Made by a program: the position numbers and the translations under genes. A stretch of DNA of 64,000 nucleotides, taken from NCBI GenBank assembly GCA_964476895.1, contig CAYZCS010000001.1, forward strand, positions 1,351-65,350, read 5' to 3'. How positions within the stretch are numbered: the first letter of the stretch is position 1; each line of letters begins with the position of its first letter. A model generated the notes under the pieces. It was given only the letters and a program-made list of their open reading frames with translations, did not search any database and was not told the DNA's origin. Positions 1-64,000 of the stretch are shown piece by piece. This DNA is from an uncultured Candidatus Saccharibacteria bacterium (GTDB taxonomy: Bacteria; Patescibacteriota; SICC01).

Positions 1-29
1 CACTGCGCGGCCGGAAATTGCTCAACCTT

Positions 30-917
30 TCAGAAAAGCTGATCATCGGCAGTACTGAAGCGCGCCTTTTCCATAAAGTCCGCGTTTTCATGAAACTGCC
101 CCTCGTTATCAATAAAACCAGCACAGTATCTCGGGTTAATGAGATCGTCGACACGGCTTCCATCGGCATCAACCTTCGGAAGATAAAAGTCAGCTGGAAG
201 TGTATCCTCGTTCTGAGAAATCACCTCCCGAGCCGGCGACAACTCACTTTCCTGCGTCGGAAAAGCAAAGACAAATCTCCCGATCTTGGACGTGCCGTAG
301 TACCCACTCACTAAAGCCCGCCCCGTATAATCTGGGTCGGTATCAGCAATCGACTCGTCAATAAAGAGCAGGCGTTGTTCGGGATTATAATTCCCCATGG
401 GCAGCCCGCCTTCGCCCGCCAAAAGTGTTTCAGCCTCTTCGAGAGAGCTGGCAAGCAACTGATTCAGTCCGAGTGCATACCGCCCATCCACTTTACGATC
501 GAGCCTATCTGGCAGCTTTCCGCCGAAGAGCTCTCCGGCCGAAGCCTCAAGGTTTTCTCTTATCCGTGAATTATCTACGACCTCCCTACTCTCCGCGATG
601 AAGGAACGATCCTGGTCCAGTTCTTTCCGGCGTTGTTCGGATAATCCACCCCACCACTCACTGAATGACTCGAAACCAGGATCTCCGGGCTTGGGTTCTC
701 CGGAATAAATGTAGAGATCTGCATTCTCCAGGTCGCGCTCCTCCTCTTCCGAGCGTTCGGGCTCACCCAACAGATCCTCCATCCCTGCATCTAGATCAAA
801 ACCCTGACCTGTTTCGGCCGTAACCTCAGGAGGTACGCCTCTTTCATTTTCATTCCCGTCCGGTAATCTGCGCATGTTTGTATTCAGTAAATTGATTAAA
901 TTTACCACAATTATCAC
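30..917 (-). CDS. hypothetical acidic protein (stop is near the left window edge; lies in a lower-GC, ~48%, segment)
   Basis: 295-aa ORF from the track; Asp/Glu-rich; no recognisable motif; composition differs from the core genome. Confidence 0.45.
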   Translation of the reverse strand: MIIVVNLINLLNTNMRRLPDGNENERGVPPEVTAETGQGFDLDAGMEDLLGEPERSEEEERDLENADLYIYSGEPKPGDPGFESFSEWWGGLSEQRRKELDQDRSFIAESREVVDNSRIRENLEASAGELFGGKLPDRLDRKVDGRYALGLNQLLASSLEEAETLLAGEGGLPMGNYNPEQRLLFIDESIADTDPDYTGRALVSGYYGTSKIGRFVFAFPTQESELSPAREVISQNEDTLPADFYLPKVDADGSRVDDLINPRYCAGFIDNEGQFHENADFMEKARFSTADDQLF

Positions 918-978
918 GCTTTTTCAAGGTTTCATGAAAGCTGGGCGACTTATGCCTGTGCAACACCCATAGAGCAAC

Positions 979-1341
979 CTAGGTTCCCATTGATGAGTAA
1001 TATCTGTCGGCCTCTGCGACCACTTTGTCACCATGTCCGGCCCTGAAATGATCAAGCCGGGGCTTAAGGTGGGCAGTGCTGTGTTCGAGCCAGAGACGCA
1101 CACCCTCTGATCCCAGACCTCCATACAAAGCCATGCCTATGCGATATAACTTTTCCGGTGCACCAGGATCTATGCTCCTGAGTTCTTCGATCTCTGCCTG
1201 ATCCAGGCCGGTCAGGGTAACACTGTCAGCTAAGATGTCGCCGGTCAGGTCTGGCTTGGGAGGAGGCTCGATCTCTACATACGCCGGAGCACCCTGCTCA
1301 AGGAGCTCAAACGCCGCCTGCCTTAGATCCTCTCTAGCCAT
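979..1341 (-). CDS. hypothetical protein
   Basis: 120-aa ORF, no recognisable motif; sits between the left low-GC gene and the tRNA-Trp repeat. Confidence 0.4.
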   Translation of the reverse strand: MAREDLRQAAFELLEQGAPAYVEIEPPPKPDLTGDILADSVTLTGLDQAEIEELRSIDPGAPEKLYRIGMALYGGLGSEGVRLWLEHSTAHLKPRLDHFRAGHGDKVVAEADRYYSSMGT

Positions 1342-1363
1342 GGTCCCAGCATTATACCTCTTC

Positions 1364-1404
1364 TGCAGAGCGGAGGGATTCGTACCCCCGACACCGGGCT
1401 TTGA
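1364..1404 (-). repeat. imperfect direct repeat of the 3' half of tRNA-Trp (T-arm plus part of the anticodon stem); att-like scar or pseudo-tRNA fragment
   Basis: tgcagagcggagggattcgtacccccgacaccgggctttg versus tgcaggggtggagggattcgaacccccgacaccgggttttg at 1963-2003 (about 35/41 identical, same orientation); it does not fold into a complete cloverleaf, and the T-loop is TACGAAT rather than TTCGAAT. Confidence 0.6.
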
Positions 1405-1424
1405 AGCCTCTGGTTGTTAAGCCG

Positions 1425-1943
1425 CTATCTGACTACGGCGAATGCCCTGACCGGACTACCGTCACCATCAGTGATTTTCAGAGGCATGCCGAAGAACTCG
1501 AACCTTTCTGGAAGCTCCTCGGTGTTAGAGAGCCTCTCAAAGAGTAAAACGTCGTGCTCAAGAAGGAACTTCTCGACCGATTCATCCGCCTCTTTGCTCA
1601 ATCCAATAAACTTAGGGCGCGAGGGTAAGATTTGCTTTGCGATTTCCATGGTTAATGCTTCTCGAAATACTACGCCGGTTTCAGGACCAACGTCGACACC
1701 TGGCTTGTAGATTACGGCGTTCCCGCAAAATTCGGCGAGATCGTAATCATCGAGCAATCTCCCGTTTTCCACGCAGTGGACTTGGGCATTCACGTGCGTC
1801 CCATCATGAGCATTGAGGTGAAGCCGCTTCATGTTCCATTCATCCTTAGCAATCGTATGGAGTTGTTCGATGTCTACCTCTGGGTCTCCGGGGTACACGA
1901 ACATCCCCTGCTGAATCGGGACTGATAGGTCGATGATCTTCAT
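1425..1943 (-). CDS. cyclase-family protein (kynurenine formamidase-like)
   Basis: HDGTHVNAQVH resembles the cyclase-family HxGTHxDxPxH motif; start taken at the internal ATG (MKIIDLS) because the longer GTG-start ORF would overlap the tRNA. Confidence 0.55.
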   Translation of the reverse strand: MKIIDLSVPIQQGMFVYPGDPEVDIEQLHTIAKDEWNMKRLHLNAHDGTHVNAQVHCVENGRLLDDYDLAEFCGNAVIYKPGVDVGPETGVVFREALTMEIAKQILPSRPKFIGLSKEADESVEKFLLEHDVLLFERLSNTEELPERFEFFGMPLKITDGDGSPVRAFAVVR

Positions 1944-1964
1944 GGTTTGAGCATTGAGATACTG

Positions 1965-2038
1965 CAGGGGTGGAGGGATTCGAACCCCCGACACCGGGTT
2001 TTGGAGACCCGTGCTCTGCCAGACTGAGCTACACCCCT
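1965..2038 (-). tRNA. tRNA-Trp (anticodon CCA)
   Basis: reverse complement folds as a cloverleaf: acceptor AGGGGTG/CACCCCT, anticodon loop CTCCAAA, T-loop GGTTCGAATCC, discriminator G. Confidence 0.85.
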
Positions 2039-2111
2039 AAATCGCGTAGCGCTCCCCCATTATGGCACTACGAGCGCACCGCGTGCACTCGCCCCACCCA
2101 CTCCGCGTGAG

Positions 2112-2273
2112 CTACTTCGTCTCTTTGTGCAGCGTGTGCTTGCCGCAGCGCGAGCAATGCTTCTTCAGCTCCAAGCGGTCTTGCGTAGTCCGCCGGTTCT
2201 TGGTCGTGTGGTAGTTGTGCTCCTTGCACGCCGTGCATTCGAGCGTGATCACTGGTCGGATGTCCTTAGCCAT
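2112..2273 (-). CDS. rpmG: 50S ribosomal protein L33
   Basis: 53-aa ORF below the track cutoff: [53 protein letters not shown], the classical L33 zinc-ribbon sequence. Confidence 0.85.
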
Positions 2274-2299
2274 ACCAGGTTACGATACCATGGAATCGC

Positions 2300-2373
2300 G
2301 CCGCCTTAGCTCAGTTGGCCAGAGCAACTGTTTTGTAAACAGTAGGTCCTCGGTTCGAATCCGAGAGGCGGCT
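2300..2373 (+). tRNA. tRNA-Thr (anticodon TGT)
   Basis: GCCGCCT acceptor, anticodon stem ACTGT/ACAGT with loop TTTGTAA, T-loop GGTTCGAATCC, short variable loop. Confidence 0.85.
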
Positions 2374-3128
2374 CAGCGCCGGTCGGAATCCATGGTGACA
2401 CCCTCACCATCGGGAAGCTGCATCAACCTATCGAGCATGGACTGGTAGCTCTTGTTGTCAAAGAAAAGCTGTTCCCGTACTTTCGCCTCGACCTCTTCCG
2501 TGCCGATCGCGATCTCCAGTTGAGGAGGACTATCGCCACCACCCGGCGTCCTGAGGATATCGCCCCTATTGACCCGAACCGGTACATCCAAGGCGCCTTC
2601 CAGCGGACAATCTTTTGGCCATGCGAACTTGCCCGGTCTCTTCGTCGTCAATGAACCTGCGCGAACACCATGGTCACTCCCTGCACGGATATAACCGGCA
2701 CTCCCTGCACAGACATAAGAATCGGTAGGGAATCCCCACTGACCCTGTTCGCCAATGACCAGTTCCGGTCTTGCCAGGATGCCCAGGCCCATGCGCTCCA
2801 CAACGTATGGGTCTTGCCACCCCTTACCGAATACGTGTGTCTGATATTCAACTCCGCGCGAGATCACCAGTACCGGTTCATTGACGTGCGCCGCCACGCG
2901 CTCTTCGAGTGAACGGAACAAGTCTACTGCCTCTTGGTCGAGTCCATGGTTCCGGTGGATCACGTGATCAACCAGCCGGTCGCCGGTGGTTTCGCCGGCA
3001 TGTATCCGGTCATATAATTCCCGATTCTTTCCGTCGTATATCGCAAACTGGGCTTCGCGGTTCGCCTCCGCAGCTACGGCTTCGGCCCGCGCTGCTTCGA
3101 TTTCACCTAGATCGATCGGACGACTCAT
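2373..3128 (-). CDS. hypothetical protein
   Basis: 251-aa ORF with ATG start; no motif recognised; its stop abuts the tRNA-Thr 3' end. Confidence 0.5.
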   Translation of the reverse strand: MSRPIDLGEIEAARAEAVAAEANREAQFAIYDGKNRELYDRIHAGETTGDRLVDHVIHRNHGLDQEAVDLFRSLEERVAAHVNEPVLVISRGVEYQTHVFGKGWQDPYVVERMGLGILARPELVIGEQGQWGFPTDSYVCAGSAGYIRAGSDHGVRAGSLTTKRPGKFAWPKDCPLEGALDVPVRVNRGDILRTPGGGDSPPQLEIAIGTEEVEAKVREQLFFDNKSYQSMLDRLMQLPDGEGVTMDSDRR

Positions 3129-3191
3129 AAATGGTAACTCCCTGTTAGTAACCAGCCAGTGTAGCAGAAAAATATTCCTTTGCGGCTACTG

Positions 3192-3275
3192 TGCTGGGAG
3201 AGGGATTCGAACCCCCGAAGGCATAAAGCCAGCAGATTTACAGTCTGCCCCGTTTGGCCGCTTCGGTATCCCAGC
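3192..3275 (-). tRNA. tRNA-Tyr (anticodon GTA), class II with long variable arm
   Basis: reverse complement GCTGGGATACCGAAGCGGCCAAACGGGGCAGACTGTAAATCTGC...GGGGGTTCGAATCCCTCTCCCAGCA. Confidence 0.85.
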
Positions 3276-3298
3276 AAGTTGTTAATCGATCGCCCCTG

Positions 3299-3371
3299 AG
3301 CCGAGACCGGGATTCGAACCCGGGACCTCATCCTTACCATGGATGCGCTCTGCCAGCTGAGCTATCTCGGC
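3299..3371 (-). tRNA. tRNA-Thr (anticodon GGT)
   Basis: reverse complement GCCGAGATAGCTCAGCTGGCAGAGCGCATCCATGGTAAGGATGAGGTCCCGGGTTCGAATCCCGGTCTCGGCT. Confidence 0.85.
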
Positions 3372-3420
3372 GTACCATACCATTGTAAACAAACTCGTGC
3401 CCAACGCCTGCCGATTGAAC

Positions 3421-3723
3421 CTATTGTTCGGATCCGAGCTCTTCGCGTAACGTCCGTGCTTCTTCCGAATAGCCGCTGGCCAAAGCGTCACAGATATCAG
3501 CCTGGCGGCGCACGATCCTTTGCAAAGATTCATCTCGTGACAGGTGTGCCGCATCGGGCGCCATCGTTTCATGGGTAACGTGTCTTTCCAGGATCTGCCG
3601 CTGCATCTCGAGTTCTTCTCGAGATCTCGGAAGCCCGTCTTGTGCCATCACGAACTCGACCGTCTGCGCCAACTTCTCGGGCGTCAATTCCCCCAGAACG
3701 GTTTCGGAATTCCGTTCGGCCAT
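3421..3723 (-). CDS. hypothetical protein (about 100 aa)
   Basis: start taken at the ATG overlapping the upstream TAA (TAATG); the longer track ORF 3421..3948 would overlap the TPR gene. Confidence 0.4.
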   Translation of the reverse strand: MAERNSETVLGELTPEKLAQTVEFVMAQDGLPRSREELEMQRQILERHVTHETMAPDAAHLSRDESLQRIVRRQADICDALASGYSEEARTLREELGSEQ

Positions 3724-4586
3724 TACTTCTTCAGAACCTTGTTGAACTGGGTCCGACCCTTCTTGTCGGTGAGCATTCGCTCCACCTCCGCCAGCCGGTT
3801 GAGCACGAAGAAATTCCGCGGGTCGAGCTTCTTGGCCGCTTCGAACGCCTCCTTGGCATCGTCGAGCTGGCCGAGCTGCTGGTACACCTGCCCGATCCGG
3901 GTCATGTACTTGATGTTCTTCGGCTGCTGGACGAGGATCTTCAGGCACGCTTCCTCGCAGCGCTCGTACTCGCGGTCCCGCCAGGCCTGATCGGCCTCCG
4001 CGGAGAGGTGTTCGAAGTTGTCCGGCGTGCTCCGGGTACCGTCGTGGTAGGCCGGCTGCGACGGCCGCGCCGGCATGCTGGTCACACGTTCACCGGGCGC
4101 CCGGGTGACGGACCGGACCTGCGGAGCTTCCCGGGGCGGTTCGGGTTCGGACTGCGCCGGTTCGGCTTCCGGCTCCGGTTCCGCGGCGGGCTCTTCTTCG
4201 GCAATGGGTTCCGGCTGCTTCTCCTCAATCGCGGAATCTTCCGACGTGTCGGCGGCGGGCGCCGGGCGCTCTTCCGGCGCATCCTGCGGTTTCGACTTGG
4301 ATTCCTGCACTTCCGGCTCGGCCGTGATCGGTTTCTTCTTGAGCAGTCCGCCGGCGATCTCCGTCACCTTGTGGACCGTCCGGTCCGCGACTTGTCCGGC
4401 CTGACGAGCATGCTCACGGACCGCCTCGGTCGTGCGCTCCACCGGCGACCCTTCCGGCTCCGCGGTCTCGGCCTGCGGTACATCCACGTTGTCCACGCCG
4501 AAAATCCGCGCTTCCACGTCCGGCCAGCGGCGCGAGGCATACACGATGCCGGCGACGAGGGCGAGGAGGACGAGTGCGGTTAGCAT
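3723..4586 (-). CDS. membrane-anchored TPR-repeat protein with a long acidic/Pro-rich linker
   Basis: N-terminal hydrophobic helix, low-complexity PEPE/EPAAEPE linker, C-terminal TPR-like helices (YQQLGQLDDAKEAFEAAKKLDP). Confidence 0.6.
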   Translation of the reverse strand: MLTALVLLALVAGIVYASRRWPDVEARIFGVDNVDVPQAETAEPEGSPVERTTEAVREHARQAGQVADRTVHKVTEIAGGLLKKKPITAEPEVQESKSKPQDAPEERPAPAADTSEDSAIEEKQPEPIAEEEPAAEPEPEAEPAQSEPEPPREAPQVRSVTRAPGERVTSMPARPSQPAYHDGTRSTPDNFEHLSAEADQAWRDREYERCEEACLKILVQQPKNIKYMTRIGQVYQQLGQLDDAKEAFEAAKKLDPRNFFVLNRLAEVERMLTDKKGRTQFNKVLKK

Positions 4587-4589
4587 GGT

Positions 4590-5543
4590 TTAGCCTAGGT
4601 TGAGCAGCAGATGCTCAATAAGTAGCTGAGTGTTGGGATTGTAGCGAAGATTTCGCCGCGCGGCAAATAGCCTGACCAATCCGGCGCTCCGATGCGAGGC
4701 AGACAGTTGTTCAGTAAGCTTCCGACCGGCCGGCGTGGCGTCTTCCCGGAGCGAGGAACGGAAGATGCCGATCCAGGTATCGAGCGTCTCGCGGAGCACG
4801 TCGCGGTCCTCGGCCAGCGCCTTAGCACTGGCCAGGCGGCCGGGAACGGATGCTCCCAGCACCTCGAACAGTGCCGCCTCCTGCGCCGCCACGGCTTCCG
4901 AAACCGCCGGGTCCGTCAGCAGGCGGATCGCGTTGCCCGGGCGGTGCTCCGCACGGGCGGCCAGCGACTCCGCCTCCGGCGCATCCTGCTCCGCCAAGGC
5001 GGCGGCGAGATCTTCGGTCGCGACGGGACCGAGCGCGATCCGCTGGCACCGTGAGACCGTCGTCGGGAGCAGGCTCGCGGGAGACGTGGTCGTCAGCACC
5101 AATACGGCCCGGGACGGCGGCTCCTCGAGCACCTTCAGGAGCGCGTTCTGGGCCGGAATCCCGAGCCGGCCGGCCTCCGGGATGATGCCGATCTGGTACC
5201 GCCCGGTGTGCGGACGGAGTTCCAACGTATGGGTCAGCTCGCGCACCTGTTCGATGCCGACGGACCCCTCCTGGGGCAGCTCATGGAAGTCGGGATGATT
5301 GCCGGCCGCAAGCAGCTGGCACGAGGTGCAGGCACCGCAAGCGGCCAGGTCATCGCCCTTCGGAACGTCGCCCGTGCACAGCAGGGCGACGGCGAACCGT
5401 TCGGCGAGCGTCCGCTTGCCAACCCCGGCCGGCCCGGTGACCAGGTACGCGTGGTTCCCGGCGCCCGCGGCCCGCTTCCGGAGCCGGGCGACCGCCCCGC
5501 CGTTCCCGATGAATGACCGTTCGCTCGTTTCCATCGGCCCCAT
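4590..5543 (-). CDS. holB: DNA polymerase III subunit delta'
   Basis: Walker A GPAGVGKRT, the CxxC zinc module and LKVLEEPP...LLPTTVSRCQ sensor motifs. Confidence 0.8.
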   Translation of the reverse strand: MGPMETSERSFIGNGGAVARLRKRAAGAGNHAYLVTGPAGVGKRTLAERFAVALLCTGDVPKGDDLAACGACTSCQLLAAGNHPDFHELPQEGSVGIEQVRELTHTLELRPHTGRYQIGIIPEAGRLGIPAQNALLKVLEEPPSRAVLVLTTTSPASLLPTTVSRCQRIALGPVATEDLAAALAEQDAPEAESLAARAEHRPGNAIRLLTDPAVSEAVAAQEAALFEVLGASVPGRLASAKALAEDRDVLRETLDTWIGIFRSSLREDATPAGRKLTEQLSASHRSAGLVRLFAARRNLRYNPNTQLLIEHLLLNLG

Positions 5544-5622
5544 TGTACCTCACGTATTTTTACCGTAACCAAGCTACGTATCACTTGATTCAGGCGACCG
5601 GGCGTGCTATCATGCTTCTCCG

Positions 5623-5931
5623 ATGATCGAAGTACGCGACCACCAGATCGAATGCGCCAAGTGCGGGAAGACGTTCACCTTCACCGCCGGCGAAGCGAAG
5701 TCCTTCAACGAGAAGGGGCTCACGAACATCCCGAAAAAGTGCCCGGCCTGCCGCGCCAAGGACCGCGCCAAGCAAGAGCAGAAGGTCCGCGCGACCGTCC
5801 AGTGCGCTTCCTGCGGCACGAGCTTCGAAGTACCGTTCGAGCCCACCCGGAACGCCGACGGCACGCCGGCACGCCGGCTCTACTGCATCGAACACTTCGA
5901 GAGCCGCGGCGCCGGACAGAACCCGGCCTGA
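5623..5931 (+). CDS. zinc-ribbon domain protein (two CxxC...CxxC units)
   Basis: CAKCG...CPACR and CASCG...C...C...H spacing. Confidence 0.5.
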   Translation: MIEVRDHQIECAKCGKTFTFTAGEAKSFNEKGLTNIPKKCPACRAKDRAKQEQKVRATVQCASCGTSFEVPFEPTRNADGTPARRLYCIEHFESRGAGQNPA

Positions 5932-5940
5932 CTCCGGCGA

Positions 5941-6537
5941 CTAGCCGGCTGCCTGGTTCCGCGATGCGACCGCGTCCCGGACCAGTCCGGTCAGCTCCCG
6001 GGCGGCCGTTTCCAGATCGTCGTTGATGACCTCCGCATCGAATTCGTGACGCGCCTTGAGTTCGATGGCGGCCGTCCGCAGGCGCTTCTCCATCTGTTCC
6101 GGCGTATCCGTTCCCCGCTCCCGGAGCCGTTTCTCGAGCTCGACATCGCTCGGCGGCGAGATGAAGACCAGCGTCGCCTCGGGAATGTTCCGGCGCACCT
6201 GGCGGGCACCCTGCACTTCGATCTCCAGGATGACGGAATCGCCGTCCTTGAGATGTCGCTCGACCTCGCCCCGGAGCGTGCCGTACTGATACCCGGCATA
6301 TTCCGCGTGCTCGACGAATTCCCCCGCGGCGATACGGCGGTCGAATTCTTCGGGTGACAGGTAGTAGTAATCGACTCCCTCCCGTTCCCCTTCCCGGCAC
6401 GGCCGTGTGGTCGCCGACACGGAGTAGGCGAGGTGCGGGATCCGCTCACGGATAATCCGGATCAACGTGCCCTTCCCGACGCCGGACGGGCCCGTCACGA
6501 CGATCAGTGCTCCACGCTGGTCTGCGGTCTTGCTCAT
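5941..6537 (-). CDS. gmk: guanylate kinase
   Basis: P-loop GPSGVGKGT and the ATTRPCREGEREGVDYYYLS signature. Confidence 0.9.
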   Translation of the reverse strand: MSKTADQRGALIVVTGPSGVGKGTLIRIIRERIPHLAYSVSATTRPCREGEREGVDYYYLSPEEFDRRIAAGEFVEHAEYAGYQYGTLRGEVERHLKDGDSVILEIEVQGARQVRRNIPEATLVFISPPSDVELEKRLRERGTDTPEQMEKRLRTAAIELKARHEFDAEVINDDLETAARELTGLVRDAVASRNQAAG

Positions 6538-7250
6538 GTGCTTGTGTCGGATTCCCGGGCGGGCTCGTCCAATCCTCGCAGGAATACCTTTAAATCATCC
6601 GGGAGCGGATCCTCCACGGTCAAGGAGCGCTTCGTCCGCGGATGGATGAACCGGAGCTTCGCGGCGTGCAGGAACTGGCGGCCGAGGCCGGGATCCGCCG
6701 TGCCGTACACCGCGTCACCGACGATCGGATGCCGCAGCGCCGCCAGGTGTACGCGGATCTGATGGGTCCGGCCGGTCTTGGGCTCCACTTCGAGCAACGT
6801 CCGGCCGGGATACGCGCGTACCGTGCGGTACGTGGTTGAGGCCGGCTTGCCGTCCGGCCGGACGGCATAGCGCTTGCGGTCGGCGTGGTGCCGGGCGATC
6901 GGCGCGTCGATCTCGGCGGCCGGCTTGGCGGGCGTTCCCTCCACGAGTGCCCGGTACCATTTCCGCACGCGGCGGTCCTGGAACTGCGCGGAAAGGTCCC
7001 GTGCCGCCGCATCCGTCTTCGCGATGATCAAAAGCCCCGAGGTGTCACGGTCCAGCCGGTGCACCAGGCCGTGGCGCTCGAGCCGCCGGGTCGCCGGGAC
7101 GGCCGTGTCGAGCCAGTCGAGCAGCGTGCCGGTCGGTCGGCCCGCGCCGGGGTGCACCGTCAGTCCCGCCGGCTTGCCGATCACCGCCAGGTCGTCATCT
7201 TCGTAGCGAATCACCGGCCGAGGGGCGTCCGCCGTGGTGCGTTCAGTCAC
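6534..7250 (-). CDS. RluA-family rRNA pseudouridine synthase (RluD-like, no S4 domain)
   Basis: HRLDRDTSGLL catalytic motif; overlaps the gmk start by 4 nt. Confidence 0.8.
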   Translation of the reverse strand: MTERTTADAPRPVIRYEDDDLAVIGKPAGLTVHPGAGRPTGTLLDWLDTAVPATRRLERHGLVHRLDRDTSGLLIIAKTDAAARDLSAQFQDRRVRKWYRALVEGTPAKPAAEIDAPIARHHADRKRYAVRPDGKPASTTYRTVRAYPGRTLLEVEPKTGRTHQIRVHLAALRHPIVGDAVYGTADPGLGRQFLHAAKLRFIHPRTKRSLTVEDPLPDDLKVFLRGLDEPARESDTST

Positions 7251-7686
7251 CGCCGTCCTTCCGCCACACCGCGAGGAGCAGCGCCAGCCCGCCGAGCAGG
7301 ATCCAGATGTCCGCCAGGTTGAAGTGCGACGACGGCCCGATCGCGACGATGTCCAGCGCGCCGCCGTAGAGCAGCCGGTCGATGGTGTTCCCCACCGCGC
7401 CGGCCAGGAGCAGCCAGAGCCCCACCCGGACCGACGGCCGCCGAGTGCGTCCCAGCAACACGGCGATGCCGAACATGATCACGAATCCGGCCGCGATCAG
7501 CAAGGTGTTGCTGAGCGGGAGGCCCAGCACACCGGAGCGGTTCACCAGCGCGCCGACGCTCACCGGACCGGCCGAGAAGGTCTCCCCGCTCTGCGAGACG
7601 ATCAGCTTGGTAAGCTGGTCGGCCGCCAGGAGCGCCAGCGCGACCAGTCCGGCCGGTTCCGGACCCCGCCCCACGACGGGCGTCAT
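7243..7686 (-). CDS. lspA: lipoprotein signal peptidase II
   Basis: NRSGVLGLP and GNTIDRLLYGGALD...FNLADIWILLG motifs; ATG at 7684-7686 overlaps the lgt stop (ATGA). Confidence 0.8.
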   Translation of the reverse strand: MTPVVGRGPEPAGLVALALLAADQLTKLIVSQSGETFSAGPVSVGALVNRSGVLGLPLSNTLLIAAGFVIMFGIAVLLGRTRRPSVRVGLWLLLAGAVGNTIDRLLYGGALDIVAIGPSSHFNLADIWILLGGLALLLAVWRKDGGD

Positions 7687-8480
7687 CGTCGCGTCCCTTC
7701 CCGGCGGCCGCGCGGTGGGCGCAGGCCGTAACGGGTCGCCAGGACCCAGAGGCTCACGCCGGACGACGCGAGGAAGACCGGCACCGTCGCACGGAGGTTC
7801 TCGGTCAGGAAGAGGGCGTCCGCCGGATGATGCCACGGTTCCAGAGCCAGCTGTACGGTGGAGACCAGTAGCAGGACCAGCCAGAACAGCATCCCGGCCG
7901 GCGCGTGCGCGGGCCGCAATCGCCAGAGCCGGTACGCATAGAAGGCGATGCCTGCGTACAACCCCGCCGCATAGAGCGCCAACGGATGGAGCCGCTCCCC
8001 GGCGGCCGCGAGCGCCGGCCGCTCCTCATAGGTCACGCCCCAGGGCACGCCGGTCGCCGTCCCGAGGTAGTCACCGTTGAGATAACTGCCGAGCCTTCCT
8101 ATCGCGAGCCCGAGGACCGCCCCGATCGCGACCACGTCGAGCCATCGCCAGAGCGGCCCGCGGTGCCGTCGGATCAGCAGCACGAGCACCAGCGATCCCG
8201 CGAGTAGGCCGCCGGCCAGTGCCAGCCGGCCGCCGCCAATCGCGAACCAGGTCGCCGGTCCCCCGATCTCGTCGGGCCGGAGCATGAGATACCAGATCCG
8301 GGCGCCGACCAGGGCGGCCAGCGTGCCGTACAGGGCATAGTCGGTCAGGTATTTCACCGGCAGCCGCGCCTGCCGGGCCAGCAGGTAGATCACCGCCACC
8401 GCGACCACGACGGCGAGCACCACGAACAGACCGTAACTATAGACGGTCAACGGTCCGAGTTCGAAGAGCATCGGATGCAT
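7683..8480 (-). CDS. lgt: prolipoprotein diacylglyceryl transferase
   Basis: polytopic membrane protein with GRLGSYLNGDYLG (Lgt signature region); first ATG (MHPMLF) used, since the track ORF extends to a TTG at 8525. Confidence 0.75.
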   Translation of the reverse strand: MHPMLFELGPLTVYSYGLFVVLAVVVAVAVIYLLARQARLPVKYLTDYALYGTLAALVGARIWYLMLRPDEIGGPATWFAIGGGRLALAGGLLAGSLVLVLLIRRHRGPLWRWLDVVAIGAVLGLAIGRLGSYLNGDYLGTATGVPWGVTYEERPALAAAGERLHPLALYAAGLYAGIAFYAYRLWRLRPAHAPAGMLFWLVLLLVSTVQLALEPWHHPADALFLTENLRATVPVFLASSGVSLWVLATRYGLRPPRGRREGTRR

Positions 8481-9214
8481 GCTCTCATTGTCATGCAAGT
8501 CGTCGCCAAATGAAAAAGGCGCCAAGCTAAGGCCACCCCTTTTGTAAAAATAATGGTGCTGCCGGCGCCCCTTTCCGAAACAGCATTCGCCGCGGACGGC
8601 GAAGGACCAAGGTCGAAAAGAAGTGTTGGGGCTCCCCTGATGATCCGGGGAGCCCCGGCCCTACCTGTCTTGGGTGTGCCGGGCAGCAGGCTTGGCATCG
8701 CCGGTCTGAGCCTCTGGTACGAGCATTTGTTTTGATTTTTTCCCGTCAGAGGGCTCAGGCCGGTGATGCAAAGAGTTGCTGCCCGGCACGTGGTCAGGAC
8801 AAACGATGAATGGTTTCGAACACTTGGATTTTGGTTTGACGTTTTGGAAGTGGTGGACCGCCGTAACGGGCCACCGTTGGTTTTTGTTTGCGCAAACGTT
8901 CGTCTCGCTGACCGGGTGGGTGGGATCGGCACCCGCTCGAACAGCAGGGCGTCGAGCACCTTCTGGCTAGCGATAGTTGGTCGGTGAAGGTTGGTATTTT
9001 GTTTTCCTTCTCAGGAGGCGCTGCGCTTCTTGAGAAGATGCTCGAGTCCCCGCCGTTCAAGGCTGTGGTAGGACGCTGGTTGGTAAGGGAGCAAAAAACC
9101 CGATTGTTGGGGCCTCGGTGGGCCGCCGCTCAATCGGGATTAAGTCAACCTATCATGCTGAACAAAGCCTGTCAACACCTTTTCAAAAAGTATGTTCAGG
9201 CCTGTTCCCAGGCA

Positions 9215-9262
9215 CGAAAAAAGCAGCGCGGTTTCGCATGAAGCGAAACGGGTGCGCTGCCT
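9215..9262 (-). terminator. intrinsic terminator downstream of the 9304..9804 gene (bidirectional-looking)
   Basis: GCAGCGC-GGTTTCGC-ATGA-GCGAAACG-GGTGCGCTGC hairpin flanked by A6 on one side and a TTTTCC tract on the other. Confidence 0.55.
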
Positions 9263-9303
9263 TTTCCGTTACGAGAACGGGTCGGTCCTCCTAACGATGG
9301 TGG

Positions 9304-9804
9304 TCATGCCGGGGCCGGATGCGGACGTGCCGTCGCCGGCGTGGCGGGGGCGGTAGTAATCACCTCCTCGGGTCTGTCCTCGGGCCAGAACTGCGCATCT
9401 TTGGCCGGGCGTATCCGCCGGTAGGGGCGGGGCCGGTCGAAGACCGCCTTGCACTGGGTGCGCCATTCCTCACTGGAGTCGATCGCGCGAAGCGGGACGT
9501 GCATGCACGTCCGGATCCGTCGCGCGTTGCCCGGGTAGCCGGTCTTCGAACTGAAGACCACGAACTGGCAGGTTCCCCGCCGCTGTCGTCTGAGCGGCAG
9601 GAAATACGTCGGGTAGGTACGGTGCGCCTCCAGCAAGGCACGGTACTTCTTGCGTGCGCAGGTACGTCGCTGGCGACGGCCTCGGACCTGGTCCAATCGC
9701 TTGTCCCAGTAGGCCGCCTCCCGCAGCAGCGCGGCCAGCTCCGGCGGAATCTCCGGATGCCAGCCCACCACCTTGGTTCCCTGCACGAAAGCCGGATGGC
9801 TCAA
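9304..9804 (-). CDS. hypothetical basic protein
   Basis: 166-aa Arg-rich ORF; no motif recognised. Confidence 0.45.
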   Translation of the reverse strand: MSHPAFVQGTKVVGWHPEIPPELAALLREAAYWDKRLDQVRGRRQRRTCARKKYRALLEAHRTYPTYFLPLRRQRRGTCQFVVFSSKTGYPGNARRIRTCMHVPLRAIDSSEEWRTQCKAVFDRPRPYRRIRPAKDAQFWPEDRPEEVITTAPATPATARPHPAPA

Positions 9805-9883
9805 GGAGCGCTCCCCTTGGTTGACGTTGCCGTTGCGTTTTTTGCCAGCCCCCGACTGGCGTCGCCTGGTTTTCGAAAGTACT

Positions 9884-9904
9884 GAAAAACCGCCCTCAGG
9901 CGGT
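9884..9904 (-). terminator. putative intrinsic terminator about 100 nt downstream of rmuC
   Basis: CCGCC-CTGA-GGGCGG hairpin followed by a T5 run on the minus strand. Confidence 0.4.
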
Positions 9905-10007
9905 GTGCCCGTGCGAAAGAATCCCTTGTCCTTCGCGTCGGTTTTCGACGGTGTCAGCTACCATCCATTCCATCATACGAGCGGACACGGACCTTCCGCA
10001 AGCGGCC

Positions 10008-11054
10008 TTACCGTTTGACGGCCGGCTCGTCGATTGCTTCCGTGGTCTTCTCGGCCGATTCCGTGAAAGCCCTGAGTTTCCGTTTGGCTTCTTTCGTATC
10101 GGCAGGCAGCGTGCCGGCGTGGTCGATCTTACCCTTGAGCCGCTCGAAGTCCTTCCCGACCACGTCTCCCGTGTTCCGGGCGTTGCCGAGATGCTTGAAG
10201 AGCAGCGACAGGCTGCCGCCGAGCTTCCCCGAATCCTGCTGGATCGCCCGGAGTTCGCTCAGCACTTCCTTGGCCCGCGCCTCGATCTGCTCGCCCTCGA
10301 AACTCTTCAGTACCAGCTGCAGGAACAGGTAGAAGTTGTTCGGCGAGACCAGGATCACGTGGTTGGCCGCGGCGTGGTCGTAGAGGTCCGTCGTCGAGTA
10401 GATCTCATGGAAGACCGCTTCGCCAGGCACGTACATGAAGGCGTAGTCCACCGTGTCCTCGCCGGGGAGGATGTACTTCTTGGAGATGTCGTCGATGTGC
10501 TTCCGGACCTGCTTGTGGAATTCGCGCAGCACCGGCTCGCGCGCGTCCTCCGGGAGCTTCTGCGCCGCGAGGTACTTTTCCAGCGGGAACTTCGAGTCGA
10601 TCGGGATCATCCCGCTCGACGTGAACACCACCGCGTCCACCTTCTCACCGCTCTTGAAGCCGTACTGCAGCTTGAACTTGGCCTTCGGCAGGCATTCGGA
10701 GAGGATGTCCTTCATCAGCGATTCGCCGACGTTGCCGCGCATCTTGGGAGACCGGAACACCTCCCGCATCTCTTCGATCGACTGCCCCATCTTCTGGATC
10801 CGGCCGACCTCCTGGTTCAGCGACGAGATCACCTTGGCGGCGTTGTCGAGCCGTTCGCCGATCTGCCGGGTCGCTTCCTGCGAACTCCGACTGGCGTGCC
10901 GCTGGTCCTCCTTGAAGTCCTTGAGCCACTCCAGGAGCGCCGTCTGGTCGCCCTGGGCCGCGCGCTCACGGCGCTGCCGGAGCAGTTCGTAGTAGACGGC
11001 GGCGATCCCTACGACGATCGTGACGGCTACGGTCACTAAGATAGCAGTAGTCAT
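10008..11054 (-). CDS. rmuC: DNA recombination protein RmuC
   Basis: N-terminal TM helix, coiled-coil region and the conserved RmuC C-terminal region (VDYAFMYVPGEAVFHEI, ILVSPNNFYLFL). Confidence 0.8.
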   Translation of the reverse strand: MTTAILVTVAVTIVVGIAAVYYELLRQRRERAAQGDQTALLEWLKDFKEDQRHASRSSQEATRQIGERLDNAAKVISSLNQEVGRIQKMGQSIEEMREVFRSPKMRGNVGESLMKDILSECLPKAKFKLQYGFKSGEKVDAVVFTSSGMIPIDSKFPLEKYLAAQKLPEDAREPVLREFHKQVRKHIDDISKKYILPGEDTVDYAFMYVPGEAVFHEIYSTTDLYDHAAANHVILVSPNNFYLFLQLVLKSFEGEQIEARAKEVLSELRAIQQDSGKLGGSLSLLFKHLGNARNTGDVVGKDFERLKGKIDHAGTLPADTKEAKRKLRAFTESAEKTTEAIDEPAVKR

Positions 11055-11106
11055 ATGTATACTATACGGTTACGCGGGGCTTCGTGCCACCCCTCCGCTT
11101 CCCAGC

Positions 11107-11853
11107 CTACAACAGGTCGTCCGCCGATGAGATGACCCGCGGCTCGGTGATGTCGTAGACCACGTCCTTGCGCTCCAGGACCACCCGCCAGCCGGCTGCC
11201 TGGGCCTTCTCGAGCAGCTTCCGGTTGGGATTGAAGGCGATCGGATGCTCCACCAGCTCGAGGAAGCCTACGTCCCCTTCCGTATCCCCGATGCCGAACG
11301 AATCGTCGAGCGTGAACTCGCCGTGCTCGGAGAGGAAGTAGCGGACCACCGCCGCCTTGTCGTAGTACGGCTGCAGGCCCACCGGCTTCCCAGTGAACCG
11401 GCCGCCTTTCACCTCCTGCTTCGAACCGTAGATGTAGTCGAACTTAAGGAAGCGGTTGTAGAGCTTGAGCGCCGGCATCAGCATGCCGGAGACCGCGACG
11501 AGCGCGTATCCGCGGGCCCGGAGCTTCTCCAGCAGGTCGTGGGTGAACCGATACTGCCGGTCCTTGAGACGCCCGATCACCCCCTCGGCAAGCGCCGTGA
11601 ATTCCTGCTCCGACACCCCGGCCAGGTCGTGTTCGATCAGCCGGACGAGCTTGTCGTTGTACTGCTCGAAGCTGCCCTGCCGGTCCTTCCAGGCGTTCTG
11701 GGCCGCGACCAGGTCGGCGTACGCCGATTCCGGCAACATGTCGACGGAGATCATATGGTCGACGATCTCCATCATCACCGCCGAGCGGAACAGCGTACCG
11801 TCGATGTCGAAGATCGCGAGCGGTCGTTTATCGTGGGTGTGTTCGGTCGGCAT
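11107..11853 (-). CDS. HAD-superfamily hydrolase (SerB-like phosphatase, subfamily IB)
   Basis: DxDGT motif LAIFDIDGTL, a downstream GIGDTEGD HAD motif. Confidence 0.7.
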   Translation of the reverse strand: MPTEHTHDKRPLAIFDIDGTLFRSAVMMEIVDHMISVDMLPESAYADLVAAQNAWKDRQGSFEQYNDKLVRLIEHDLAGVSEQEFTALAEGVIGRLKDRQYRFTHDLLEKLRARGYALVAVSGMLMPALKLYNRFLKFDYIYGSKQEVKGGRFTGKPVGLQPYYDKAAVVRYFLSEHGEFTLDDSFGIGDTEGDVGFLELVEHPIAFNPNRKLLEKAQAAGWRVVLERKDVVYDITEPRVISSADDLL

Positions 11854-11859
11854 GGCGGT

Positions 11860-14760
11860 TCAGGACTCCGTGCGGTGTTTCGGCCGGTGGCCCGGACAGT
11901 CGGCGAACGGGCTGCACTCGTGCGCGGTCCGTGCCGGCAGGAACTCGCCTTTCCGGATCGCCGCGGCCGTCTCGATGATCTTCTCACGCATCGCGGAGAG
12001 CTGCCGGGCCGTGGGCGTGGCCACGGCCGACACGCCGGTCTCCACGAAGTTCAGGACGATCTGCTCCGGCGGCTCGCCGTGCTCCTCTTGGTACGCCAGC
12101 GCATAGATCTGGAGCTGCTTGGCCAACGCGCTCTGCTTGATCTTCCGTTCGGCTTCAGCGGCGGTGCGCACCGATTCGCTGGTCTTGTAGTCGACGATCG
12201 TCGGCCTGCCGTGGTGGATGTCGATCCGGTCGAGACGTCCGGTCACCACGCAGCCGGGCAATGCCATCTTGAACGGATACTCCACTTTCGTCGGCGCCTC
12301 GCGCTTCGCTTCCTCGGCGAAGAACCGCTTGATGGCATCCGTACCTTTGGCGAGCGCCCGCTCCCGCTGCCCCGGCCGTTCCTCGGGCAGCGTCCCGATG
12401 CCCCGGGTGAACCAGTCGAGGCTTTCCTTGAGGCTCGGCTTCCGCTCCTCCAGCTTGGCGCGGTTGATGCGCTCGATCACCCGGTGGACCAGGTTCCCGT
12501 ATTCCGGCGCGAACGCCCGTTCATCCGGAAACTTCGCCACATGCATCCAGTAATACTTGAGCGGACACTCCCAGTAGTCACGCAGTCGGGAATAGGACAG
12601 CCGGAGGACCTCATCGTTGGCGACGGGACTGCTGATCGCGGTCACGGGCGTGGACTGGGCCAACGCCCGCCAGGGATCCTTCGGCGCGTCCGGAAGCGTC
12701 GTCGCGATGTCGTCCCCAAGCGCCTCGGTGACGAACGGGCTGGTCCGCCAGGCCCGCGCGGACTGGTAATCGCTGGATGCGGTCAGGTAGCAGAACCGCT
12801 TCGCCCGGGTGATCGCCACGTAGCAGAGCCGGCGCTCCTCACGCTCGTGGGACGCGCTGTCCGCTTCCCGCCCGATCACCGGATCGATCGCGAGCTGGTC
12901 GCTCCGCCGGTTCTGCGGGAACTTCCCTTTCACCATCCCGGCGACCGCCACGACTTCGAACTCCAGCCCCTTGGCGCCGTGCGCGGTAAGGATCCGGACG
13001 GCGTCGTATTCGCCGTCGAACTCGGCGGCGACCGATTCGTCGGACAGCGCGGCGATGTCGGCGTAGTGCCGGGCCCAGCCGGTGACGCTCGGGTCTTCGG
13101 CCGTCGCCGCGTACTGCCGGAGCCGCGCGAAGAGCTTGCCGATGTTCTCGACCGGCTGCTCGTCGCCGCCGGCGCGGAGCCGCTCGGCGTATCCTGCTTC
13201 CGCCAGCCAGTCATAGAGCAACTCGTCCACCGGCCGTTCGCGGGCCCGGCGCGCGTACGTCCGGATGTCGTCCAGGAGCTTCCTGACCTGCGGAACGTCC
13301 TTCGCCTGACGGTCCAGCAGTTCCCAGAGCGGCTTATGGAACCGCTTCATCTGTGCCGCGGCGGCGAACAACGTATCCAGCGGCACGTCGTAGATCGGGC
13401 TGGCCGCCAGGTGCTTGAGCGCCGGCGAGTCGTGGGGGTCGGCGACTGCCAGCAGGAAGTTCACGCAGAGCTTCACCTCCGGTTGCCCGTAGAGCCGACC
13501 GCTCCCTTCCGCGCGGTACGGAACTCCGGCGGATGCCAGCGCCCGGGCGAAGTACGGCCCGAGCTTCTTCTGCCGGACCAGCACCGCCATCTCCTGCCAC
13601 GGGACGCCCTGCTCATGGTGTTTCCGGAACCGCGCCGCCACGGCTTCCGCTTCGTCGGTGACGGTCGCGAACCGCAGGAACTGCGGCTCGGCGGCCTCCT
13701 GCACCGCCGCGGCGGTCAGGCGCTTGTCGAACCCGTCCTGCGTCTCCAGCCGGTCGGGATTGTGCCGAACCAACCGGTAGGCGGCATCGAGGATCGGTTG
13801 GGAACTCCGGTAGTTCTCGGTCAGCACGATCCGTGCCGGCCGCTCATGCGCCTGCTCGAACCGCTGGATGTTCCCGATGTCGGCGCCCTGGAAGCCGTAG
13901 ATGCTCTGGTCGTCGTCGCCGACCACGGTAAGGTTGCCGTCCGGGCCCGCGATCTCGTCCACCAGCGCCGCCTGGGCCGGATTGGTGTCCTGGTATTCGT
14001 CGACGAGGATCCAGCGGAAGACCTTCCGGAGCCGTGCCCGGATCTCCGGCTTGTCCCGGAGCAGCCGGAGCGGCATCTGGACCTGGTCGCCGTAATCGAT
14101 CAGGTAGTGTTCCCGCTTGAGCCGTTCGTACGCCGCGAACGCTCCCGCCACCTCCCGATGGCGCGCGAGCTTCCGTTCCGCATCGGAGCGCTCATCGGGA
14201 TCGGCGAGCTTCTTCACCCGGGCCGTCTCCCGCTTCGTCCACTTCGCGTAATCTTCCGGGGTCAGGTCCTCCGCCTTGGCGCGGTTAATCGCTCCGGCGA
14301 TCTCCTTCAGGTACGCCGCCGGACGCCCGCGCGGAGAAAGGACTTCCAGGCCGAGCTCCTCGAGATGGTCTTCCAGGAAGATCACCTGCTCCGCCTCGCC
14401 GAGCAGCTGGTAGGTCGGCGGGAGCCCCAGTTCGAAGGAGTATTCACGGAGCAGCGCGTCGCCGAAGGCGTGGAACGTCTGGATGTGCTCCGGCAATGCC
14501 GACAGCCCGAGTCCGATCAGACGGTCGAGCATCTCGCCGGCCGCCTTTTCCGTGAACGTGATCGCGAGGATCTCGTTCGCCGGCACGCCGCGCTCCTCGA
14601 CCAGGTGCGCGATCCGCCTGGTGATCACGTTGGTCTTGCCGGTCCCCGCCCCGGCCACGATCAGGAGCGGCCCCTCGCCGTGGGTGACGGCCCGGGCCTG
14701 GGCCTCGTTCAGGCCGGTGCGCGGCTTCGGCTGCTTCGGTTCGGTGGAGGCAGGGTTCAC
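11860..14760 (-). CDS. UvrD/PcrA-family helicase fused to a C-terminal PD-(D/E)xK (RecB/Cas4-like) nuclease with a Cys cluster
   Basis: Walker A AGAGTGKTN, helicase motifs (VDEYQDTNPAQ, TAHGAKGLEF), C-terminal YSRLRDYWECPLKYYW...YGNLVHRVIE and CSPFADCPG. Confidence 0.8.
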   Translation of the reverse strand: MNPASTEPKQPKPRTGLNEAQARAVTHGEGPLLIVAGAGTGKTNVITRRIAHLVEERGVPANEILAITFTEKAAGEMLDRLIGLGLSALPEHIQTFHAFGDALLREYSFELGLPPTYQLLGEAEQVIFLEDHLEELGLEVLSPRGRPAAYLKEIAGAINRAKAEDLTPEDYAKWTKRETARVKKLADPDERSDAERKLARHREVAGAFAAYERLKREHYLIDYGDQVQMPLRLLRDKPEIRARLRKVFRWILVDEYQDTNPAQAALVDEIAGPDGNLTVVGDDDQSIYGFQGADIGNIQRFEQAHERPARIVLTENYRSSQPILDAAYRLVRHNPDRLETQDGFDKRLTAAAVQEAAEPQFLRFATVTDEAEAVAARFRKHHEQGVPWQEMAVLVRQKKLGPYFARALASAGVPYRAEGSGRLYGQPEVKLCVNFLLAVADPHDSPALKHLAASPIYDVPLDTLFAAAAQMKRFHKPLWELLDRQAKDVPQVRKLLDDIRTYARRARERPVDELLYDWLAEAGYAERLRAGGDEQPVENIGKLFARLRQYAATAEDPSVTGWARHYADIAALSDESVAAEFDGEYDAVRILTAHGAKGLEFEVVAVAGMVKGKFPQNRRSDQLAIDPVIGREADSASHEREERRLCYVAITRAKRFCYLTASSDYQSARAWRTSPFVTEALGDDIATTLPDAPKDPWRALAQSTPVTAISSPVANDEVLRLSYSRLRDYWECPLKYYWMHVAKFPDERAFAPEYGNLVHRVIERINRAKLEERKPSLKESLDWFTRGIGTLPEERPGQRERALAKGTDAIKRFFAEEAKREAPTKVEYPFKMALPGCVVTGRLDRIDIHHGRPTIVDYKTSESVRTAAEAERKIKQSALAKQLQIYALAYQEEHGEPPEQIVLNFVETGVSAVATPTARQLSAMREKIIETAAAIRKGEFLPARTAHECSPFADCPGHRPKHRTES

Positions 14761-14814
14761 CTCACCATTGTACCGAAGTGCCCCTGCGGCGGTGGAACCG
14801 TGACAGCGGAATCG

Positions 14815-15474
14815 TTAGAGCGTCCGGAAGCTGTCCTTGAAGGACCGTTTGGCCGCCGCGGTCGCTTCGGCATACGTGAAGTCCTTGTAATCCCCGACCG
14901 TACCGTCCGCGAAGACGACGACGTACGCGAATCCGCCCGCTTCCTCAAGCAGGCTGTCCGGATTGCCGATCGCGTGGCCGGAAGCCCTGGCGTCGTCGTA
15001 CTTGTCGATCGGAATCTTGCCGATCGTCGCGACCTCGGCGTACTTGGTCTCCTTGTTGATCAGGAAGAACGTCACGGAATTGGTGCTGATGCCGACGTTG
15101 CTTGCCTCCCGGTACCGCCACTTGCCGACCCACTCCTCGGGCACGTCCACGGCGAACCCGAGGTTCGCGCTGGAGTACGTCGCCGTCTGGGCGGCCGGCG
15201 CGTCACCCTCCTGGGTCTGCGGCGCGGCACTGGCCAGCGGTTCGGGGCTCGGTTGCGCGCCGAGCCGTTTCTTGAGCCGCTTGATCTCATCCTCCTGCTC
15301 GGCCAGCTGCTCTGCCGCGGACTGGCTTGCCACGATCCAGCCGCCGAAGCCGGCGCCGGCCGTCAGGAACAGGCCGATCAGGACGGTCAACAGGAGGGGT
15401 GATGCACCGCGCTGGCCGGAGACCGTCCCGCGGAAGCGGGAACGGCGGATTCGTTGGGAACGTCTAAGGCTCAT
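14815..15474 (-). CDS. membrane-anchored hypothetical protein
   Basis: N-terminal TM helix, then a Gln/Ala-rich linker and a globular C-terminus. Confidence 0.5.
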   Translation of the reverse strand: MSLRRSQRIRRSRFRGTVSGQRGASPLLLTVLIGLFLTAGAGFGGWIVASQSAAEQLAEQEDEIKRLKKRLGAQPSPEPLASAAPQTQEGDAPAAQTATYSSANLGFAVDVPEEWVGKWRYREASNVGISTNSVTFFLINKETKYAEVATIGKIPIDKYDDARASGHAIGNPDSLLEEAGGFAYVVVFADGTVGDYKDFTYAEATAAAKRSFKDSFRTL

Positions 15475-15540
15475 ATGTCTATCGGTGTTCGATGCGAATG
15501 CTACCCCGGCCGACGGCCGGCTGCAATCGGCCGGCCGTGG

Positions 15541-16296
15541 TCACTCGAACAATCCGCCGCCGCGGTCGCCGGAGGCACGACGGCCCTTCCCGCCACCCGG
15601 GCCGCGGGCCGACCGTTCCGGATCGCGGACGTACCGCACCCCTTGCCGGGTCGTGCGATGGAGCACCGCGTACGCGGCGCCCGCCGCCGCGGCCAGCGTG
15701 GCCAGGACGATCAGGCTGAAGAGGACGATGCCCCGCACCCGCTCGAACTCGGTTCCGAGGACGGCGCCTACGTACTCGGATAGCCCCGGGCTGAGCGCAC
15801 CGAGCCCGATGATCGCACAGATCGCGACGAACGCGGCGAGCCCGGCCCGAAGGTCCTGGAGGCTCGGCGCCATCGCCGCGGTGATCGCCGAGGCCAGGTA
15901 CGCGAAGACGAAGAACTGCCAGGAAGAGATGGAAAGCTCGCCGAAGCCGACGAAGCCCGGCACCAGCGCCAGGGCCAGGAGGTACACCGCGATCGCCGCG
16001 CCGAGGATCGGTGCCACGCTGATGATCCCGTCGCCGAGCGGTGCCCGCGGTTCCTCATGCACCACCGCCCCGCCCCGCGCGTCGAACACCCGGACTTGCC
16101 GGATCCGCGCGCCGGTCAGGATGCAGGCCAGCGCGTGCGAATACTCGTGGATGATCACGCCCGGCGCGATCAGGAACCGGTACGTCCGCCCGACGAACAC
16201 CCGCGCCAGGAACCAGTTCGCGGCATACGACAAGACCAGCACGGCCACCAGCAGGCCGAGCAGCTGGACCCCTGGATTGGTTGTGAGTGCTTCCAT
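15541..16296 (-). CDS. polytopic membrane protein with HExxH motif (putative zinc metalloprotease)
   Basis: HEYSHALACILTG sits within a hydrophobic segment. Confidence 0.5.
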   Translation of the reverse strand: MEALTTNPGVQLLGLLVAVLVLSYAANWFLARVFVGRTYRFLIAPGVIIHEYSHALACILTGARIRQVRVFDARGGAVVHEEPRAPLGDGIISVAPILGAAIAVYLLALALVPGFVGFGELSISSWQFFVFAYLASAITAAMAPSLQDLRAGLAAFVAICAIIGLGALSPGLSEYVGAVLGTEFERVRGIVLFSLIVLATLAAAAGAAYAVLHRTTRQGVRYVRDPERSARGPGGGKGRRASGDRGGGLFE

Positions 16297-16323
16297 TGTG
16301 TCTAGTGGTCTGACCGGACGCGG

Positions 16324-17796
16324 TCAGATCCAGCTCTTGAGCCACATCCGCCGGCCGTAGTCCGTAGCGTCGAGCCCGACTCCGGTCCAGACCGGATAGA
16401 AGTAGACGAACGCCAGCAGCGCCAGAGCCAGGAACGCCACGCTCTGTTTCTTTCCCCACCGCCAGCGGGGCACGTTCGTCCCCGCCCACGCCAGTGTCGC
16501 GCCGCCAGCCAGGAGCGTCCCGACCGTGAACCAGGTGACGTCCCCGCCGAACGCCGAGCGGAGGAACAATCCACCGAGCACGCCGTTCGCCGCGATCAGC
16601 CCGAGCCAGACCAGCGACTGCGGCCACGGGTCCTTCGGCCGCCACTGCCAGCTCTGGCCGAGCGCGTATGCCAGCGCCAGGATCACGAACGGCAGCGCCC
16701 CCGCGTAGTGGTAGATGAAGAGTACCCGATCGATCAGCGCCCACGGCGCGTAGTGCGCCAGGATCGCGAAGAGAATGAAGGCCAGGACCAGGCTCCGCCG
16801 CCGGACCAGCTGCACGGCCGCGAAGATCGCGGCCAGCAGCCCGCCCCACCAGACGACAGGGTTCCCCATCGCGATGATGCCCTGCCACTGCCCCTCGACG
16901 ACCTTGAAGTAGTACGCCACCGGACGGATCATCGCCGGCCAGGTGAACCAGTCCGAACCGTACGGATGCGTGGCGTCCAGGTTGTGGTGGTAGTTCCAGA
17001 TCTGCTTGTGGATGCCGGCGGCGTTCTCGCCGGTCGAATCGAACGGCACGTGGATCGCGAAGATCGCCGTGTAGATGATCACCGGCGCGACCACCAGCCA
17101 CGCGACGTAGTGCTCCGCCCGGAAGAGGTTTTCCTTCCGGACACCGAGCGCGGCCAGGAGCCGGTCGCCGGAGCGGACCTTGAAGATCCTCCGAAGTCGA
17201 CGGCGGTCGCGGAACGCGTACACCAGGAGCAAGCCGAACGCCGGCGCGATGAACGCCAACGTGATCCACTTGAGCGAGAGCCCGAGCCCGAACGCCACGC
17301 CCGTCGCGACCAGCCAGCGGTACGCGGCCCGGCGGGTCTTCGCCTGGAGGCTCGCCAGGAACAGGAAGTAGGTCAGGACGTTGAAGAAGACGACGAAGCC
17401 GTCCAGCACGGCCGTCCGCGATTCTACGAGCAGGAAGCCGTCGAGCAGCGCGAGCACGCCGGCGAACGCCGGGACCAGCACGCCACCGAAGATCCGTTTG
17501 GCGAGCAGGTAGAGCAGCGGGACCACCGCCGCGCCGAACAGCGCCGGTGCGAACCGCCAGCCGAAGGAGTCGTTGCCGAAGAGCCACTGCCCGCCGGCGA
17601 TCAGGAACTTACCGAGCGGCGGCTCCGCGTCGAAGAACGGCGTCGCGGTCAGGTAGTTCTGCGCGAAGACCGCGAAGTACGTCTCGTCGAAGATGATCTC
17701 GCCGGGGTGGCCGAGGTTCACGAACCGGAGCAGCAACGCGGCGAGCGTCAGCCCGCCGAGGATCCACCAGTCACGGCGTGTCATGGTCCTCACCAC
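16324..17796 (-). CDS. GT39-family (protein O-mannosyltransferase-like) glycosyltransferase
   Basis: IIFDETYFA DE motif near the N-terminus, multiple TM helices. Confidence 0.7.
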   Translation of the reverse strand: MVRTMTRRDWWILGGLTLAALLLRFVNLGHPGEIIFDETYFAVFAQNYLTATPFFDAEPPLGKFLIAGGQWLFGNDSFGWRFAPALFGAAVVPLLYLLAKRIFGGVLVPAFAGVLALLDGFLLVESRTAVLDGFVVFFNVLTYFLFLASLQAKTRRAAYRWLVATGVAFGLGLSLKWITLAFIAPAFGLLLVYAFRDRRRLRRIFKVRSGDRLLAALGVRKENLFRAEHYVAWLVVAPVIIYTAIFAIHVPFDSTGENAAGIHKQIWNYHHNLDATHPYGSDWFTWPAMIRPVAYYFKVVEGQWQGIIAMGNPVVWWGGLLAAIFAAVQLVRRRSLVLAFILFAILAHYAPWALIDRVLFIYHYAGALPFVILALAYALGQSWQWRPKDPWPQSLVWLGLIAANGVLGGLFLRSAFGGDVTWFTVGTLLAGGATLAWAGTNVPRWRWGKKQSVAFLALALLAFVYFYPVWTGVGLDATDYGRRMWLKSWI

Positions 17797-17896
17797 TCCA
17801 GCGTAGCACTGTTATCTGCCGCGGCAGCGGCCCCGGGTCCGGCCTTCCCGTCCCCGTGTGTCCGTCGGAACGGAAATCGCTATACTGTAATCCGTT

Positions 17897-20245
17897 ATGC
17901 CTGAATCCGACGGATTGGAGTTCGGGGGCGAGCACCCCGAGAACCTCCAGTACACCACCAAGGACGCGCGGCTCCTCAACCAGACCGAAACCGGCATCGC
18001 CCGGGCGGTCGCCGAAGAGTCGGAAAACTTCCTCGAACGCCAGTACGGACGGGTCTATATCGTCACGGATATCCCCTTCACCAACGACGCCTACGACGTC
18101 GGCGAGATCATCACCGACACGTTCCAACGCGAGTTCTTCGGGGATCTCAACCGCTCCGTCGGCGATGCGTTCGAGCACGCCCTGACGGTCCTCAATCAGA
18201 CGCTGGCCGACCTGGCCGCCGAAGGACAGTCCGACTGGGTCGGCAGGCTGAATGCGGTCATTTCCGTGGTCCACGAGAACCACATCTTCGTGACGCAGGC
18301 CGGAAGCGCCAAGGCGTACCTCGTCCGGGGCCACTCCTCCACCGACATCACCGAAGGGCTTTCCGAGCCGCCGGCCGGCGGCCAGACCGCGAAGACGTTC
18401 CTGAACGTCGCGGAGGGCGCGCTCGAGGTCGGCGACAAACTGGTGCTGGCCACGCCGGAGCTGCTGGAGCGGATCCAGATCCGCGACCTCCGCCGCACCG
18501 TCTTCCTGCATCCGCCGATCCGCACGATCCAGAAGCTCGCCGAACAACTCACCGAGCAACGTCCGGAACGGTTCGCGTCGGTGTTCGTCGAACTCACTAC
18601 CGTGGACCTGATCTCGACGGAGACCCTTTCCGAGGAACCGAACGAGATCATCCTGTCCGCACCGCGCCGACACTTCGAATCGCTCCAGCGGTTCCGCCCG
18701 CTCCGCAAGGACACCCCAGCCGCCGAACTGGCCGACAAGGCCCGCAAGCGTTGGGAACGGGAACTCCGACCGCGGGTCCAGCGGGCCACGGCAGGACTGA
18801 CCCACCGGGTCCGTTCCTGGCAGGCTTCCCGAAAGGGCGAGACGCCCCCGCCTCCGCCGCCGCGGCACGCGGCCGGCACCCCCGAGACCGAGCACCCGAA
18901 ACCGCGGTCCGACCGGCCGGTGACCGGTGCCGGAAGCCCGAATGCCGCCCTGGAGACCGTCCGACGGTTCGGCCGGCAGGCGGCCGAGTCCGCCCGTCCC
19001 GTCACCAGCAAGCTCCGGGAGCTCTGGGAGAAGAGCGGTATTCCGCGTTCCGGTGCTTGGCAGCGCGTCTCCGGAGTCGTCCGAAAGATTACCGCCCCGG
19101 TCTACCAGCGGGTGGCCGCCCTTCCCTGGCGCGACCAGTTCGCCGGCGACAAGCGGACCCTCTACCGGAACCTGATCCTTGCCGGCGCGCTGGTCCTGCT
19201 GATCAGCATCGCGCTCTCCGTGAATGCCGCCCAGAACCGCAAGGCCGAAGCCGACGTCCGCGAACGGATCGAGCAGGTCGAGGAGCTCCAGGCCAAGGCG
19301 GAAGCCAGCTTCATCTTCAAGGACGTGGCCGGCGCGCGGAAGCAACTCGCCGAGGCCCGGACACAGGCGAACGAACTCGAGCGGGAGGGCATCCTCGAGG
19401 ACGAGGTGTCCACGCTCCAGAAGAGCCTGACCGTCTCGGCGGACCGGATCAACGTGGTGGTCCGGGTGCAGGAGCCGATCGCCGACTTCCGGGAGCAGGC
19501 GGACGGCCCGCTGATCTCGATGGCCCAGTCCGGCACCAGCCTCTACGCGTTCGGCAAGCAATCGCCGGTCGTCACCTTCAACCTGAACGGCAGCGAGACC
19601 ACCGTCGGTGAGGAGCCGCCGGCGCAAAGCGCGGTCACCGGCACCGCGACGACCTCGAACGGCGACGTCCTCCTGCTGACCGACAAGCCGGCCCTGGTCC
19701 AGCTCGACACCGCTTCCGGCGCGGCCGCGGAAATCGAGATCGGGACCGGCGGCAGCTGGGAGCGCGGCTCGGCGGTCGACACCGTCCAGCAGAACGCGTA
19801 CATCCTTTCACCCGACGACGACCAGGTCTGGCGCCACACCCGGACGCTCTCCGCGTTCAACCGGGGCGAACCGTACTTCGACGGCGAAGTCGACCTGGAA
19901 GGCGCGGTCGATCTCGTGACCGGCGCGGCGGTGCACATCCTGAAGTCCGACGGCACGGTGATCCGGGCCAGCGGTGGCCAACCGGCGGACCTGCCGCTCG
20001 CGAAGCCACCCGCTCCGGACAGCTCGCTCGACGGCGCGACCGCGCTGGCGATCAACTTCGCGAACGACCACCTCTTCGTGGCCGATCCGGAGCGGAAGCG
20101 CGTGGTCGAGTTCAACGCCGACGGCGCCTACGTCCGCCAGTTCCGCAGCGATGACTTCGGCGACATCACCGACATCATCGTCGACGACAAGACGGAGCAG
20201 CTCTTCGTGCTCTCCGGCAACCGGCTTTGGCAAGTCGAGCTGTGA
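17897..20245 (+). CDS. large hypothetical protein with a central TM/coiled-coil segment and a repeat-rich C-terminal domain
   Basis: 782-aa ORF; the N-terminal region faintly resembles a PP2C-like fold (VISVVHENHIFVTQAGSAKAYLVRG); central LILAGALVLLISIAL helix. Confidence 0.55.
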   Translation: MPESDGLEFGGEHPENLQYTTKDARLLNQTETGIARAVAEESENFLERQYGRVYIVTDIPFTNDAYDVGEIITDTFQREFFGDLNRSVGDAFEHALTVLNQTLADLAAEGQSDWVGRLNAVISVVHENHIFVTQAGSAKAYLVRGHSSTDITEGLSEPPAGGQTAKTFLNVAEGALEVGDKLVLATPELLERIQIRDLRRTVFLHPPIRTIQKLAEQLTEQRPERFASVFVELTTVDLISTETLSEEPNEIILSAPRRHFESLQRFRPLRKDTPAAELADKARKRWERELRPRVQRATAGLTHRVRSWQASRKGETPPPPPPRHAAGTPETEHPKPRSDRPVTGAGSPNAALETVRRFGRQAAESARPVTSKLRELWEKSGIPRSGAWQRVSGVVRKITAPVYQRVAALPWRDQFAGDKRTLYRNLILAGALVLLISIALSVNAAQNRKAEADVRERIEQVEELQAKAEASFIFKDVAGARKQLAEARTQANELEREGILEDEVSTLQKSLTVSADRINVVVRVQEPIADFREQADGPLISMAQSGTSLYAFGKQSPVVTFNLNGSETTVGEEPPAQSAVTGTATTSNGDVLLLTDKPALVQLDTASGAAAEIEIGTGGSWERGSAVDTVQQNAYILSPDDDQVWRHTRTLSAFNRGEPYFDGEVDLEGAVDLVTGAAVHILKSDGTVIRASGGQPADLPLAKPPAPDSSLDGATALAINFANDHLFVADPERKRVVEFNADGAYVRQFRSDDFGDITDIIVDDKTEQLFVLSGNRLWQVEL

Positions 20246-21069
20246 TGCCAGACGCGGAACATCCTTCCTGGTCCGAACTGGCGAAGCGTCCCTACCCGGA
20301 ACACATCTACGATTCCGTCAGAACCGGAATTGCCAAGGGGCTGATCGAGAAGGAACTACGGAAGCAGCTTCCTGAACTGGGAACGGATGCCCAGGAGGCA
20401 CTCCGGTGTGGCATTGACCACTGGACGGATGGCAGCAGGGTCGGCTTGGCGGGTATCCATGATTTCTGGAACGGGTTCGACGGCATTACCCGGGGCTTCA
20501 AGCTCAAGCAATTCCTACCGGTACTGACCGGCAGGAACGTTTCCTGGGAGCGCACCGAGGTGGCGATCGCATCGGTCACGACGACCGCGGACCTGCCCGT
20601 GATGGAATCGCTCGAAGGACCTCCTTATCCGATACCGGACCTGCTGAAGGCGCTCGAGGATCCGAAGGTGCGGGCAGCATTCAAAAAGGACTCCGACCAC
20701 CATGCAGAGCATCCTGTCCGTCGTGACCACTATCCCGTGATCCTGATGAACGACGGTACGACAAAGAACACCATGGATGGCAATCGGCGGATCATCCGGG
20801 CGGCTGTCTACGACCGCCCCACGATCGACGCTTGGGTCGGCACGATCACTGACGGAAACCGCCCCTGCGACTATTGGGTCACCACCGGCTACCTACGGAA
20901 CCTGGTCCGGTTCGCCGAAGAACAAGGAAACGATGCCGTCACCGAAGCGACGTTCACTATCCTTAGGACCTTGATGAGCGAGACTGAAATCGCCAAGACA
21001 AACTACCGCTTGCGAATCATGAAGCCGGGATCATTCGGGGAAGCGCTCGGCAAACGCCTTGGGCTTTAG
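20245..21069 (+). CDS. hypothetical protein
   Basis: ATG overlaps the upstream TGA (TGATG); local GC is lower than the neighbours. Confidence 0.5.
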   Translation: MPDAEHPSWSELAKRPYPEHIYDSVRTGIAKGLIEKELRKQLPELGTDAQEALRCGIDHWTDGSRVGLAGIHDFWNGFDGITRGFKLKQFLPVLTGRNVSWERTEVAIASVTTTADLPVMESLEGPPYPIPDLLKALEDPKVRAAFKKDSDHHAEHPVRRDHYPVILMNDGTTKNTMDGNRRIIRAAVYDRPTIDAWVGTITDGNRPCDYWVTTGYLRNLVRFAEEQGNDAVTEATFTILRTLMSETEIAKTNYRLRIMKPGSFGEALGKRLGL

Positions 21070-21154
21070 GCTCAGGCCTTTCCGCGGACCAGCAGCAGGC
21101 CCCGTTCTCCAGGTTCCGGCTGACTGACCAGCGAGACCTTAAGGACTTTCTGCT

Positions 21155-22720
21155 TCACAGCTTCTCCGGCAGCTCGATCCCGACGGTCTCGCCGACCTGT
21201 TCCAGCACCAGCTTGGTAGCCTCGACGAGCCGGAGCCGCGCCGCGGTGAGCTCCTTGTCGTCCGAAACCACGCGGCACTGCTCGTAGAACTTGTGGAACG
21301 CGTCGGCCACGCCGAGCGCGTAGTGCGGCACCCGTTGGATCTGGTAGTCCTCCGCCGTCTGCCGGATGACCTCGGGAAACGCCGAGAGCTCCTGGACCAG
21401 CGCGAACTCCGCGGGCTCGACGAGCTTGCCGAGGTCGGCGTCCTTCTTCTTCGCGCCGCGGCCGGCCTGCCGAAGGATTCCCGCCACCCGCGCGTACGCG
21501 TACTTCAGGTAGTAGACGGGATTCTTCTGGCTCTGCTCCTTCGCCAGGTCGAGGTCGAAGTCCATGTGGGTGTCCCAGCCGCGCATCACGAAGAAAAAGC
21601 GCGCCACGTCGGACGGGATCTCGGCGAGCAGCTCGTCGAGCGCTACGTACGTGCCGGCCCGCTTGCTCATCTTCACTTCCTGGCCGCCGCGGGTCAGCCG
21701 GACGAGCTGCGTGACGAGGACCTGCAGCTTCCCGTCGAAGTGGTCCGCCTGACGGAGGAACTCGACGCCCGCCTCCATCCGCTTGATGTAGCCGTGATGG
21801 TCGGCGCCCCAGATGTCGATCGCCAGGTCGAGCTGCCGTTTCGCCAGTTTGTGGTAGTGGTAGGCGAGGTCGGCCGCGAAGTAGGTCAGCGCGCCATCAG
21901 ACTTCCGGAGCACGCGGTCCTTGTCGTCATCATGGTGAGTGGTCTTGAGCCAGAGCGCGCCGTCCTTCTCGTACGCCGCGTCGATCTTCTCGAAGCCGGC
22001 AAGTACGCGCTCGATCTCGCCGGTCTCGTGCAGCTCCTTCCGCTCCGAGAACCAATCGTCGAACCGGATCCCCATCCGCTCGATCGTCTTCCGGATCTCT
22101 TCCGTCATCAGCGCGGCAGCCTCCGCCCCGACTTCCGCCGCGGTCTTCGCGGTATCCACCTTGGTCTTCAGCTCCGCGACGTACTCGCCCTTGTAGGCGT
22201 CTTCCTCACCCCGGAGCGTGGCGCCGAGCTGTTCCACCTGGAAACCGGCGTCGTTCAGGTAGTACTCACGGCTGACCGTGTGCCCGGCCCGCGTCACCAC
22301 GTTCGCCAGGACATCACCGCCGTAACCGCCGCGGCCGTTACCGAGCGTAAGCGGACCGGTCGGATTCGCGGAGATGAACTCGACCTGGATCTTCCGGCCG
22401 GTCTCCGGGAGCCGCCCGAAGTCCTTGTCCGCTTCCAAGATCTCCGCGACCACGCCCTGCCACGCGGCCGGGCTCAACCGGAAGTTGAGGAACCCCGGAC
22501 CGGCGACCTCGACCGCGTTGAACATCTCCTCGGTCGAGAGCTTTTCCTGGAGCTGCTCGGCCAGGCTGCGCGGGTTCACGCCCCGCTTCTTGCCGAGCAC
22601 CATCGCCACGTTCGAGGCGTAGTCCCCATGCTCGGGCTGCTTCGGGCGCTCGACCGAGAAGTCGGCGTCTTCCGCCTCGGCGAGTTTCGTGAGCAGTGTA
22701 CGTATTTGTTGAGCAAGCAT
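21155..22720 (-). CDS. argS: arginine--tRNA ligase
   Basis: HIGH-region equivalent SANPTGPLTLGNGRGG and a class I ArgS C-terminal anticodon-binding region; start at the MLAQQIRTLL ATG, since the track ORF extends 206 codons upstream through non-coding sequence. Confidence 0.85.
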   Translation of the reverse strand: MLAQQIRTLLTKLAEAEDADFSVERPKQPEHGDYASNVAMVLGKKRGVNPRSLAEQLQEKLSTEEMFNAVEVAGPGFLNFRLSPAAWQGVVAEILEADKDFGRLPETGRKIQVEFISANPTGPLTLGNGRGGYGGDVLANVVTRAGHTVSREYYLNDAGFQVEQLGATLRGEEDAYKGEYVAELKTKVDTAKTAAEVGAEAAALMTEEIRKTIERMGIRFDDWFSERKELHETGEIERVLAGFEKIDAAYEKDGALWLKTTHHDDDKDRVLRKSDGALTYFAADLAYHYHKLAKRQLDLAIDIWGADHHGYIKRMEAGVEFLRQADHFDGKLQVLVTQLVRLTRGGQEVKMSKRAGTYVALDELLAEIPSDVARFFFVMRGWDTHMDFDLDLAKEQSQKNPVYYLKYAYARVAGILRQAGRGAKKKDADLGKLVEPAEFALVQELSAFPEVIRQTAEDYQIQRVPHYALGVADAFHKFYEQCRVVSDDKELTAARLRLVEATKLVLEQVGETVGIELPEKL

Positions 22721-22789
22721 AAGATTGATACCATTATCCGTCGTTCGCAGGTCCAGGTAAAACGTTCGTTCACAATTAAGGGAGGACCC

Positions 22790-22945
22790 ATGAGTTCCAG
22801 GAACAACGGCAGCCACAGCGCTGACGGCTTGGTGTTGGTCGCGCTCCTCGTCATCATCGTATCCGTAGCGTTTGCCGTATCCATGGCCGCGGACAGCGAC
22901 AGCGGCTCGATCCTGCCTCACTACGTCGTCGCCGTGCCAATCTGA
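22790..22945 (+). CDS. micro-ORF 1: single-TM small protein (51 aa)
   Basis: strong SD (AAGGGAGGA) 7 nt upstream of the ATG; hydrophobic core LVLVALLVIIVSVAFAV. Confidence 0.5.
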   Translation: MSSRNNGSHSADGLVLVALLVIIVSVAFAVSMAADSDSGSILPHYVVAVPI

Positions 22946-23002
22946 CCAACGTTCGTTCACAACCGACGGATCACCGGCAACAGCCGGAGAAAGGGATTTC
23001 CC

Positions 23003-23161
23003 ATGGACCGGAAAGACCACGGCAGCTTCACCGGCATGTCGCCGACCGTCGTGATCATCGGCATCGTCTGCTTCGTGATCCTCCTGATCGCCCTCGGCGT
23101 GGGCATCGAGGACCAGTACGGCACGCCACACGACCCGGCGCCTCCGGCGCAGACCCGGTAA
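23003..23161 (+). CDS. micro-ORF 2: single-TM small protein (52 aa)
   Basis: SD-like GGAGAAAGGGA upstream; TVVIIGIVCFVILLIALGVG helix; below the ORF-track cutoff. Confidence 0.5.
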   Translation: MDRKDHGSFTGMSPTVVIIGIVCFVILLIALGVGIEDQYGTPHDPAPPAQTR

Positions 23162-23182
23162 CCGCGCAACCAAGGAGATCCA

Positions 23183-23290
23183 ATGAACGAGAAAAGGGCG
23201 TTCGAAGCGCTCGGCTTTCTGCTCCTCATCGGGGGTGGTGTCATCTGCATCGGCATCGTCCTTCTGACAACCGCCGGTTGCGGTTCCTGA
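23183..23290 (+). CDS. micro-ORF 3: single-TM small protein (35 aa)
   Basis: SD AAGGAGA 6 nt upstream; LGFLLLIGGGVICIGIVLLTTAG helix; immediately followed by the T1 terminator. Confidence 0.45.
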   Translation: MNEKRAFEALGFLLLIGGGVICIGIVLLTTAGCGS

Positions 23291-23308
23291 CATCCCCACA
23301 CCGGCAAA

Positions 23309-23357
23309 CCCCTGACCCACCAACGTCCGCAAGGACATGGGTCAGGGGTTTCTATTT
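23309..23357 (+). terminator. structured intrinsic terminator, copy T1 of a 3-copy repeat
   Basis: outer stem CCCCTGACCCA/TGGGTCAGGGG, inner hairpin GTCC-GCAA-GGAC, then TTTCTATTT. Confidence 0.7.
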
Positions 23358-23387
23358 GCCTATCCGGAATTCAGGCATAATCGAGGC

Positions 23388-23837
23388 ATGAAGGTCATCG
23401 CGAAGAACCGGCGGGCCCGGCACGACTACATCCTCGAACAGACGTACGAGGCGGGCTTGGCGCTGACCGGCGCCGAGGTGAAGTCGATCAAGGCGAGCGA
23501 CATCTCGATCCAGGAAGCATACGTGATCATCCGCGGCGGCGAGGCGTACCTGCTCGGGGCGCACGTGAAGCCGTGGCACGGCGCCGACGGCGAACCCGAC
23601 CCTACCCGGACCCGGAAGCTCCTGCTCCACCGCCGCGAACTGGACAAGCTGGTCGGCGCGACCAAGGAAAAGGGCCGCACCCTCGTGCCGGTCACGGTCG
23701 GGCTCAGCAAAGGTCTGGTCAAGCTCGAGATCGCGCTCGCCCGCGGCAAGAAGATCCACGACAAACGCGAGACGCTCAAGCGCCGCCAGGCCGACCGCGA
23801 GGCCGCCCAAGCGGTCAAGCGTGCCACGAAAAGCTAG
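23388..23837 (+). CDS. smpB: SsrA-binding protein
   Basis: MKVIAKNRRARHDYILEQTYEAGLALTGAEVKS and the conserved SmpB core; SD GAGG 5 nt upstream. Confidence 0.9.
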   Translation: MKVIAKNRRARHDYILEQTYEAGLALTGAEVKSIKASDISIQEAYVIIRGGEAYLLGAHVKPWHGADGEPDPTRTRKLLLHRRELDKLVGATKEKGRTLVPVTVGLSKGLVKLEIALARGKKIHDKRETLKRRQADREAAQAVKRATKS

Positions 23838-23868
23838 TCCATTGACAAACTTCTGAGAATCCGTAGAC

Positions 23869-24339
23869 TTGGATATCGTGAGCCTACGATCCGCATCCCC
23901 CGACTCCGAACCGGGGTCGAGACCCGACCTCGACCTCGAACCTGCCGCCGAGACCGCGGCGGGAGGCGAAGCGTTCCCCGCGGAGCCAGGCATCCCCATC
24001 GAGCCAGCCGGCGAAGACAGCGGTGAATCGAGCCCTGACGCCGACATCGTCGCCCCGGAACCGCTTGGCAAACTGGATCCGGACAGTTTCCGCGGGCGGT
24101 CCGAGACCCGGGCCAGTGCGACGAGCGGCCCGCAGTTGGAGCGCCTACTGGAGACGTTCCCATCAGGAGTCGGGCGCTACTTCCGCGAACGCACGGATGC
24201 CCGGACCGGCAAGAAGGGGCCCGGGCCCCTTCCCCGTGCACCGCTCAGTGGCCGCGGCACAGACGCGATCATGCGGGTCAAGAAAGCCCGGAAATACCTG
24301 GAAGACCGGGCTACGCCACGCGACGAAGCGGATAAATAG
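23869..24339 (+). CDS. hypothetical acidic low-complexity protein
   Basis: ORF with Pro/Glu/Asp-rich composition; coding status uncertain. Confidence 0.3.
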   Translation: MDIVSLRSASPDSEPGSRPDLDLEPAAETAAGGEAFPAEPGIPIEPAGEDSGESSPDADIVAPEPLGKLDPDSFRGRSETRASATSGPQLERLLETFPSGVGRYFRERTDARTGKKGPGPLPRAPLSGRGTDAIMRVKKARKYLEDRATPRDEADK

Positions 24340-24955
24340 CGCCGTCGAACGGCTCATCCAGCCGGTACTGCCGCTGTTCCGCGGTCGTGCCGTCGAAGCG
24401 TAACGCGAGCGCGGTGTCGGGGCTCGGTGCCGTCGAGAGCATCAGCTCGCTATCCTCAAACCACTCGGAATCCCGGTCCAGCAGGTAGTACAGCTCGGGC
24501 GCGTTCGCCAGCACGAGCGGTTCCGCGGGATTACCCGGCAGGTCCATCCGGAGCATGCCCAGGCTCGTGAAGAAATCGGCTGCCGTTTCCGGCTCCGAAC
24601 TCATGCACCGCCGGGCGATCTCCCCTGCATCCAGCGGTTCCTCATAGACGGCGTACCAGCCCGGACCGCTGACTGCCTGGTCGAAGACGTCGCTCCACCG
24701 TTCGGGAACCGGCCGGTCATTGCGTCGGAACGGCACGAACCGGACCCGCACGCCGTGCTCCTCGAACCGCTCCAGGTCGCCGTCATGGAAGCGCCGCGGC
24801 AACCGGCTGATCGCCGTGATGTCGAGCACCCGGCTGGCCCGCTCGAGTTCCCGTGCCTCCAGCGATTCCACGAAGTAGCGCTCCTGCACCGGTTGGAGCC
24901 CGGTGAGCTCCTCGTCCGGATCGAATCCGTGGTCTGGCGTAGGTTCGTCGATCAT
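24311..24955 (-). CDS. hypothetical protein
   Basis: start at MIDEPTPDHG; the longer track ORF has a basic non-coding-looking extension. Confidence 0.45.
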   Translation of the reverse strand: MIDEPTPDHGFDPDEELTGLQPVQERYFVESLEARELERASRVLDITAISRLPRRFHDGDLERFEEHGVRVRFVPFRRNDRPVPERWSDVFDQAVSGPGWYAVYEEPLDAGEIARRCMSSEPETAADFFTSLGMLRMDLPGNPAEPLVLANAPELYYLLDRDSEWFEDSELMLSTAPSPDTALALRFDGTTAEQRQYRLDEPFDGAIYPLRRVA

Positions 24956-25145
24956 GGTGTTCCTTGGTTCCGCAAAGTGACGGCGTGCGGGTGACACCCC
25001 TTGATACCGCGCTTTGGAAAAGTCGTCAACCGCTGTGCGGGGCGCGCGGCGGCAAGCTGGAAAATCTCCGGACCGCCCGGGCCGCGGGCCAGGAATCTCT
25101 TTTTTGGGAACATCAGCCTTGCGGCGCAATCCCAAATTCCTTACA

Positions 25146-25463
25146 ATGCAGTCACTTTTTAGCCGTATCGGTAGCTACTTAACAACCAGGGAACAGGCAC
25201 GAAAGGAAATCATCGTGGGAGACGAACGGAGCCCCTCCGAAATAGAAGCAGACAAGAGGAAACAGGAACGATGGTACAGGGAGCACATGAGGGAGGAGCA
25301 AAGAAGAAGAGACAGGGGAGAACCGACCCATCAAGAGATATGGGAACAGAAACAACGCAAAGAGTCCATAAAAGCGTTCGTGCAAGTCGGGAGCGGGGTG
25401 GTGGCAATCTTGATCATCATCGGTTCCATCGTGTGGGCCGGCGTGGAGCTGTTCACCGGTTGA
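25146..25463 (+). CDS. hypothetical protein with a charged N-region and a C-terminal TM helix
   Basis: MQSLFSRIG...VQVGSGVVAILIIIGSIVWAGV; lies in a lower-GC patch and is followed by terminator T2. Confidence 0.5.
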   Translation: MQSLFSRIGSYLTTREQARKEIIVGDERSPSEIEADKRKQERWYREHMREEQRRRDRGEPTHQEIWEQKQRKESIKAFVQVGSGVVAILIIIGSIVWAGVELFTG

Positions 25464-25525
25464 TTGACACTATGCGCGTCACCGCAGAAGTAATCCGCGT
25501 CCGAAGCCCTCGCCGTCAATCAATA

Positions 25526-25579
25526 CCCCCCTGACCCACCAACGGTTCTTACGGACCAAGGGTCAGGGGGTTTCATTTT
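25526..25579 (+). terminator. structured intrinsic terminator, copy T2
   Basis: CCCCCTGACCCACC...inner GGTTC-TTAC-GGACC...GGTCAGGGGG then TTTCATTTTG. Confidence 0.7.
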
Positions 25580-25684
25580 GGCAGATTGTCGTTGTCCGCC
25601 TGCAGACGACGCTGTACAATGGCTGACTCGACAGTCAGGTAGCTTCATTAACAATCCGCAAACCACCAATGGGGAGAGATACAC

Positions 25685-25996
25685 ATGGGCCTTGAGGCCG
25701 GTAACGAGCACCACTACACTGGGGGGCCGGAACAGTGGCAACCCTCACCTTCACCCAGCATTCCCGCGGTGTTCTTCGGAATCATATTCCTGGCGGGTTT
25801 CTTTTTCTTCTTTCTGATGCTCACGTCGGCGCTCCTGATCCATATCCTCGGCGAAATCACGCCGCTGAGCAGCGAAGGCATTCAAGGATCGGTCGGGAGC
25901 ATCATCCTCGTCGTGAACGGGATCCTGGCCGGTATCGGAGCACTGTATATCGGAATAACCTACGCAGCAGAAGAAAGAGGCAAAAGCTCTGCATAA
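25685..25996 (+). CDS. small membrane protein (two predicted TM helices)
   Basis: FFGIIFLAGFFFFFLML and IILVVNGILAGIGALYIGI helices; followed by T3. Confidence 0.5.
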   Translation: MGLEAGNEHHYTGGPEQWQPSPSPSIPAVFFGIIFLAGFFFFFLMLTSALLIHILGEITPLSSEGIQGSVGSIILVVNGILAGIGALYIGITYAAEERGKSSA

Positions 25997-26004
25997 GAAC
26001 ACTT

Positions 26005-26057
26005 CCCCTGACCCACCAACGGTTCTTACGAACCACGGGTCAGGGGGTTCTTTTTGC
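26005..26057 (+). terminator. structured intrinsic terminator, copy T3
   Basis: CCCCTGACCCACCAACGGTTCTTACGAACCACGGGTCAGGGGG then TTCTTTTTG. Confidence 0.7.
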
Positions 26058-26101
26058 AAGGCGAGTCTCGGCCGAACCCGGAATTCAGGCGTAATCGAAC
26101 C

Positions 26102-26185
26102 ATGAACGCCGAGAACCGGCGCGACCGGAAGGACTATCTGCTTGAGCAGACGTTCGAGGCGGGTATCGCGCCGTCGAACGGCCTA
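26102..26185 (+). pseudogene. smpB 5' fragment: diverged duplicate of the smpB upstream region plus the first ~27 codons
   Basis: CCGGAATTCAGGCGTAATCGAACCATGAACGCCGAGAACCGGCGCGACCGGAAGGACTAT... aligns at about 75% nt identity with 23362-23470; encodes MNAENRRDRKDYLLEQTFEAGIA (SmpB: MKVIAKNRRARHDYILEQTYEAGLA) and then runs into the purN 3' end on the opposite strand. Confidence 0.6.
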
Positions 26186-26848
26186 CCCGCGGTGCGGAGT
26201 ACGCGCGCCGGCGACCGTGCAGATCTCGGCGAGGGCGCGGGTCAGCGCCTTGTGCTCCGCCGGCTTGATCCGGGCGTAGAGCTTCTCGACCGTGTCGCCG
26301 TCTTTCACGTCCACCATCGCCCGCTGGAACACCGGCCCCACACCGCCGTCCGGCGTGTGCGCGAAGACGCTCGAACCCGCCCACTTTTGTCCGGCCGCCA
26401 GCACCGCCTGGATCGCGTTCTCGCCAGCCAGGCCCAGGCACGGGTCGGCGAAGTTGCCGTCCGGCAGCTTGAACTTGTGATAGCCCGGGTCGGGGATGAG
26501 TCCCGGATGCACCGAGAGCACCCGCCACGGGAAGTACTTATGGAAGGCTTCGGAGAGGTCGTACGTCCAGCCCGCCAGGACGACCAGGTCCGGGGCATAG
26601 CGCTGGAGCTTGTGGGCCAGGTCCTCCTCGTAGTGCGCGCGGGGCTTCCCGTGCGCGGCGTAGTCCGCGTGGTCCAGCACGACGGTCGGCACGTCCGCCT
26701 CGCGGGCACGCACCAGGCCGTAGGCGCTCTCCTTGTCCGACGCCACCGCCACGACCTGGCCGTCGAACCGCTCGGCCTGGCCGTCCAGCATGGCCTGCAG
26801 GTTGGAGCCGCCGCTTTTGTTCGAGATCAGTACCGCGATGCGTTTCAT
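26183..26848 (-). CDS. purN: phosphoribosylglycinamide formyltransferase
   Basis: MKRIAVLISNKSGGSNLQA N-terminus and the formyl-transferase HPGLIP region. Confidence 0.8.
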   Translation of the reverse strand: MKRIAVLISNKSGGSNLQAMLDGQAERFDGQVVAVASDKESAYGLVRAREADVPTVVLDHADYAAHGKPRAHYEEDLAHKLQRYAPDLVVLAGWTYDLSEAFHKYFPWRVLSVHPGLIPDPGYHKFKLPDGNFADPCLGLAGENAIQAVLAAGQKWAGSSVFAHTPDGGVGPVFQRAMVDVKDGDTVEKLYARIKPAEHKALTRALAEICTVAGARTPHRG

Positions 26849-26960
26849 GTGGTGTGGGTTTTCGGCGGATCCATGCGTGGACCTGCCGTTTGCCGTCATG
26901 ATAGCACGCCTGGGCGTGGCTGGCGGTGCCACGCCGAGCGGTCTCTGCTAGGCTCTAGGC

Positions 26961-27266
26961 ATGCCCCAGGGACCTTCGATGCTGATCCAGTACATCGTCC
27001 GGACCGGCGAGGAAGCGGCCGTGAAAACGGCGGTCGAGCGGTTCGTCGCGGCGATCGCCGAGCATGAGCCGGAGACCCGTTACGAGTCGTGGCTCAAGGA
27101 AGACGGGCGCTCGTTCGCGCACCTGATGACGTTTGCCGACGCGGCCGCGCAGGAGCGGCACAAGGGCGCCGACTACACCAAGGAATTTGTCGCCGTGCTG
27201 TACCCGGCGTGCGAGGAAGAGCCGACGTACGAACCGGTGACGTTAGTCGCGTCAGCCCGCGAGTAG
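26961..27266 (+). CDS. ABM-domain (antibiotic biosynthesis monooxygenase-like) protein
   Basis: about 100 aa; the pattern suggests an alpha+beta barrel (MLIQYIVRTGEEAAVKTAVERFVAAI ... FAHLMTFADAAAQERH). Confidence 0.5.
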   Translation: MPQGPSMLIQYIVRTGEEAAVKTAVERFVAAIAEHEPETRYESWLKEDGRSFAHLMTFADAAAQERHKGADYTKEFVAVLYPACEEEPTYEPVTLVASARE

Positions 27267-28421
27267 CTTCCCTGCCTCGGTGATCACGGCGACCTTCGGG
27301 AGCGGCCGCGCGTTGTAGGTAGAGGCCATCGTCTCGCCGTACGCGCCGGCGGTGCGGATCGCGAGAAGGTCGCCGATCCGGGGCGCCGGAAGCGGGCGGT
27401 CCTTCGCGAAGACGTCCCCCGATTCGCAGACGTTCCCCGCCACCGTGACCCTCCGGCGGCGGCCGCGCGGATTGGTCGCATTCTCGATGTGGTGGTACGA
27501 GCCGTACATCGCCGGGCGCAGCAGCTGGTTGAAGCCGGAATCCACGCCCACGAACGTCTTGTGCGGCGTGACCTTGTAGTCGGTCACGGTCACGAGGAGC
27601 GTCCCAGCTTCCGCCACCAGGTAGCGGCCAGGCTCGAATGCCAGCCGTGGTTCGTAGCCCGCTTCTGCCGTGAACGCCGCCATCGTCTTGTCTATCAGTT
27701 TGCCAAGCTCCGAAATGTTCAGCCGCGGCTCGCCGGGCTGGTACGGCACGCCGAATCCCCCGCCGAAGTCGATATAGTCGAGCGTGTCGAACTGCCGCGC
27801 GGTACCGAGCAGCGCCCGCATCGCTTTGGCGAACAGCGGCGGATCCAGTACGTTCGAGCCGATGTGCTGGTGGATGCCGCTGATCTTCCGGCCGTACTTC
27901 GCGGCGATCCGCTTGGCATCCTTCACCTGGCCGGGATCGATCCCGAACTTGCTGTCCGGCCCGCCGGTCATCACGTGTTTGTGGTGTCCGCCGCCGATCC
28001 CCTGGTTGATCCGCACGCCGAGCGGCCGGCGCTTGGGGAGCCGCTTCGCGAGGTATTCGAGCTGGTGGAGCGAATCCGCGTTCACGGTGGCGCCGCCGCG
28101 GATGGCCGCGTCCAGGTCCGCCGGACTCGCGCTGGCACAGGTGAACGCGATCTGCTTCGGCGTGAAGCCGGCCTGCTTCGCCAGCTGCACCTCGCCCGGG
28201 CTGACCGTTTCCACGTCCGCACCGAGCCGCCGGAGGAGCCGGAGCACCCGCGGGTTCGCGTTCGCCTTCATCGCGTAGTGGATCTCAAGCTTCGGGTAAC
28301 GGATCGCACGGGCCAACTCGCGGTACCGATCCGCGATCACGCGCTCGTCGTACACGTAGAGCGGCGTGCCGAACCGCTTCGCCGCCCGCTTCAGTTCGGT
28401 AAGTCCGGTCGCCTCACGCAT
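27252..28421 (-). CDS. lysA: diaminopimelate decarboxylase
   Basis: YAMKANANP PLP-lysine motif and fold-III decarboxylase motifs (GGGFGVPY, CESGD). Confidence 0.85.
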   Translation of the reverse strand: MREATGLTELKRAAKRFGTPLYVYDERVIADRYRELARAIRYPKLEIHYAMKANANPRVLRLLRRLGADVETVSPGEVQLAKQAGFTPKQIAFTCASASPADLDAAIRGGATVNADSLHQLEYLAKRLPKRRPLGVRINQGIGGGHHKHVMTGGPDSKFGIDPGQVKDAKRIAAKYGRKISGIHQHIGSNVLDPPLFAKAMRALLGTARQFDTLDYIDFGGGFGVPYQPGEPRLNISELGKLIDKTMAAFTAEAGYEPRLAFEPGRYLVAEAGTLLVTVTDYKVTPHKTFVGVDSGFNQLLRPAMYGSYHHIENATNPRGRRRRVTVAGNVCESGDVFAKDRPLPAPRIGDLLAIRTAGAYGETMASTYNARPLPKVAVITEAGKLLAG

Positions 28422-28645
28422 GCGTCCATTCTGGCATATTATTAAGCGTCGCCCGCTGTTTACCTTCAAAACAAGAGAAAGGATCCGCATGGAGACGGAG
28501 ATACTAGGTATCGTCACGATGGACGAGCAAGGAAGAGTCACCCTCGACGGCAGGCAGCTGCCGCTTGGCGCCGGCGATGCTTTCACGGCCACTGGAGCAC
28601 CCCGCTTGGTTTACTTTTTGCCTTTATTAAGTAATATATCTAGCT

Positions 28646-29353
28646 ATGCCTTATCCAGAGCTGTCCGCTTATAGCCAAGAAGACCCTCCCGACCGCTTTC
28701 AACATCGACTGGAAGACGATGTACTACGCACTTGCTTCGGCGAGCGTTCCGGTTATTTCCGAACTGAGATAAATCGGTCAATCGATTGCTATGCAATGGA
28801 TTTCTGTGAAAACGCTTCTTTGCTGCGTGAAGCACGGAAGCATCTCGAGGAGACAGGGAGCATCGCGGTCTTGGACGTGGGTTGTGGCACAGGCCAAGCG
28901 CTATGGAGTTTCCGAGAGTATCTTACACGCCGTGACGACTACGAACCGGACGATCGGCTCACCTTGGTGGGCATCAACATAGACGATTTTCGCAACGAAG
29001 CGGAGAGATGGAAACCCCGTAAAGCAATCAAGGAAGGAATCATTGATTACATTGTCGGTGATGCGCGGATCGTGACGCCACGTCAGGAATTCGACATCAT
29101 TTTTTGCTACGAGGTGCTGATCCACATGTCCGATGAGGATGCGGCGGCGGTCCTTCGAAACACAGAACGAGCGCTTAAGCCGGGCGGCACCATGTACTTC
29201 GGATTCCATCTCGAGCAACTTGAAAGTGAAACGATTGCCGAATACCTCAGGGAACTGAGAGGGTCGGGTGAGGTAGCGGAAAATCTCGTAGAGAATGAAT
29301 TCAGCACGACACGTGCGTTCGTGACGTTTAAGAAAGCCGCCTCCGACCATTGA
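28646..29353 (+). CDS. class I SAM-dependent methyltransferase (small-molecule type)
   Basis: VLDVGCGTGQ motif I; no DNA-MTase DPPY/NPPF motif; GC about 50%. Confidence 0.6.
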   Translation: MPYPELSAYSQEDPPDRFQHRLEDDVLRTCFGERSGYFRTEINRSIDCYAMDFCENASLLREARKHLEETGSIAVLDVGCGTGQALWSFREYLTRRDDYEPDDRLTLVGINIDDFRNEAERWKPRKAIKEGIIDYIVGDARIVTPRQEFDIIFCYEVLIHMSDEDAAAVLRNTERALKPGGTMYFGFHLEQLESETIAEYLRELRGSGEVAENLVENEFSTTRAFVTFKKAASDH

Positions 29354-29386
29354 CTTTCCCGCCTAACAATCGTACAATCCGCGCAC

Positions 29387-29820
29387 GGGGATGCACCGGA
29401 TTCGACGGTGGCGTACCTTGACAGGTTGCCGGCCGAGGACGAACGCTCACCTCGCTAATCACGCGTTCAACGGCATTACAACTGCCAACTTCAAAGAGAA
29501 GCTTAGCGGTGTTGTCGCTTCCGCCCGGGAAAGCATTGCTTCCCTGAGCGATGCGTTCGCCCCGCGACAGCTCTCTCCCATCCGGGCGTAATACCCCGGA
29601 TCGTGCCCGCGCGAGCGCCCGGCTCGCACGGTAGCGCGTCATACTCCGGGCTCATCCGGATTCCCTAGTCTCAGGAAATTCGGAGACACGTTTGAGACTG
29701 GGTAGGCTGCGTTTCGTCCGCTTTCGAGCAGCCTGCTGACAGCAAAAAGTGGACTATGCCGGTAGATCGCCTTTCAACGGTCTCCATCGGACGGGGGTTC
29801 GACTCCCCCCATCTCCACCA
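29387..29820 (+). ncRNA. ssrA: tmRNA (transfer-messenger RNA)
   Basis: 5' GGGGATGCACCGGATTCGACGG pairs with 3' ...GGACGGGGGTTCGACTCCCCCCATCTCCACCA (tRNA-like domain, T-arm, CCA encoded); the tag frame is not resolvable with confidence. Confidence 0.8.
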
Positions 29821-30064
29821 AGCGGCTCTCTGAGCTCACCGGCAATACGCTTGCCGTAAGAAAAATAGCTTTGGAAAGAGATTGGATCGAGAATCACTAC
29901 TGCTCGCAAGAAACGCGATACTTAGGAGCAGCTAGAAAGGAGTTGCCAGTACCTATGCCGGTTTCATTGAGCAAGAATGGCGGCGACTCACTGTTGCAAC
30001 ATTAAGAGACTGACAAAAAGGCCCTGGCATAAAGCTCGAAGATATTTTCAAAGTCTTGTAGCAT

Positions 30065-32023
30065 CTACACGCTAGTCACCTGCTCAACCAGATCCTCTGC
30101 TGTGGCTTCTTTCGATATTTTCTTTTTTTGAAATTCAAGTTGTTTTAGCACAAAATCTAACCGCAAATTCACTTCTGTAAAAATTTCACTCCAGGTTTTT
30201 ACGTAAATTTCATAGTTGTCGACACTCTGAATAAGTGATTTCTTGCCATGAACTTTGGCACTTTTTTGCTCTCGTTTTATATAACCCGAGGTGTCAAATT
30301 TGTTCCCCACTAGATAAAACTCCCACTTCATATTTGGAGCATTAAATTCACTCTGCTCAAGAATGACCCCCATGTACTTTTTAACCTGATCCAGCTCTTT
30401 GGCTCCGAGCCTAACCGTAGGCTTTTTGAGTTCCACCACGATGTTATGAATCTCATCATTTTCTTTTAGCTGTCGACAAAGAAATATATCCATTTGCTTA
30501 CGCTTGTCTGGATGGTCAATTTTGACGTTCTTCTTTTCGTCTCGTAAAAGATATAAGTACCGACGAAGAGCCTCTTCAAATACTGGCTCTGCCTCTGTGA
30601 CTAGATGGAATCTTTCCCCAAAAATCCAATAAGACGAAGCTACGATTGTTTGAACATGCGGCACTTCTTTAGCTCTAACATTGTCGTCAAAAACAAGTTT
30701 CTTTAGAGCCTGCAAGTCTTTGTTTCGTCTCTCAAGCATTCGAGTCGTCGCGACCATGCGTGACATATTTGTACTTTGCAGAAGCTCAGCCAATTCCCTG
30801 CGCTCGCTTCTATCAAGATCTACTATTTCCTCAATAATTTTTAGTAGATTTTCCGTTTCATTAGTGTCGATTAAGAGATTCAATAAGCCAACAAAGGTCT
30901 TTTTTTGCTCAATGTTGAGTGTAGAAAAAATTTTAGGCTCGAGCTTGTAGAGGTCCTTAACTAAAACCTGAAGATGCTCTTTTCTAATTTGGTCAAATTC
31001 AGACTCAAGCTCCGGAAAGACCTTTTCGCTCTCATACTCTTTTACTAGATTGTCTGCATTGGTTTTTAGGAAAGGCTTTCTCAACTTTCTCAAATACCCC
31101 GAGAGTTCCTTCTGAAGAAACTTAAACTCAGGACTTGAACGATCAACCCCTATCAAAGTAGATTGATTTTTCTTTTCCTTTCCAAAGCCAAAGTTATCAA
31201 AGAACGAGGATTTGATGTAAACACTGTGATAAAAATCATCACCTTTTCTGTTCAAAGTAGTAAATTCTTTCCACTTTTCTTTATCTTTGGAGTCAATGTA
31301 GTAATACTGCGACCACTCCTTATTTAGACTTTCCTTCCATCGAACGTATGAGATATGAAACTTTGTATTGCTCTCTTCGTGAGTGAACTCTGTTTCCTTT
31401 CTGTCTCCAATCAATGCTGTGTAATCCAGCTCTTCTCCATTAATAAGAATCTTGAACGCTTTACTTTTATTTAGCTCTAAAAACCATCCAAACTCTCTTA
31501 CGAGGAAAGGTTGTAACTCTTGCTCGATCTGCGTTCTCGTAAAATCAAATATTGACGAAAGTATTACTTCTGTCCCTGGTTTTTCAGTAGTGATTTTTGG
31601 AGTCGTCGGATTAAAGAGATCGAGTCGTTTTGAATCAGCCTTAATCCGATACTTATGCCTCTTGCCAGCCTTCTTGTACACCGTTTCCCATGAAGCTTCA
31701 TTAGCAAACTTAAAGAAAGTTAGTCTGCCTACACCAGTTCGTCCGTGCAGTTGAGATTGATTGAAAGTTTTTTCGGCAAATTTCTCGGAATCATGAAATC
31801 TCCGAAATTTTTCTTCGAGCTTTGAGTGATCAATTCCATATCCATTGTCACGAATAGTGATAGAAGAAAGGTTGCCTATCGCATTACTATCAAATTCCAG
31901 TTCGACTTTGGTTGCATTGGCATCAAAGCCATTCCAAATGTACTCAGCAAGGGATCGATTTCTATCATAATTATCAAGAACCTGCTTGATACCCACCGAG
32001 GTAATTCGAACGCTTTTGCTCAT
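30065..32023 (-). CDS. GHKL-family ATPase (MORC/HATPase_c_3-like N-domain) with a C-terminal PD-(D/E)xK-like nuclease module
   Basis: Bergerat-fold boxes: N-box EYIWNGFDA, G1 IRDNGYGI, G2 HGRTGVGRL; C-terminal MDIFL...IVVELKKP (D...ExK pattern); 652 aa; 38% GC. Confidence 0.65.
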   Translation of the reverse strand: MSKSVRITSVGIKQVLDNYDRNRSLAEYIWNGFDANATKVELEFDSNAIGNLSSITIRDNGYGIDHSKLEEKFRRFHDSEKFAEKTFNQSQLHGRTGVGRLTFFKFANEASWETVYKKAGKRHKYRIKADSKRLDLFNPTTPKITTEKPGTEVILSSIFDFTRTQIEQELQPFLVREFGWFLELNKSKAFKILINGEELDYTALIGDRKETEFTHEESNTKFHISYVRWKESLNKEWSQYYYIDSKDKEKWKEFTTLNRKGDDFYHSVYIKSSFFDNFGFGKEKKNQSTLIGVDRSSPEFKFLQKELSGYLRKLRKPFLKTNADNLVKEYESEKVFPELESEFDQIRKEHLQVLVKDLYKLEPKIFSTLNIEQKKTFVGLLNLLIDTNETENLLKIIEEIVDLDRSERRELAELLQSTNMSRMVATTRMLERRNKDLQALKKLVFDDNVRAKEVPHVQTIVASSYWIFGERFHLVTEAEPVFEEALRRYLYLLRDEKKNVKIDHPDKRKQMDIFLCRQLKENDEIHNIVVELKKPTVRLGAKELDQVKKYMGVILEQSEFNAPNMKWEFYLVGNKFDTSGYIKREQKSAKVHGKKSLIQSVDNYEIYVKTWSEIFTEVNLRLDFVLKQLEFQKKKISKEATAEDLVEQVTSV

Positions 32024-32060
32024 ACGAGTATCTTACCAGTCAGACTTTTGCGATTTTCTT

Positions 32061-33080
32061 TCATGATTCAAATTTCCCAATCTCGGCATACCAATCAATT
32101 GTATCTACCAAATCTAGATCGCACGGCACAGGATTATCCTCGATAAATTTAGCCTCAAAATACTGGTTCCAGTAAGCTTCGGCTGATCGCCGAGGATGGT
32201 TTGCAAGCCACGAATCAAAGTAGTCGAAGTGAACGTCGTAGTGGTGTGTATGCATGAAGTCGTCCCACGTACCTTGCAACTGGTCAGCATCAGCACCTGG
32301 TCGGGCAATAATCTCGAACTGCTCAAATTCACGTTTTTCTTTTGAGCCCCAGCCCTTTTTTAGCTGCTCCATCGCTGCTACATCCGAATCTGGCGCGCGA
32401 TAACCAAAAACCGTTACCCATGCCGCGGATTTTAGTGCTTCCGTTAGACGCAGCCACTCGCTGGCGATAAACGGATTTTCCTCATAATTCTTCTCGTTGA
32501 CCGGATACAACAAGGGCACAGGACTGAAAGTTTTCTTGCAAACACTACAATTATTCCCAACTGTTCCGGCAATCCGATCTTTCTCGCATATCCCAACCAT
32601 GACATTGCCATGAAGAAACGCTAGCGGCGGCCGCGACAAAGTCCTCCGGCCACTTCTTGCGTAAGCTTGCATTAAAAGCGGATCCCAATTGAAGCTGGCA
32701 ATTAAGTCCTTATCTCGAAGTGACAAAATAAGGTGATCGTAGATTGTCGGATCATCTGGAATCTGGAAGCGCTCGTAATATTCATGAATGGCTTCATCTA
32801 TCTTGTCTGCAATCTCCGCTTTCGACCGATCCAACCGTAGATCTGAATAGGCAGACTCAAAATCCTCAACGTCGCCTAAGCCAGCCTCTTCCAGCAGAGG
32901 AGCAACAGTTTCTATTTTCGATAGACCTTTCATGTCAGTCGGTCGCTTCCCGTTCCTGTCTCCATTAGGCAGAGCAGCAATACTTGCGCCGGCGCCGAGA
33001 ATTACAACATGTGGCTTACCGGCAAAAGGCTTTTCAACCTCTTGCTCTTTAGTAACTTCAGAACCAGATGACGCTGCCAT
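32061..33080 (-). CDS. SIR2-like (sirtuin/DHS-like NAD-binding fold) protein
   Basis: VVILGAGASIA (GAGxS), FNWDPLL (TTNYD-like), LAFLHGN (catalytic HG), Cys-x12-Cys-x2-Cys, VTVFGYRAPDSD; 37 bp upstream of the GHKL gene on the same strand. Confidence 0.65.
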   Translation of the reverse strand: MAASSGSEVTKEQEVEKPFAGKPHVVILGAGASIAALPNGDRNGKRPTDMKGLSKIETVAPLLEEAGLGDVEDFESAYSDLRLDRSKAEIADKIDEAIHEYYERFQIPDDPTIYDHLILSLRDKDLIASFNWDPLLMQAYARSGRRTLSRPPLAFLHGNVMVGICEKDRIAGTVGNNCSVCKKTFSPVPLLYPVNEKNYEENPFIASEWLRLTEALKSAAWVTVFGYRAPDSDVAAMEQLKKGWGSKEKREFEQFEIIARPGADADQLQGTWDDFMHTHHYDVHFDYFDSWLANHPRRSAEAYWNQYFEAKFIEDNPVPCDLDLVDTIDWYAEIGKFES

Positions 33081-33124
33081 GCGCTAATCATAACTTTACC
33101 CGCGTCTGATTGCCGACTGCCGGT

Positions 33125-33580
33125 CTAGCTAAAACGATCAAGCCAAAGCTCTAGCACAAGCCGGGTGTTTCCTTGCTTCATTGCATTGACGTAGCTCTGC
33201 AAGTAATCAAGGTTAGATGCGAATAGCTTCATTTCCCCTTCCACCGCTTCAGAATCGTCCGCTGACAATCCCCACTCCCGCTTAAAGACGGCGGCCTCTT
33301 CCTCGGTCGCTTGCCCTTCACGCAAGCGCTTGAGGTGTCTCAATATCGTCAGATTGGCTTCCTGTTGCCCCTTGATCCAGTCGATCACCTGATGTGTCAT
33401 CCTGTTCGGTAATTCCCCCACTGGAGCAAGTCCGGAGAGGTCGTGAACAGGCTCTTCGTCCGTTTCTATCATTTCGACCCAGTTGGTTGGCCTTCTATCA
33501 TCGGCTTCCGCGCCGTCTACCAGCGAGTCGGCAGAATGAATCAGGACTTCATAGTCAGGGATTTGAAACTCTGTTGGCAT
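33125..33580 (-). CDS. hypothetical protein
   Basis: 151-aa ORF; GC about 52%. Confidence 0.45.
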   Translation of the reverse strand: MPTEFQIPDYEVLIHSADSLVDGAEADDRRPTNWVEMIETDEEPVHDLSGLAPVGELPNRMTHQVIDWIKGQQEANLTILRHLKRLREGQATEEEAAVFKREWGLSADDSEAVEGEMKLFASNLDYLQSYVNAMKQGNTRLVLELWLDRFS

Positions 33581-33670
33581 AGCCAGGCATAGTACCAGCC
33601 TTACCCCCTACATAGTAGTAAGCTCGATTACTTCACCGTGGCTACTTCAGCGACTGACCCGAAAAAGGAG

Positions 33671-34198
33671 TTAGCTCTCCGACAACGTGAACTCAACAGC
33701 CGTCTTGCCAGGCCCCCGCTCCCATAAATCGGTCACGACCGCCCCAGCAGCAGACAGCTGTTCGATTACGCGGTCGGGATCGGCAGTGATGACCTCGTGG
33801 GACTCCGTATCTCCGGGGTTTAATACCGCCGTGTCCTCTTCCTGGAGAACGTCCGCCAGCTCGATGCCGAACTGGAGCAAACGTTCGCTTGGCGTCTCGT
33901 GTAGCGTCACTTCCAGAACCGGTTTTCCCCTGTCATAGCCGGTTACCTTGTCCGCGTATCGCTGCCGGAAAGTCACCGGAGGGTGCGAGAATTCCCCGGC
34001 GCGATACAGCTTGGCCGTCACGGTGCCGACAGTGCTAATGGCGTCCGCATAACTTTCTACACGCCACTTGTCACTGCCCCCCAGCGCCTGCGTCAGACGA
34101 TCGGCGACAGGCTTCCTCGCACCTTTCGGGCGCCGCTTTGCCGCTTCTTTTGCTTCATGTTCCGCACGCCAAGCCGCCCTTCGTTCTGCTCGAGTCAT
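33671..34198 (-). CDS. hypothetical protein
   Basis: 175-aa ORF with a basic N-terminus. Confidence 0.45.
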   Translation of the reverse strand: MTRAERRAAWRAEHEAKEAAKRRPKGARKPVADRLTQALGGSDKWRVESYADAISTVGTVTAKLYRAGEFSHPPVTFRQRYADKVTGYDRGKPVLEVTLHETPSERLLQFGIELADVLQEEDTAVLNPGDTESHEVITADPDRVIEQLSAAGAVVTDLWERGPGKTAVEFTLSES

Positions 34199-34293
34199 TG
34201 CAATCCCATTGGTTTAGTAATACGACAAACAAGCTTAGCAAAAAACATTTATCCGTGGGAACCGGCTCACTGTAAGTTATCTCGTCGGTTCCA

Positions 34294-35154
34294 TCACGCC
34301 CCGACGGAAAAATGCTCGAGAATCTCCAGAATGCCGTTTTCGTCTACCGATGCACCGATGTACGAATTGCTTTCACCTTTGGCCCTTACCAGGTCCTTGA
34401 GTTCATTGGTGCCATTCTCCAATGTGGCCACATAGCCGCAGCGCTGCATGAATCCCCAATCGCTCGTACTGTCCCCGACGCCGAGCGCCTGTTCGAAAGA
34501 ACCACCAAGGTCCTTAAGCACCGCCTCGGCTCCGGCCTGTTTCGAACTACCCGGCGTGGTGACGATGCCGTACTGCAGGGGCAAAGCCACGGGATGCACG
34601 CCCCAGCTCAAGGAAACACGGTCGCCATACGTTTCCAGCAGTTTCCGGATGCGACCCTTGTCCGCCTCGTCCTGAGCGATCGGCATGACCTTGGTGACCT
34701 CTTCTTGAGCCGCCCGTTCCGGCAATGAGTCCACTACGACGGGTTCCCGCTGGAGTATCTGCGCATGCTTCGGCGTAATGTGCGAGACTTGGTCAGCCTG
34801 GATGAAGTAATCGTCCACCGTGTAGAACTCGACATACACGTCGTTCTCCAGGCAGGTAGCGAGGGTTTCCTTGACCAGATCCTGCGCCAAGACGTGCTTC
34901 TCGACGACGACGCCATCGATCGGATCGATGATCACGGCGCCCGCATCGGTGACATGCGGATTATCCAGTGCCGCGCCTTCGATGATGTCACCGATCGAGT
35001 AATGCGGCTTGGCAGTGCACAGTGAGATCGATACACCTGCGGCATGCAGCTGCTTCAATCTCTGCAGCACGTCGGGATGGGGCGAAGGGGTGTTGTAACC
35101 GACCTTCTCGCCGACGATCACGCCATCGATATCCAGAATGAGGTATTTAATCAT
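34294..35154 (-). CDS. HAD-superfamily hydrolase (Cof-like, subfamily IIB)
   Basis: LILDIDGV DxDG motif, cap domain, GDSTSD motif IV. Confidence 0.65.
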   Translation of the reverse strand: MIKYLILDIDGVIVGEKVGYNTPSPHPDVLQRLKQLHAAGVSISLCTAKPHYSIGDIIEGAALDNPHVTDAGAVIIDPIDGVVVEKHVLAQDLVKETLATCLENDVYVEFYTVDDYFIQADQVSHITPKHAQILQREPVVVDSLPERAAQEEVTKVMPIAQDEADKGRIRKLLETYGDRVSLSWGVHPVALPLQYGIVTTPGSSKQAGAEAVLKDLGGSFEQALGVGDSTSDWGFMQRCGYVATLENGTNELKDLVRAKGESNSYIGASVDENGILEILEHFSVGA

Positions 35155-35163
35155 GTGTCACTA

Positions 35164-35934
35164 CTAGGCGCTGAAAACGCCCTCCTTGAGTTCAATCAAC
35201 TCTTCGCACACCGCCTTGCTACCAGCGATGATATCCAACTGGCGGTAGTCGTAGGTTTCGCTCCCGATGTTCACGACCGTTCCGCCGGCCTCTTCCACCA
35301 GCAGGCATCCGGCCGCGTAATCCCACACCTGGCCGTAGCCGTCCTTCACGATGCGGGCATCGAACTTACCCGACGCTACCATCGCGTGCTCGAAGCCACT
35401 GTTCATGGTATTCACCAATTGGGTCCGATCGCGCAGCGCTTCGTACATCCCGTTCATCGCTTCCGGTTTCCCCTCCAATGCGATCATCGCCCGGCGCAGC
35501 GGCCGGTCGCTGACCTTTATGGCCTCACCATTCATGAACGCGCCCTCTCCACGGACGGCCGAATAGTAGCGATCGTTCACGAAGTCATAGATCGCCCCCA
35601 CCACCGCGTGCCCGTCTTCGACGTATGCCGCCATCACGGTGCAGAAGGGCATGCCGCGGATGAAGTGTTCGGTCCCGTCGATCGGATCAATCAACCAGAG
35701 GCGTTCCTCGCTCCCCTGTTTTCCGAATTCCTCACCATGGACTCCGACCCCTGGAGTAATCTCGAGCAATTCTTTCGCCAGGAATTCTTCGATCTCGTGA
35801 TCGAGCTGTGTGACCGTCGTCTCGTCGTCCTTCACGTCCACGCGCGCCACGGCACCGTAATACGGAAGCAGCTTCTCACCGGCCTTCTTCATGACCGGCT
35901 CGAGCGCCTGGGATATTTCGGTGTGTTCGGGCAT
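35164..35934 (-). CDS. inositol monophosphatase family protein
   Basis: WLIDPIDGT motif and the metal-binding EE...DP(I/L)DG pattern. Confidence 0.75.
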   Translation of the reverse strand: MPEHTEISQALEPVMKKAGEKLLPYYGAVARVDVKDDETTVTQLDHEIEEFLAKELLEITPGVGVHGEEFGKQGSEERLWLIDPIDGTEHFIRGMPFCTVMAAYVEDGHAVVGAIYDFVNDRYYSAVRGEGAFMNGEAIKVSDRPLRRAMIALEGKPEAMNGMYEALRDRTQLVNTMNSGFEHAMVASGKFDARIVKDGYGQVWDYAAGCLLVEEAGGTVVNIGSETYDYRQLDIIAGSKAVCEELIELKEGVFSA

Positions 35935-35981
35935 GGAGACTACTTAAGCGTCATCAGCGCGTCCCGCGCCATGTCCCTATC

Positions 35982-36647
35982 TTATGTCTTGCCGTCGTCA
36001 CGGGCCATTACGTCTTGCACTTTCAAGCCAACCTCTGCTGCCAGGTGCGGTGCCAGTAGCGCGAGCTGCAAAGAATCGATGACCGCGCCTTTCAGACTGG
36101 CGATGCCCCGGATACCCACGATATCGGATGACCGCAAATCCAGTCCCTTTGCACTGATGCCTGAAAACTCGACGTCTGCCAACTGACAACGCTCGAAAGA
36201 GACATGCTCGAATGTCGCACCCTGGAAGTCCGCCTCCCGCAAATCACACTCCTTGAAGCAGACACGTACGAACTTCGTGAACCGGAATGTCGCCAAATCG
36301 CACTTACTGTCGCTGATCACCGCGTCCCGCAGTTCGGACTCGTACAGCTTGATGCCGGTGAGCCGGCTGTCCTCGATGGTAATCCGGTGCATGCTCGCCC
36401 CGACACAATCAGCTGCGACTAGCTGGCAGGCGTTGAACGACGCATCCATCACGTCGAGCTTTTTCAGTTTCGCGCGAGACCAGTCGATTCCCTTGAGGCG
36501 TGCAGCATCGAACGACACATTGGGAAGATCGGCTTCTGCAAGATCCGATCCCTCTGCCCTGACGTTCTGGTAGCTACTTCCACCAACCATGCGTTTGAGT
36601 GGTTCCAGCGAACCCGTGATGTTCGGACGAGTAATGGACCGTGCCAT
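35982..36647 (-). CDS. pentapeptide-repeat protein
   Basis: tandem A(D/N)LxxAxL-type pentapeptides throughout. Confidence 0.7.
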   Translation of the reverse strand: MARSITRPNITGSLEPLKRMVGGSSYQNVRAEGSDLAEADLPNVSFDAARLKGIDWSRAKLKKLDVMDASFNACQLVAADCVGASMHRITIEDSRLTGIKLYESELRDAVISDSKCDLATFRFTKFVRVCFKECDLREADFQGATFEHVSFERCQLADVEFSGISAKGLDLRSSDIVGIRGIASLKGAVIDSLQLALLAPHLAAEVGLKVQDVMARDDGKT

Positions 36648-36725
36648 GTATCCACTCTACTGCCCGCTTGGTGGAACAGCTAGCAGGGTCGACGCCGCGC
36701 TTAAGGCTCCCTATTAGTACTTTAT

Positions 36726-37235
36726 TTATAGAATCTTCGTCTGACCGTTCGGACCGAATAGTTCTCGCTTAGCTTTCTTGTACTCCGCCTCACTTTTACC
36801 TTCGAAACGGCGCTTCAATGCGTTGTATCGCTCAAGTAGCTCCCTGTTCGAACGCAACACATCCCGTACATTCGCGAAATCATCGTACGCGGAACCAACG
36901 ACGGTCAGCTGGATACCTACGGGAATCGCTGGATTAGCGTGATCTTCGAAGCTCGCAAAGCCATCGGTCCAGATTGTGTTCTCATGTCGGGGATTAAATC
37001 TACTGCGCAGTACGGCCTTCGCATTCTCAAAATCGCCTCCGGACACACTGACCTGGATATCTAAGTCCCCTTTCGTGATGGATCCCGGCACCGCCGTGCT
37101 ACCAACGTGCTGCACGTTTGCGCCAGGAAGCAACTCTAGAAGTAACTCCCGATAGCGCTCGAATTCCGTGTCGGCCGTTTCCTGGATTTCCTCGACGGGC
37201 ACGAAACGCACTTGAATAAAGCTACTTCCCCTCAT
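36726..37235 (-). CDS. GrpB-family protein (nucleotidyltransferase-like)
   Basis: HVGSTAVPGSITKGDLDIQV signature. Confidence 0.65.
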   Translation of the reverse strand: MRGSSFIQVRFVPVEEIQETADTEFERYRELLLELLPGANVQHVGSTAVPGSITKGDLDIQVSVSGGDFENAKAVLRSRFNPRHENTIWTDGFASFEDHANPAIPVGIQLTVVGSAYDDFANVRDVLRSNRELLERYNALKRRFEGKSEAEYKKAKRELFGPNGQTKIL

Positions 37236-37313
37236 TCTCCTTAATTCTAACCTTCACGATCTTCCGCACCAGCGCGACGATCCTCTGTCCGCCGCGGTTC
37301 TTAATCGCCTGCT

Positions 37314-38102
37314 TCACTTAATCCCTTTCAACCACCGTACCGTCGAGGCATACAGCTTTTCCGCTACGCCGTCTTCCTCGAAGCAGTGCCCCGCCCCTCG
37401 GATGACCTCATGAGCGCTCTTCCCCTGCGCGTTCTCCGCATACCGGCGACTCCCGCGCAGCACGCCGTTTCCAGCGGTAATGACCTTGAGTGGGTACGCG
37501 ATGTCCTTTCCGAGCTCTTCCCACGGAATGTTCGCATCCACGTCGACCATCCGTTTACCGAACAGGTAATCGACATACCCACGTATCCGGTACGCTTTCA
37601 GGCGCGGCTCGTACTTACTGCGCGAGCGGAGCAGCGCGAGCTTGTAGCTCGGGTCCCACAGCACCGCACCGTCCAAATCCTTGTCCTTCGACAGCAGGAT
37701 CGTCGTGCCGCCGTAGCTGTGCCCGACGGCGAAGATCTTCCGTTTGCCATGCTTCCGGAAGTACGCCACGACCGCGTCGAAGTCGGCGGCATGCGTCTTC
37801 AGCGTGGCTTGGCGGAGCGGCCGGCTGTCGTACAGGTAGTAGCGAAACGACGAAAAGCCCTGCTGCTCCAGGTACCGCGCGCCGTTGTAGAACTGGTGCT
37901 CGTTCGGATCGCCGGTCAGCCCGTGTACGAAGATTACCAGCGGCTTGGTCAGCGGTCCGCGCAGGAACCCCTTGACCGACTTCCCGCCGCCGACCGGCAT
38001 TCGGACGATTCTCTCCTTGGCTGCCATGCGCCCATCGTACTGCACCGGCTGTATAGCTGCTTTCATTAAGAGTAAATCTGGCATATAAAAGAAGTCGCAC
38101 AT
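37314..38102 (-). CDS. alpha/beta-hydrolase
   Basis: GHSYGG nucleophile elbow; start uncertain (several in-frame Met; MAAKER at ~38027 plausible). Confidence 0.6.
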   Translation of the reverse strand: MCDFFYMPDLLLMKAAIQPVQYDGRMAAKERIVRMPVGGGKSVKGFLRGPLTKPLVIFVHGLTGDPNEHQFYNGARYLEQQGFSSFRYYLYDSRPLRQATLKTHAADFDAVVAYFRKHGKRKIFAVGHSYGGTTILLSKDKDLDGAVLWDPSYKLALLRSRSKYEPRLKAYRIRGYVDYLFGKRMVDVDANIPWEELGKDIAYPLKVITAGNGVLRGSRRYAENAQGKSAHEVIRGAGHCFEEDGVAEKLYASTVRWLKGIK

Positions 38103-38197
38103 TCACAGCATTGGTTCCGGAACCGGCTGTCGCGAGCCATCAATCGTGACGTCCAACCGGAACCAAGGGTCCAACTCGGACCAGATCGGAGCAGACC

Positions 38198-38809
38198 ATG
38201 CGTTGTTATACCGTCTCGGACGGCAAGCTGAGCGAGGGCATCGCGGTCAACGTGGATCGCATCCCCTATACTGTCAGGTCTTCCCCCCAGGTGGGATCCG
38301 AGGACCACCTCATCCTCGGCCTCGGCCTTCGCGACATCCCTCCCCCTGACATCTATCGGGGTGAGGTGTTCCGCGCCGACTGGGATATGTACGGTGCCAG
38401 TGACCTCAAGCCGATGCTCCGGAAGGAGCGTGACGCCGGGCCAAACACCCAGACCGGGTTGCTCGTGCGGATCGTCGTGCCCAGGGCGGGATACGACAGC
38501 AGGCCCTTTTTCCTGACGATCAATGGTGACGCCCACCTCCTTGCGGGGCTGTACCGGGACGAGCACTCACGTACGAAGCGGTTCGCGAAGGATGGCAGCT
38601 TCAGGGAGATGGACGCCGTGTACTACTTCCAACCCGACTCCATCGCGAGGTTGACCTACTGGAAGCTGAGGTCGTCGGAGCGCTCTCCCGGTTCGCCCTG
38701 CGACTTCGCGCTCTTCTGCACCCAGGACGGCAAGCTCGGAATGGTCACCTGGGATCACTTCGCGGAGGAGTGCATCGCTACGCCGACCGGGACGGTCGTC
38801 GCCGTCTGA
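38198..38809 (+). CDS. hypothetical protein
   Basis: 203-aa ORF; no motif recognised. Confidence 0.45.
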   Translation: MRCYTVSDGKLSEGIAVNVDRIPYTVRSSPQVGSEDHLILGLGLRDIPPPDIYRGEVFRADWDMYGASDLKPMLRKERDAGPNTQTGLLVRIVVPRAGYDSRPFFLTINGDAHLLAGLYRDEHSRTKRFAKDGSFREMDAVYYFQPDSIARLTYWKLRSSERSPGSPCDFALFCTQDGKLGMVTWDHFAEECIATPTGTVVAV

Positions 38810-38899
38810 TTCACACCGGGGAACGGACCGTGATTCATGCACACCAGCATGCAGTCGCACCTTCCCCACTCTCCTGAGTGCATCTCCTTACGGAGGTGG

Positions 38900-38960
38900 G
38901 CTGAGGAGGTGCCCATATCCCGCCACTGCCGACGTTCACCAGCCAGTGAATGGCCACTTA
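38900..38960 (-). pseudogene. 3'-terminal remnant of a PhnB-like/VOC-family gene
   Basis: minus-strand frame reads VAIHWLVNVGSGG and matches the C-terminus ...KYGIHWMVNVGSGEMGSA of the intact paralog at 41134..41562; preceded by a stop, so no upstream body remains. Confidence 0.55.
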
Positions 38961-39091
38961 GTCAGCAGACCAAGCGTACATAAACCCATCGTAGAGGCAC
39001 TTATATGATTGGTCGCTTGTTATTACCCCCGACAGGCGCATGCTACAAGCAAGATTCAATAAACTGAGCAGCGTTGACGCCTGCTTAGGGG

Positions 39092-39976
39092 GTGGGAATG
39101 AAAAGGTTCAAACATACGACGGTATCCGCACTGGTTGCCGCTTTGGCGATCGGTTTTCCGGCGCAGGCCCTGGCCCAAGAGGCTCCGGTAGAACTCGGCA
39201 CCACCGAGGACTTCGCGGTCTTGGCCGGCACCGAGATCACCAACGTCCCCACTTCCGACATCACCGGAGACGTGGGCCTGAGCCCGGGCACCGGTGCCGC
39301 GATTACCGGACTGACCTGCGCGGAGGTGACCGGTACGATCTACGACGTTGACGGTACGTATCCGGACACCTGCGAGGTAACCGATCCCGCCCTGCTGACG
39401 ACGGCCAAAAACGACCTGGTTACGGCATATGACGATGCCGCCGGACGCACGCCGACCGAGACGTTCGCCGGCGGCGACAACCAGCTCGGCGGACAGACGC
39501 TGACCTCCGGCGTCTACGCGTTCGGCGCCGCGTCGACCGCCAACCTGGTCGGCACGCTGACGCTTAACGGCCAGAACGACCCGGATGCGGTATGGATCTT
39601 CCAGGCCTCATCCACCCTGGTAACGGCATCGAGCAGCGTGGTGAGTCTCACCAACGGCGCCCAAGCCTGCAACGTCTTCTGGCAGGTTGGCAGTTCCGCC
39701 ACGCTCGGATCCGACTCCGTGTTCGTCGGGACCATCATGGCCCTCACTTCCATCGGGTTGGATACCGGCGCCACCATCAACGGGGGCCAGGCGCTGGCAC
39801 GTGACGGCGCGGTCACCCTGGACCAGAACGTCATCACCGACTCGGCATGTGCGCTCTCCGAGCCCCCCGACGACGATGATGGTGATGACACGGACTCCGG
39901 TTCTGACACCGGCTCACTCGCCGCCGGCGATATCGTTCCCAAGCTACCGAACGCCGGAGCCGGTCCTCGCAACTAG
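39092..39976 (+). CDS. secreted DUF3494 (ice-binding-like) domain protein ending in an LPNAG sortase-like motif
   Basis: signal peptide MKRFKHTTVSALVAALAIGFPAQALA; DUF3494-like repeats (FAVLAGTEITN...GDVGLSPGTG); C-terminus ...KLPNAGAGPRN-stop with no hydrophobic anchor. Confidence 0.6.
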   Translation: MGMKRFKHTTVSALVAALAIGFPAQALAQEAPVELGTTEDFAVLAGTEITNVPTSDITGDVGLSPGTGAAITGLTCAEVTGTIYDVDGTYPDTCEVTDPALLTTAKNDLVTAYDDAAGRTPTETFAGGDNQLGGQTLTSGVYAFGAASTANLVGTLTLNGQNDPDAVWIFQASSTLVTASSSVVSLTNGAQACNVFWQVGSSATLGSDSVFVGTIMALTSIGLDTGATINGGQALARDGAVTLDQNVITDSACALSEPPDDDDGDDTDSGSDTGSLAAGDIVPKLPNAGAGPRN

Positions 39977-39994
39977 GACACGCCCTGCCAAGAT

Positions 39995-40591
39995 ATGCCT
40001 GCGGATAAGCCAGTTCGTCGCCGGATCTTCGCAGCCGTGATCGGCGTAGCGCTGGCCGGAGCGCTGGTCTCGTTCGGGTTGCTCGGATTGCTCGGGCCGT
40101 TCCGAACCGATTCGCCGCCGCGTACCGCCGAAACCACGGCGGTTCAGGTGGGCGTGCCGGTGCACCTGGAAATCCCGAAGATCGGGGTGGATGCGGCGAT
40201 CGAGCTTACCGGCCTGACGCGTCAGGGATTGATGGGCGTCCCGAAAGACCCCGACAACGCCGCCTGGTACAAGCACGGGCCGCGCCCCGGTGAGATAGGG
40301 AGCGCGGTGATCGACGGGCACTTCGACTGGGACAACGGGACCCCCGCGGTGTTCGATGATCTCCACAAGCTGCGGCCCGGCGACAAAGTGATGGTTACGG
40401 ACCGGCACGGCACGATCATCTCGTTCGTCGTGCGGAAGTCCCGGAACTATAGTCCGGAGGCAGATGCCACCAGCGTGTTCCGTTCCAGCGACGGGAAAGC
40501 CCACCTCAACCTGATCACCTGCACCGGCGTGTGGAACCAGGATCGAGACAGCTACTCACAACGTCTCGTGGTGTTCTCCGATCGGGAATAG
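39995..40591 (+). CDS. sortase (class E/F-like transpeptidase)
   Basis: N-terminal signal anchor, LEIPKIGV, catalytic His region, TLITCTG catalytic Cys motif. Confidence 0.75.
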   Translation: MPADKPVRRRIFAAVIGVALAGALVSFGLLGLLGPFRTDSPPRTAETTAVQVGVPVHLEIPKIGVDAAIELTGLTRQGLMGVPKDPDNAAWYKHGPRPGEIGSAVIDGHFDWDNGTPAVFDDLHKLRPGDKVMVTDRHGTIISFVVRKSRNYSPEADATSVFRSSDGKAHLNLITCTGVWNQDRDSYSQRLVVFSDRE

Positions 40592-40606
40592 CCAGGCAGA
40601 GATCTT

Positions 40607-41137
40607 CTATTTTCCCGCGGCCGCCCGCTCCAGCTCCGCGACGTCGATCTTCTTCATCGTGAGCATCGCGTCCATCACCCGGCCGGCCTTCTCCTTGTCC
40701 GGATCGGTCATCAGCTCGCCGAGCCGCTTCGGGACGATCTGCCAGGACAGGCCGTACTTGTCTTTCAGCCAGCCACACTGCTCCGACTCGGGCACCGCGG
40801 AGAAACGCTCCCAAAAGTAGTCGACTTCCGCCTGGTCCGCACACTCCACGTAGAACGAGACGCTCTCGTTGAATGTGAATATCGGTCCGCCGTCGAGCGC
40901 CATGAACCGCTGGCCGGCCAGCTCGAAGATCGCGGTGAGCACCTTGCCTTCCATGTCTTTCATCGGACCGACCTGCTTACCTTCCGGATACCGCTCGATG
41001 CTGACGATCCGCGACTCCGCGCGCTTCCCTGGCGCGGCGCTGAAGGTGTCCACGTAGAAGGTGATCGCCTCCTCGCACTCCTTGTCGAACCACAGGCTGG
41101 GAACGATCTTCTGCGTACGCTGCGTATCCTCCGTCAT
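40607..41137 (-). CDS. VOC/PhnB-like family protein
   Basis: KYGLSWQIVP signature, glyoxalase-like fold pattern. Confidence 0.65.
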   Translation of the reverse strand: MTEDTQRTQKIVPSLWFDKECEEAITFYVDTFSAAPGKRAESRIVSIERYPEGKQVGPMKDMEGKVLTAIFELAGQRFMALDGGPIFTFNESVSFYVECADQAEVDYFWERFSAVPESEQCGWLKDKYGLSWQIVPKRLGELMTDPDKEKAGRVMDAMLTMKKIDVAELERAAAGK

Positions 41138-41562
41138 GCCGAACCCATCTCGCCGCTACCGACGTTCACCATCCAATGGATGCCGTACTTGTCGGTCACC
41201 ATACCGAAGAGGTCACCCCAGAACGCTTTCTCCAGCGGCATCGTCACCGTGCCGCCCTCGCTGAGACCGTCGAAGCACTCCCGGAGCTTCTGCTCGTCCG
41301 AGCCGTTGATCGAGAGAGCCACGTTCGTCCCGGCCACGTAGTCCTCGTCCTTCGGGCCGTCACTGGCGAACAGGCTCACCGCCCCGCCCTGGAGCGACGC
41401 GTGCATGATCAGCGCCTGCTTTTCCTCCGGAAAGTCCATCGGCGTGTCGCCGAACGTCTGCATCTGCAGCTCGCCGCCGAAGATGCCACGGTAGAATTCC
41501 ATGGCTTCCTTGGTCTTGCCGTCTTTGAAGCTGAGATACGGGGTCAGGGTCGTGTCGCTCAT
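41134..41562 (-). CDS. VOC/PhnB-like family protein (tandem paralog)
   Basis: DKYGIHWMVNV; 4-nt overlap with the downstream paralog. Confidence 0.65.
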   Translation of the reverse strand: MSDTTLTPYLSFKDGKTKEAMEFYRGIFGGELQMQTFGDTPMDFPEEKQALIMHASLQGGAVSLFASDGPKDEDYVAGTNVALSINGSDEQKLRECFDGLSEGGTVTMPLEKAFWGDLFGMVTDKYGIHWMVNVGSGEMGSA

Positions 41563-41741
41563 GGGCCTCCTTGGTCATGTTACTGCGAGACCATTGTACG
41601 CCCATGCTCAGAGACGTGGCGGTAGACCTCACTCGAAAGCATCAGCGGTGCGAGGCCTTCAGCGATATGCTACAGTTAACTGCTTTCGACGCAGAAGGCA
41701 TTAACAGCACGCTTTCCATGATCCCGACAGAAAGGGGAAAC

Positions 41742-42239
41742 GTGATCACTGGTCGTAGAATACTGACACTGCTGCTCATCGTCGCAGTGGGGACCGTCGG
41801 CTTCTTCGTGGGAGGGAATCTCCGCGAGAACGACGACGCGGACTCCGCCACGCGGACGAGCGGCGCGAGCCAGCCACTCATTCCGCCAAGTTGGGCTGAC
41901 TGCTCGATCATCGTCGTAACACGTCAACAGTTCAGTCCGGTCGTGGACGCGCCCTTCTGCAAGCAATCGACTTTCCTGCTCCGGAGGGCGCTGGTGCCGA
42001 GCCAAGAGGCCCGGCCTAACGAGTGCCGGCTTGATGTGGACTTTTACGACCTCAGACGACGGTTTTTCGATCGCGATGACGGGCCTCGGCTTGCGAAATA
42101 CCGCGATCGCTTCTCGATCTCGTGCAGGAAGATCCTGTTCGTCATACACAACCCCAGCGAGATCGCGTCGTACGAGCACGACGTAGTCAGCAGCGGGGTC
42201 TTGGAGCCCGGCCAAAAGGGCCACAACCTCCATCCATAG
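41742..42239 (+). CDS. secreted/lipoprotein-like hypothetical protein (paralog A)
   Basis: GTG start after the GAAAGGGGAAAC SD-like sequence; signal-anchor ILTLLLIVAVGTVGFFVGG; shares ADC(S/T)I(I/V)VVT...FCKQS...ECRLD blocks with 43943..44557. Confidence 0.55.
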   Translation: MITGRRILTLLLIVAVGTVGFFVGGNLRENDDADSATRTSGASQPLIPPSWADCSIIVVTRQQFSPVVDAPFCKQSTFLLRRALVPSQEARPNECRLDVDFYDLRRRFFDRDDGPRLAKYRDRFSISCRKILFVIHNPSEIASYEHDVVSSGVLEPGQKGHNLHP

Positions 42240-42387
42240 CTGCCGCACCGCACCGTCCCCGCCCGGAACCACTCCTCATCAAGGAGCCGGGCGGGGACTT
42301 TTGCTGTACCCAAAGAGTAAGATGCGGATAGCCGCGACGGGAAAGCCCGACGCCACGGTCGAAGTCTGATCTGCCCCAGCGGTCCGC

Positions 42388-43713
42388 TCAGTCGCGGCGG
42401 ATCCGGGACGGATGCACCGGTACGAGGTCCCGATGCAAGGTTGTCGCGAGCTCCGCGGCTGCGTCGGCGGCATCCACGCCTTGCAGGTTACGAGTAAGCG
42501 CATCGAGGGAAAAGAAATCTTTCGGCAATCCGCCCTCGTCATGCTCCCATCCGTACTGCTTGACCTCCGTCTTTTTGACTCCGCCCGGACGGCGCGCGTA
42601 CGTGTCGTGCTCCTGGTCGTGGACCCACGGCAGGATCCGTACCTGCCCCGGCTCGCTACGTAGTTCGAGCATCGTCGAGGTTTCCGGGTCGAAGTAGTAC
42701 GCGAACGTTTCGCTGCCCGCCGTGCCGGCATCGTGCGCCTGGTCGACCAGGCCTTTGCACCGGTTATCGATACGGGCCACGTCGGCCTCGAAGTTCTCCT
42801 CCCGTTCACGCTCGACCCGGTGCAGGAGCAGCGCGACCGTCTCATGACGGGATTCCACTTCCAGCCCGATCTGTTCCGCGGCGACCAGGTCGGCCTGCGC
42901 GATCTCCAGTAGCTCCTGGGTGCTGAGTCCGAGCTCGGCTTCGCGTCCACGGTACCGGTCCGCGATATCCAGGATCGCCGTGGTGTGCCGCCGGACGAAC
43001 TTCGGAGGTACCGGCTTGGTCTCCATGGAGACCACCGACCGGCGCAACGCGATCTCCGCCGCGTCGAGTTTCGCCAGCGGCGCCTCAGCATCGCGGCCGC
43101 GCCGCATCCGCTGGCGACCGACTTTCGCGACCTCAAGCGCCCGGGCGGTCCAGCGCTTCTGCTGGGGATACCGCTCCAACCCGATCACCTCCGACGCTTC
43201 GATCATGTCCGCGGCCAGCCAGACGTGGGCAATGGCGGCTTCCCGCCGTTCTTCCGTAAGCGGGCCGGGTTTCTCGAAGACCACCCGCTCGTAGGTCTCG
43301 ATCGCCCGACCCGCGGCATTGATGGCCGTCTTGGGCCGCGGGGACCCTGGCACCTCCCACTGGTGCATCCGGAGTTCGGTGAGCGAGCTGGCGCCGACGG
43401 TGTGCGCCCACGCCAATTGGAAGCGCGGTTCCGCATCCGCGACACCCTTGCCTACGGCACGGGTCACCCGGGCACGGGTACCCTGGAGAGCGTCGTGCGC
43501 ATCGAGCAACTGCGCCCAGTGCGGCGCACGGGATTCGATGTCCGCGGGAACGTCCTCGGGCAGCCCGTTGATCGCCTCCCATGCGTCCTCGGCGCGACGT
43601 TGTACGGATTCCACCAGCAACCGGTCCGCGGCCCGCCGATACGCTTCTTCGCGCGGCAGTCCTTCGGTGCCGTCCGGCGACAGCTCTGGCTCGGTGTTTC
43701 CGGGTAGTGTCAT
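42388..43713 (-). CDS. hypothetical protein
   Basis: 441-aa ORF; helical; no motif recognised. Confidence 0.5.
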   Translation of the reverse strand: MTLPGNTEPELSPDGTEGLPREEAYRRAADRLLVESVQRRAEDAWEAINGLPEDVPADIESRAPHWAQLLDAHDALQGTRARVTRAVGKGVADAEPRFQLAWAHTVGASSLTELRMHQWEVPGSPRPKTAINAAGRAIETYERVVFEKPGPLTEERREAAIAHVWLAADMIEASEVIGLERYPQQKRWTARALEVAKVGRQRMRRGRDAEAPLAKLDAAEIALRRSVVSMETKPVPPKFVRRHTTAILDIADRYRGREAELGLSTQELLEIAQADLVAAEQIGLEVESRHETVALLLHRVEREREENFEADVARIDNRCKGLVDQAHDAGTAGSETFAYYFDPETSTMLELRSEPGQVRILPWVHDQEHDTYARRPGGVKKTEVKQYGWEHDEGGLPKDFFSLDALTRNLQGVDAADAAAELATTLHRDLVPVHPSRIRRD

Positions 43714-43942
43714 AGCGAACTAACGTACCCGACAATCATACCTTTGGCAATGCGGCGGACCTAGTCGGTCGGCAATCTTACCAGTTATTGCCTTAACCAA
43801 GGTCTTCTAAAAGCATTGCAAGTATGTTAGGGTGAGATGTCTTTCCCTGGCGGAAAGGCATTAACAACACTTCCTTCGGTCGGGGCAGGCGTCCCGGGTA
43901 CGCTCGCCCCTGGAGCGCCCGTTCCCGACAGGAAGGAGAGAC

Positions 43943-44557
43943 GTGGGCAACTCTCGAAAGTTGATGGTACTCGTCGCGGTCGCGGTCGTCGCGGTTTTCG
44001 CGGCCAGCTGCGGCGGGGACGACGGCAAGGTCACCGTCGTGACCGAGACGGTCACGACCGATGAGCCGGTGCAGCTCCCGAAGGTCACGGCCGAGCAGAA
44101 GCAGGCTCAGGCACGAGCAGTGAAGCAGGTGCGGGACTTGGACGCCGACTGCACCATCGTCGTCGTCACGCTCGCGGACCAACGCGCCAAGATCCAGCGG
44201 CCGTTCTTCTGCAAGCAGTCCGTGCTGCGCGTAAAGAAGAACCTGCCCCTCTCGCCGTTCGCGGCGGAGGATGAGTGCCGGCTCGACTACGAGCCGACGA
44301 CACTCTACTCAGAGGGCAAGGGCTACTGGCAGACGGTCATCGTCCTGAGCCAGTCCTGGCCACGCTTCACGCCGAAGTGCAAGCGCATCCGCTTCGTGGT
44401 GTTCGCCACGCAAGATGAGGATGTCGTCGACTACGCGCGTGAGGCACCGCTCACACGGGGGAAGCTCAAGCCGGGCCAAAAGGCCTACTACACCCCCGAC
44501 CCCGGTCTGCGGGAGTACCAAAGGGAGTACGGCAAGTTCAGCCAGCACGCCCAGTAA
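43943..44557 (+). CDS. lipoprotein (paralog B of 41742..42239)
   Basis: lipobox VFAASCGG; conserved 5' leader AAGGCATTAACA(A/G)CAC...CCCGACAG(G)AA(A/G)G shared with paralog A. Confidence 0.6.
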   Translation: MGNSRKLMVLVAVAVVAVFAASCGGDDGKVTVVTETVTTDEPVQLPKVTAEQKQAQARAVKQVRDLDADCTIVVVTLADQRAKIQRPFFCKQSVLRVKKNLPLSPFAAEDECRLDYEPTTLYSEGKGYWQTVIVLSQSWPRFTPKCKRIRFVVFATQDEDVVDYAREAPLTRGKLKPGQKAYYTPDPGLREYQREYGKFSQHAQ

Positions 44558-44893
44558 TCCTGTAGTCGCCCGCGTCACACCCGTCCCCGTCCGGAACCAC
44601 TTCTTTTTTAGAAGCCGGACGGGGACCTTTGCTATATCGACTTACGAGTACGTCTTTGCGCTTTATCTGCCTTCCGTCAACAGCTACCTCTTGCCCAGTT
44701 TGAGTCCGCTAGCATATCATGCATTATGGCCTTTACAAAGCGATTTATTTACGATACGATTCGAGGCCGATTAGCACGTTAACATCCGCACCGGAGAGCT
44801 CAGCGAGCGTACACCGTGCGCCTGATGAGCTCTCCGTTGCTGCTGCGGCCGAGCACCACTACACGACATCCAGCAGCCGAAAGGAAAGTCATC

Positions 44894-45481
44894 ATGACCG
44901 TCACCATGCTCGTTCCGGATTGGAACGCGACCGACGAGTTGCGAGAGGTCCACGAGGCGCGAGAGGCCTCAAGGCGAGATTCCGGGGTGCCCCTGTCAAC
45001 GATGAACCAATGGTTCCGTAACACCGATATAAATTGGGATAGCGAGATCGGAGACTATTTCAGGATCCTGAGTCGTCTAGGGGATGTTCCCAAGCATCTG
45101 AAGGACATCCGGTTTCCACGTGTCGGGCTCTCGCGAGCCAATTCGCCGCTCACCCAGGCCATCGATGGGCCGTACGAGGATGACTGCGTCACCGGCCGTG
45201 TCGAGAGCTATGTCCGCGATGGAGTGATCCAGCAGAGCATCGTGGTCTGGGGCTCGAATCTCATCATGGTCAACCAGTTCTTCGACGCCCTCGTGGCCGG
45301 TAAGAAGCACGACTGGAACATGAACCCGGCGCCGCTGGCGAGGGAGACGATCACCATCCGTGACGTCCTACCCGACGGCAAGACCCGCACAGTCGAGGTC
45401 GAGTTCCCTGTAACCAGCCAGGCTCTGCTCGGGCTGGCTCGCCGGCTCGCCGATCCGTCGGACAAGAGGCCCGTCAGCTAG
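44894..45481 (+). CDS. hypothetical protein
   Basis: start at the ATG preceded by the AAAGGAAAG SD; the longer track ORF begins 78 nt upstream. Confidence 0.5.
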   Translation: MTVTMLVPDWNATDELREVHEAREASRRDSGVPLSTMNQWFRNTDINWDSEIGDYFRILSRLGDVPKHLKDIRFPRVGLSRANSPLTQAIDGPYEDDCVTGRVESYVRDGVIQQSIVVWGSNLIMVNQFFDALVAGKKHDWNMNPAPLARETITIRDVLPDGKTRTVEVEFPVTSQALLGLARRLADPSDKRPVS

Positions 45482-45575
45482 CAGCAATGGAAGCACCGGG
45501 CGGGCAGCCACAGACAACCAACGTCTCCGCTGCCCGCCCGTTACCACTTTATGTGGTACTTAAACGTGCTACCTG

Positions 45576-46517
45576 TTATCCGCTTTCCCTAGCCTGCACG
45601 ACGACCTTCCCTCGCGGATGTCCCTCCTGCAGGTACGTGAGTGCATCGCCCGCCTGTTCCAGCGGGAACGTCTTGTCGATGATCGGCCGCACCGCCCCCT
45701 GGCCGACCAGTTCCGCCAGCTTCGTGAGCCGCTCCGCGGTCGCCTTGCCACGCACGGGAATCACTTCCACATCGTACTGCTCCGCACCTTCGAGCGGGCC
45801 GAACAGTTGCATCGAGGCGAGCCCGCCACCGGGCCGGAGCACCCTCAGTGAGTCCTTCGTCACGTCGCCGCCGACCGTATCAAGGACGGCATCACAGTCC
45901 CGGACCAAGTCGGTGAACGATTCGGCGCGGTAATCGATCGTCTCGTCGGCCCCGAGTTCTCGCGCGAATTCCCTGTCCTGGGCGCTGACTGTCGTGATCA
46001 CGTGCGCGCCAAGGTGCTTCGCGATCTGGATCGCCAGCGAGCCGATGCCGCCGGCACCGCCGTGGATCAACACCTTCTGCCCCTTGGACACGCCGAGGTG
46101 CTCGACGATCACCTGGTATGCGCTCGAGCCGGCCAGCGGCAGTGCGCCGGCATCCGTGAAGGATGTTCTCGGCGGCTTCGGCGCGAGCTGGCCTGCGGCC
46201 ACCGCGGTGAACTCGGCGAACGACCCGGCGCCACCCGTGGCATTGGTCGAGCCGTAGACCTCGTCACCGACCGCGATACCCGACACGCCCGGGCCGACTT
46301 CCGTGACCACCCCGGCCACGTCCCCGCCGAGCGTGGCCGGAAGTTCGAGTGATATCGAATCCTTGAAGTTCCCTGCCCGCAGTTTCGCGTCGAACGGGTT
46401 CACCCCGGCCGCGTGCACCTGGACGACCACCTGGCCACCCACCGCCTCCGGCTTCGGAACGTCACCCAGTACCGTCACTTCACTGCCGCCGTAGCCGGTG
46501 ATCCGGGATGCCTTCAC
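45576..46517 (-). CDS. zinc-type alcohol dehydrogenase-like quinone oxidoreductase (MDR superfamily)
   Basis: VKASRITGYGGSEV N-terminus (GTG start assumed), Rossmann GGAGGIGSLAIQIAK. Confidence 0.7.
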   Translation of the reverse strand: MKASRITGYGGSEVTVLGDVPKPEAVGGQVVVQVHAAGVNPFDAKLRAGNFKDSISLELPATLGGDVAGVVTEVGPGVSGIAVGDEVYGSTNATGGAGSFAEFTAVAAGQLAPKPPRTSFTDAGALPLAGSSAYQVIVEHLGVSKGQKVLIHGGAGGIGSLAIQIAKHLGAHVITTVSAQDREFARELGADETIDYRAESFTDLVRDCDAVLDTVGGDVTKDSLRVLRPGGGLASMQLFGPLEGAEQYDVEVIPVRGKATAERLTKLAELVGQGAVRPIIDKTFPLEQAGDALTYLQEGHPRGKVVVQARESG

Positions 46518-46645
46518 CCTTCCAGCATAATAAGGGCGGCCGCCGCCGGCCAGGACGGCGTACCGCCGGCTTGATGGGAGTACCCTCATGTGCGATAACT
46601 GAACGTCGCCGTTCTTTTACATCGCAAGGCAACCGAAAGGATCAC

Positions 46646-47062
46646 ATGCGCGACATGAGGGCCGAGCGCGGTCTCGGCGACCCGAAGTACTGGTCGGAGC
46701 TGCCATCGATTGCGTTGCCGGGCGAGCCCGACGCCGAGCCGTTGCTATCCAACCCGGATGCGGACGTCGGTGCGGTCATCGACTCATGGAAGCAGGCGGC
46801 GGTGTTCAGGATCTCGAGTCCGCCCCTGCCCGTGACCAGTTGGCCCGCGTTCTACGTGGGGTGGTACGACGCTAACGGCTCCCTGCACCGGCTCGGCGTT
46901 CCCGTCGGACTCGATCAGTGGGGACATTTCGCCATGCGGATCGGGCACGAGGACGTGCAGTTCTTCATCATGCCCCTAAATCCGACGGCGAGGCTCGAGT
47001 GGGAGCTGGTCGGTGTCTACGACATCGACGACCCCGACATGACCGACGTCCCGCTGTACTAG
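46646..47062 (+). CDS. hypothetical protein
   Basis: internal ATG of track ORF 46508..47062 (MRDMRAERG...); no motif recognised. Confidence 0.4.
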   Translation: MRDMRAERGLGDPKYWSELPSIALPGEPDAEPLLSNPDADVGAVIDSWKQAAVFRISSPPLPVTSWPAFYVGWYDANGSLHRLGVPVGLDQWGHFAMRIGHEDVQFFIMPLNPTARLEWELVGVYDIDDPDMTDVPLY

Positions 47063-47176
47063 CCGTTCCGCCCGTTCCCGATCTACCGCACTCCAGCGGA
47101 CCATGATCAGGAACGGGCATCTCCTGAGCGCATCTCACGACGAGGTGCCCTGAGGAGAATCCCGACGGGTCCCCGC

Positions 47177-48925
47177 CTAGTCCCGCTTCCGCAGCTGGAT
47201 GTGCACGTCGCGGAGCTGTTCCGGGTCCAGTTCGCGCGGCGCCTGCATCATCGGGTCCTCGGCACGCTGGTTCTTTGGGAACGCGATCACCTCGCGGATG
47301 TTCGGCTGGTCCATCAGAAGCATCAGGAGCCGGTCCAGCCCCCAGGCGATTCCACCGTGCGGCGGCATGCCGTACTTGAAGGCTTTCAGGAAGTGCCCGA
47401 AGGCCTTTTCGAAGTGGTCTTCCTTGTAGCCGACCTTGCCGAAGACCTTTTGGAGCAGCTTCGGGTCGTGATTCCGGATCGCGCCGCCGGCGATCTCTTC
47501 GCCGTTCAGCACCAGGTCGTACTGGCGGCCGCGAACCTCCCCTAGCGACTCTTCATCGAGCGCCTCGGGATTGGCGACCATCGAGAACGGGTTGTGGCTG
47601 AAGTCCCAGTGGCCGGTGTCGTCGTCGCGCTCGTACATCGGGAACTCGGTGATCCAGGCGAACGCGAATACGTCCGGGTCGGCGAGGCCACGCTCGCGGC
47701 CAAGCCGGTGCCGGAGCGTCGAAAGCACCTTCGCCACCACCGGCGGCCGGTCGGCGACGAACAGCGCCAGGTCGCCGGCTTTCGTGCCGAGCGCCTGGTG
47801 CAGGGCCTGCTGCACGTCGTCCGCCAGGAACTTCGCGATCGGACTCTCGAACGTTCCCTGCTCCGGGACCTTGAGCCAGGCCAGGCCCTTCGCGCCTTCC
47901 TCGGTCGCGAACGCGGTGAGCGCGTCGACCTCGCCGCGGCTAAGGTCCGCGGCATCCGGCACGACGATCGCCTTCACCTGGTCGGCGCCCGTGAATACCT
48001 TGAAGTCACTCTTCCGGACTACGTCCGTCACGTCCCGAAGCTCCATCCCGAACCGGAGGTCGGGGCGGTCCGTTCCGAACCGCTCCAGCGCCTCGCGGTG
48101 CGCCAGACGCGGGAACGGCGTCTTGAGTATCTTCTTCTTGGTGAACTGCTTGGTGAGGTCGGTCGCGAGCTGCTCGTTCAGCCCGATCACGTCTGCTTCC
48201 TCGACGAACGTCATCTCCACGTCGATCTGCGTGAACTCGGGCTGGCGGTCGCCGCGGAGGTCCTCGTCGCGGAACACCCGGGCGATCTGGTAGTACTGGT
48301 CCATCCCGCCGACCATCAGGAGCTGCTTGAAGAGCTGGGGCGCCTGCGGCAGCGCGTAGAACGCGTGCGGATGCACGCGGCTCGGCACGACGAAGTCACG
48401 CGCGCCTTCCGGCGAACTGCTGGTCAGGAGCGGCGTTTCCACCTCCGTGAATCCGCGTTTGTCGTGGAAGTCGCGGATCGCCTTGATGATCCGGTGCCGG
48501 AGCCGGACACGGTCACCCACGTCCTTCCGGAGGTCCAGGTATCGGTGCTTCAACCGTAACTCTTCGCCGACCTCTTCCTGCGAATCGATCTCGAACGGCG
48601 GCGTCTGCGACTCGGCCAGGACGGTCACCTCCTCCACGGCCACCTCCACGTCGCCGGTCGCGAGGTCCTTGTTGACGGTCTCCTTCGAACGCTTCCGTAC
48701 CGCGCCGGTCACCTGCAGGACCCATTCCGGCCGGACGCGGTCGGCCGCCTTGAACGCCGCTTCCTGCTCCGGGTGCAGGACCAGCTGGGTCAGGCCGTAG
48801 CGATCGCGCAGGTCGATGAAAATCAGCCCGCCGTGGTCCCGGCGCCGATGTACCCAACCGGCCAGCGTGACGGTCTTGCCGGCATGCTTCGGCCGGAGTT
48901 CTCCGAGCGTGTGTGTTCGCAGCAT
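47177..48925 (-). CDS. aspS: aspartate--tRNA ligase
   Basis: N-terminal OB-fold MLRTHTLGELR...GWVHRRRDHGGLIFIDLRD; class II motifs (FRDEDLRGDRQPEFTQID, GGIAWGLDRL). Confidence 0.9.
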   Translation of the reverse strand: MLRTHTLGELRPKHAGKTVTLAGWVHRRRDHGGLIFIDLRDRYGLTQLVLHPEQEAAFKAADRVRPEWVLQVTGAVRKRSKETVNKDLATGDVEVAVEEVTVLAESQTPPFEIDSQEEVGEELRLKHRYLDLRKDVGDRVRLRHRIIKAIRDFHDKRGFTEVETPLLTSSSPEGARDFVVPSRVHPHAFYALPQAPQLFKQLLMVGGMDQYYQIARVFRDEDLRGDRQPEFTQIDVEMTFVEEADVIGLNEQLATDLTKQFTKKKILKTPFPRLAHREALERFGTDRPDLRFGMELRDVTDVVRKSDFKVFTGADQVKAIVVPDAADLSRGEVDALTAFATEEGAKGLAWLKVPEQGTFESPIAKFLADDVQQALHQALGTKAGDLALFVADRPPVVAKVLSTLRHRLGRERGLADPDVFAFAWITEFPMYERDDDTGHWDFSHNPFSMVANPEALDEESLGEVRGRQYDLVLNGEEIAGGAIRNHDPKLLQKVFGKVGYKEDHFEKAFGHFLKAFKYGMPPHGGIAWGLDRLLMLLMDQPNIREVIAFPKNQRAEDPMMQAPRELDPEQLRDVHIQLRKRD

Positions 48926-48985
48926 ACGCCCAGTGTACCAACAAGCCGTACGGATGCGGCAGGGCGTGCGTCGCCGACTCAAAGG

Positions 48986-49603
48986 TCACTTCGGCGGCGC
49001 CGGGATCGGATTCGCCCGGAGCGCTTCCGCCACGGCGTAGAGATTCGCGGCGGCCGTCTTGCCGGTCGACTCCGACCAGTCGTGTCCCTGCTCCGTCTCG
49101 GTATAGTTCTGGCCGCCGCCCGGTCCGATGTTCCAGTACGTCCAGGACTGGCCCGGCACCGTGAAGCCGATCTCGATCAGCGCCGCCTCTACCTCGGCAA
49201 CCACCCAGTGCGCGCCGTCCGACGTGCCGGTCACCACGATCCCGGCGACCTTGTTGTACGCGGGCGGGTGACCCGCGTCGTCCGTCTCGAAGATCATCGC
49301 GTCTAGCCGCTCCAGCACCCGCTTGGCCATGCTGGACTGCTGCCCGAGCCAGGTCGGCGTGGCGATCACCAGGATATCCGCCGCCAGGACTTGCTTGCGG
49401 ATGGATGGCCACTCGTCGCCGGCACCCTCATCGTTGCTCACCCCCGGGTGGACGTCGTAATCCACGACGCGGACCAGCTCGGTTTCCGCACCCTTTTCCT
49501 GGAGCTCCCGCTCCACGACCCTGGCTAATTCCTCCGTGTTCGATGTCTCAGGTGATGGTTTGAGCGTGCAGCCGAGAACGAGCGCCTTGATCGGTCTTGT
49601 CAT
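48986..49603 (-). CDS. NAD(P)H-dependent FMN reductase / flavodoxin-like fold protein
   Basis: MTRPIKALVLGCTLKPSPETSNTEEL and the WLGQQSS region. Confidence 0.65.
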   Translation of the reverse strand: MTRPIKALVLGCTLKPSPETSNTEELARVVERELQEKGAETELVRVVDYDVHPGVSNDEGAGDEWPSIRKQVLAADILVIATPTWLGQQSSMAKRVLERLDAMIFETDDAGHPPAYNKVAGIVVTGTSDGAHWVVAEVEAALIEIGFTVPGQSWTYWNIGPGGGQNYTETEQGHDWSESTGKTAAANLYAVAEALRANPIPAPPK

Positions 49604-49666
49604 GGAAACATGATGCGCGCATGCGCCCGGCGCCGCATTGGAGAGGTACACAAAGACCGGAACGGG

Positions 49667-51004
49667 TCAGGAAACGGTTTCCTTGAGCCGTTTCTTGACT
49701 TGCTCTTTCAGCTTGCCCGGGCGCGAGGACCCCGCGCCGATACCGCGCAGGACCGCTTCGAAGTCCCGCAACCCGTACCGTTCCACCTGCCGGCGGATGT
49801 CCTCGGGAGTCAGGAGGGCCAGCGGATCATCGACCCGGATTCCCTTTTTCCGTAATTCCTTGTCGTCACGGAGGAGCTCGAACACGATCTGCCTGCCGCG
49901 CTCCCCGAATCCTTCGGGGTCCGCTTCCTTGATCGCCCGCCGGATCCGCGACCGGGACCGCCGGGTGCTCACCTTGTCCAGCCAGCTCTCCCGCCAGGTC
50001 TCGCGCTTGTTCCGCTGTGAGCCGTAATCCACCCGGACCCGGTCGCCGTACGAAAGCCGGTCCTCGAAGCCGGCGCGCGTGCCGTTGATTTCGACACCCC
50101 GCGTCCGGAGCGCCCGCCGGCTATGGATCTCGAACGCGAAGTCGAGCGCGGTCGCGCCATGCGGCAGGTCGAAGAGGTTTCCGTCGGGAGCGAAGACCAG
50201 TAGCCTCGGGGCCAGCCCTGAAAGGTCGCCGTCCGGCCGGTGCCTGATCTCCGCCGCGGCCAGGTCGCGCCAGCGGTACATCCGGTTCGGACGTCGATCC
50301 CCATCCTTGCGGAACGTACCCGGTGTCAGCTTGGTGGCCGCTTCATAGAACATATGCGAAGCGTTGGGGTCCGATTCAGCGTGTTCGTGCATGGCCGAGG
50401 TCCGGATCTGTACTTCGAGTTGCGGGTACCCGGCCGGCGCCTCGCGCGCGGAACGATCCTCTAACGTCAGATGAAGGCTGCGGTACCCGTTCGGCTTGGG
50501 GTTGGCGATGTAATCCTTGAACCGCCCGAGGTCGGGATCGAACGCCTCGTTGATCGCGCTCATGGCGCTGTAGCAGTGTGCGATCGCCGCTTCCTCGTCC
50601 AAACCGGAATCGATTACCGCGCGAACACCGATGAAGTCAGTGATCCGGTAGTCGGTACGGCCGTCTTTCGCGCACTTCCGCCAGATGCTGTAGTACCGCT
50701 TGCGGCGAGCTTCGACGCTGAGATGGCCGGACAACCCAGGAAGCTCCTTCTCCACCTCTTCCCGGATTTCCCGGCGATACTTTCCGGCGGCGGCGTCCAA
50801 CGCTCTCCGCTCCCCGAGCGCGACGTAGGTATCGATGATCTCTTGTCGCTCTTTTGGAAAGAGCACTTCGAACGCCCTTTCTTCCAGCGCTTCCTTCTGC
50901 CGTTGCGAACCGATGATCTCGGCGGCCGGAGCCCAGATCCAGAAGGCCTGCCGGGCCAAAATCCTCGGTCCGCTCGGATGGCTCGGCAAGCCTGGCATGG
51001 GCAA
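49667..51004 (-). CDS. RelA/SpoT-homolog (p)ppGpp synthetase with a TGS domain
   Basis: synthetase motifs YRSLHLTL, LEVQIRTSAMHEHAE; TGS-like segment LLVFAPDGNLFDLPHGATALDFAFEIH; no intact HD hydrolase motif seen. Confidence 0.7.
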   Translation of the reverse strand: MPMPGLPSHPSGPRILARQAFWIWAPAAEIIGSQRQKEALEERAFEVLFPKERQEIIDTYVALGERRALDAAAGKYRREIREEVEKELPGLSGHLSVEARRKRYYSIWRKCAKDGRTDYRITDFIGVRAVIDSGLDEEAAIAHCYSAMSAINEAFDPDLGRFKDYIANPKPNGYRSLHLTLEDRSAREAPAGYPQLEVQIRTSAMHEHAESDPNASHMFYEAATKLTPGTFRKDGDRRPNRMYRWRDLAAAEIRHRPDGDLSGLAPRLLVFAPDGNLFDLPHGATALDFAFEIHSRRALRTRGVEINGTRAGFEDRLSYGDRVRVDYGSQRNKRETWRESWLDKVSTRRSRSRIRRAIKEADPEGFGERGRQIVFELLRDDKELRKKGIRVDDPLALLTPEDIRRQVERYGLRDFEAVLRGIGAGSSRPGKLKEQVKKRLKETVS

Positions 51005-51377
51005 GTTCCAGGAACGCCTCCAGATTCGAGCGATTCCCCGCGGCCTCCAACAGTAACTTGATGTGATTCTCGATGGTCCGGTTGTGCGTGTGCTTCTGGA
51101 CCTCGATGTTGTTCTCCGGCACCAGGGCCTTCACATGACCCATGACCTCGAGCCTTCCCGCCAGGTCCTCGGCCGGTGGCAAGTCCTGCCAATCCACCCC
51201 TGCATACGCCGGTCGGTCGCTCTCCAGCGCCGCGAGGATCCGCTGCCACCCTCCGGCATCCACCGACTCGACGGCGCGAGCCGTCTCCGGCTCAAGCCGG
51301 ACAGTACCGAATGGCGGCTCGCCCCGACCGTCCTTTTCGGGAACAGGATCCAGGGCGGGTTCGGGTCGGTCGCTCAT
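50990..51377 (-). CDS. upstream out-of-frame ORF abutting the RelA-like gene (possible frameshifted N-terminal segment or separate small gene)
   Basis: track ORF 50637..51377 begins MSDRPEPALD... and continues in a different frame across the first 360 nt of the relA-like ORF; only the 5' 390 nt look protein-like. Confidence 0.3.
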
Positions 51378-51389
51378 GACTGCGTGGTA

Positions 51390-52373
51390 TTACAGTTCGG
51401 CAAAGGCCGTCCTGGCATCCAGCCCAGCCTGCCGCGAACGTTCCTCGAGGATCGGCCGCAGCCTTTCCTCGGCCTCGGCAATGACCCGCCGCGCGTACTT
51501 GATCGAGACGCCAAGCTCTCGGGCGGTGTCGCGAATCCCTTTCGGCTCTTCTTCGCCAAGGCCATACCGTAGCTGCAGCGCCCGGACCAGACGCTCGTCC
51601 TCGGATTGTTCCAGGTCCTTGATCGATTCCCCCAGCGCCGACATCAGACGTCGTCTGGTATCCTCGTCTGTGACTATTTCCTCGGGAGCACCGCTCTGCT
51701 TGTCCACTTGAAGTTCCCCGAGCGTCGTATCACCGTCACCGCCTTTTACCGGACTGTCGAGCGATACCGCCGGCTCGTCTATGTCGCGGAGTGCGTCGAC
51801 TTCCGCCGGTTCCCTCCCGAGTTCCGCGGCGACTTCTTCAGCGGTCGGCTCGCGGTTCAGGAGGGACGTCAACCGGTTCTCTGCGCGGCGCATCTTGGCG
51901 ATCTCCTGTCCGATGTGGATCGGAACACGCGCCGTCCGACCCTCGTTGTAGAGCCCGCGCGACATGCTCTGACGGATCCACCAGGTCGCGTAAGTCGAGA
52001 ACTTATACCCGCGCCGCCAATCGAACTTTTCCGCGGCCCTGATCAGTCCCATGCTGCCGTGCTGAATCAGGTCGAGCTTATGAAGACCGTGACCCTCATA
52101 GCGCTTCGTGAGCGAGACCACTAGCCGGAGGTTCGAATTGATCAAGTGCTGCTTCGCCTCCAGGTCACCCCGTTCGATCCGTTTGGCCAGGTCCACCTCT
52201 TGTTCAGCCGTCAGCAGAGGATGCTTCTGGATGTCACGGAAATACAGGTCGAGTCCGTCTTCCGGCATGACATCGGCAACGGCCGTTTCGGCGGAAGCAG
52301 CTTCCGTGGAAACTGCTTCCGCGGGAACCACTTCCGCGTCTGATATTTCGTACTGTAGCGCTGTTTCTGCCAT
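51390..52373 (-). CDS. RNA polymerase sigma-70 family factor (RpoD-like, regions 1.2-4)
   Basis: LYFRDIQKHPLLTAEQE, DLIQHGSMGLIRAAEKFD, YATWWIRQ and a C-terminal region 4 HTH. Confidence 0.85.
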   Translation of the reverse strand: MAETALQYEISDAEVVPAEAVSTEAASAETAVADVMPEDGLDLYFRDIQKHPLLTAEQEVDLAKRIERGDLEAKQHLINSNLRLVVSLTKRYEGHGLHKLDLIQHGSMGLIRAAEKFDWRRGYKFSTYATWWIRQSMSRGLYNEGRTARVPIHIGQEIAKMRRAENRLTSLLNREPTAEEVAAELGREPAEVDALRDIDEPAVSLDSPVKGGDGDTTLGELQVDKQSGAPEEIVTDEDTRRRLMSALGESIKDLEQSEDERLVRALQLRYGLGEEEPKGIRDTARELGVSIKYARRVIAEAEERLRPILEERSRQAGLDARTAFAEL

Positions 52374-52516
52374 AAAAAAGTGGGTTTGGCAGTGTAGTAT
52401 AACACGCCACTACGTAAGAGACGGGTACCGAAAAACTCCCACGATAGATAAAGGCCGGCAAATTCTGGGGAATCTGCCGGCCTGAGCCGTACGATGGCCG
52501 AAGCCTTACGGGTCGC

Positions 52517-52798
52517 TCACAAGTTACCGAGGTGCCCGCCGATCTCGTAGGCGATGAGAATCGCCGCGATACCGACGAGCGTGCTGCCCACGGTCCGAAG
52601 ACCGCTGACATTCTCCGGCAGGTTGTAGATCCAGAACAGCACCGCCCAGATGCTCAGGATGAACCAAGCGTAGAAGAATCCGGCGTCGTCACCGAGCTTC
52701 ACGCCGACGTACCGGAGCACCACGCTGACCGTGAGCACCAGGGTGATCCAGAAGAACGTTCCGGGCCTGCGCGCCGGAGGGTAATCCGCCGCCTCCAT
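52517..52798 (-). CDS. small membrane protein
   Basis: 93 aa, three hydrophobic helices. Confidence 0.45.
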   Translation of the reverse strand: MEAADYPPARRPGTFFWITLVLTVSVVLRYVGVKLGDDAGFFYAWFILSIWAVLFWIYNLPENVSGLRTVGSTLVGIAAILIAYEIGGHLGNL

Positions 52799-52812
52799 AC
52801 TTCTCCTCTCAT

Positions 52813-53910
52813 GTGATGTCTGATGGGAAAGAACGACTAGTCAGTTTAGTGCACGACCGACCAATGGACAACCGAAGCGTACGGTACCATGGGCAGGTGA
52901 AACGGGACGCGAAAGTAGTGGTGATCGGCGGCGGGACGGGCACGTTCGCCACGCTTTCCGCGCTCAAGGGCCGTGTCGGCCATCTCAGCGGGATCGTGAA
53001 CATGGTGGACGACGGCGGCTCCACCGGCGTGCTGCGCGACGAACTCGGCGTCCTTCCGCCCGGCGACGTCCGGCAGTGCCTGGTCGCCCTGGCCAGCGAT
53101 ACCAGCCACATGCGGAAGCTGATGAATTACCGGTTCACCGACGGCACGTTCCAAGGCCATCCGTTCGGGAACCTGTTCCTGTCCGTCCTGGAGAAGACCA
53201 CCGGAGGCTTCGCCGACGCGGTCAAGACGGCCGGCGAGATCCTGGCGATCGAGGGCGAGGTCATCCCGGTCACTACGGATGACATCCGCCTCTGCCGGCG
53301 GCAGCCGGACGGGACGGTCATCAAGGGCGAGGGTACGATCCAGGACTCGTTCTTCGAGCACGGCGAGAACGCGGATATCTACCTCGAACCGCGAGCGGTA
53401 CTCAACGAGGAGGCTGCCCGGGCGATCAAGGAAGCAGACCTGGTCGTCTTCGGCCCCGGCAACTTCTACTGCTCCCTGGTACCGAACCTCCTGGTCGAAG
53501 GCATGCCCGAGGCGCTCGGGGCGGCGGCCGGCAGACGCGTATTCATCTGCAACCTGGTCAACAAGCCGCACCAGACCGCGGGATTCAAGGTGCATGACTA
53601 CGTCGAGCGGCTCGAGCGGCACGCCAAGCCGGGCCTGTTCGACTACGTCCTGTACGATTCCAGCCGCCCGAGCGAGGAACTGCTGGCCCGTTACCAGGAG
53701 GCCGGGGAGGAGTGGGTCGAGCACGATCCGGCCGCGTTCGAGGGTAAGCCGTACCGCGCGATCGGCACGGATCTCCTCTCCACCGCCCCGCCCGAGCGGC
53801 GCGGCAGCGGCCCCAAGCAGGCCGCGGTCACCCGTAACCTGATCCGGCATGATCCGGAAAAGCTGGCGGCGGTGATCCTGCGCGAGCTGCTCCCAGGCCC
53901 CGGGGCTTGA
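52813..53910 (+). CDS. YvcK/gluconeogenesis-factor family (CofD-like) protein
   Basis: VVVIGGGTGTFATLSALK and VNMVDDGGSTG motifs. Confidence 0.75.
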   Translation: MMSDGKERLVSLVHDRPMDNRSVRYHGQVKRDAKVVVIGGGTGTFATLSALKGRVGHLSGIVNMVDDGGSTGVLRDELGVLPPGDVRQCLVALASDTSHMRKLMNYRFTDGTFQGHPFGNLFLSVLEKTTGGFADAVKTAGEILAIEGEVIPVTTDDIRLCRRQPDGTVIKGEGTIQDSFFEHGENADIYLEPRAVLNEEAARAIKEADLVVFGPGNFYCSLVPNLLVEGMPEALGAAAGRRVFICNLVNKPHQTAGFKVHDYVERLERHAKPGLFDYVLYDSSRPSEELLARYQEAGEEWVEHDPAAFEGKPYRAIGTDLLSTAPPERRGSGPKQAAVTRNLIRHDPEKLAAVILRELLPGPGA

Positions 53911-54019
53911 CAGGAGCCGAAAAAAAGCCCATAATCAACGATTGTTCTGATGGATAGGAGCTGTAGTTACATTCTCGCTGTTCAGCCGAACAGCGATATC
54001 TACTACCACAAAGGATCCT

Positions 54020-55279
54020 ATGTCCCATCAATCATCCCGTTCACCGCGGCGTAATCGCCGCACATTCAATTCGAATAAGCCCGGCCGGCCGAACCGGTCC
54101 GGCAATTTCCGGCGCGGCGGTTCTCCGTCACGCGGCGGAGGCGGCCGCGGCCGCGCCAAGGCGCAGATCGACCCACGACGGTTCGTAAACGCCGCCACGA
54201 TCCCGGCCGAGATCGTGCCCTACGACCCCCACCACTCGTTCGACGATTTCCCCTTCGAGCCGAAACTGAAGGAAGCGATCCGGGCCAAGGGCTTCGAACA
54301 TCCGACCGCGATCCAGGACCAGGCCATTCCCCACGTGCTGGCCGGCAAGGACCTGGTCGGCCTCGCCAACACCGGCACCGGCAAGACGGCGGGCTTCGTG
54401 CTGCCGATCATCCACCGGCTGGCCACCAAGCAATCCAAGATGGCCTTGATCGTGGCGCCGACCCGCGAGCTCGCCAAGCAGATCAACGACGAGTTCCTCG
54501 ACTTCGGCAAGCGGTTCGGCTATTCCAGCGCGGTGTGCGTGGGCGGCATGCGCGAGCAGCCGCAGATCTCCGCGCTCTACCGGAAACCACAGGTGGTGAT
54601 CGGTACGCCGGGCCGTCTCAAGGACTTCGTGAACCAGAAGCACCTGCGGCTCGACCAGTGCGATACCTTCGTGCTCGACGAAGCCGACCGCATGCTCGAC
54701 ATGGGCTTCGTCCACGACATGAAGTTCCTGATGCAGCACCTCCCCACCCACCGGCAATCGCTCTGTTTCTCCGCGACGATCACGCCGGAAGTCGAGCGGA
54801 TCATCGCCGAGCTGCTCCGCGACCCGGTGACCGTCTCGGTCCGTTCGACCGTCACCAGCGAGCATATCGAACAGGAAGTGATCCATGCCGACAGCAGGGA
54901 AGAGAAGCTCGACCATCTGGTGCAGATGCTCTCGAAGCCCGACTTCGGACGGGTGCTGGTATTCGGCGAGACGAAGTTCGGCGTGAAGCGCCTGGCGGAG
55001 AAGCTGAACAAGGCCGGCATCGAGGCTGCCGAGATCCATGGCAACCGCAACCAGAGCCAGCGCCAGCGGGCCCTCGATTCGTTCAAGCGCGGACGGGTGC
55101 GGGTCCTGGTCGCTACCGACGTGGCGGCGCGCGGCATCGACGTCGACGACGTCAGCCACGTGATCAATTACGACACGCCGGGCTCATACGAGGACTACGT
55201 CCACCGGATCGGCCGTACCGGCCGGGCCGGCAAGGGCGGTTCCGCGATCACGTTCGTGCCTCGGTCAGTCGCGCGATAG
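54020..55279 (+). CDS. DEAD-box ATP-dependent RNA helicase
   Basis: Q-motif, ANTGTGKT (Walker A), VLDEADRML (DEAD), SAT and HRIGRTGRAG motifs; basic N-terminal Arg/Gly tail. Confidence 0.9.
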   Translation: MSHQSSRSPRRNRRTFNSNKPGRPNRSGNFRRGGSPSRGGGGRGRAKAQIDPRRFVNAATIPAEIVPYDPHHSFDDFPFEPKLKEAIRAKGFEHPTAIQDQAIPHVLAGKDLVGLANTGTGKTAGFVLPIIHRLATKQSKMALIVAPTRELAKQINDEFLDFGKRFGYSSAVCVGGMREQPQISALYRKPQVVIGTPGRLKDFVNQKHLRLDQCDTFVLDEADRMLDMGFVHDMKFLMQHLPTHRQSLCFSATITPEVERIIAELLRDPVTVSVRSTVTSEHIEQEVIHADSREEKLDHLVQMLSKPDFGRVLVFGETKFGVKRLAEKLNKAGIEAAEIHGNRNQSQRQRALDSFKRGRVRVLVATDVAARGIDVDDVSHVINYDTPGSYEDYVHRIGRTGRAGKGGSAITFVPRSVAR

Positions 55280-57802
55280 CGCGTCCAAGGCTTTGGCGAG
55301 GTTGACCCCTTTCCCAAGCACGCCGCTCCACAAATCGCCCTTCCGTTCCAAGCGTTTCCCGATCGTCCCGACCGTGAAGCGTTTCGGGTCGAGGCCCTTC
55401 CGCACCTCGGACCATTCCAGCGGCGTCGAGACGGTCGCACCCGGCACCGGACGCAGGCAGTACGCCGCCGCCATGGTCTGGCCTTTCCGGTTCTGCAGGA
55501 AGTCCAGGTAGACCTTGCGTTTCCGCTTTTCGGGTTTCCGCTCCAGGCTGGTGATGTCCGGTAGCCGTTCGTGCACGAAGTGCATCAGGAGTTCCGCGAA
55601 TTGCTTGGATTGCTCGTAGTCGTATCGGGCACCCAGCGGCAGGCAGATGTGCATGCCGCTCTTGCCGGACGTCTTCGGATAACTCGGCAGGCCGAGTTCC
55701 TCGAATACCTTCCGGACGGCCTGCGCGACGTGCACCACCGTATCGAAGCCGCACGTCTTGGCATCCAGATCGATCAACAGGTAGTCCGGCCGTTCAAGCT
55801 TGTTTGCCCGCGAATGCCACGGGTTCAGCTCGATGCAGCCGAGGTTCGCCAGATACGCCAACGTCGCCTCATCCTGGCAGAGCAGCCAGGTCAGGTGCTT
55901 CTTGTTCGATTCGGAAAAGATCTTCTTCGTCTTCACCCACCCCGGCGGCTGGTCGCCCACGTCCTTCTGGTAGAAGCTCGAACCCTCGATGCCGTTCGGA
56001 TGGCGGTGCAGCGATTGCGGCCGGTCCCGCAGGTACGGCAAGATCAGCGAAGAGACGTCGCGGTAGTAGGCGATCACGTCACCCTTGGTGATCCGCTCCT
56101 CCGGCCAAAAGACCTTGCCGAGATGCGTCAATTTCACGCGGTGACCGGAGATGCTCTCGACCTTCTCGTCCGCTGCCTTCGATGCGGATCCTCCAGCCGA
56201 TCCATCGTCTTCCAGCACGGCCTCCGCCGGTTGTCCCGACTCCCGCCGCACCTCCTTCGCCGGCTTATCCTCCCGGAACCCGACGAAGACCGGCTGGCGC
56301 ATACGCCCGTCTCCCGTCCATTCGCTGAACGCGATCTCACAGACCAGCTTCGGCTGCACCCAGGTGACCGGTGCGTTGGTCTTGGGTTCGTCCGCGAACG
56401 GCGAGGTCTTCCGCCGCAGGCGGTGCAGGCGCCGGTAGGTCTCATCGAGCATCCGTTGGCCGAAACCCGTGCCGGTATGGCCGACGTAGCGGAACTTCCC
56501 GTCCTCATAGACACCAAGCACCAGGGCCCCGAATCCTTTGCGGCTGCCTCGCGGCGCGGTGAACCCACCGATCACCGCTTCCTGCCGGTGCCCCGTCTTC
56601 ACTTTCAACCAGGCATCGCTGCGGCAGCCCGGCTGGTATGGACTCGCGCCGTCCTTGGCGATGATCCCCTCGAGTCCCTGCTCTTCGGCGGCCCGGAAGA
56701 AACCGCACCCGTCCCGATCGACGTGTTCGCTGAGCCGGACCCGTTCTCCGCCCTGCACGAATGCGGCCAGGACCTCTTTCCGCCGGGTAAGCGGCAGTCC
56801 CGTCAGGTCGCGGCCATCCAAGTGCAGGATGTCGAAAACGTAGTAGACGAGGCTTCCCCGCCCGGTAGTGTGGTACTGCTGGAGCCGCTGGAAGTCGGAC
56901 TTGCCCGTCTCATCGACCGCGACGATCTCGCCATCCAGCACGGCATCGCGACCGAGCGAGGCCAGTTCCTCGACCACCGGCCCGTACCGGTCACTGAAAT
57001 CGATGCCGTTCCGTGAGTAGAGGCGGACCGCGCCCTTCCGGACCTCTCCGATCGCCCGGTACCCGTCCCACTTGATCTCGTAGAGCCAGCCGGAACGGTT
57101 GAACGGTTCCTTCACCAGCGTGGCCAACATCGGCTTCACGTCCCTCGGCATCGCGCCTTTCGGGGCAGCCGGCGGCGCGGACACGGATGCTCGGCGACGC
57201 TTCGAAGCACTACCTTTCTTACGTCCCGGCTTCGTACCGCCGGCAATCTCCTCCAGCGTCCGTCTCGTCTTCGCCGACGTGTCCCGCGCGGTCACGTCAT
57301 CTTCCGTCGCGTGCTCGTCCTGTTTCTTGATCAACAGCCAGTTGTTCTCGCCGCGCCCTTTCATCTTGACGAGCGCGTAGGCTCCGCGCAGCTTCTTCCC
57401 GTGCAGCACGAACTTCAGGTCGCCTTTGTGCAACCCCGCTCGCAGCGTCTTCTCTGGATCGTCGCTCTCCTCGTACGGCACGTACGTCCCCTCGTCCCAG
57501 ACCATTACCGCCCCGGCGCCGTAGTTACCTTCGGGAATCGTTCCTTCGAACGTCCGGTACTCGAACGGGTGGTCCTCGACCATCATCGCGAGGCGTTTGT
57601 CGGCGGGGTCCAGCGACGGCCCCTTCGGCACCGCCCAGCTCTTCAGCACGCCGCCCAGCTCCAACCGGAAGTCATAGTGCAGGCGCGTGGCCGCGTGCTT
57701 CTGCACGACGAATCGGAGCCGCTTGCCCGCACGGCGGGCGGATCCTTTCGGCTCGGGCGTCTTGCCGAAAGAACGTTTCTTCCGGTACGCCGTCAGCCCC
57801 AT
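55265..57802 (-). CDS. ligD: multidomain DNA ligase D (phosphoesterase - ATP-dependent ligase - polymerase/primase)
   Basis: PE domain (FVVQKHAATRLHYDFRLE), ligase KxDG (YEIKWDGYRAI), Pol domain (SGKSGMHICLPL). Confidence 0.85.
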   Translation of the reverse strand: MGLTAYRKKRSFGKTPEPKGSARRAGKRLRFVVQKHAATRLHYDFRLELGGVLKSWAVPKGPSLDPADKRLAMMVEDHPFEYRTFEGTIPEGNYGAGAVMVWDEGTYVPYEESDDPEKTLRAGLHKGDLKFVLHGKKLRGAYALVKMKGRGENNWLLIKKQDEHATEDDVTARDTSAKTRRTLEEIAGGTKPGRKKGSASKRRRASVSAPPAAPKGAMPRDVKPMLATLVKEPFNRSGWLYEIKWDGYRAIGEVRKGAVRLYSRNGIDFSDRYGPVVEELASLGRDAVLDGEIVAVDETGKSDFQRLQQYHTTGRGSLVYYVFDILHLDGRDLTGLPLTRRKEVLAAFVQGGERVRLSEHVDRDGCGFFRAAEEQGLEGIIAKDGASPYQPGCRSDAWLKVKTGHRQEAVIGGFTAPRGSRKGFGALVLGVYEDGKFRYVGHTGTGFGQRMLDETYRRLHRLRRKTSPFADEPKTNAPVTWVQPKLVCEIAFSEWTGDGRMRQPVFVGFREDKPAKEVRRESGQPAEAVLEDDGSAGGSASKAADEKVESISGHRVKLTHLGKVFWPEERITKGDVIAYYRDVSSLILPYLRDRPQSLHRHPNGIEGSSFYQKDVGDQPPGWVKTKKIFSESNKKHLTWLLCQDEATLAYLANLGCIELNPWHSRANKLERPDYLLIDLDAKTCGFDTVVHVAQAVRKVFEELGLPSYPKTSGKSGMHICLPLGARYDYEQSKQFAELLMHFVHERLPDITSLERKPEKRKRKVYLDFLQNRKGQTMAAAYCLRPVPGATVSTPLEWSEVRKGLDPKRFTVGTIGKRLERKGDLWSGVLGKGVNLAKALDALSRD

Positions 57803-58584
57803 CAGGCCGCCGTCTTCTTGCGCCCGCGTTCGAGACTCTTCCGGAGCGTCGACATCAGGTCGGTCACGGCCGTCGGCTCAGGTTCCTTGCCTTTCGTCTC
57901 AACCTTCTTGCCCTTGGCTTTCTTCGCGATCACTCCCCGCAGCTCGCGCCGGTAGTCGTCCTTGAAGTCCCTCGGGTCGAAGTGCTCGGTCAGCTGGTCG
58001 ATCAACGTAAGCGCCATGTCGAGCTCCCGTTTGTCGGCCTGCTTCGCGTCCGGCACGTCGAGACCGACGGGCTTTCGGATCTCGTCGCTGTACCGGAGCT
58101 GCTCCAACACGATCACGTTGCCGGTCGGCTTGATCACACCGAGATGCTCCTTGTTACGCAGCACGAACTCCGCCACACCGACCTTCTTCGAGCGGCGGAG
58201 CGCCTCGCGCAGCAGCGCGTACGGCTTGGCGGCACCCTTGTCCGGTTCCAAATAGTACGGCCGTTCCGCATAAATCAGGTCAATCTCTCCCTCGTCGGTG
58301 AACTCGGCGATGTTGATCGTCTTCGTCCGCTTCACGTTCGCCTTCTTGAACTCCTCGTCCGTAAGCACGATGAAGTCTCCTTTTTGGTATTCGTACCCCC
58401 GAACGATCTGGTCGAACGGGACCTCCTTGCCATCCGCCCGGGCCACCTTCAGGTAGCGTATCGGTGAAAGATCGCCTTTCCGGAGGTACCGGAACTTAAG
58501 GTCGCCGTCACCCGCGGCCGAATACATCCGCACTGGGATGTTCACTAGCCCGAAGCTGAGGGCGCCGGTCCACATCGCTCGCAT
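57802..58584 (-). CDS. ku: Ku protein (NHEJ)
   Basis: MRAMWTGALSFGLVNIPVRMY Ku core; its stop overlaps the ligD start (ATGA). Confidence 0.85.
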   Translation of the reverse strand: MRAMWTGALSFGLVNIPVRMYSAAGDGDLKFRYLRKGDLSPIRYLKVARADGKEVPFDQIVRGYEYQKGDFIVLTDEEFKKANVKRTKTINIAEFTDEGEIDLIYAERPYYLEPDKGAAKPYALLREALRRSKKVGVAEFVLRNKEHLGVIKPTGNVIVLEQLRYSDEIRKPVGLDVPDAKQADKRELDMALTLIDQLTEHFDPRDFKDDYRRELRGVIAKKAKGKKVETKGKEPEPTAVTDLMSTLRKSLERGRKKTAA

Positions 58585-58647
58585 GCCCACAGCATACAAG
58601 GATACGACCGCCTTGCTTTGGCAATAGTCACAATCGTGGCGCCGGCG

Positions 58648-59184
58648 TCACGGACCGGGGAGGAGCGGCGGAAGCGCTTTGTCCGTCTCGGAAACGACGG
58701 TGCCCAGGGGGTTGCTCTCCAGCGCCCGGCGTACCGATTCGCGGGACGGCCCCTGGAGCCTGGAGGTCGCCGGTCCTAATTGCCGCTGTCGGTGCCGGTG
58801 ACTGGCGGCGGCGCGGGCCTCCACTTTCTCAAGGGATTCCTCGGGTGCGCCCCGGGACCGCAGGCCGGCCAGTTCCGCCTGGACGTTCCGATCGGATCGG
58901 AGGACTCGCTCGGCGGCTTCCGCGATCAGGTCGACCGAGGCCTGCTGCTGCAACAACCGCTCCAGCTCGGCTATCTTCGTATCGGTGTTATCCAGGTACT
59001 CCTGGGCGCGCTTGGTACCGCTCGGCACCGTCGCGATCCGCAGCTCTACGAACGCCTGCTTCAACCCGTAGGTCAGGTCCCCGGGGACGCTCCGTGCGGC
59101 ATCCGCGGCGACCGCGGCGAAACCGACCAGAAGCATCGCGGCGATGCCGGCGGCGTATGCCTTCCTGCGGGTCATCCGGATCAT
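58648..59184 (-). CDS. hypothetical exported/membrane-anchored protein
   Basis: N-terminal hydrophobic segment AYAAGIAAMLLVGFAAVAA, then a helical region. Confidence 0.45.
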   Translation of the reverse strand: MIRMTRRKAYAAGIAAMLLVGFAAVAADAARSVPGDLTYGLKQAFVELRIATVPSGTKRAQEYLDNTDTKIAELERLLQQQASVDLIAEAAERVLRSDRNVQAELAGLRSRGAPEESLEKVEARAAASHRHRQRQLGPATSRLQGPSRESVRRALESNPLGTVVSETDKALPPLLPGP

Positions 59185-61076
59185 GTGCCGACAGCCTCGG
59201 ATTCCACGGGCGCCGGTTCGGTCGCCTGTTTGAACGTCAGCCGGACGGTCGTGCCCGCCTCGGGCGTGGAGGATATCGTGAGCATCCCGCCCTGGCGTTC
59301 GACCAGTTCCTTGGTGATCGCCAGGCCGAGGCCGCTGCCGCCGGCCGCGATGGAAAGCTCGTTCTCCTCCCGATAGAACTTCTCGAAGACCCGTTTGAGG
59401 TTCTCCGGCTTGATACCGATCCCCGTATCACGGATTTCGATCACGACCTGTCTTTCGGTGAGCAGGGTCATCAGGGATACCTTGCCCCCCGATGGCGTGT
59501 ACTTCAGCGCGTTATCGAGCAGATTCACGATGACCTGGGCGAAGCGGTCGCGGTCGACCCAGATCCGTACGCCATCCGGCACCTGGTCCTCGAAACGCAG
59601 GTCGACCTCCTTGCGCTCGAACATGGTCCGGAGCGTCTCCAACTCCCCGCGGATCACCGATGCCGGCTCCACGGGAGCCAGGTCGAATGCCAGCTTGTTG
59701 TGGTCCAGGCGCGTAATCTGCAGCAGGTCCTCCACCAGCCGGCCGAGTCGCTGGGCCGCGCTGAAGGCGCGCTCCGTGAAGCGCGCCGTATCGCCCTGAT
59801 CGCTGCGGGCCATCGAGAGGTAGCCCATCAGGGCGGTGAGCGGCGTGCGGAGCTCGTGCGACGCGGTCGAGACGAACTGCTGCTGCCGCTGCTGGAGCGC
59901 CCACCGATCACTGATGTCCCGGAAGATCGCCACGGCGCCCCTGACCCGGCCGTTGTGCACGATCGGCGCGGCGCTGGTCTCCATGCGGAACCGGCTGCCG
60001 TCGCGCCGGACCAACAGGTACCGGTCGGAGCGCACGGTGTTGCCGCTGCTCAGGGCACGGCCGACCGGACGCCTTGAGAACGGCAGCGGCTTTCCGTCCT
60101 CCGTGTACGCGGAATAGACCTGGGAGACATGCCGGCCGATGGCCTCTTCCTTGCGCCAGCCAAGCATCTGCTCGAACGCCTGGTTGACCATCACGATCGT
60201 CCCGTCGCGCTCGACGACCACCAGCCCGTCGCTGACCGCTTCGAGAAACGCTTCGGTACGGGCTTTGGAACGGGTCAGGCGCCGCTTCTCCTGGCGAAGC
60301 TCCTTGAGATTCTCGAAGAGCCGGGCCGTCTTTTCCTGGACCTGTGCTTCCAGACCGTGTTGGGCCCGCTCCAACTGCTCGGCCATCACGTTGAACGTCT
60401 CGGACAACTCACCGATTTCGTCGGAGGAGTGCACCCGGGCACGGCTTCGCAGGTTACCGCGGCTGAAGGACCGCACCGCCCGGGTCAGTCCGCGGACGGG
60501 ATGGGTGATCACCCGCCCGAAGAACGAGGCCAGCAGCAGGACCAGTATCGACGCCGTGACACCGAGGACCAGGAAGATGTTCCGGATCACGCCGACCGGG
60601 GCGAACGCCTCGGCCCGGTCGATCTTCGCGACCAGTCCCCAGCCCGGAGCGAATTGCCGCGTCACGGCCAGTACCGTGTTGCCGCGATAATCGGCGGCGG
60701 AGGGAAAGACCGCCTCGCCCGTATTCAGCGCTTGGGCGCCGAGTTCGGTTCCCTGATTGCCGGCGGTGAAACGCAGCGACGTGACCGCGGCTGTAGTATT
60801 ACCGTCCCGACGGACCACGAACGTCTCCCCGGTCGCACCGAAAGCCGGCGGCTCAGCCTCGCGAATCGCCCCGGCACCGCCCGTTTCAAGCAGCTCCCCG
60901 TACCGTTGCTCCTCGATGTCCGCGATGGTGTGGAGGTTCTGGATCGTCTGGGTCTCCAACGAATGCCGGACGACCAGGTACATCACGCTCCCGGCCAACG
61001 CCATGGAGACCAGCGCCACCACAAGCGCCAAACCGACCACCTTGCGAGTGATTGTAAGTTTCAGCTTTCCTAACAC
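59181..61076 (-). CDS. sensor histidine kinase (TM sensor, PAS, HisKA, HATPase_c)
   Basis: H-box SHELRTPLTAL, N/G boxes LLDNALKYT...DTGIGI...GGSGLGLAI, PAS-like VVVERDGTIVMVNQAFEQMLGW. Confidence 0.85.
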   Translation of the reverse strand: MLGKLKLTITRKVVGLALVVALVSMALAGSVMYLVVRHSLETQTIQNLHTIADIEEQRYGELLETGGAGAIREAEPPAFGATGETFVVRRDGNTTAAVTSLRFTAGNQGTELGAQALNTGEAVFPSAADYRGNTVLAVTRQFAPGWGLVAKIDRAEAFAPVGVIRNIFLVLGVTASILVLLLASFFGRVITHPVRGLTRAVRSFSRGNLRSRARVHSSDEIGELSETFNVMAEQLERAQHGLEAQVQEKTARLFENLKELRQEKRRLTRSKARTEAFLEAVSDGLVVVERDGTIVMVNQAFEQMLGWRKEEAIGRHVSQVYSAYTEDGKPLPFSRRPVGRALSSGNTVRSDRYLLVRRDGSRFRMETSAAPIVHNGRVRGAVAIFRDISDRWALQQRQQQFVSTASHELRTPLTALMGYLSMARSDQGDTARFTERAFSAAQRLGRLVEDLLQITRLDHNKLAFDLAPVEPASVIRGELETLRTMFERKEVDLRFEDQVPDGVRIWVDRDRFAQVIVNLLDNALKYTPSGGKVSLMTLLTERQVVIEIRDTGIGIKPENLKRVFEKFYREENELSIAAGGSGLGLAITKELVERQGGMLTISSTPEAGTTVRLTFKQATEPAPVESEAVGT

Positions 61077-61200
61077 GCTTTATTGAAAGAGTATCTACGT
61101 TACCGTTACCCTATGCTGCCGCATGTCCGCCGGGAATGGAGGAAATTACAAACCTACGCGGATTTTCTTGAAGATATCCACAGCGGTCCGGGGATGGCGG

Positions 61201-61683
61201 CTACAGGGTCCGCACCCGATGGCCGAGCGCTGTGATCATGGCGGTTTTCGGCCGGGCTTTCCAGCCCGCCTGGCGCAGCTCGTCAAGCCGCCCGATCAGG
61301 GCCCGGAACGCCGGGGCGGCGTGATCCCTGCCCTCCTCGACCGGCTCTTCGAAAAAGCCCCCGCAGGTGACGGAGGCATATTCGGGAGAGTCCACGGTGA
61401 CGCGCAAGCCGGGGTGGCTGTCGAATACCGCCATCTCCCTTCCTTCACCGTCCACATGGGCGACCACGCTTGCCTCGCACGACCCGCCGAAGCAGGCGAT
61501 TTCCACGTCCACGTCCGGCAGCACGTCTTCCAGCACACCGCTACCGTGCGTGCATGGAGGAAGCAACGCCCTGATCTCGCTTCTGAGCGTATCCTCGATC
61601 AATTCCTCATCCAACGGCTCCGTATCCCCCGCACCGCGGGTGGCTGCTTCAAGTCCGATAGCTTCCGCCGGTATGTTTTTCAT
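61201..61683 (-). CDS. hypothetical Cys-rich protein (possible Fe-S or metal-binding)
   Basis: CTHGSG...ACFGGSCEAS...TCGG cysteine pattern. Confidence 0.4.
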   Translation of the reverse strand: MKNIPAEAIGLEAATRGAGDTEPLDEELIEDTLRSEIRALLPPCTHGSGVLEDVLPDVDVEIACFGGSCEASVVAHVDGEGREMAVFDSHPGLRVTVDSPEYASVTCGGFFEEPVEEGRDHAAPAFRALIGRLDELRQAGWKARPKTAMITALGHRVRTL

Positions 61684-61897
61684 GTCGCAGGAGGCTTACT
61701 TGCTGACAGCGTACACCCATATGCCGATATGCGCGACACTTCAGGAATCCTTCCCCAAGGACCGGCCCTGACGATATACGCATTCGGAATACCGACGAAA
61801 CCCCGGCCGGTCGCACGGCAAAGTCAGTGCATTTGCCTAATGCATGCGGTGGGTCCGTTTCCTATGCTGTGGACACGTAAGGACGAAAGGAGGCCGA

Positions 61898-62287
61898 ATG
61901 CAAGCGACGGAGTTCGTACGGAAGATACGCGAACGGACGGGCGTATCGGAAGAAGAAGCGCCGCGGATGATCGCCGCGTTCCTGCGGACACTCGGTGAAC
62001 GGGTCACGACCGACGAGGCCAAGGACCTGCGCGCGCAGCTGGCACCCGAGCTGGCGAAGATGCTGGAGAAGGAATCCGGTGAGGAGGTGAAGAAGTACAC
62101 CGCCGACGAATTCGTGAAGGTGTTCGCGCTCAGGCACGATCACGGACGGGCGGAATCGTCCGGCCACGCCAAGATCATCTGGGACACACTGAGCGAAGCC
62201 GTCTCCAGCGGCGAGATGGATGACATCCGCTCCCAATTGCCGGATGACTACACGCGGTTATTCGGCCCGGCCAGGCAGCAGGCGTAG
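61898..62287 (+). CDS. DUF2267 domain protein
   Basis: MQATEFVRKIRERTGVSEEEAPRMIAAFLRTLGERV pattern; strong SD AAAGGAGG upstream of the ATG. Confidence 0.6.
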   Translation: MQATEFVRKIRERTGVSEEEAPRMIAAFLRTLGERVTTDEAKDLRAQLAPELAKMLEKESGEEVKKYTADEFVKVFALRHDHGRAESSGHAKIIWDTLSEAVSSGEMDDIRSQLPDDYTRLFGPARQQA

Positions 62288-62315
62288 TCCTTTCGTCTCC
62301 AAGCGGTGACCGGCG

Positions 62316-62804
62316 CTAGGACCGATCCGTCAGCTGACGGCGGGCATGCCGGTGGATCAACAGGCTCCCGAGGACCACGCTGGCGATGCCGAGCGCCACG
62401 AAGACCGTGTTCCAGGGCGAGGGGGTGGAGCTTTCTTCGGCAGCCGCGATGATCGCGTCCGCAGGCTCCTCTTCAGTAGCCTCCGATGCTTTCTGCTCGG
62501 CGACCGGCCACTGCTTCTTCGGCGCCGGTTTTACTTCCTGGGAGAATCGGGTCTGGGCCTGGGGTTGCGTAGGAGCATAGCCTGAATCAGCCGACTGCGT
62601 TGTGCTGGCCTTGCCTCCCACCGGCTCGTCTTCAGGAACCTGGTCGCAAGACATGTAATAGACATGTCCATCTCGTTCACACTTCTCTACGAGCTGCTGC
62701 TTCTCTCCAGTGCCGGCTTTCTGTGCCTGCGCGTTCCCCACCCCAACGACTCCTGCAAACAGGAACGCAAAAACGACGGCGAAGATTTTGAGGTGGTTTC
62801 TCAT
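62316..62804 (-). CDS. secreted protein with signal peptide and C-terminal TM anchor
   Basis: MRNHLKIFAVVFAFLFAGVVGVGNAQA signal peptide; C-terminal VFVALGIASVVLGSLLI helix. Confidence 0.5.
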   Translation of the reverse strand: MRNHLKIFAVVFAFLFAGVVGVGNAQAQKAGTGEKQQLVEKCERDGHVYYMSCDQVPEDEPVGGKASTTQSADSGYAPTQPQAQTRFSQEVKPAPKKQWPVAEQKASEATEEEPADAIIAAAEESSTPSPWNTVFVALGIASVVLGSLLIHRHARRQLTDRS

Positions 62805-62886
62805 CTGTCCGCTTTCCGCCCGGGAATACCCCTGAGCACCGGCACTATAGGCGCAGAAAACGCGTCTGTCAAGGTCATTATCGCCA

Positions 62887-63987
62887 CTATGCCACCTGCC
62901 GGTCCCGTTCGGAATCGGTGAGGAACGCCGGGGATGCATCCCATCCGTCCGGTGCCGGGGCTCGGGATGCTTCCCGTTCCGCCCGTCGGTCGTGCGCCCC
63001 GCCTGCGTGCGCAGAGCGAAGCGATCCGGCCAGCATCTCTTCGAGCAACTGTAGTCCCCGCTTCTCCATCATCTGGGCCCTCCCGTGCGTCACGCCCAGT
63101 CTTTGGCCGATCCGGTCGTACGACTCGGGTTTTTTCCCTTCGAACAGGTAGCGGCCCCGGATGATGGCCGCCTCCCCGGGGTGGTACCGTTCCAGCTTCC
63201 TGAGCCCTTCCGCCAGGAGTCCCCGCTCTTCCGCCGCCGCGGCTTCTTCCGCAGGCTCGGGAGCGGAATCAGGAAGCAGGCCTCCAAGCGTATTGCCGTC
63301 CTCGCCTTCCTTGTTGCCGACCGGACGATCCAATGACGCCGTGGTCCGGCTGGCATCGCGCCACCCTGCCACGTCGGCCGCTTCCACGCCCATCTTCTCG
63401 GCGATTTCCGTAACGGTCGGTTCCCGTCCCAGCGTCGCCATCAGGGCGGATTCCGCCCCTTTCATCTTGTTGACCTCTTCGTAGATGTGAACGGGCAGCC
63501 GGATGCTCCGTCCCTTGTCCGCGACTCCCCGACGTACCGCCTGGCGAATCCACCAGCTTGCATACGTCGAGAACTTGAATCCCCGTCGATGATCGAACTT
63601 TTCGACGGCCCGGATCAGACCGATGTTCCCTTCCTGGATCAGGTCGAGCAGCGGCAGGTCGGAGTGCCGGTACGTCTTCGCGATCGAGACGACGAGACGG
63701 AGGTTGGATTCGACCATCCGGTCCTTCGCCTCCATGTCGCCACGGCCGATCCGCTGAGCCAGACTGCGCTCTTCCGAAGCGGTCAGGAGCGGATACTGGG
63801 AGATACCGTCCAGGTACGCCTGCAAGGAGTCTACGGAAGAAACCGTCCATGCTTCCGACATCACCTGTTCGGCGGGCGACTGATCCTGCCCCGAAACCGT
63901 CCCGTCCCCGACCAGCTCCTCTGACTCCAGGGCAGCTTCGGGCTCCAGGGCCATCTCGATGTCGGGTGCTTCCTTCATCATCACCAA
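62887..63987 (-). CDS. RNA polymerase sigma-70 family factor (second RpoD-like paralog)
   Basis: [42 protein letters not shown], region 4 HTH; N-terminus lies about 13 nt from the right window edge. Confidence 0.85.
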
Positions 63988-64000
63988 CGTATCATCACAC

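Follow-up and report, generated by a model that had tools for sequence, protein, structure and literature searches.

A strain-specific patchwork of putatively foreign genes beside the tmRNA gene of an uncultured Candidatus Saccharibacteria bacterium

The tmRNA gene, ssrA, is a classical target of integrases. In Dehalococcoides, tandem genomic islands at ssrA (ssrA-GIs) are bounded by direct repeats (20 bp) of the ssrA 3' end, and a conserved integration module with a serine integrase is present in many of these islands (PMC3146451). Genomic islands have also been reported in Patescibacteria (PMC12455944). For one type of cargo relevant here, the Shedu proteins, a classification that includes a GHKL type is available (10.1101/2023.08.10.552793), and VcSduA, a GHKL-DUF4263 Shedu protein, was experimentally shown to defend against phage (PMC12137116). 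We analysed a 64-kb stretch of DNA (the window) in which an earlier note, made from the letters alone, had described a low-GC accessory island of about 10 kb, anchored at ssrA and built by successive insertions there. Islands beside ssrA are already well known, and this one is an example without remaining mobility genes.

Sliding-window analysis confirmed the GC dip at about 28.4-38.9 kb, and we found GC values of 0.38-0.60 from 28.5 to 38 kb versus about 0.65 around it. In 1-kb windows, GC was 0.655-0.678 over lysA, 0.59 and then 0.53 at 28.0-29.5 kb, and lowest (0.38-0.39) at 30-32 kb, after which it rose through 0.43-0.50 (31.5-33.5 kb), 0.54-0.59 (33-37.5 kb) and 0.60-0.61 (37-39.5 kb) to 0.63-0.65 past there. 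The upstream level had been put at about 68%, slightly too high for a mean of 0.65. Measured against 43 core 2-kb windows (GC 0.648, sd 0.023), the 2-kb windows at 28-38 kb gave z values of -3.1 to -11.5 for GC and +3.9 to +23.9 for tetranucleotide distance, and from 39 kb on both measures were typical of the core. Codon-position composition was non-uniform as well: GC3 along the island, in gene order, was 0.39, 0.45, 0.59, 0.65, 0.71, 0.77, 0.67, 0.58 and 0.79, compared with 0.78-0.88 in most unambiguous core genes. Since neighbouring genes range in GC3 from 0.39 to 0.79 and three truncated gene remnants (of a small gene, a DUF1801 gene and a PhnB2-like gene) lie at internal junctions, the composite make-up proposed for the region was upheld.

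The gene calls made earlier were all borne out (Table 1). Pfam supported most of them (the class-I SAM methyltransferase, GHKL ATPase, HAD, IMPase, pentapeptide, GrpB, alpha/beta hydrolase, Ice_binding (DUF3494), sortase and two PhnB-like genes), and a fold search was required for the SIR2 call. The ORFs of 151, 175 and 203 aa gave nothing significant in Pfam, NCBIfam, PHROGs or PADLOC. Three flank ORFs (41571-42272, 24311-26094 and 20227-21069) had no Pfam match; in DNA of such high GC, some of them may not be genuine reading frames. The tmRNA gene is real by its full-length Rfam match, and its identity to the ssrA genes of four relatives is 72-85%; ARAGORN missed it. The start of lysA was set from the alignment with the relative L001.

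Table 1. Features of the ssrA region and its flanks (window coordinates).
Feature	Position	Strand	Evidence and remarks
lysA (diaminopimelate decarboxylase), conserved left anchor	27252..28421	-	Pfam Orn_Arg_deC_N 2.2e-43; GC3 0.88
Small-gene remnant, first 31 codons	28489..28581	+	Local alignment METEILGIV...LPLGAGDA with 110-aa L163 protein, score 91
Window-specific lysA-ssrA spacer insert with class-I SAM methyltransferase	28582..29337	+	GC 0.52; GC3 0.56
ssrA promoter-like site, TTGACT-17-TACAAT	29350..29378	+	Best consensus match in region, 10/12; conserved in L001
tmRNA gene (ssrA)	29387..29820	+	Rfam RF00023, 151.8 bits, model 1-374, full length
Slot 1, tmRNA CCA end to DUF1801 stop codon	29821..37221	.	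7,401 bp; GC 0.50; nine co-oriented genes
GHKL ATPase fused to predicted PD-(D/E)xK nuclease	30065..32023	-	HATPase_c_3 4.7e-20; GC 0.386
Stand-alone SIR2-fold protein, 339 aa	32061..33080	-	Large unnamed family; GC 0.475
Hypothetical gene, 151 aa	33125-33580	-	GC3 0.59; singleton cluster at 90% identity
Hypothetical gene, 175 aa	33671-34198	-	GC3 0.65; singleton cluster at 90% identity
HAD (Cof-type) phosphatase	34294-35154	-	Hydrolase_3 9.5e-26; GC3 0.71; singleton cluster
IMPase-family phosphatase	35164-35934	-	Inositol_P 3.3e-52; GC3 0.77; singleton cluster
Pentapeptide-repeat protein	35982-36647	-	Pentapeptide_4 3.6e-30; GC3 0.67
GrpB-family protein	36726-37235	-	GrpB 6.8e-19; GC3 0.58
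DUF1801 remnant, last 17 codons and stop	37222..37275	-	ALVRKIVKVRIKENEGK, then stop; conserved in L001 and L161
Alpha/beta hydrolase	37314..38102	-	Abhydrolase_6 2.4e-9; GC3 0.79
Variable stretch 2	38103..40606	.	No counterpart in L001 or L161; GC3 0.79-0.84, near-native
ORF without known family	38198-38809	+	In variable stretch 2
PhnB2-like remnant	38923-38988	-	22 codons, in-frame stop; E 1.5e-4 in 1.2-kb search space
Ice_binding/DUF3494	39092-39976	+	Ice_binding 1.3e-61
Sortase	39995-40591	+	Sortase 8.7e-24
Two PhnB-like (3-dmu-9_3-mt/VOC) genes, conserved right anchor	40607..41562	-	PF06983 1.4e-39, 7.1e-10

Scans of genomes and metagenomes with lysA gave two close loci; some 158 others were distant and told nothing about synteny. 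Five relatives, the closest that were found, have a lysA 81-90% identical to that of the window and keep it next to ssrA; the closest is labelled 'Patescibacteria group' at NCBI. Because only three relatives have over 3 kb of sequence past ssrA, and DNA identity to the closest one is about 85-94%, the individual gain and loss events are neither ordered nor dated. Absence was judged at the locus, and some genes called absent could sit elsewhere in those genomes. L001 was syntenic with the window over 14948-28438 and 40614-43611 (85-94% identity), and between these blocks lie 10.8 kb in the window versus 7.1 kb in L001, of unrelated DNA. Within this interval homology to L001 picks up at 29338-29341, ahead of ssrA, and ends at the base after ...CATCTCCACCA, the CCA end of the tmRNA, in L001, L161 and L163 alike; in L081, BLAST homology also ends at the tmRNA end. 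The slot therefore begins exactly at the ssrA 3' end, which agrees with the proposed anchoring at the tmRNA gene. On the other side, homology to L001 starts again exactly at the PhnB-like stop codon (40607), so that by synteny with this closest relative the right boundary, drawn earlier at 38960, moves to 40606. The region was missing from the syntenic position in every readable relative, consistent with accessory status, and a shared gene order, which the earlier note had named as speaking against an island, was not found.

Slot 1 lies between the same two landmarks in L001 (2,730 bp, GC 0.445) and L161 (3,235 bp, GC 0.466), with unrelated content in each, and the content after ssrA is different again in L163 and L081. 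Conserved flanks around genome-specific content, a hotspot feature, were thus seen in the window, L001 and L161, and the hotspot status rests on 4-5 genomes. The distal landmark, the DUF1801 remnant, corresponds in L161 to the 3' end of a DUF1801 gene that is intact there (96 aa). Nine genes at 30065-37235 share one orientation with short spacers and occur at no relative's locus, and for five of the nine the whole collection contained no relative of at least 90% identity. Genes of nuclease or defence type directly follow ssrA in L001 (HNH effector-like, PDC-M68A 5.5e-25), L081 (Vsr and HNH) and L163 (DUF2326), and those after ssrA in L161 are all of unassigned family; PADLOC recognised no complete known defence system. 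The low-GC stretch flanking the tmRNA gene is a strain-specific patchwork of putatively foreign genes, two stand-alone genes of defence type among them.

The spacer between lysA and ssrA varies separately. The small gene is intact upstream of lysA in L163 and L164, and in the window its homology stops at codon 31, where the methyltransferase segment has replaced most of it. The methyltransferase ORF (28646-29353) matched Pfam Methyltransf_11/12/25 with E about 1e-13. The insert is absent from L001, L161/L162 and L081, in which lysA adjoins ssrA, and L163 has another insert in this spacer. The methyltransferase had been counted as part of the island; it is indeed inserted, but by a separate event upstream of ssrA and not at the ssrA 3' end.

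The first gene after ssrA encodes a protein whose invariant residues are N31, D34, D59xGxG63 and G94-G99 in the GHKL part and D512...E531xK533 in the putative nuclease part. These last residues and a match to Pfam HSDR_N_2 (6.6e-4) support a PD-(D/E)xK nuclease; the match to the PADLOC SduA/DUF4263 model was weak and partial (residues 410-472, E 3.9e-5, 60 residues). A Foldseek search with its model, reported for the N-terminal half alone, retrieved Hsp90, MutL and MORC over 320-420 columns with E about 1e-11. The protein corresponds to phrog_6203, a phage family, over its full length (3e-70), and its homologues stand alone in defence islands among restriction-modification, TIR, AbiU2 and HicB genes. 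By sequence and predicted fold, the N-terminal GHKL ATPase and the middle domain of Shedu type I-D are present. The gene is a candidate GHKL-type, Shedu-like single-gene defence system. It shares with Shedu type I-D and VcSduA a GHKL (HATPase_c_3) domain and an Hsp90/MutL-like middle, joined in one polypeptide to what is predicted to be a C-terminal PD-(D/E)xK nuclease (10.1101/2023.08.10.552793; PMC12137116), and with type I-D a stand-alone position in defence neighbourhoods. It differs in matching the SduA model only at the level given above, and its likeness to VcSduA is one of architecture, not of direct comparison. We predict that it is most likely an independent anti-phage effector of the GHKL-Shedu type with an ATP-controlled PD-(D/E)xK nuclease.

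The adjacent 339-aa protein has 3,416 homologues, none of them with a Pfam domain, and itself had no hit with E up to 0.01 in Pfam (SIR2 and SIR2_2 included), NCBIfam or PADLOC; a PDB sequence search, also with a 53-sequence profile, gave no match. Its AlphaFold model (pLDDT 91.4) had only SIR2-family proteins as its best 32 PDB matches in Foldseek (probability 1.0, TM 0.32-0.52), so the SIR2 assignment stands on the fold search and not on sequence models. Its invariant motifs are GAGAS (G29-S33), N131xD133, H157 and the cysteines C165, C178 and C181, the last three suggesting a sirtuin-like zinc module. The SIR2 Rossmann fold and the invariant GAGAS, NxD and His motifs are shared with ThsA (Thoeris), SIR2-HerA, DSR and CobB, but unlike Thoeris, SIR2-HerA and DSR the window protein has no SLOG, HerA, pAgo or other partner or extra domain. 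CobB-type deacylases are its best fold matches, and the reaction could be that of an NADase or a deacylase. Homologues occur on 16 viral contigs; in 5 of 14 loci they lie beside large serine recombinases, and one is near an integrase fragment, and apart from recombinases no conserved partner was found in the 14 other loci. For one homologue the surroundings are not those of a defence gene, as it is located within an operon for purine biosynthesis. The gene is predicted most likely to be an independent single-gene anti-phage effector, presumably NAD-consuming. The SIR2 and GHKL genes had been read as one cassette; a two-gene system was rejected, as the two were never found together in 27 other loci and differ in GC, and they form two independent single-gene modules.

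Among the remaining cargo, the HAD and IMPase genes are 9 bp apart and neither is present at the relatives' loci. The GrpB gene probably starts at a GTG near 37208, the listed ATG falling inside the DUF1801 remnant. The alpha/beta hydrolase had been counted among the inserts, but it is older: the gene is common to L161 (73% aa identity), and a 41-aa remnant at 78% survives in L001. In variable stretch 2, the PhnB-like remnant noticed earlier does exist, with 83% nucleotide identity to 41147-41182, and the DUF3494/sortase pair lies inside this stretch despite its native composition. The two intact PhnB-like genes are 87.5% and 93% identical in aa sequence to those of L001.

We consider it reasonably probable that the region is a strain-specific, non-mobile hotspot of the flexible genome flanking the single tmRNA gene of this high-GC bacterium, with turnover by recombination anchored on the flanks. 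It would comprise three independently changing parts, namely the lysA-ssrA spacer, slot 1 with its low-GC foreign genes, and variable stretch 2. The contents of these parts are wholly different between the window and its closest relatives, and the anchors stay syntenic. The cargo would first have been brought in by mobile elements, as suggested by the viral or prophage contigs, and the positions beside recombinases, at which homologues of the two defence-type genes occur. Recombination anchored on the conserved flanks (with ssrA at one end and DUF1801/hydrolase/PhnB at the other), together with local deletions, would afterwards have retained, exchanged or removed it, a resident integrase playing no role. 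The phosphatases, pentapeptide and GrpB proteins, hydrolase, and surface protein with its sortase would be miscellaneous accessory cargo. Breakpoints at gene ends would be expected equally from simple divergence of unconstrained spacers.

Decayed integrative elements are a serious alternative, ssrA being a classical integrase target. Under it, integration at the ssrA 3' end would have been serial and site-specific, with integrases and attR lost later, which would fit a boundary that coincides with the CCA end of the tmRNA in all relatives, the position of the lowest-GC DNA next to ssrA (seen in L001, L161 and the window), the serine recombinases and integrase fragment near SIR2-like homologues, and the Dehalococcoides precedent of a 20-bp direct repeat with a CcrB-like integrase (PMC3146451). 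However, the terminal 25-mer of the tmRNA gene, at up to 3 mismatches, had no other match in the 64 kb of the window, whose sequence extends 34 kb past ssrA, nor did the 3' end share a k-mer of at least 12 nt or a match of at least 22/30 outside tRNA T-arms there; such repeats were also lacking in L001 and L161 (9-10 kb downstream), L163 and L081. A general repeat search of 28-42 kb found just short, chance-level pairs, the PhnB2 remnant excepted. Pfam detected no recombinase domain in the principal ORFs (those of some 100 aa and above) of 27.2-42.3 kb. When the window was searched by tblastn with four recombinase queries, three of them serine recombinases and the fourth a fragment of a tyrosine integrase, no match had an E value below 0.19. 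Because neither an integrase nor a tmRNA 3'-end repeat was found in the window or the relatives, insertion at ssrA in the site-specific sense of the earlier note is not demonstrated, and on this reading the hallmarks would have had to vanish independently in three genomes; we regard serial integration as possible rather than probable. One recent transfer of the whole low-GC block (about 29.8-37.2 kb), already mosaic in its donor and not made so by successive events here, would account for the co-orientation and short spacers of the nine genes, their absence from the relatives' loci and the lack of relatives at 90% identity for five of them, but GC3 varies from 0.39 to 0.77 inside the block, the GHKL and SIR2-like genes are never together elsewhere, their best homologues are 53-60% identical with no donor block found, and the DUF1801 and small-gene remnants mark additional separate events, so that this reading is improbable. 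An artefact is barely credible. The window comes from a contig (78,989 bp) assembled from a metagenome, and conserved RNA genes can seed mis-joins such as a chimera at the tmRNA gene, but the lysA/ssrA and PhnB-like flanks are linked at a similar distance on the independent 638-kb contig of L001, so the join is real; a native conserved region of unusual composition does not agree with intervening genes that are not common to the relatives. Both were rejected on synteny.

If the recombination-anchored hotspot is the right reading, the locus would be an exchangeable reserve of defence and other accessory genes beside an essential RNA gene in an uncultivated lineage with small genomes. A bolder proposal, which we hold to be rather doubtful, is that the ssrA flank throughout the genus is an integrase-free defence-gene hotspot whose alleles are exchanged by recombination on the tmRNA gene, and that the 339-aa SIR2-fold protein is a new single-gene anti-phage effector. 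The tmRNA CCA end and the DUF1801 and PhnB-like stop codons offer landmarks for following strain-level variation in metagenomes, and the cargo provides practical leads to two single-gene families that are widespread but poorly annotated, a GHKL-PD-(D/E)xK nuclease related to a validated Shedu subtype and the unnamed SIR2-fold family. This island leaves the present view of ssrA-linked islands as it was.

Compared with the ssrA-GIs of Dehalococcoides, the locus shares low-GC, strain-specific DNA starting from the 3' end of a single-copy ssrA, broken synteny, a small genome and several modules of different origin, but it differs in having neither direct repeats nor an integrase, both of which were searched for. 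Of the characters of integrase-type ssrA/tRNA islands, it shows the start at the tmRNA 3' end, atypical composition and absence from the relatives' site, and lacks the attR repeat and a tyrosine or serine recombinase. With defence islands and hotspots between core genes it has in common conserved flanks and a slot of variable content in which genes of nuclease or defence type occur, whereas half of its cargo consists of metabolic or surface genes.

An earlier note had described a low-GC island of about 10 kb at 28440-38960, apparently built by successive insertions at the tmRNA gene ssrA. Sliding-window analysis showed that the GC drop is real and large. In 1-kb windows, GC was 0.655-0.678 over lysA, fell to 0.59 and 0.53 at 28.0-29.5 kb, reached its minimum (0.38-0.39) at 30-32 kb, was 0.43-0.50 at 31.5-33.5 kb and 0.54-0.59 at 33-37.5 kb, and rose to about 0.60-0.61 at 37-39.5 kb, beyond which it was back at 0.63-0.65. 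Compared with 43 core 2-kb windows (GC 0.648, sd 0.023; tetranucleotide distance 0.218, sd 0.029), the GC z-scores of 28-38 kb were -3.1 to -11.5 and the tetranucleotide z-scores +3.9 to +23.9; from 39 kb onward the windows were typical. A second atypical stretch, around four tRNA genes at the window edge, may be another tRNA-linked accessory region.

Through Pfam searches, we confirmed lysA and the genes for a class-I SAM methyltransferase, a GHKL ATPase, a Cof-type HAD phosphatase, an IMPase-family phosphatase, a pentapeptide-repeat protein, a GrpB-family protein, an alpha/beta hydrolase, an Ice_binding (DUF3494) protein, a sortase and two PhnB-like proteins; the PhnB-like remnant is also present. 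Five island proteins form clusters of their own at 90% identity in a set of about 15 billion sequences. ARAGORN made no tmRNA call, despite the full-length Rfam match. The tag reading frame is unusually long; that of L001, a relative's locus, has 32 codons and shares both ends (ANFKEK...SPVRA*), with a different middle.

Coordinates of features in and around the variable region (window positions)
Feature	Position	Strand	Remark
Stretch around tRNA genes Trp, Thr, Tyr, Thr	1-4000		GC 0.52-0.57; tetranucleotide z up to +10.9
Window-specific segment	20243-21157		about 0.9 kb; no Pfam match in its ORFs
smpB upstream region and first codons	23364-23463		original copy
Window-specific segment	24956-26193		1.2 kb, GC about 0.55; about 70 bp in L001
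Two 45-nt hairpin repeats	25528-25572; 26005-26049		96% identical
Duplicate of smpB piece	26078-26171		77-90% identity
lysA	27252-28421	-	left anchor
Small-gene fragment	28489-28581		first 31 residues
Promoter	29350-29378		near-consensus TTGACT-17-TACAAT, upstream of ssrA
tmRNA gene (ssrA)	29387-29820	+	Rfam, full length, 151.8 bits
tmRNA tag reading frame	29484-29591		35 codons, ANFKEKLSGVVASARESIASLSDAFAPRQLSPIRA*
Slot 1, tmRNA CCA end to DUF1801 stop codon	29821-37221		7,401 bp, GC 0.50
C-terminus of DUF1801 gene	37222-37275	-	54 bp, ALVRKIVKVRIKENEGK*
alpha/beta hydrolase	37314-38102		
Second stretch	38103-40606		one ORF without known family, PhnB2 remnant, DUF3494, sortase; GC3 0.79-0.84
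PhnB-like remnant	38923-38988	-	22 codons with in-frame stop; resembles C-terminus of gene at 41134-41562
Two PhnB-like genes	40607-41562	-	right anchor
Window-specific segment	41602-42384		about 0.8 kb; no Pfam match in its ORFs

Relatives' loci were gathered with the lysA protein, which yielded a small clade before identity fell to 60%: L001 (90% amino acid identity; a contig 638 kb long from a MAG that carries the label 'Patescibacteria group bacterium'), L161/L162 (85%), L164 (85%), L163 (83%) and L081 (81%). lysA adjoins the tmRNA gene in all of these except L164, whose DNA is too short to judge. BLASTN showed that L001 is syntenic with the window at 14948-28438 and 40614-43611 (85-94% identity) and that its tmRNA gene is 84.6% identical, and that the intervening 10.8 kb (29821-40606) stands opposite 7.1 kb of unrelated DNA, within which tblastx found two short remnants only. 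Divergence from the window starts at the first base past ...CATCTCCACCA in L001, L161 and L163, and, as judged by BLAST, at the tmRNA end in L081. On the right side, L001 homology returns at position 40607, precisely with the stop codon of the PhnB-like gene, so the boundary formerly drawn at the PhnB-like remnant was corrected. An independent long contig links the two flanks, which excludes an assembly chimera; a conserved native region was excluded as well, since the intervening genes are not common to the relatives, and the accessory status of the region was thus borne out. Small indels are common throughout the otherwise syntenic region, and the window-specific segments in the table were identified against L001. 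Several contigs stop soon after the tmRNA 3' end (L162 after 53 bp, L163 after 275 bp, L081 after 1.2 kb), which suggests that assemblies fail there as co-existing strains differ.

Several parts of the region can be told apart by three-way comparison. The lysA-ssrA spacer is about 0.9 kb in the window and almost nothing in L001, L161 and L081. It opens with the start of a small protein gene whose full-length form lies upstream of lysA in L163 and L164; this homology ends at 28581 and is followed by the low-GC methyltransferase segment up to the ssrA promoter. The methyltransferase thus represents a separate replacement event upstream of ssrA rather than part of the cargo behind it. Upstream of lysA, L163 (800-1682) and L164 (1-931) carry small paralogues in tandem, each encoding about 90-110 aa (METELLG... 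and a related family), that match no known family, and the window retains the first 31 codons of one. Behind ssrA, the hypervariable slot 1 ends at the DUF1801 gene, which L161 has whole and L001 as a remnant; the slot is 2,730 bp in L001 (GC 0.445) and 3,235 bp in L161 (GC 0.466), and a three-way comparison with the window found its content unrelated. The hydrolase had been counted as inserted cargo. It is 73% identical to a gene of L161, and a remnant of 41 aa is left in L001, where EamA, methyltransferase and other genes take the place of the rest; these matches make it an older resident. The second stretch is native-like in composition and has no counterpart at the matching position in L001 or L161.

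GC3 was 0.56 for the methyltransferase, 0.39 for GHKL, 0.45 for SIR2-like, 0.59 and 0.65 for the two genes between SIR2-like and HAD, 0.71 for HAD, 0.77 for IMPase, 0.67 for pentapeptide, 0.58 for GrpB and 0.79 for the hydrolase, against 0.78-0.88 in most unambiguous core genes. This spread and the three gene remnants support several events and several donors, in line with the composite reading. The closest homologues reach only 53% identity for the GHKL protein and 60% for the SIR2-like one, so no donor can be named. The mosaic may have been built at the site or may have arrived partly pre-assembled.

The 339-aa SIR2-like protein matched nothing in Pfam, NCBIfam, PADLOC or PDB sequences. In an alignment of 53 homologues, GAGAS, FNWDP, LHGN and three cysteines were invariant, the AlphaFold model was confident (pLDDT 91.4), and its 32 best PDB matches were all SIR2-family structures (CobB, archaeal Sir2, ThsA, SIR2-HerA). 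The motifs and the model thus support a SIR2 fold, as had been called, in a protein that belongs to no curated sequence family. Its own family has >3,400 members (no Pfam domain among the 120 listed), and homologues were seen on 16 IMG/VR viral contigs. In 5 of 14 loci the gene has one or two large serine recombinases as immediate neighbours, and a single member is embedded in a purine-biosynthesis operon. In the 652-aa GHKL protein, the GHKL motifs and a nuclease motif (D512...E531-x-K533) are invariant. The protein matched HATPase_c_3 (4.7e-20) and, weakly, HSDR_N_2 and SduA/DUF4263, and the fold of its N-terminal two-thirds resembles those of Hsp90, MutL and MORC. This architecture is probably that of type I-D Shedu (10.1101/2023.08.10.552793); phage protection has been demonstrated for VcSduA of that type (PMC12137116). 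GHKL-nuclease homologues stand alone among restriction-modification, TIR, AbiU2 and HicB genes, match phage family phrog_6203 over the full length and are present on six viral contigs. In Dehalococcoides mccartyi (L168 5001-11841), one lies close to a contig end, with an MmeI-like methyltransferase/PLD-helicase/HicB cluster on one side and reductive-dehalogenase genes on the other. The two genes had been taken for a SIR2/GHKL cassette. The SIR2-like gene also stands alone elsewhere and the two co-occur in none of 27 other loci; the two-gene unit was therefore rejected, and the pair consists of two single-gene modules that lie side by side by chance. Directly past ssrA come an HNH domain resembling those of CBASS and PDC-M68 effectors in L001, Vsr plus HNH in L081, and DUF2326 in L163. 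Since relatives also carry nuclease or predicted defence-type genes there, the slot is a putative small defence hotspot of this sparsely sampled clade.

The overall interpretation as an accessory, ssrA-anchored, composite region held, whereas its boundary, the placing of the methyltransferase, the age of the hydrolase, the cassette and the mechanism did not. No recombinase domain was found in the island ORFs, three large serine recombinases and a fragment of a tyrosine integrase gave no trace in the window when used as tblastn queries, and no repeat of the tmRNA 3' end was found in the 64-kb window or the relatives' loci. The region therefore lacks the defining features of classical ssrA islands, and site-specific insertion at ssrA is no more than a possible mechanism. 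Decayed integrative elements remain the alternative, but the recombinase and the repeat that would speak for them were looked for in vain. We slightly favour a route in which mobile elements would first have brought in the cargo, and recombination anchored on the conserved flanks would then have exchanged and shortened it. Hints of mobile delivery come from the GHKL matches to a phage family and viral contigs, the viral contigs and recombinase neighbours of the SIR2-like family, and the contig ends past ssrA.

[quoted passage not shown] Islands with defence genes are established in Patescibacteria (PMC12455944), and genomic islands at ssrA are likewise an already established kind; the present region is one more example, of modest significance as an addition to them.

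Follow-up and report, generated by a model that had tools for sequence, protein, structure and literature searches.

A GHKL-nuclease gene and a SIR2-fold gene at the 3′ end of ssrA in a Candidatus Saccharibacteria genome: neighbours that are probably independent single-gene modules

In the 64,000 nucleotides of an uncultured Candidatus Saccharibacteria bacterium analysed here (the whole stretch is called the window), a block of low-GC DNA starting at ssrA carries two adjacent genes. This block probably came by horizontal transfer and is now a small, degraded islet at the ssrA hotspot. The two modules on it, a GHKL-nuclease and a SIR2-fold enzyme, would each be a single gene independent of the other, and would be neighbours only in this genome. 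The original prediction had joined both genes into one undescribed SIR2 plus GHKL-nuclease defence system. Because the two genes are unlinked elsewhere, and because the GHKL-nuclease is, judged by its sequence, of a kind already described (the paraMORC3 architecture, predicted in 2008, classed under Shedu type I-D and confirmed experimentally in 2025 with the single-gene system VcSduA), no new two-gene system is present. The sole possibly new element of the block is the family of the SIR2-like protein.

Results

The two open reading frames were found on the minus strand exactly as described originally, with the gene of a 652-aa protein at 30065–32023 and that of a 339-aa protein at 32061–33080, co-directional and separated by 37 bp (32024–32060, minus strand). 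No clear Shine-Dalgarno sequence was seen in this gap, and no promoter-like or terminator-like match, in scans whose counts were not above those of shuffled sequence and which are hence uninformative. Since all the minus-strand genes up to 38.1 kb are co-directional and separated by short gaps, this arrangement is not specific to the pair.

The location of the block at the 3′ end of ssrA was also confirmed. Rfam matched a full-length tmRNA (RF00023, 151.8 bits, model positions 1–374 of 374) at 29387–29820 on the plus strand, with an intact ...TCCACCA 3′ end, though ARAGORN did not report it. A spacer of 244 bp (29821–30064, GC 0.46), without att-like repeat, separates the tmRNA 3′ end from the stop codon of the GHKL gene, which is thus convergent with ssrA. 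The ssrA 3′ end is the exact start and left boundary of the foreign low-GC DNA. The GC content of about 38% first given for the block holds for the GHKL gene (0.386), and not for the SIR2-like gene (0.475) or for the whole block (29821–33120, 0.421); for comparison, the flanking core genes are at 0.65–0.69 and the window mean is 0.62. As low GC3 persists to ~37.3 kb, the foreign region exceeds the block and is mosaic. Low-GC DNA was found upstream of ssrA too.

In agreement with the first reading of the locus, no integrase family matched any of the ORFs scanned (26.9–43.7 kb), and no duplicate att site was found, the 25-nt 3′ end of ssrA being single copy in the window with up to 3 mismatches allowed. 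The search for the far boundary of the island also gave no relevant direct repeat. The locus is thus like the tmRNA-targeting genomic islands in having foreign low-GC DNA from the ssrA 3′ end onwards, and unlike them in its lack of an integrase and of a duplicated att, in its mosaic GC and in the low GC on the upstream side. That the block is a degraded, horizontally acquired and defence-related island at ssrA, as had been proposed, is likely.

The 339-aa protein has a SIR2 fold, stands alone and belongs to a large orphan family without curated profile. Its assignment to SIR2 stood at the level of fold and catalytic motifs. The AF2 model (pLDDT 89.8) matched sirtuins and ThsA in Foldseek with E-values from 1e-8 to 1e-6, and it has the sirtuin-type Rossmann fold, GAGxS loop, N/D motif and catalytic His of SIR2 proteins. 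The Rossmann core covers residues ~22–260 (32301–33017, minus strand), and every motif named in the original prediction was present: GAGAS at 29–33, FNWD at 130–133 (with N131 and D133), LHG at 156–158 (with His157 at the catalytic position) and FGY..P..D at 225–233, the catalytic ones being invariant in homologues. The core also includes a putative Zn ribbon, C165-x2-(D/H)168 ... C178-x2-C181 (32538–32588, minus strand), in which Cys occupies positions 165, 178 and 181 in 36/36 sequences, and position 168 is D in 27, H in 7 and another residue in 2. A C-terminal module (residues ~261–339; 32064–32300, minus strand) with invariant W272, H279-H280, H295-P-R-R298 and E301 is a candidate regulatory or sensor part.

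Sequence profiles, however, do not detect the protein. Pfam SIR2 (PF02146) and SIR2_2 (PF13289) gave no match even at E <= 10, scans of Pfam, NCBIfam, PADLOC 2023 and PHROGs gave no usable model match, and the family HMM retrieved only noise from PDB sequences. Domain-centric screens would therefore miss this family. In an hhalign comparison with one SIR2_2 protein (probability 29%, E 6e-4) the N/D and His motifs of the two fell opposite each other, and xxNWD and xGYSxxD are similar to the motifs of a Pfam SIR2_2-type protein.

Several known SIR2 systems were considered and rejected as the identity of this protein. For SIR2-HerA (Nezha), there was no HerA-type match in the window ORFs scanned, nor among the recurrent neighbour Pfams. 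ThsA of Thoeris was set aside since the 339-aa protein has no SLOG match, no TIR gene lies beside its gene and no TIR neighbour is recurrent. In Kongming, KomC is encoded in an operon with KomA (adenosine deaminase) and KomB (HAM1-like); neighbours of the KomA/KomB type are absent from the window and none is recurrent in 78 loci. Compared with the defence SIR2 NADases in general (these three and Avs5), the protein lacks a SLOG or STAND fusion and is set apart by its Zn-ribbon-like module and its family-specific C-terminal HH...HPRR..E module.

The SIR2-like family (~340 aa) comprises 1626 clusters at 50% identity and is patchily distributed across bacteria, CPR and archaea, including Asgard archaea. 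Its neighbourhoods vary widely, with 140 different Pfam families in 150 neighbouring proteins. No neighbour is conserved, the largest cluster of neighbours covering 6 of 78 loci, and neither is any small ORF (30–130 aa). Some homologues are in housekeeping contexts, for example a pur operon. In 5/7 Pfam-annotated contexts, genes for Mrr, OLD, type IIG or type III restriction-modification (R-M), or an integrase, lie within 5 kb.

These data bear on whether the protein might instead be a protein deacylase or an ADP-ribosyltransferase (sirtuin or SirTM-like) that acts in regulation or metabolism and is present on mobile DNA incidentally, not as an immune effector. The deacylase sirtuins keep a Zn ribbon, as the SIR2-like protein does, which counts against its being a defence NADase. 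Classical sirtuins are, however, marked by a GTS-type motif in place of the SIR2_2-like ones seen here. The best structural matches were defence NADases, and identity with classical sirtuins (CobB, Sir2Tm, SIRT1-7) and SirTM was 11–18%, the protein differing from them also in its mobile, patchy distribution and in the lack of a Pfam SIR2 match. Together with the adjoining R-M genes, Mrr, OLD or integrase, and with a median GC 7 points under that of the flanks, this makes such an enzyme unlikely here.

For the 652-aa protein, the GHKL ATPase assignment was borne out by Pfam HATPase_c_3 (4.7e-20). The Bergerat-fold domain (residues ~8–160; 31544–32002, minus strand) has the N-box residues E27, N31 and D34, the G1 motif D59-N-G-x-G63 (DNGYGI at 59–64) and the G2 motif G94-x-x-G97-x-G99. 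All the motifs quoted originally are there, and their residues are nearly all invariant in homologues; the exceptions are K95R and N96T in GRTGVG, at two nearly invariant positions of the ATP lid. A beta-rich middle domain follows (residues ~163–292; 31148–31537, minus strand), the counterpart of the transducer/S5 domain in MORC, MutL and Hsp90, and then a long helical linker of lower model confidence (residues ~298–449; 30677–31132, minus strand). A weak PADLOC SduA match extends over residues 410–472. The C-terminal domain (residues ~450–612; 30188–30676, minus strand) has the PD-(D/E)xK nuclease motif that had been suspected: the E-D-ExK residues E470, D512 and E531-L-K533, as well as Q546, are invariant in homologues even at 24–30% identity, while E479 is invariant in the close family only. 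All catalytic residues of the window protein are intact.

Searches of PDB sequences gave only weak matches to the MutL N-box for the family HMM and only noise for the nuclease domain. MzaB and MutL were rejected as the identity of the protein, the matches being confined to the N-box, and so was the restriction enzyme BbrUII/HgiDII (NF050001), which aligns over the N-terminal region 25–215 alone with 67.4 bits against an equivalog cut-off of 550.

This half of the pair is of a kind already described. The paraMORC3 proteins (Iyer, Abhiman & Aravind 2008, PMC2292703) are defined by exactly this architecture, and all its elements are present here: N-terminal GHKL ATPase motifs, an S5/transducer-type middle domain and, at the C terminus, a restriction-endonuclease fold with E-D-ExK. 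HATPase_c_3 together with a middle domain has also been described in Shedu proteins (preprint 10.1101/2023.08.10.552793), and one protein of this type, VcSduA of Vibrio cholerae, is a validated single-gene defence that works alone in E. coli and is abolished by the mutations E27A and K557A (Adams et al. 2025, PMC12137116). The window protein has in common with paraMORC3 and VcSduA the size (~650–680 aa), the single polypeptide and the order of domains, and with paraMORC3 also the sporadic spread by lateral transfer and the occurrence both alone and linked to R-M. Compared with VcSduA by architecture and residue numbering, it has the motif-I glutamate likewise at residue 27, and its catalytic lysine at 533 instead of 557. 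The combination of E27 and K557 is absent from every member of the two subfamilies sampled, so the likeness to VcSduA is one of architecture and not established orthology. One of these, the gammaproteobacterial subfamily (Salmonella, Vibrio, Klebsiella; Salmonella seed), has 24–26% identity with the window protein and includes Vibrio species, V. cholerae not among them, and no PF14082 annotation.

Profiles for Shedu gave little signal. Pfam SduA_C (DUF4263/PF14082) matched 1/34 members of the GHKL family (E 0.01) and did not detect the nuclease domain of the window protein, and the three PADLOC SduA models matched 11/34, 7/34 and 1/34 members weakly (best 3.9e-5). In canonical Shedu, represented by SduA from Bacillus cereus and from E. 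coli, the nuclease defence likewise consists of a single protein, with a PD-(D/E)xK core under control of an N-terminal domain. Unlike the window protein, canonical SduA has no GHKL domain, and neither sequence nor structure searches gave a confident link between the two nuclease domains. It is described as a tetramer sensing DNA ends.

The homologues of the GHKL-nuclease are found in defence islands, in DNA ~7 GC points under its flanks, and type I R-M genes (two or more of hsdR, hsdM and hsdS) were present in 17/81 loci versus 2/80 control loci (Fisher p = 3.5e-4), the gene being positioned in some loci between hsdR and hsdS. Further neighbours are AbiU2/ThsB_TIR and Drt2/Dcm/LlaMI; beyond the synteny of close genomes there is no conserved partner, small ORFs (30–130 aa) included. 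Embedding in type I operons is frequent in this family and was not found reported for VcSduA. If the GHKL-nuclease served type I R-M as an accessory subunit, it would be inert here and orphaned, as the window has no Hsd homologue. We regard this as very unlikely: in ~79% of the loci type I genes are absent from the vicinity, paraMORC3 genes standing alone were reported as early as 2008 (PMC2292703), VcSduA works alone in E. coli (PMC12137116), and the catalytic residues of the window protein are all preserved. The significant association with type I operons suggests cooperation or shared regulation of this subfamily with classical restriction.

Co-occurrence was evaluated in 183 loci (2.48 Mb), 97 with a SIR2-like homologue and 86 with a GHKL homologue. 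The pair was not conserved, the outcome that the original prediction itself had named as refuting it: both families were together in 0/97 SIR2-like and 0/86 GHKL loci, and in none of those with sufficient flank (0/83 with at least 2.2 kb downstream of the SIR2-like gene and 0/66 with at least 1.2 kb upstream of the GHKL gene), which puts the upper bound of co-occurrence at 3.5–4.4% (one-sided 95%). The partner was missing even beside the closest sampled relatives of each gene (60% and 53% identity). The other island genes (orf151, orf175, HAD, IMPase, pentapeptide, MTase) were in none of the fetched loci. Thus, while adjacency on one strand, a 37-bp gap free of promoter-like matches and the likeness of both proteins to defence proteins favour a two-component system, in which sensing or restriction of DNA by the GHKL-nuclease would be coupled to depletion of NAD+ by a SIR2 effector, such a system is very improbable in view of these counts, of the 9 GC points between the genes and of a protein of the GHKL-nuclease architecture working alone (PMC12137116). 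A local functional link is possible, and in this genome both genes may lie on one transcript, yet they do not form a conserved system.

Discussion

With the pair seen as an accident of neighbourhood, the proposal as originally made matters little. By analogy with VcSduA, we infer for the GHKL-nuclease an ATP-gated cleavage of DNA and a non-abortive mode of action. The GHKL and middle domains would form a homodimeric ATPase clamp, in which binding and hydrolysis of ATP at E27/N31 would gate the C-terminal PD-(D/E)xK DNase (D512, E531, K533), and the invading DNA would be cut directly.

The SIR2-like protein, from its fold and motifs, is most likely a stand-alone enzyme of the defence-NADase type, which would consume NAD+ through N131, D133 and H157 once triggered; the conserved C-terminal module, rich in His and Arg, is the candidate for its regulation. 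Going further, the family may be an undescribed single-gene immune family, formed by a SIR2 NADase that stands without HerA, SLOG, STAND, pAgo or HAM1 partner, and in which an infection signal would be sensed by the Zn ribbon and the C-terminal W272, HH279-280, HPRR295-298 and E301, which would then switch on NAD+ depletion. We put this forward tentatively, as a possibility that is rather doubtful at present.

Through the SIR2-like gene, a large family of compact SIR2-fold proteins without partners comes into view, found near restriction systems and integrases in many phyla, Asgard archaea among them. Should these proteins act as NADase sensors on their own, no smaller SIR2 immune module would be known, and one would have to ask how infection is sensed by a protein of this size.

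Organization of the locus at ssrA

The low-GC block (29821-33120) begins at the 3' end of the tmRNA gene ssrA, which was detected as complete by Rfam at 29387-29820 on the plus strand (151.8 bits) and was absent from the ARAGORN output. The gene is 434 nt long, about 60 nt more than the 374-position Rfam model. Beyond its 3' end, and convergent with it, are two minus-strand ORFs for a 652-aa GHKL-ATPase/nuclease (30065-32023) and a 339-aa SIR2-like protein (32061-33080), the second lying 37 bp upstream of the first. Both were found as described in the original prediction, which took them for a new two-gene defence pair, and all the motifs quoted for the two proteins are present and nearly all invariant among homologues. 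The GC content of about 38% stated there holds for the 652-aa gene (0.386), but not for the 339-aa gene (0.475) or the whole block (0.421); the flanking core genes are at 0.65-0.69. The absence of an integrase and of a second att repeat was borne out: the window contains the ssrA 3' end only once, and no ORF among those scanned matched an integrase family.

Beyond the block, GC3 climbs in steps (0.59, 0.65, 0.71, 0.77...) up to approximately 37.3 kb. The minus-strand genes of 33125-38102 are all co-directional and look like a mosaic of accessory genes: orf151 (GC3 0.59), orf175 (0.65), a HAD hydrolase (0.71), an inositol monophosphatase (0.77), a pentapeptide-repeat protein (0.67), GrpB (0.58) and an alpha/beta hydrolase (0.79). 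No family match, and no homologue across any fetched locus, was found for orf151 and orf175. Just upstream of ssrA, a SAM-dependent methyltransferase gene (28646-29353, plus strand) is also low in GC (0.52; GC3 0.56, compared with 0.85 for the diaminopimelate-decarboxylase-like gene next to it), and foreign-looking DNA is therefore present on both sides of ssrA.

Elsewhere in the window, four tRNA genes (Trp, Thr, Tyr, Thr) are clustered in a lower-GC stretch (0.52-0.57) at 1-3400. A 56-nt GC-rich repeat with a hairpin (CCGTCCCCGCCCGG...CCGGGCGGGGAC), which looks REP-like or terminator-like, occurs in two copies 2.3 kb apart (42253-42308 and 44581-44636; 82% identity). A protein with an ice-binding-like domain (PF11999, 1.3e-61; 39092-40591, plus strand) is directly followed by a sortase gene, which suggests a sortase-anchored surface protein.

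The two genes do not form a conserved pair

Across 80 genome loci with a SIR2-like homologue, no GHKL homologue was found within 10 kb on either side; across 81 metagenome loci with a GHKL homologue, no SIR2-like homologue was found; and none of the 183 loci fetched (2.48 Mb; 97 SIR2-like and 86 GHKL) held both families. From the 83 and 66 loci with enough sequence on the relevant side, the upper bound (95%) on co-occurrence is 3.5-4.4%. The partner is likewise missing beside those close relatives of each gene whose contexts were sampled, the remaining island genes of the window are in none of the fetched loci, and no small ORF is conserved next to either family. No neighbour recurs beside the SIR2-like genes: the biggest neighbour cluster (6 of 78 loci) is due to related genomes. 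The original prediction had itself named a failure to co-occur in other genomes as evidence against a single system, and this is what was observed; the pair is not a real unit. As for a local two-gene system, the short gap holds no promoter-like match, so that co-transcription of both genes in this genome is possible. However, all minus-strand genes up to 38.1 kb are co-directional with short gaps, which makes the argument from the 37-bp gap weak, and the two genes are 9 GC points apart.

The GHKL-nuclease belongs to a known kind

The 652-aa protein matches Pfam HATPase_c_3 (4.7e-20) and, weakly, HSDR_N_2 (residues 497-554) and the PADLOC SduA model; N-terminal matches to BbrUII/HgiDII, MutL and MzaB of NCBIfam are all sub-threshold. 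At least 1463 full-length homologues (45-53% identity, all 650-690 aa) form a family that corresponds to phrog_6203. Its invariant residues include E27, N31, D34, D59, G61, G63, G94, G97 and G99 of the ATP-binding motifs, in agreement with the predicted GHKL ATPase, and, in the C-terminal part, E470, E479, D512, E531-L-K533 and Q546. The predicted PD-(D/E)xK pattern is supported by the E-D-ExK-Q residues (E470, D512, E531/K533, Q546), still invariant when plasmid-borne homologues of 24-30% identity are added. The window's copy is unusual only in K95R and N96T, which affect two nearly invariant positions of the ATP lid.

This architecture is that of paraMORC3, described by Iyer, Abhiman and Aravind as GHKL, S5 and a C-terminal restriction-endonuclease fold with E-D-ExK, sporadically distributed via lateral transfer (PMC2292703), and the 652-aa protein is therefore a paraMORC3 member. 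Among the Shedu homologues listed by Gu et al. (preprint 10.1101/2023.08.10.552793) are proteins in which a middle domain is linked to HATPase_c_3. VcSduA, with the same domain organization as the 652-aa protein, protects E. coli and V. cholerae alone; protection is lost in the mutants E27A (ATPase) and K557A (nuclease) and is kept at every MOI tested, which fits a direct, not an abortive, mode of action (Adams et al., PMC12137116). The E27/K557 numbering of VcSduA was found in no sampled protein. Among 34 family members, Pfam SduA_C matches one, and the PADLOC SduA models match 11, seven and one, weakly. In the strict DUF4263 sense, the 652-aa protein is a possible Shedu member. This half of the proposed pair is not undescribed: it adds a new and fairly divergent protein to a known, validated kind.

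At least two of hsdR, hsdM and hsdS are present in 17 of the 81 GHKL loci but in only 2 of the 80 SIR2-like loci, which served as internal control (Fisher p = 3.5e-4), and in some loci (e.g., L098 and L099) the GHKL gene is between hsdR and hsdS, as would befit the unlikely reading of a type I R-M accessory subunit. Further contexts hold HEPN_AbiU2, ThsB_TIR and type I R-M genes, an integrase with RelE/ParE, and, on a Psychrobacter plasmid, Drt2, Dcm and a LlaMI-type endonuclease. Loci noted for the type I association also include L095, L096, L081 and others.

The SIR2-like protein represents an orphan family

The 339-aa protein has no match among the models of NCBIfam, PADLOC or, even at E <= 10, Pfam, and only a marginal one, of 17 residues, in PHROGs. 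Its AlphaFold model is confident (pLDDT 89.8, pTM 0.90) and retrieves sirtuins and ThsA in Foldseek (E 1e-8 to 1e-6); GAGAS, N131, D133 and H157 are invariant, and in hhalign the N/D and His motifs are in register with those of a Pfam-type SIR2_2 protein, the alignment being weak. The SIR2 assignment is therefore right at the fold level, while all sequence profiles fail. C-terminal to the catalytic His are a C165-x2-(D/H)168...C178-x2-C181 module and a family-specific stretch with invariant W272, HH279-280, HPRR295-298 and E301.

The family has more than 3416 homologues. When 1.84 billion representatives were searched by HMMER without filters, 1626 clusters passed E <= 1e-3, of which 456 also passed E <= 1e-30; of the 150 listed, nearly all are 320-355 aa long. 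Homologues span many bacterial phyla, CPR lineages, methanogens and Asgard archaea, and occur on 17 IMG/VR contigs. A few longer members (430-540 aa; P0436/P0427, P0380/P0404) carry extensions, of which two types recur, at the N-terminus of one protein and the C-terminus of another (identity 43% over 90 aa and 24% over 84 aa). The extensions may represent partner domains that are now and then fused or adjacent, or else gene calls that were merged.

The less likely reading of a housekeeping sirtuin would suit the two ordinary contexts (a pur operon and a TetR/ChrB region) among the seven annotated by Pfam. In the other five, Mrr, an OLD-family nuclease, a type IIG enzyme, integrase genes or an operon for type III R-M are encoded within 5 kb. 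Among the 150 neighbour proteins, 140 Pfam families are represented, with only small recurrent groups: Peptidase_S24 (5), ResIII (3), HNH_5 (3), and Eco57I, MmeI, N6_N4_Mtase, integrase and SIR2_2 (2 each). Both the GHKL and SIR2-like families are typically about 7 GC points under their flanks, and their behaviour is that of mobile genes linked to defence islands.

In one metagenome contig (L190, 2297-6910), the genes are tightly packed into an operon: an N6_N4 methyltransferase is encoded upstream, the SIR2-like gene lies 29 bp after a type III-like Res gene, and two small ORFs without annotation come next, at 9-16 bp. In an actinomycete MAG, a canonical SIR2_2-type protein (GAGIS, TTNWDP, HG, GYSMRDPD; L010, 3079-4236) is encoded two genes away from the SIR2-like gene, so two different SIR2 proteins share one neighbourhood.

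Proposed working

The islet at ssrA would comprise two autonomous modules. By analogy with VcSduA and general GHKL mechanics, the GHKL-nuclease most likely dimerizes via its ATPase domains, and ATP binding and hydrolysis (E27, N31) most likely control a clamp-like middle region; the protein would then license its PD-(D/E)xK site (D512, E531, K533) to cut foreign DNA. The SIR2-like protein, once triggered, would most likely hydrolyse NAD+, as the defence SIR2s that it resembles do, with its C-terminal module as a candidate regulatory element. Unlike the named SIR2 systems with which it was compared (SIR2-HerA/Nezha, Kongming KomC, Thoeris ThsA and Avs5), it has no partner and no fused sensor. 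Its superfamily is known, but the libraries and papers searched yielded no name, profile or test for this large family, and the orphan SIR2 family is the sole lead worth pursuing.
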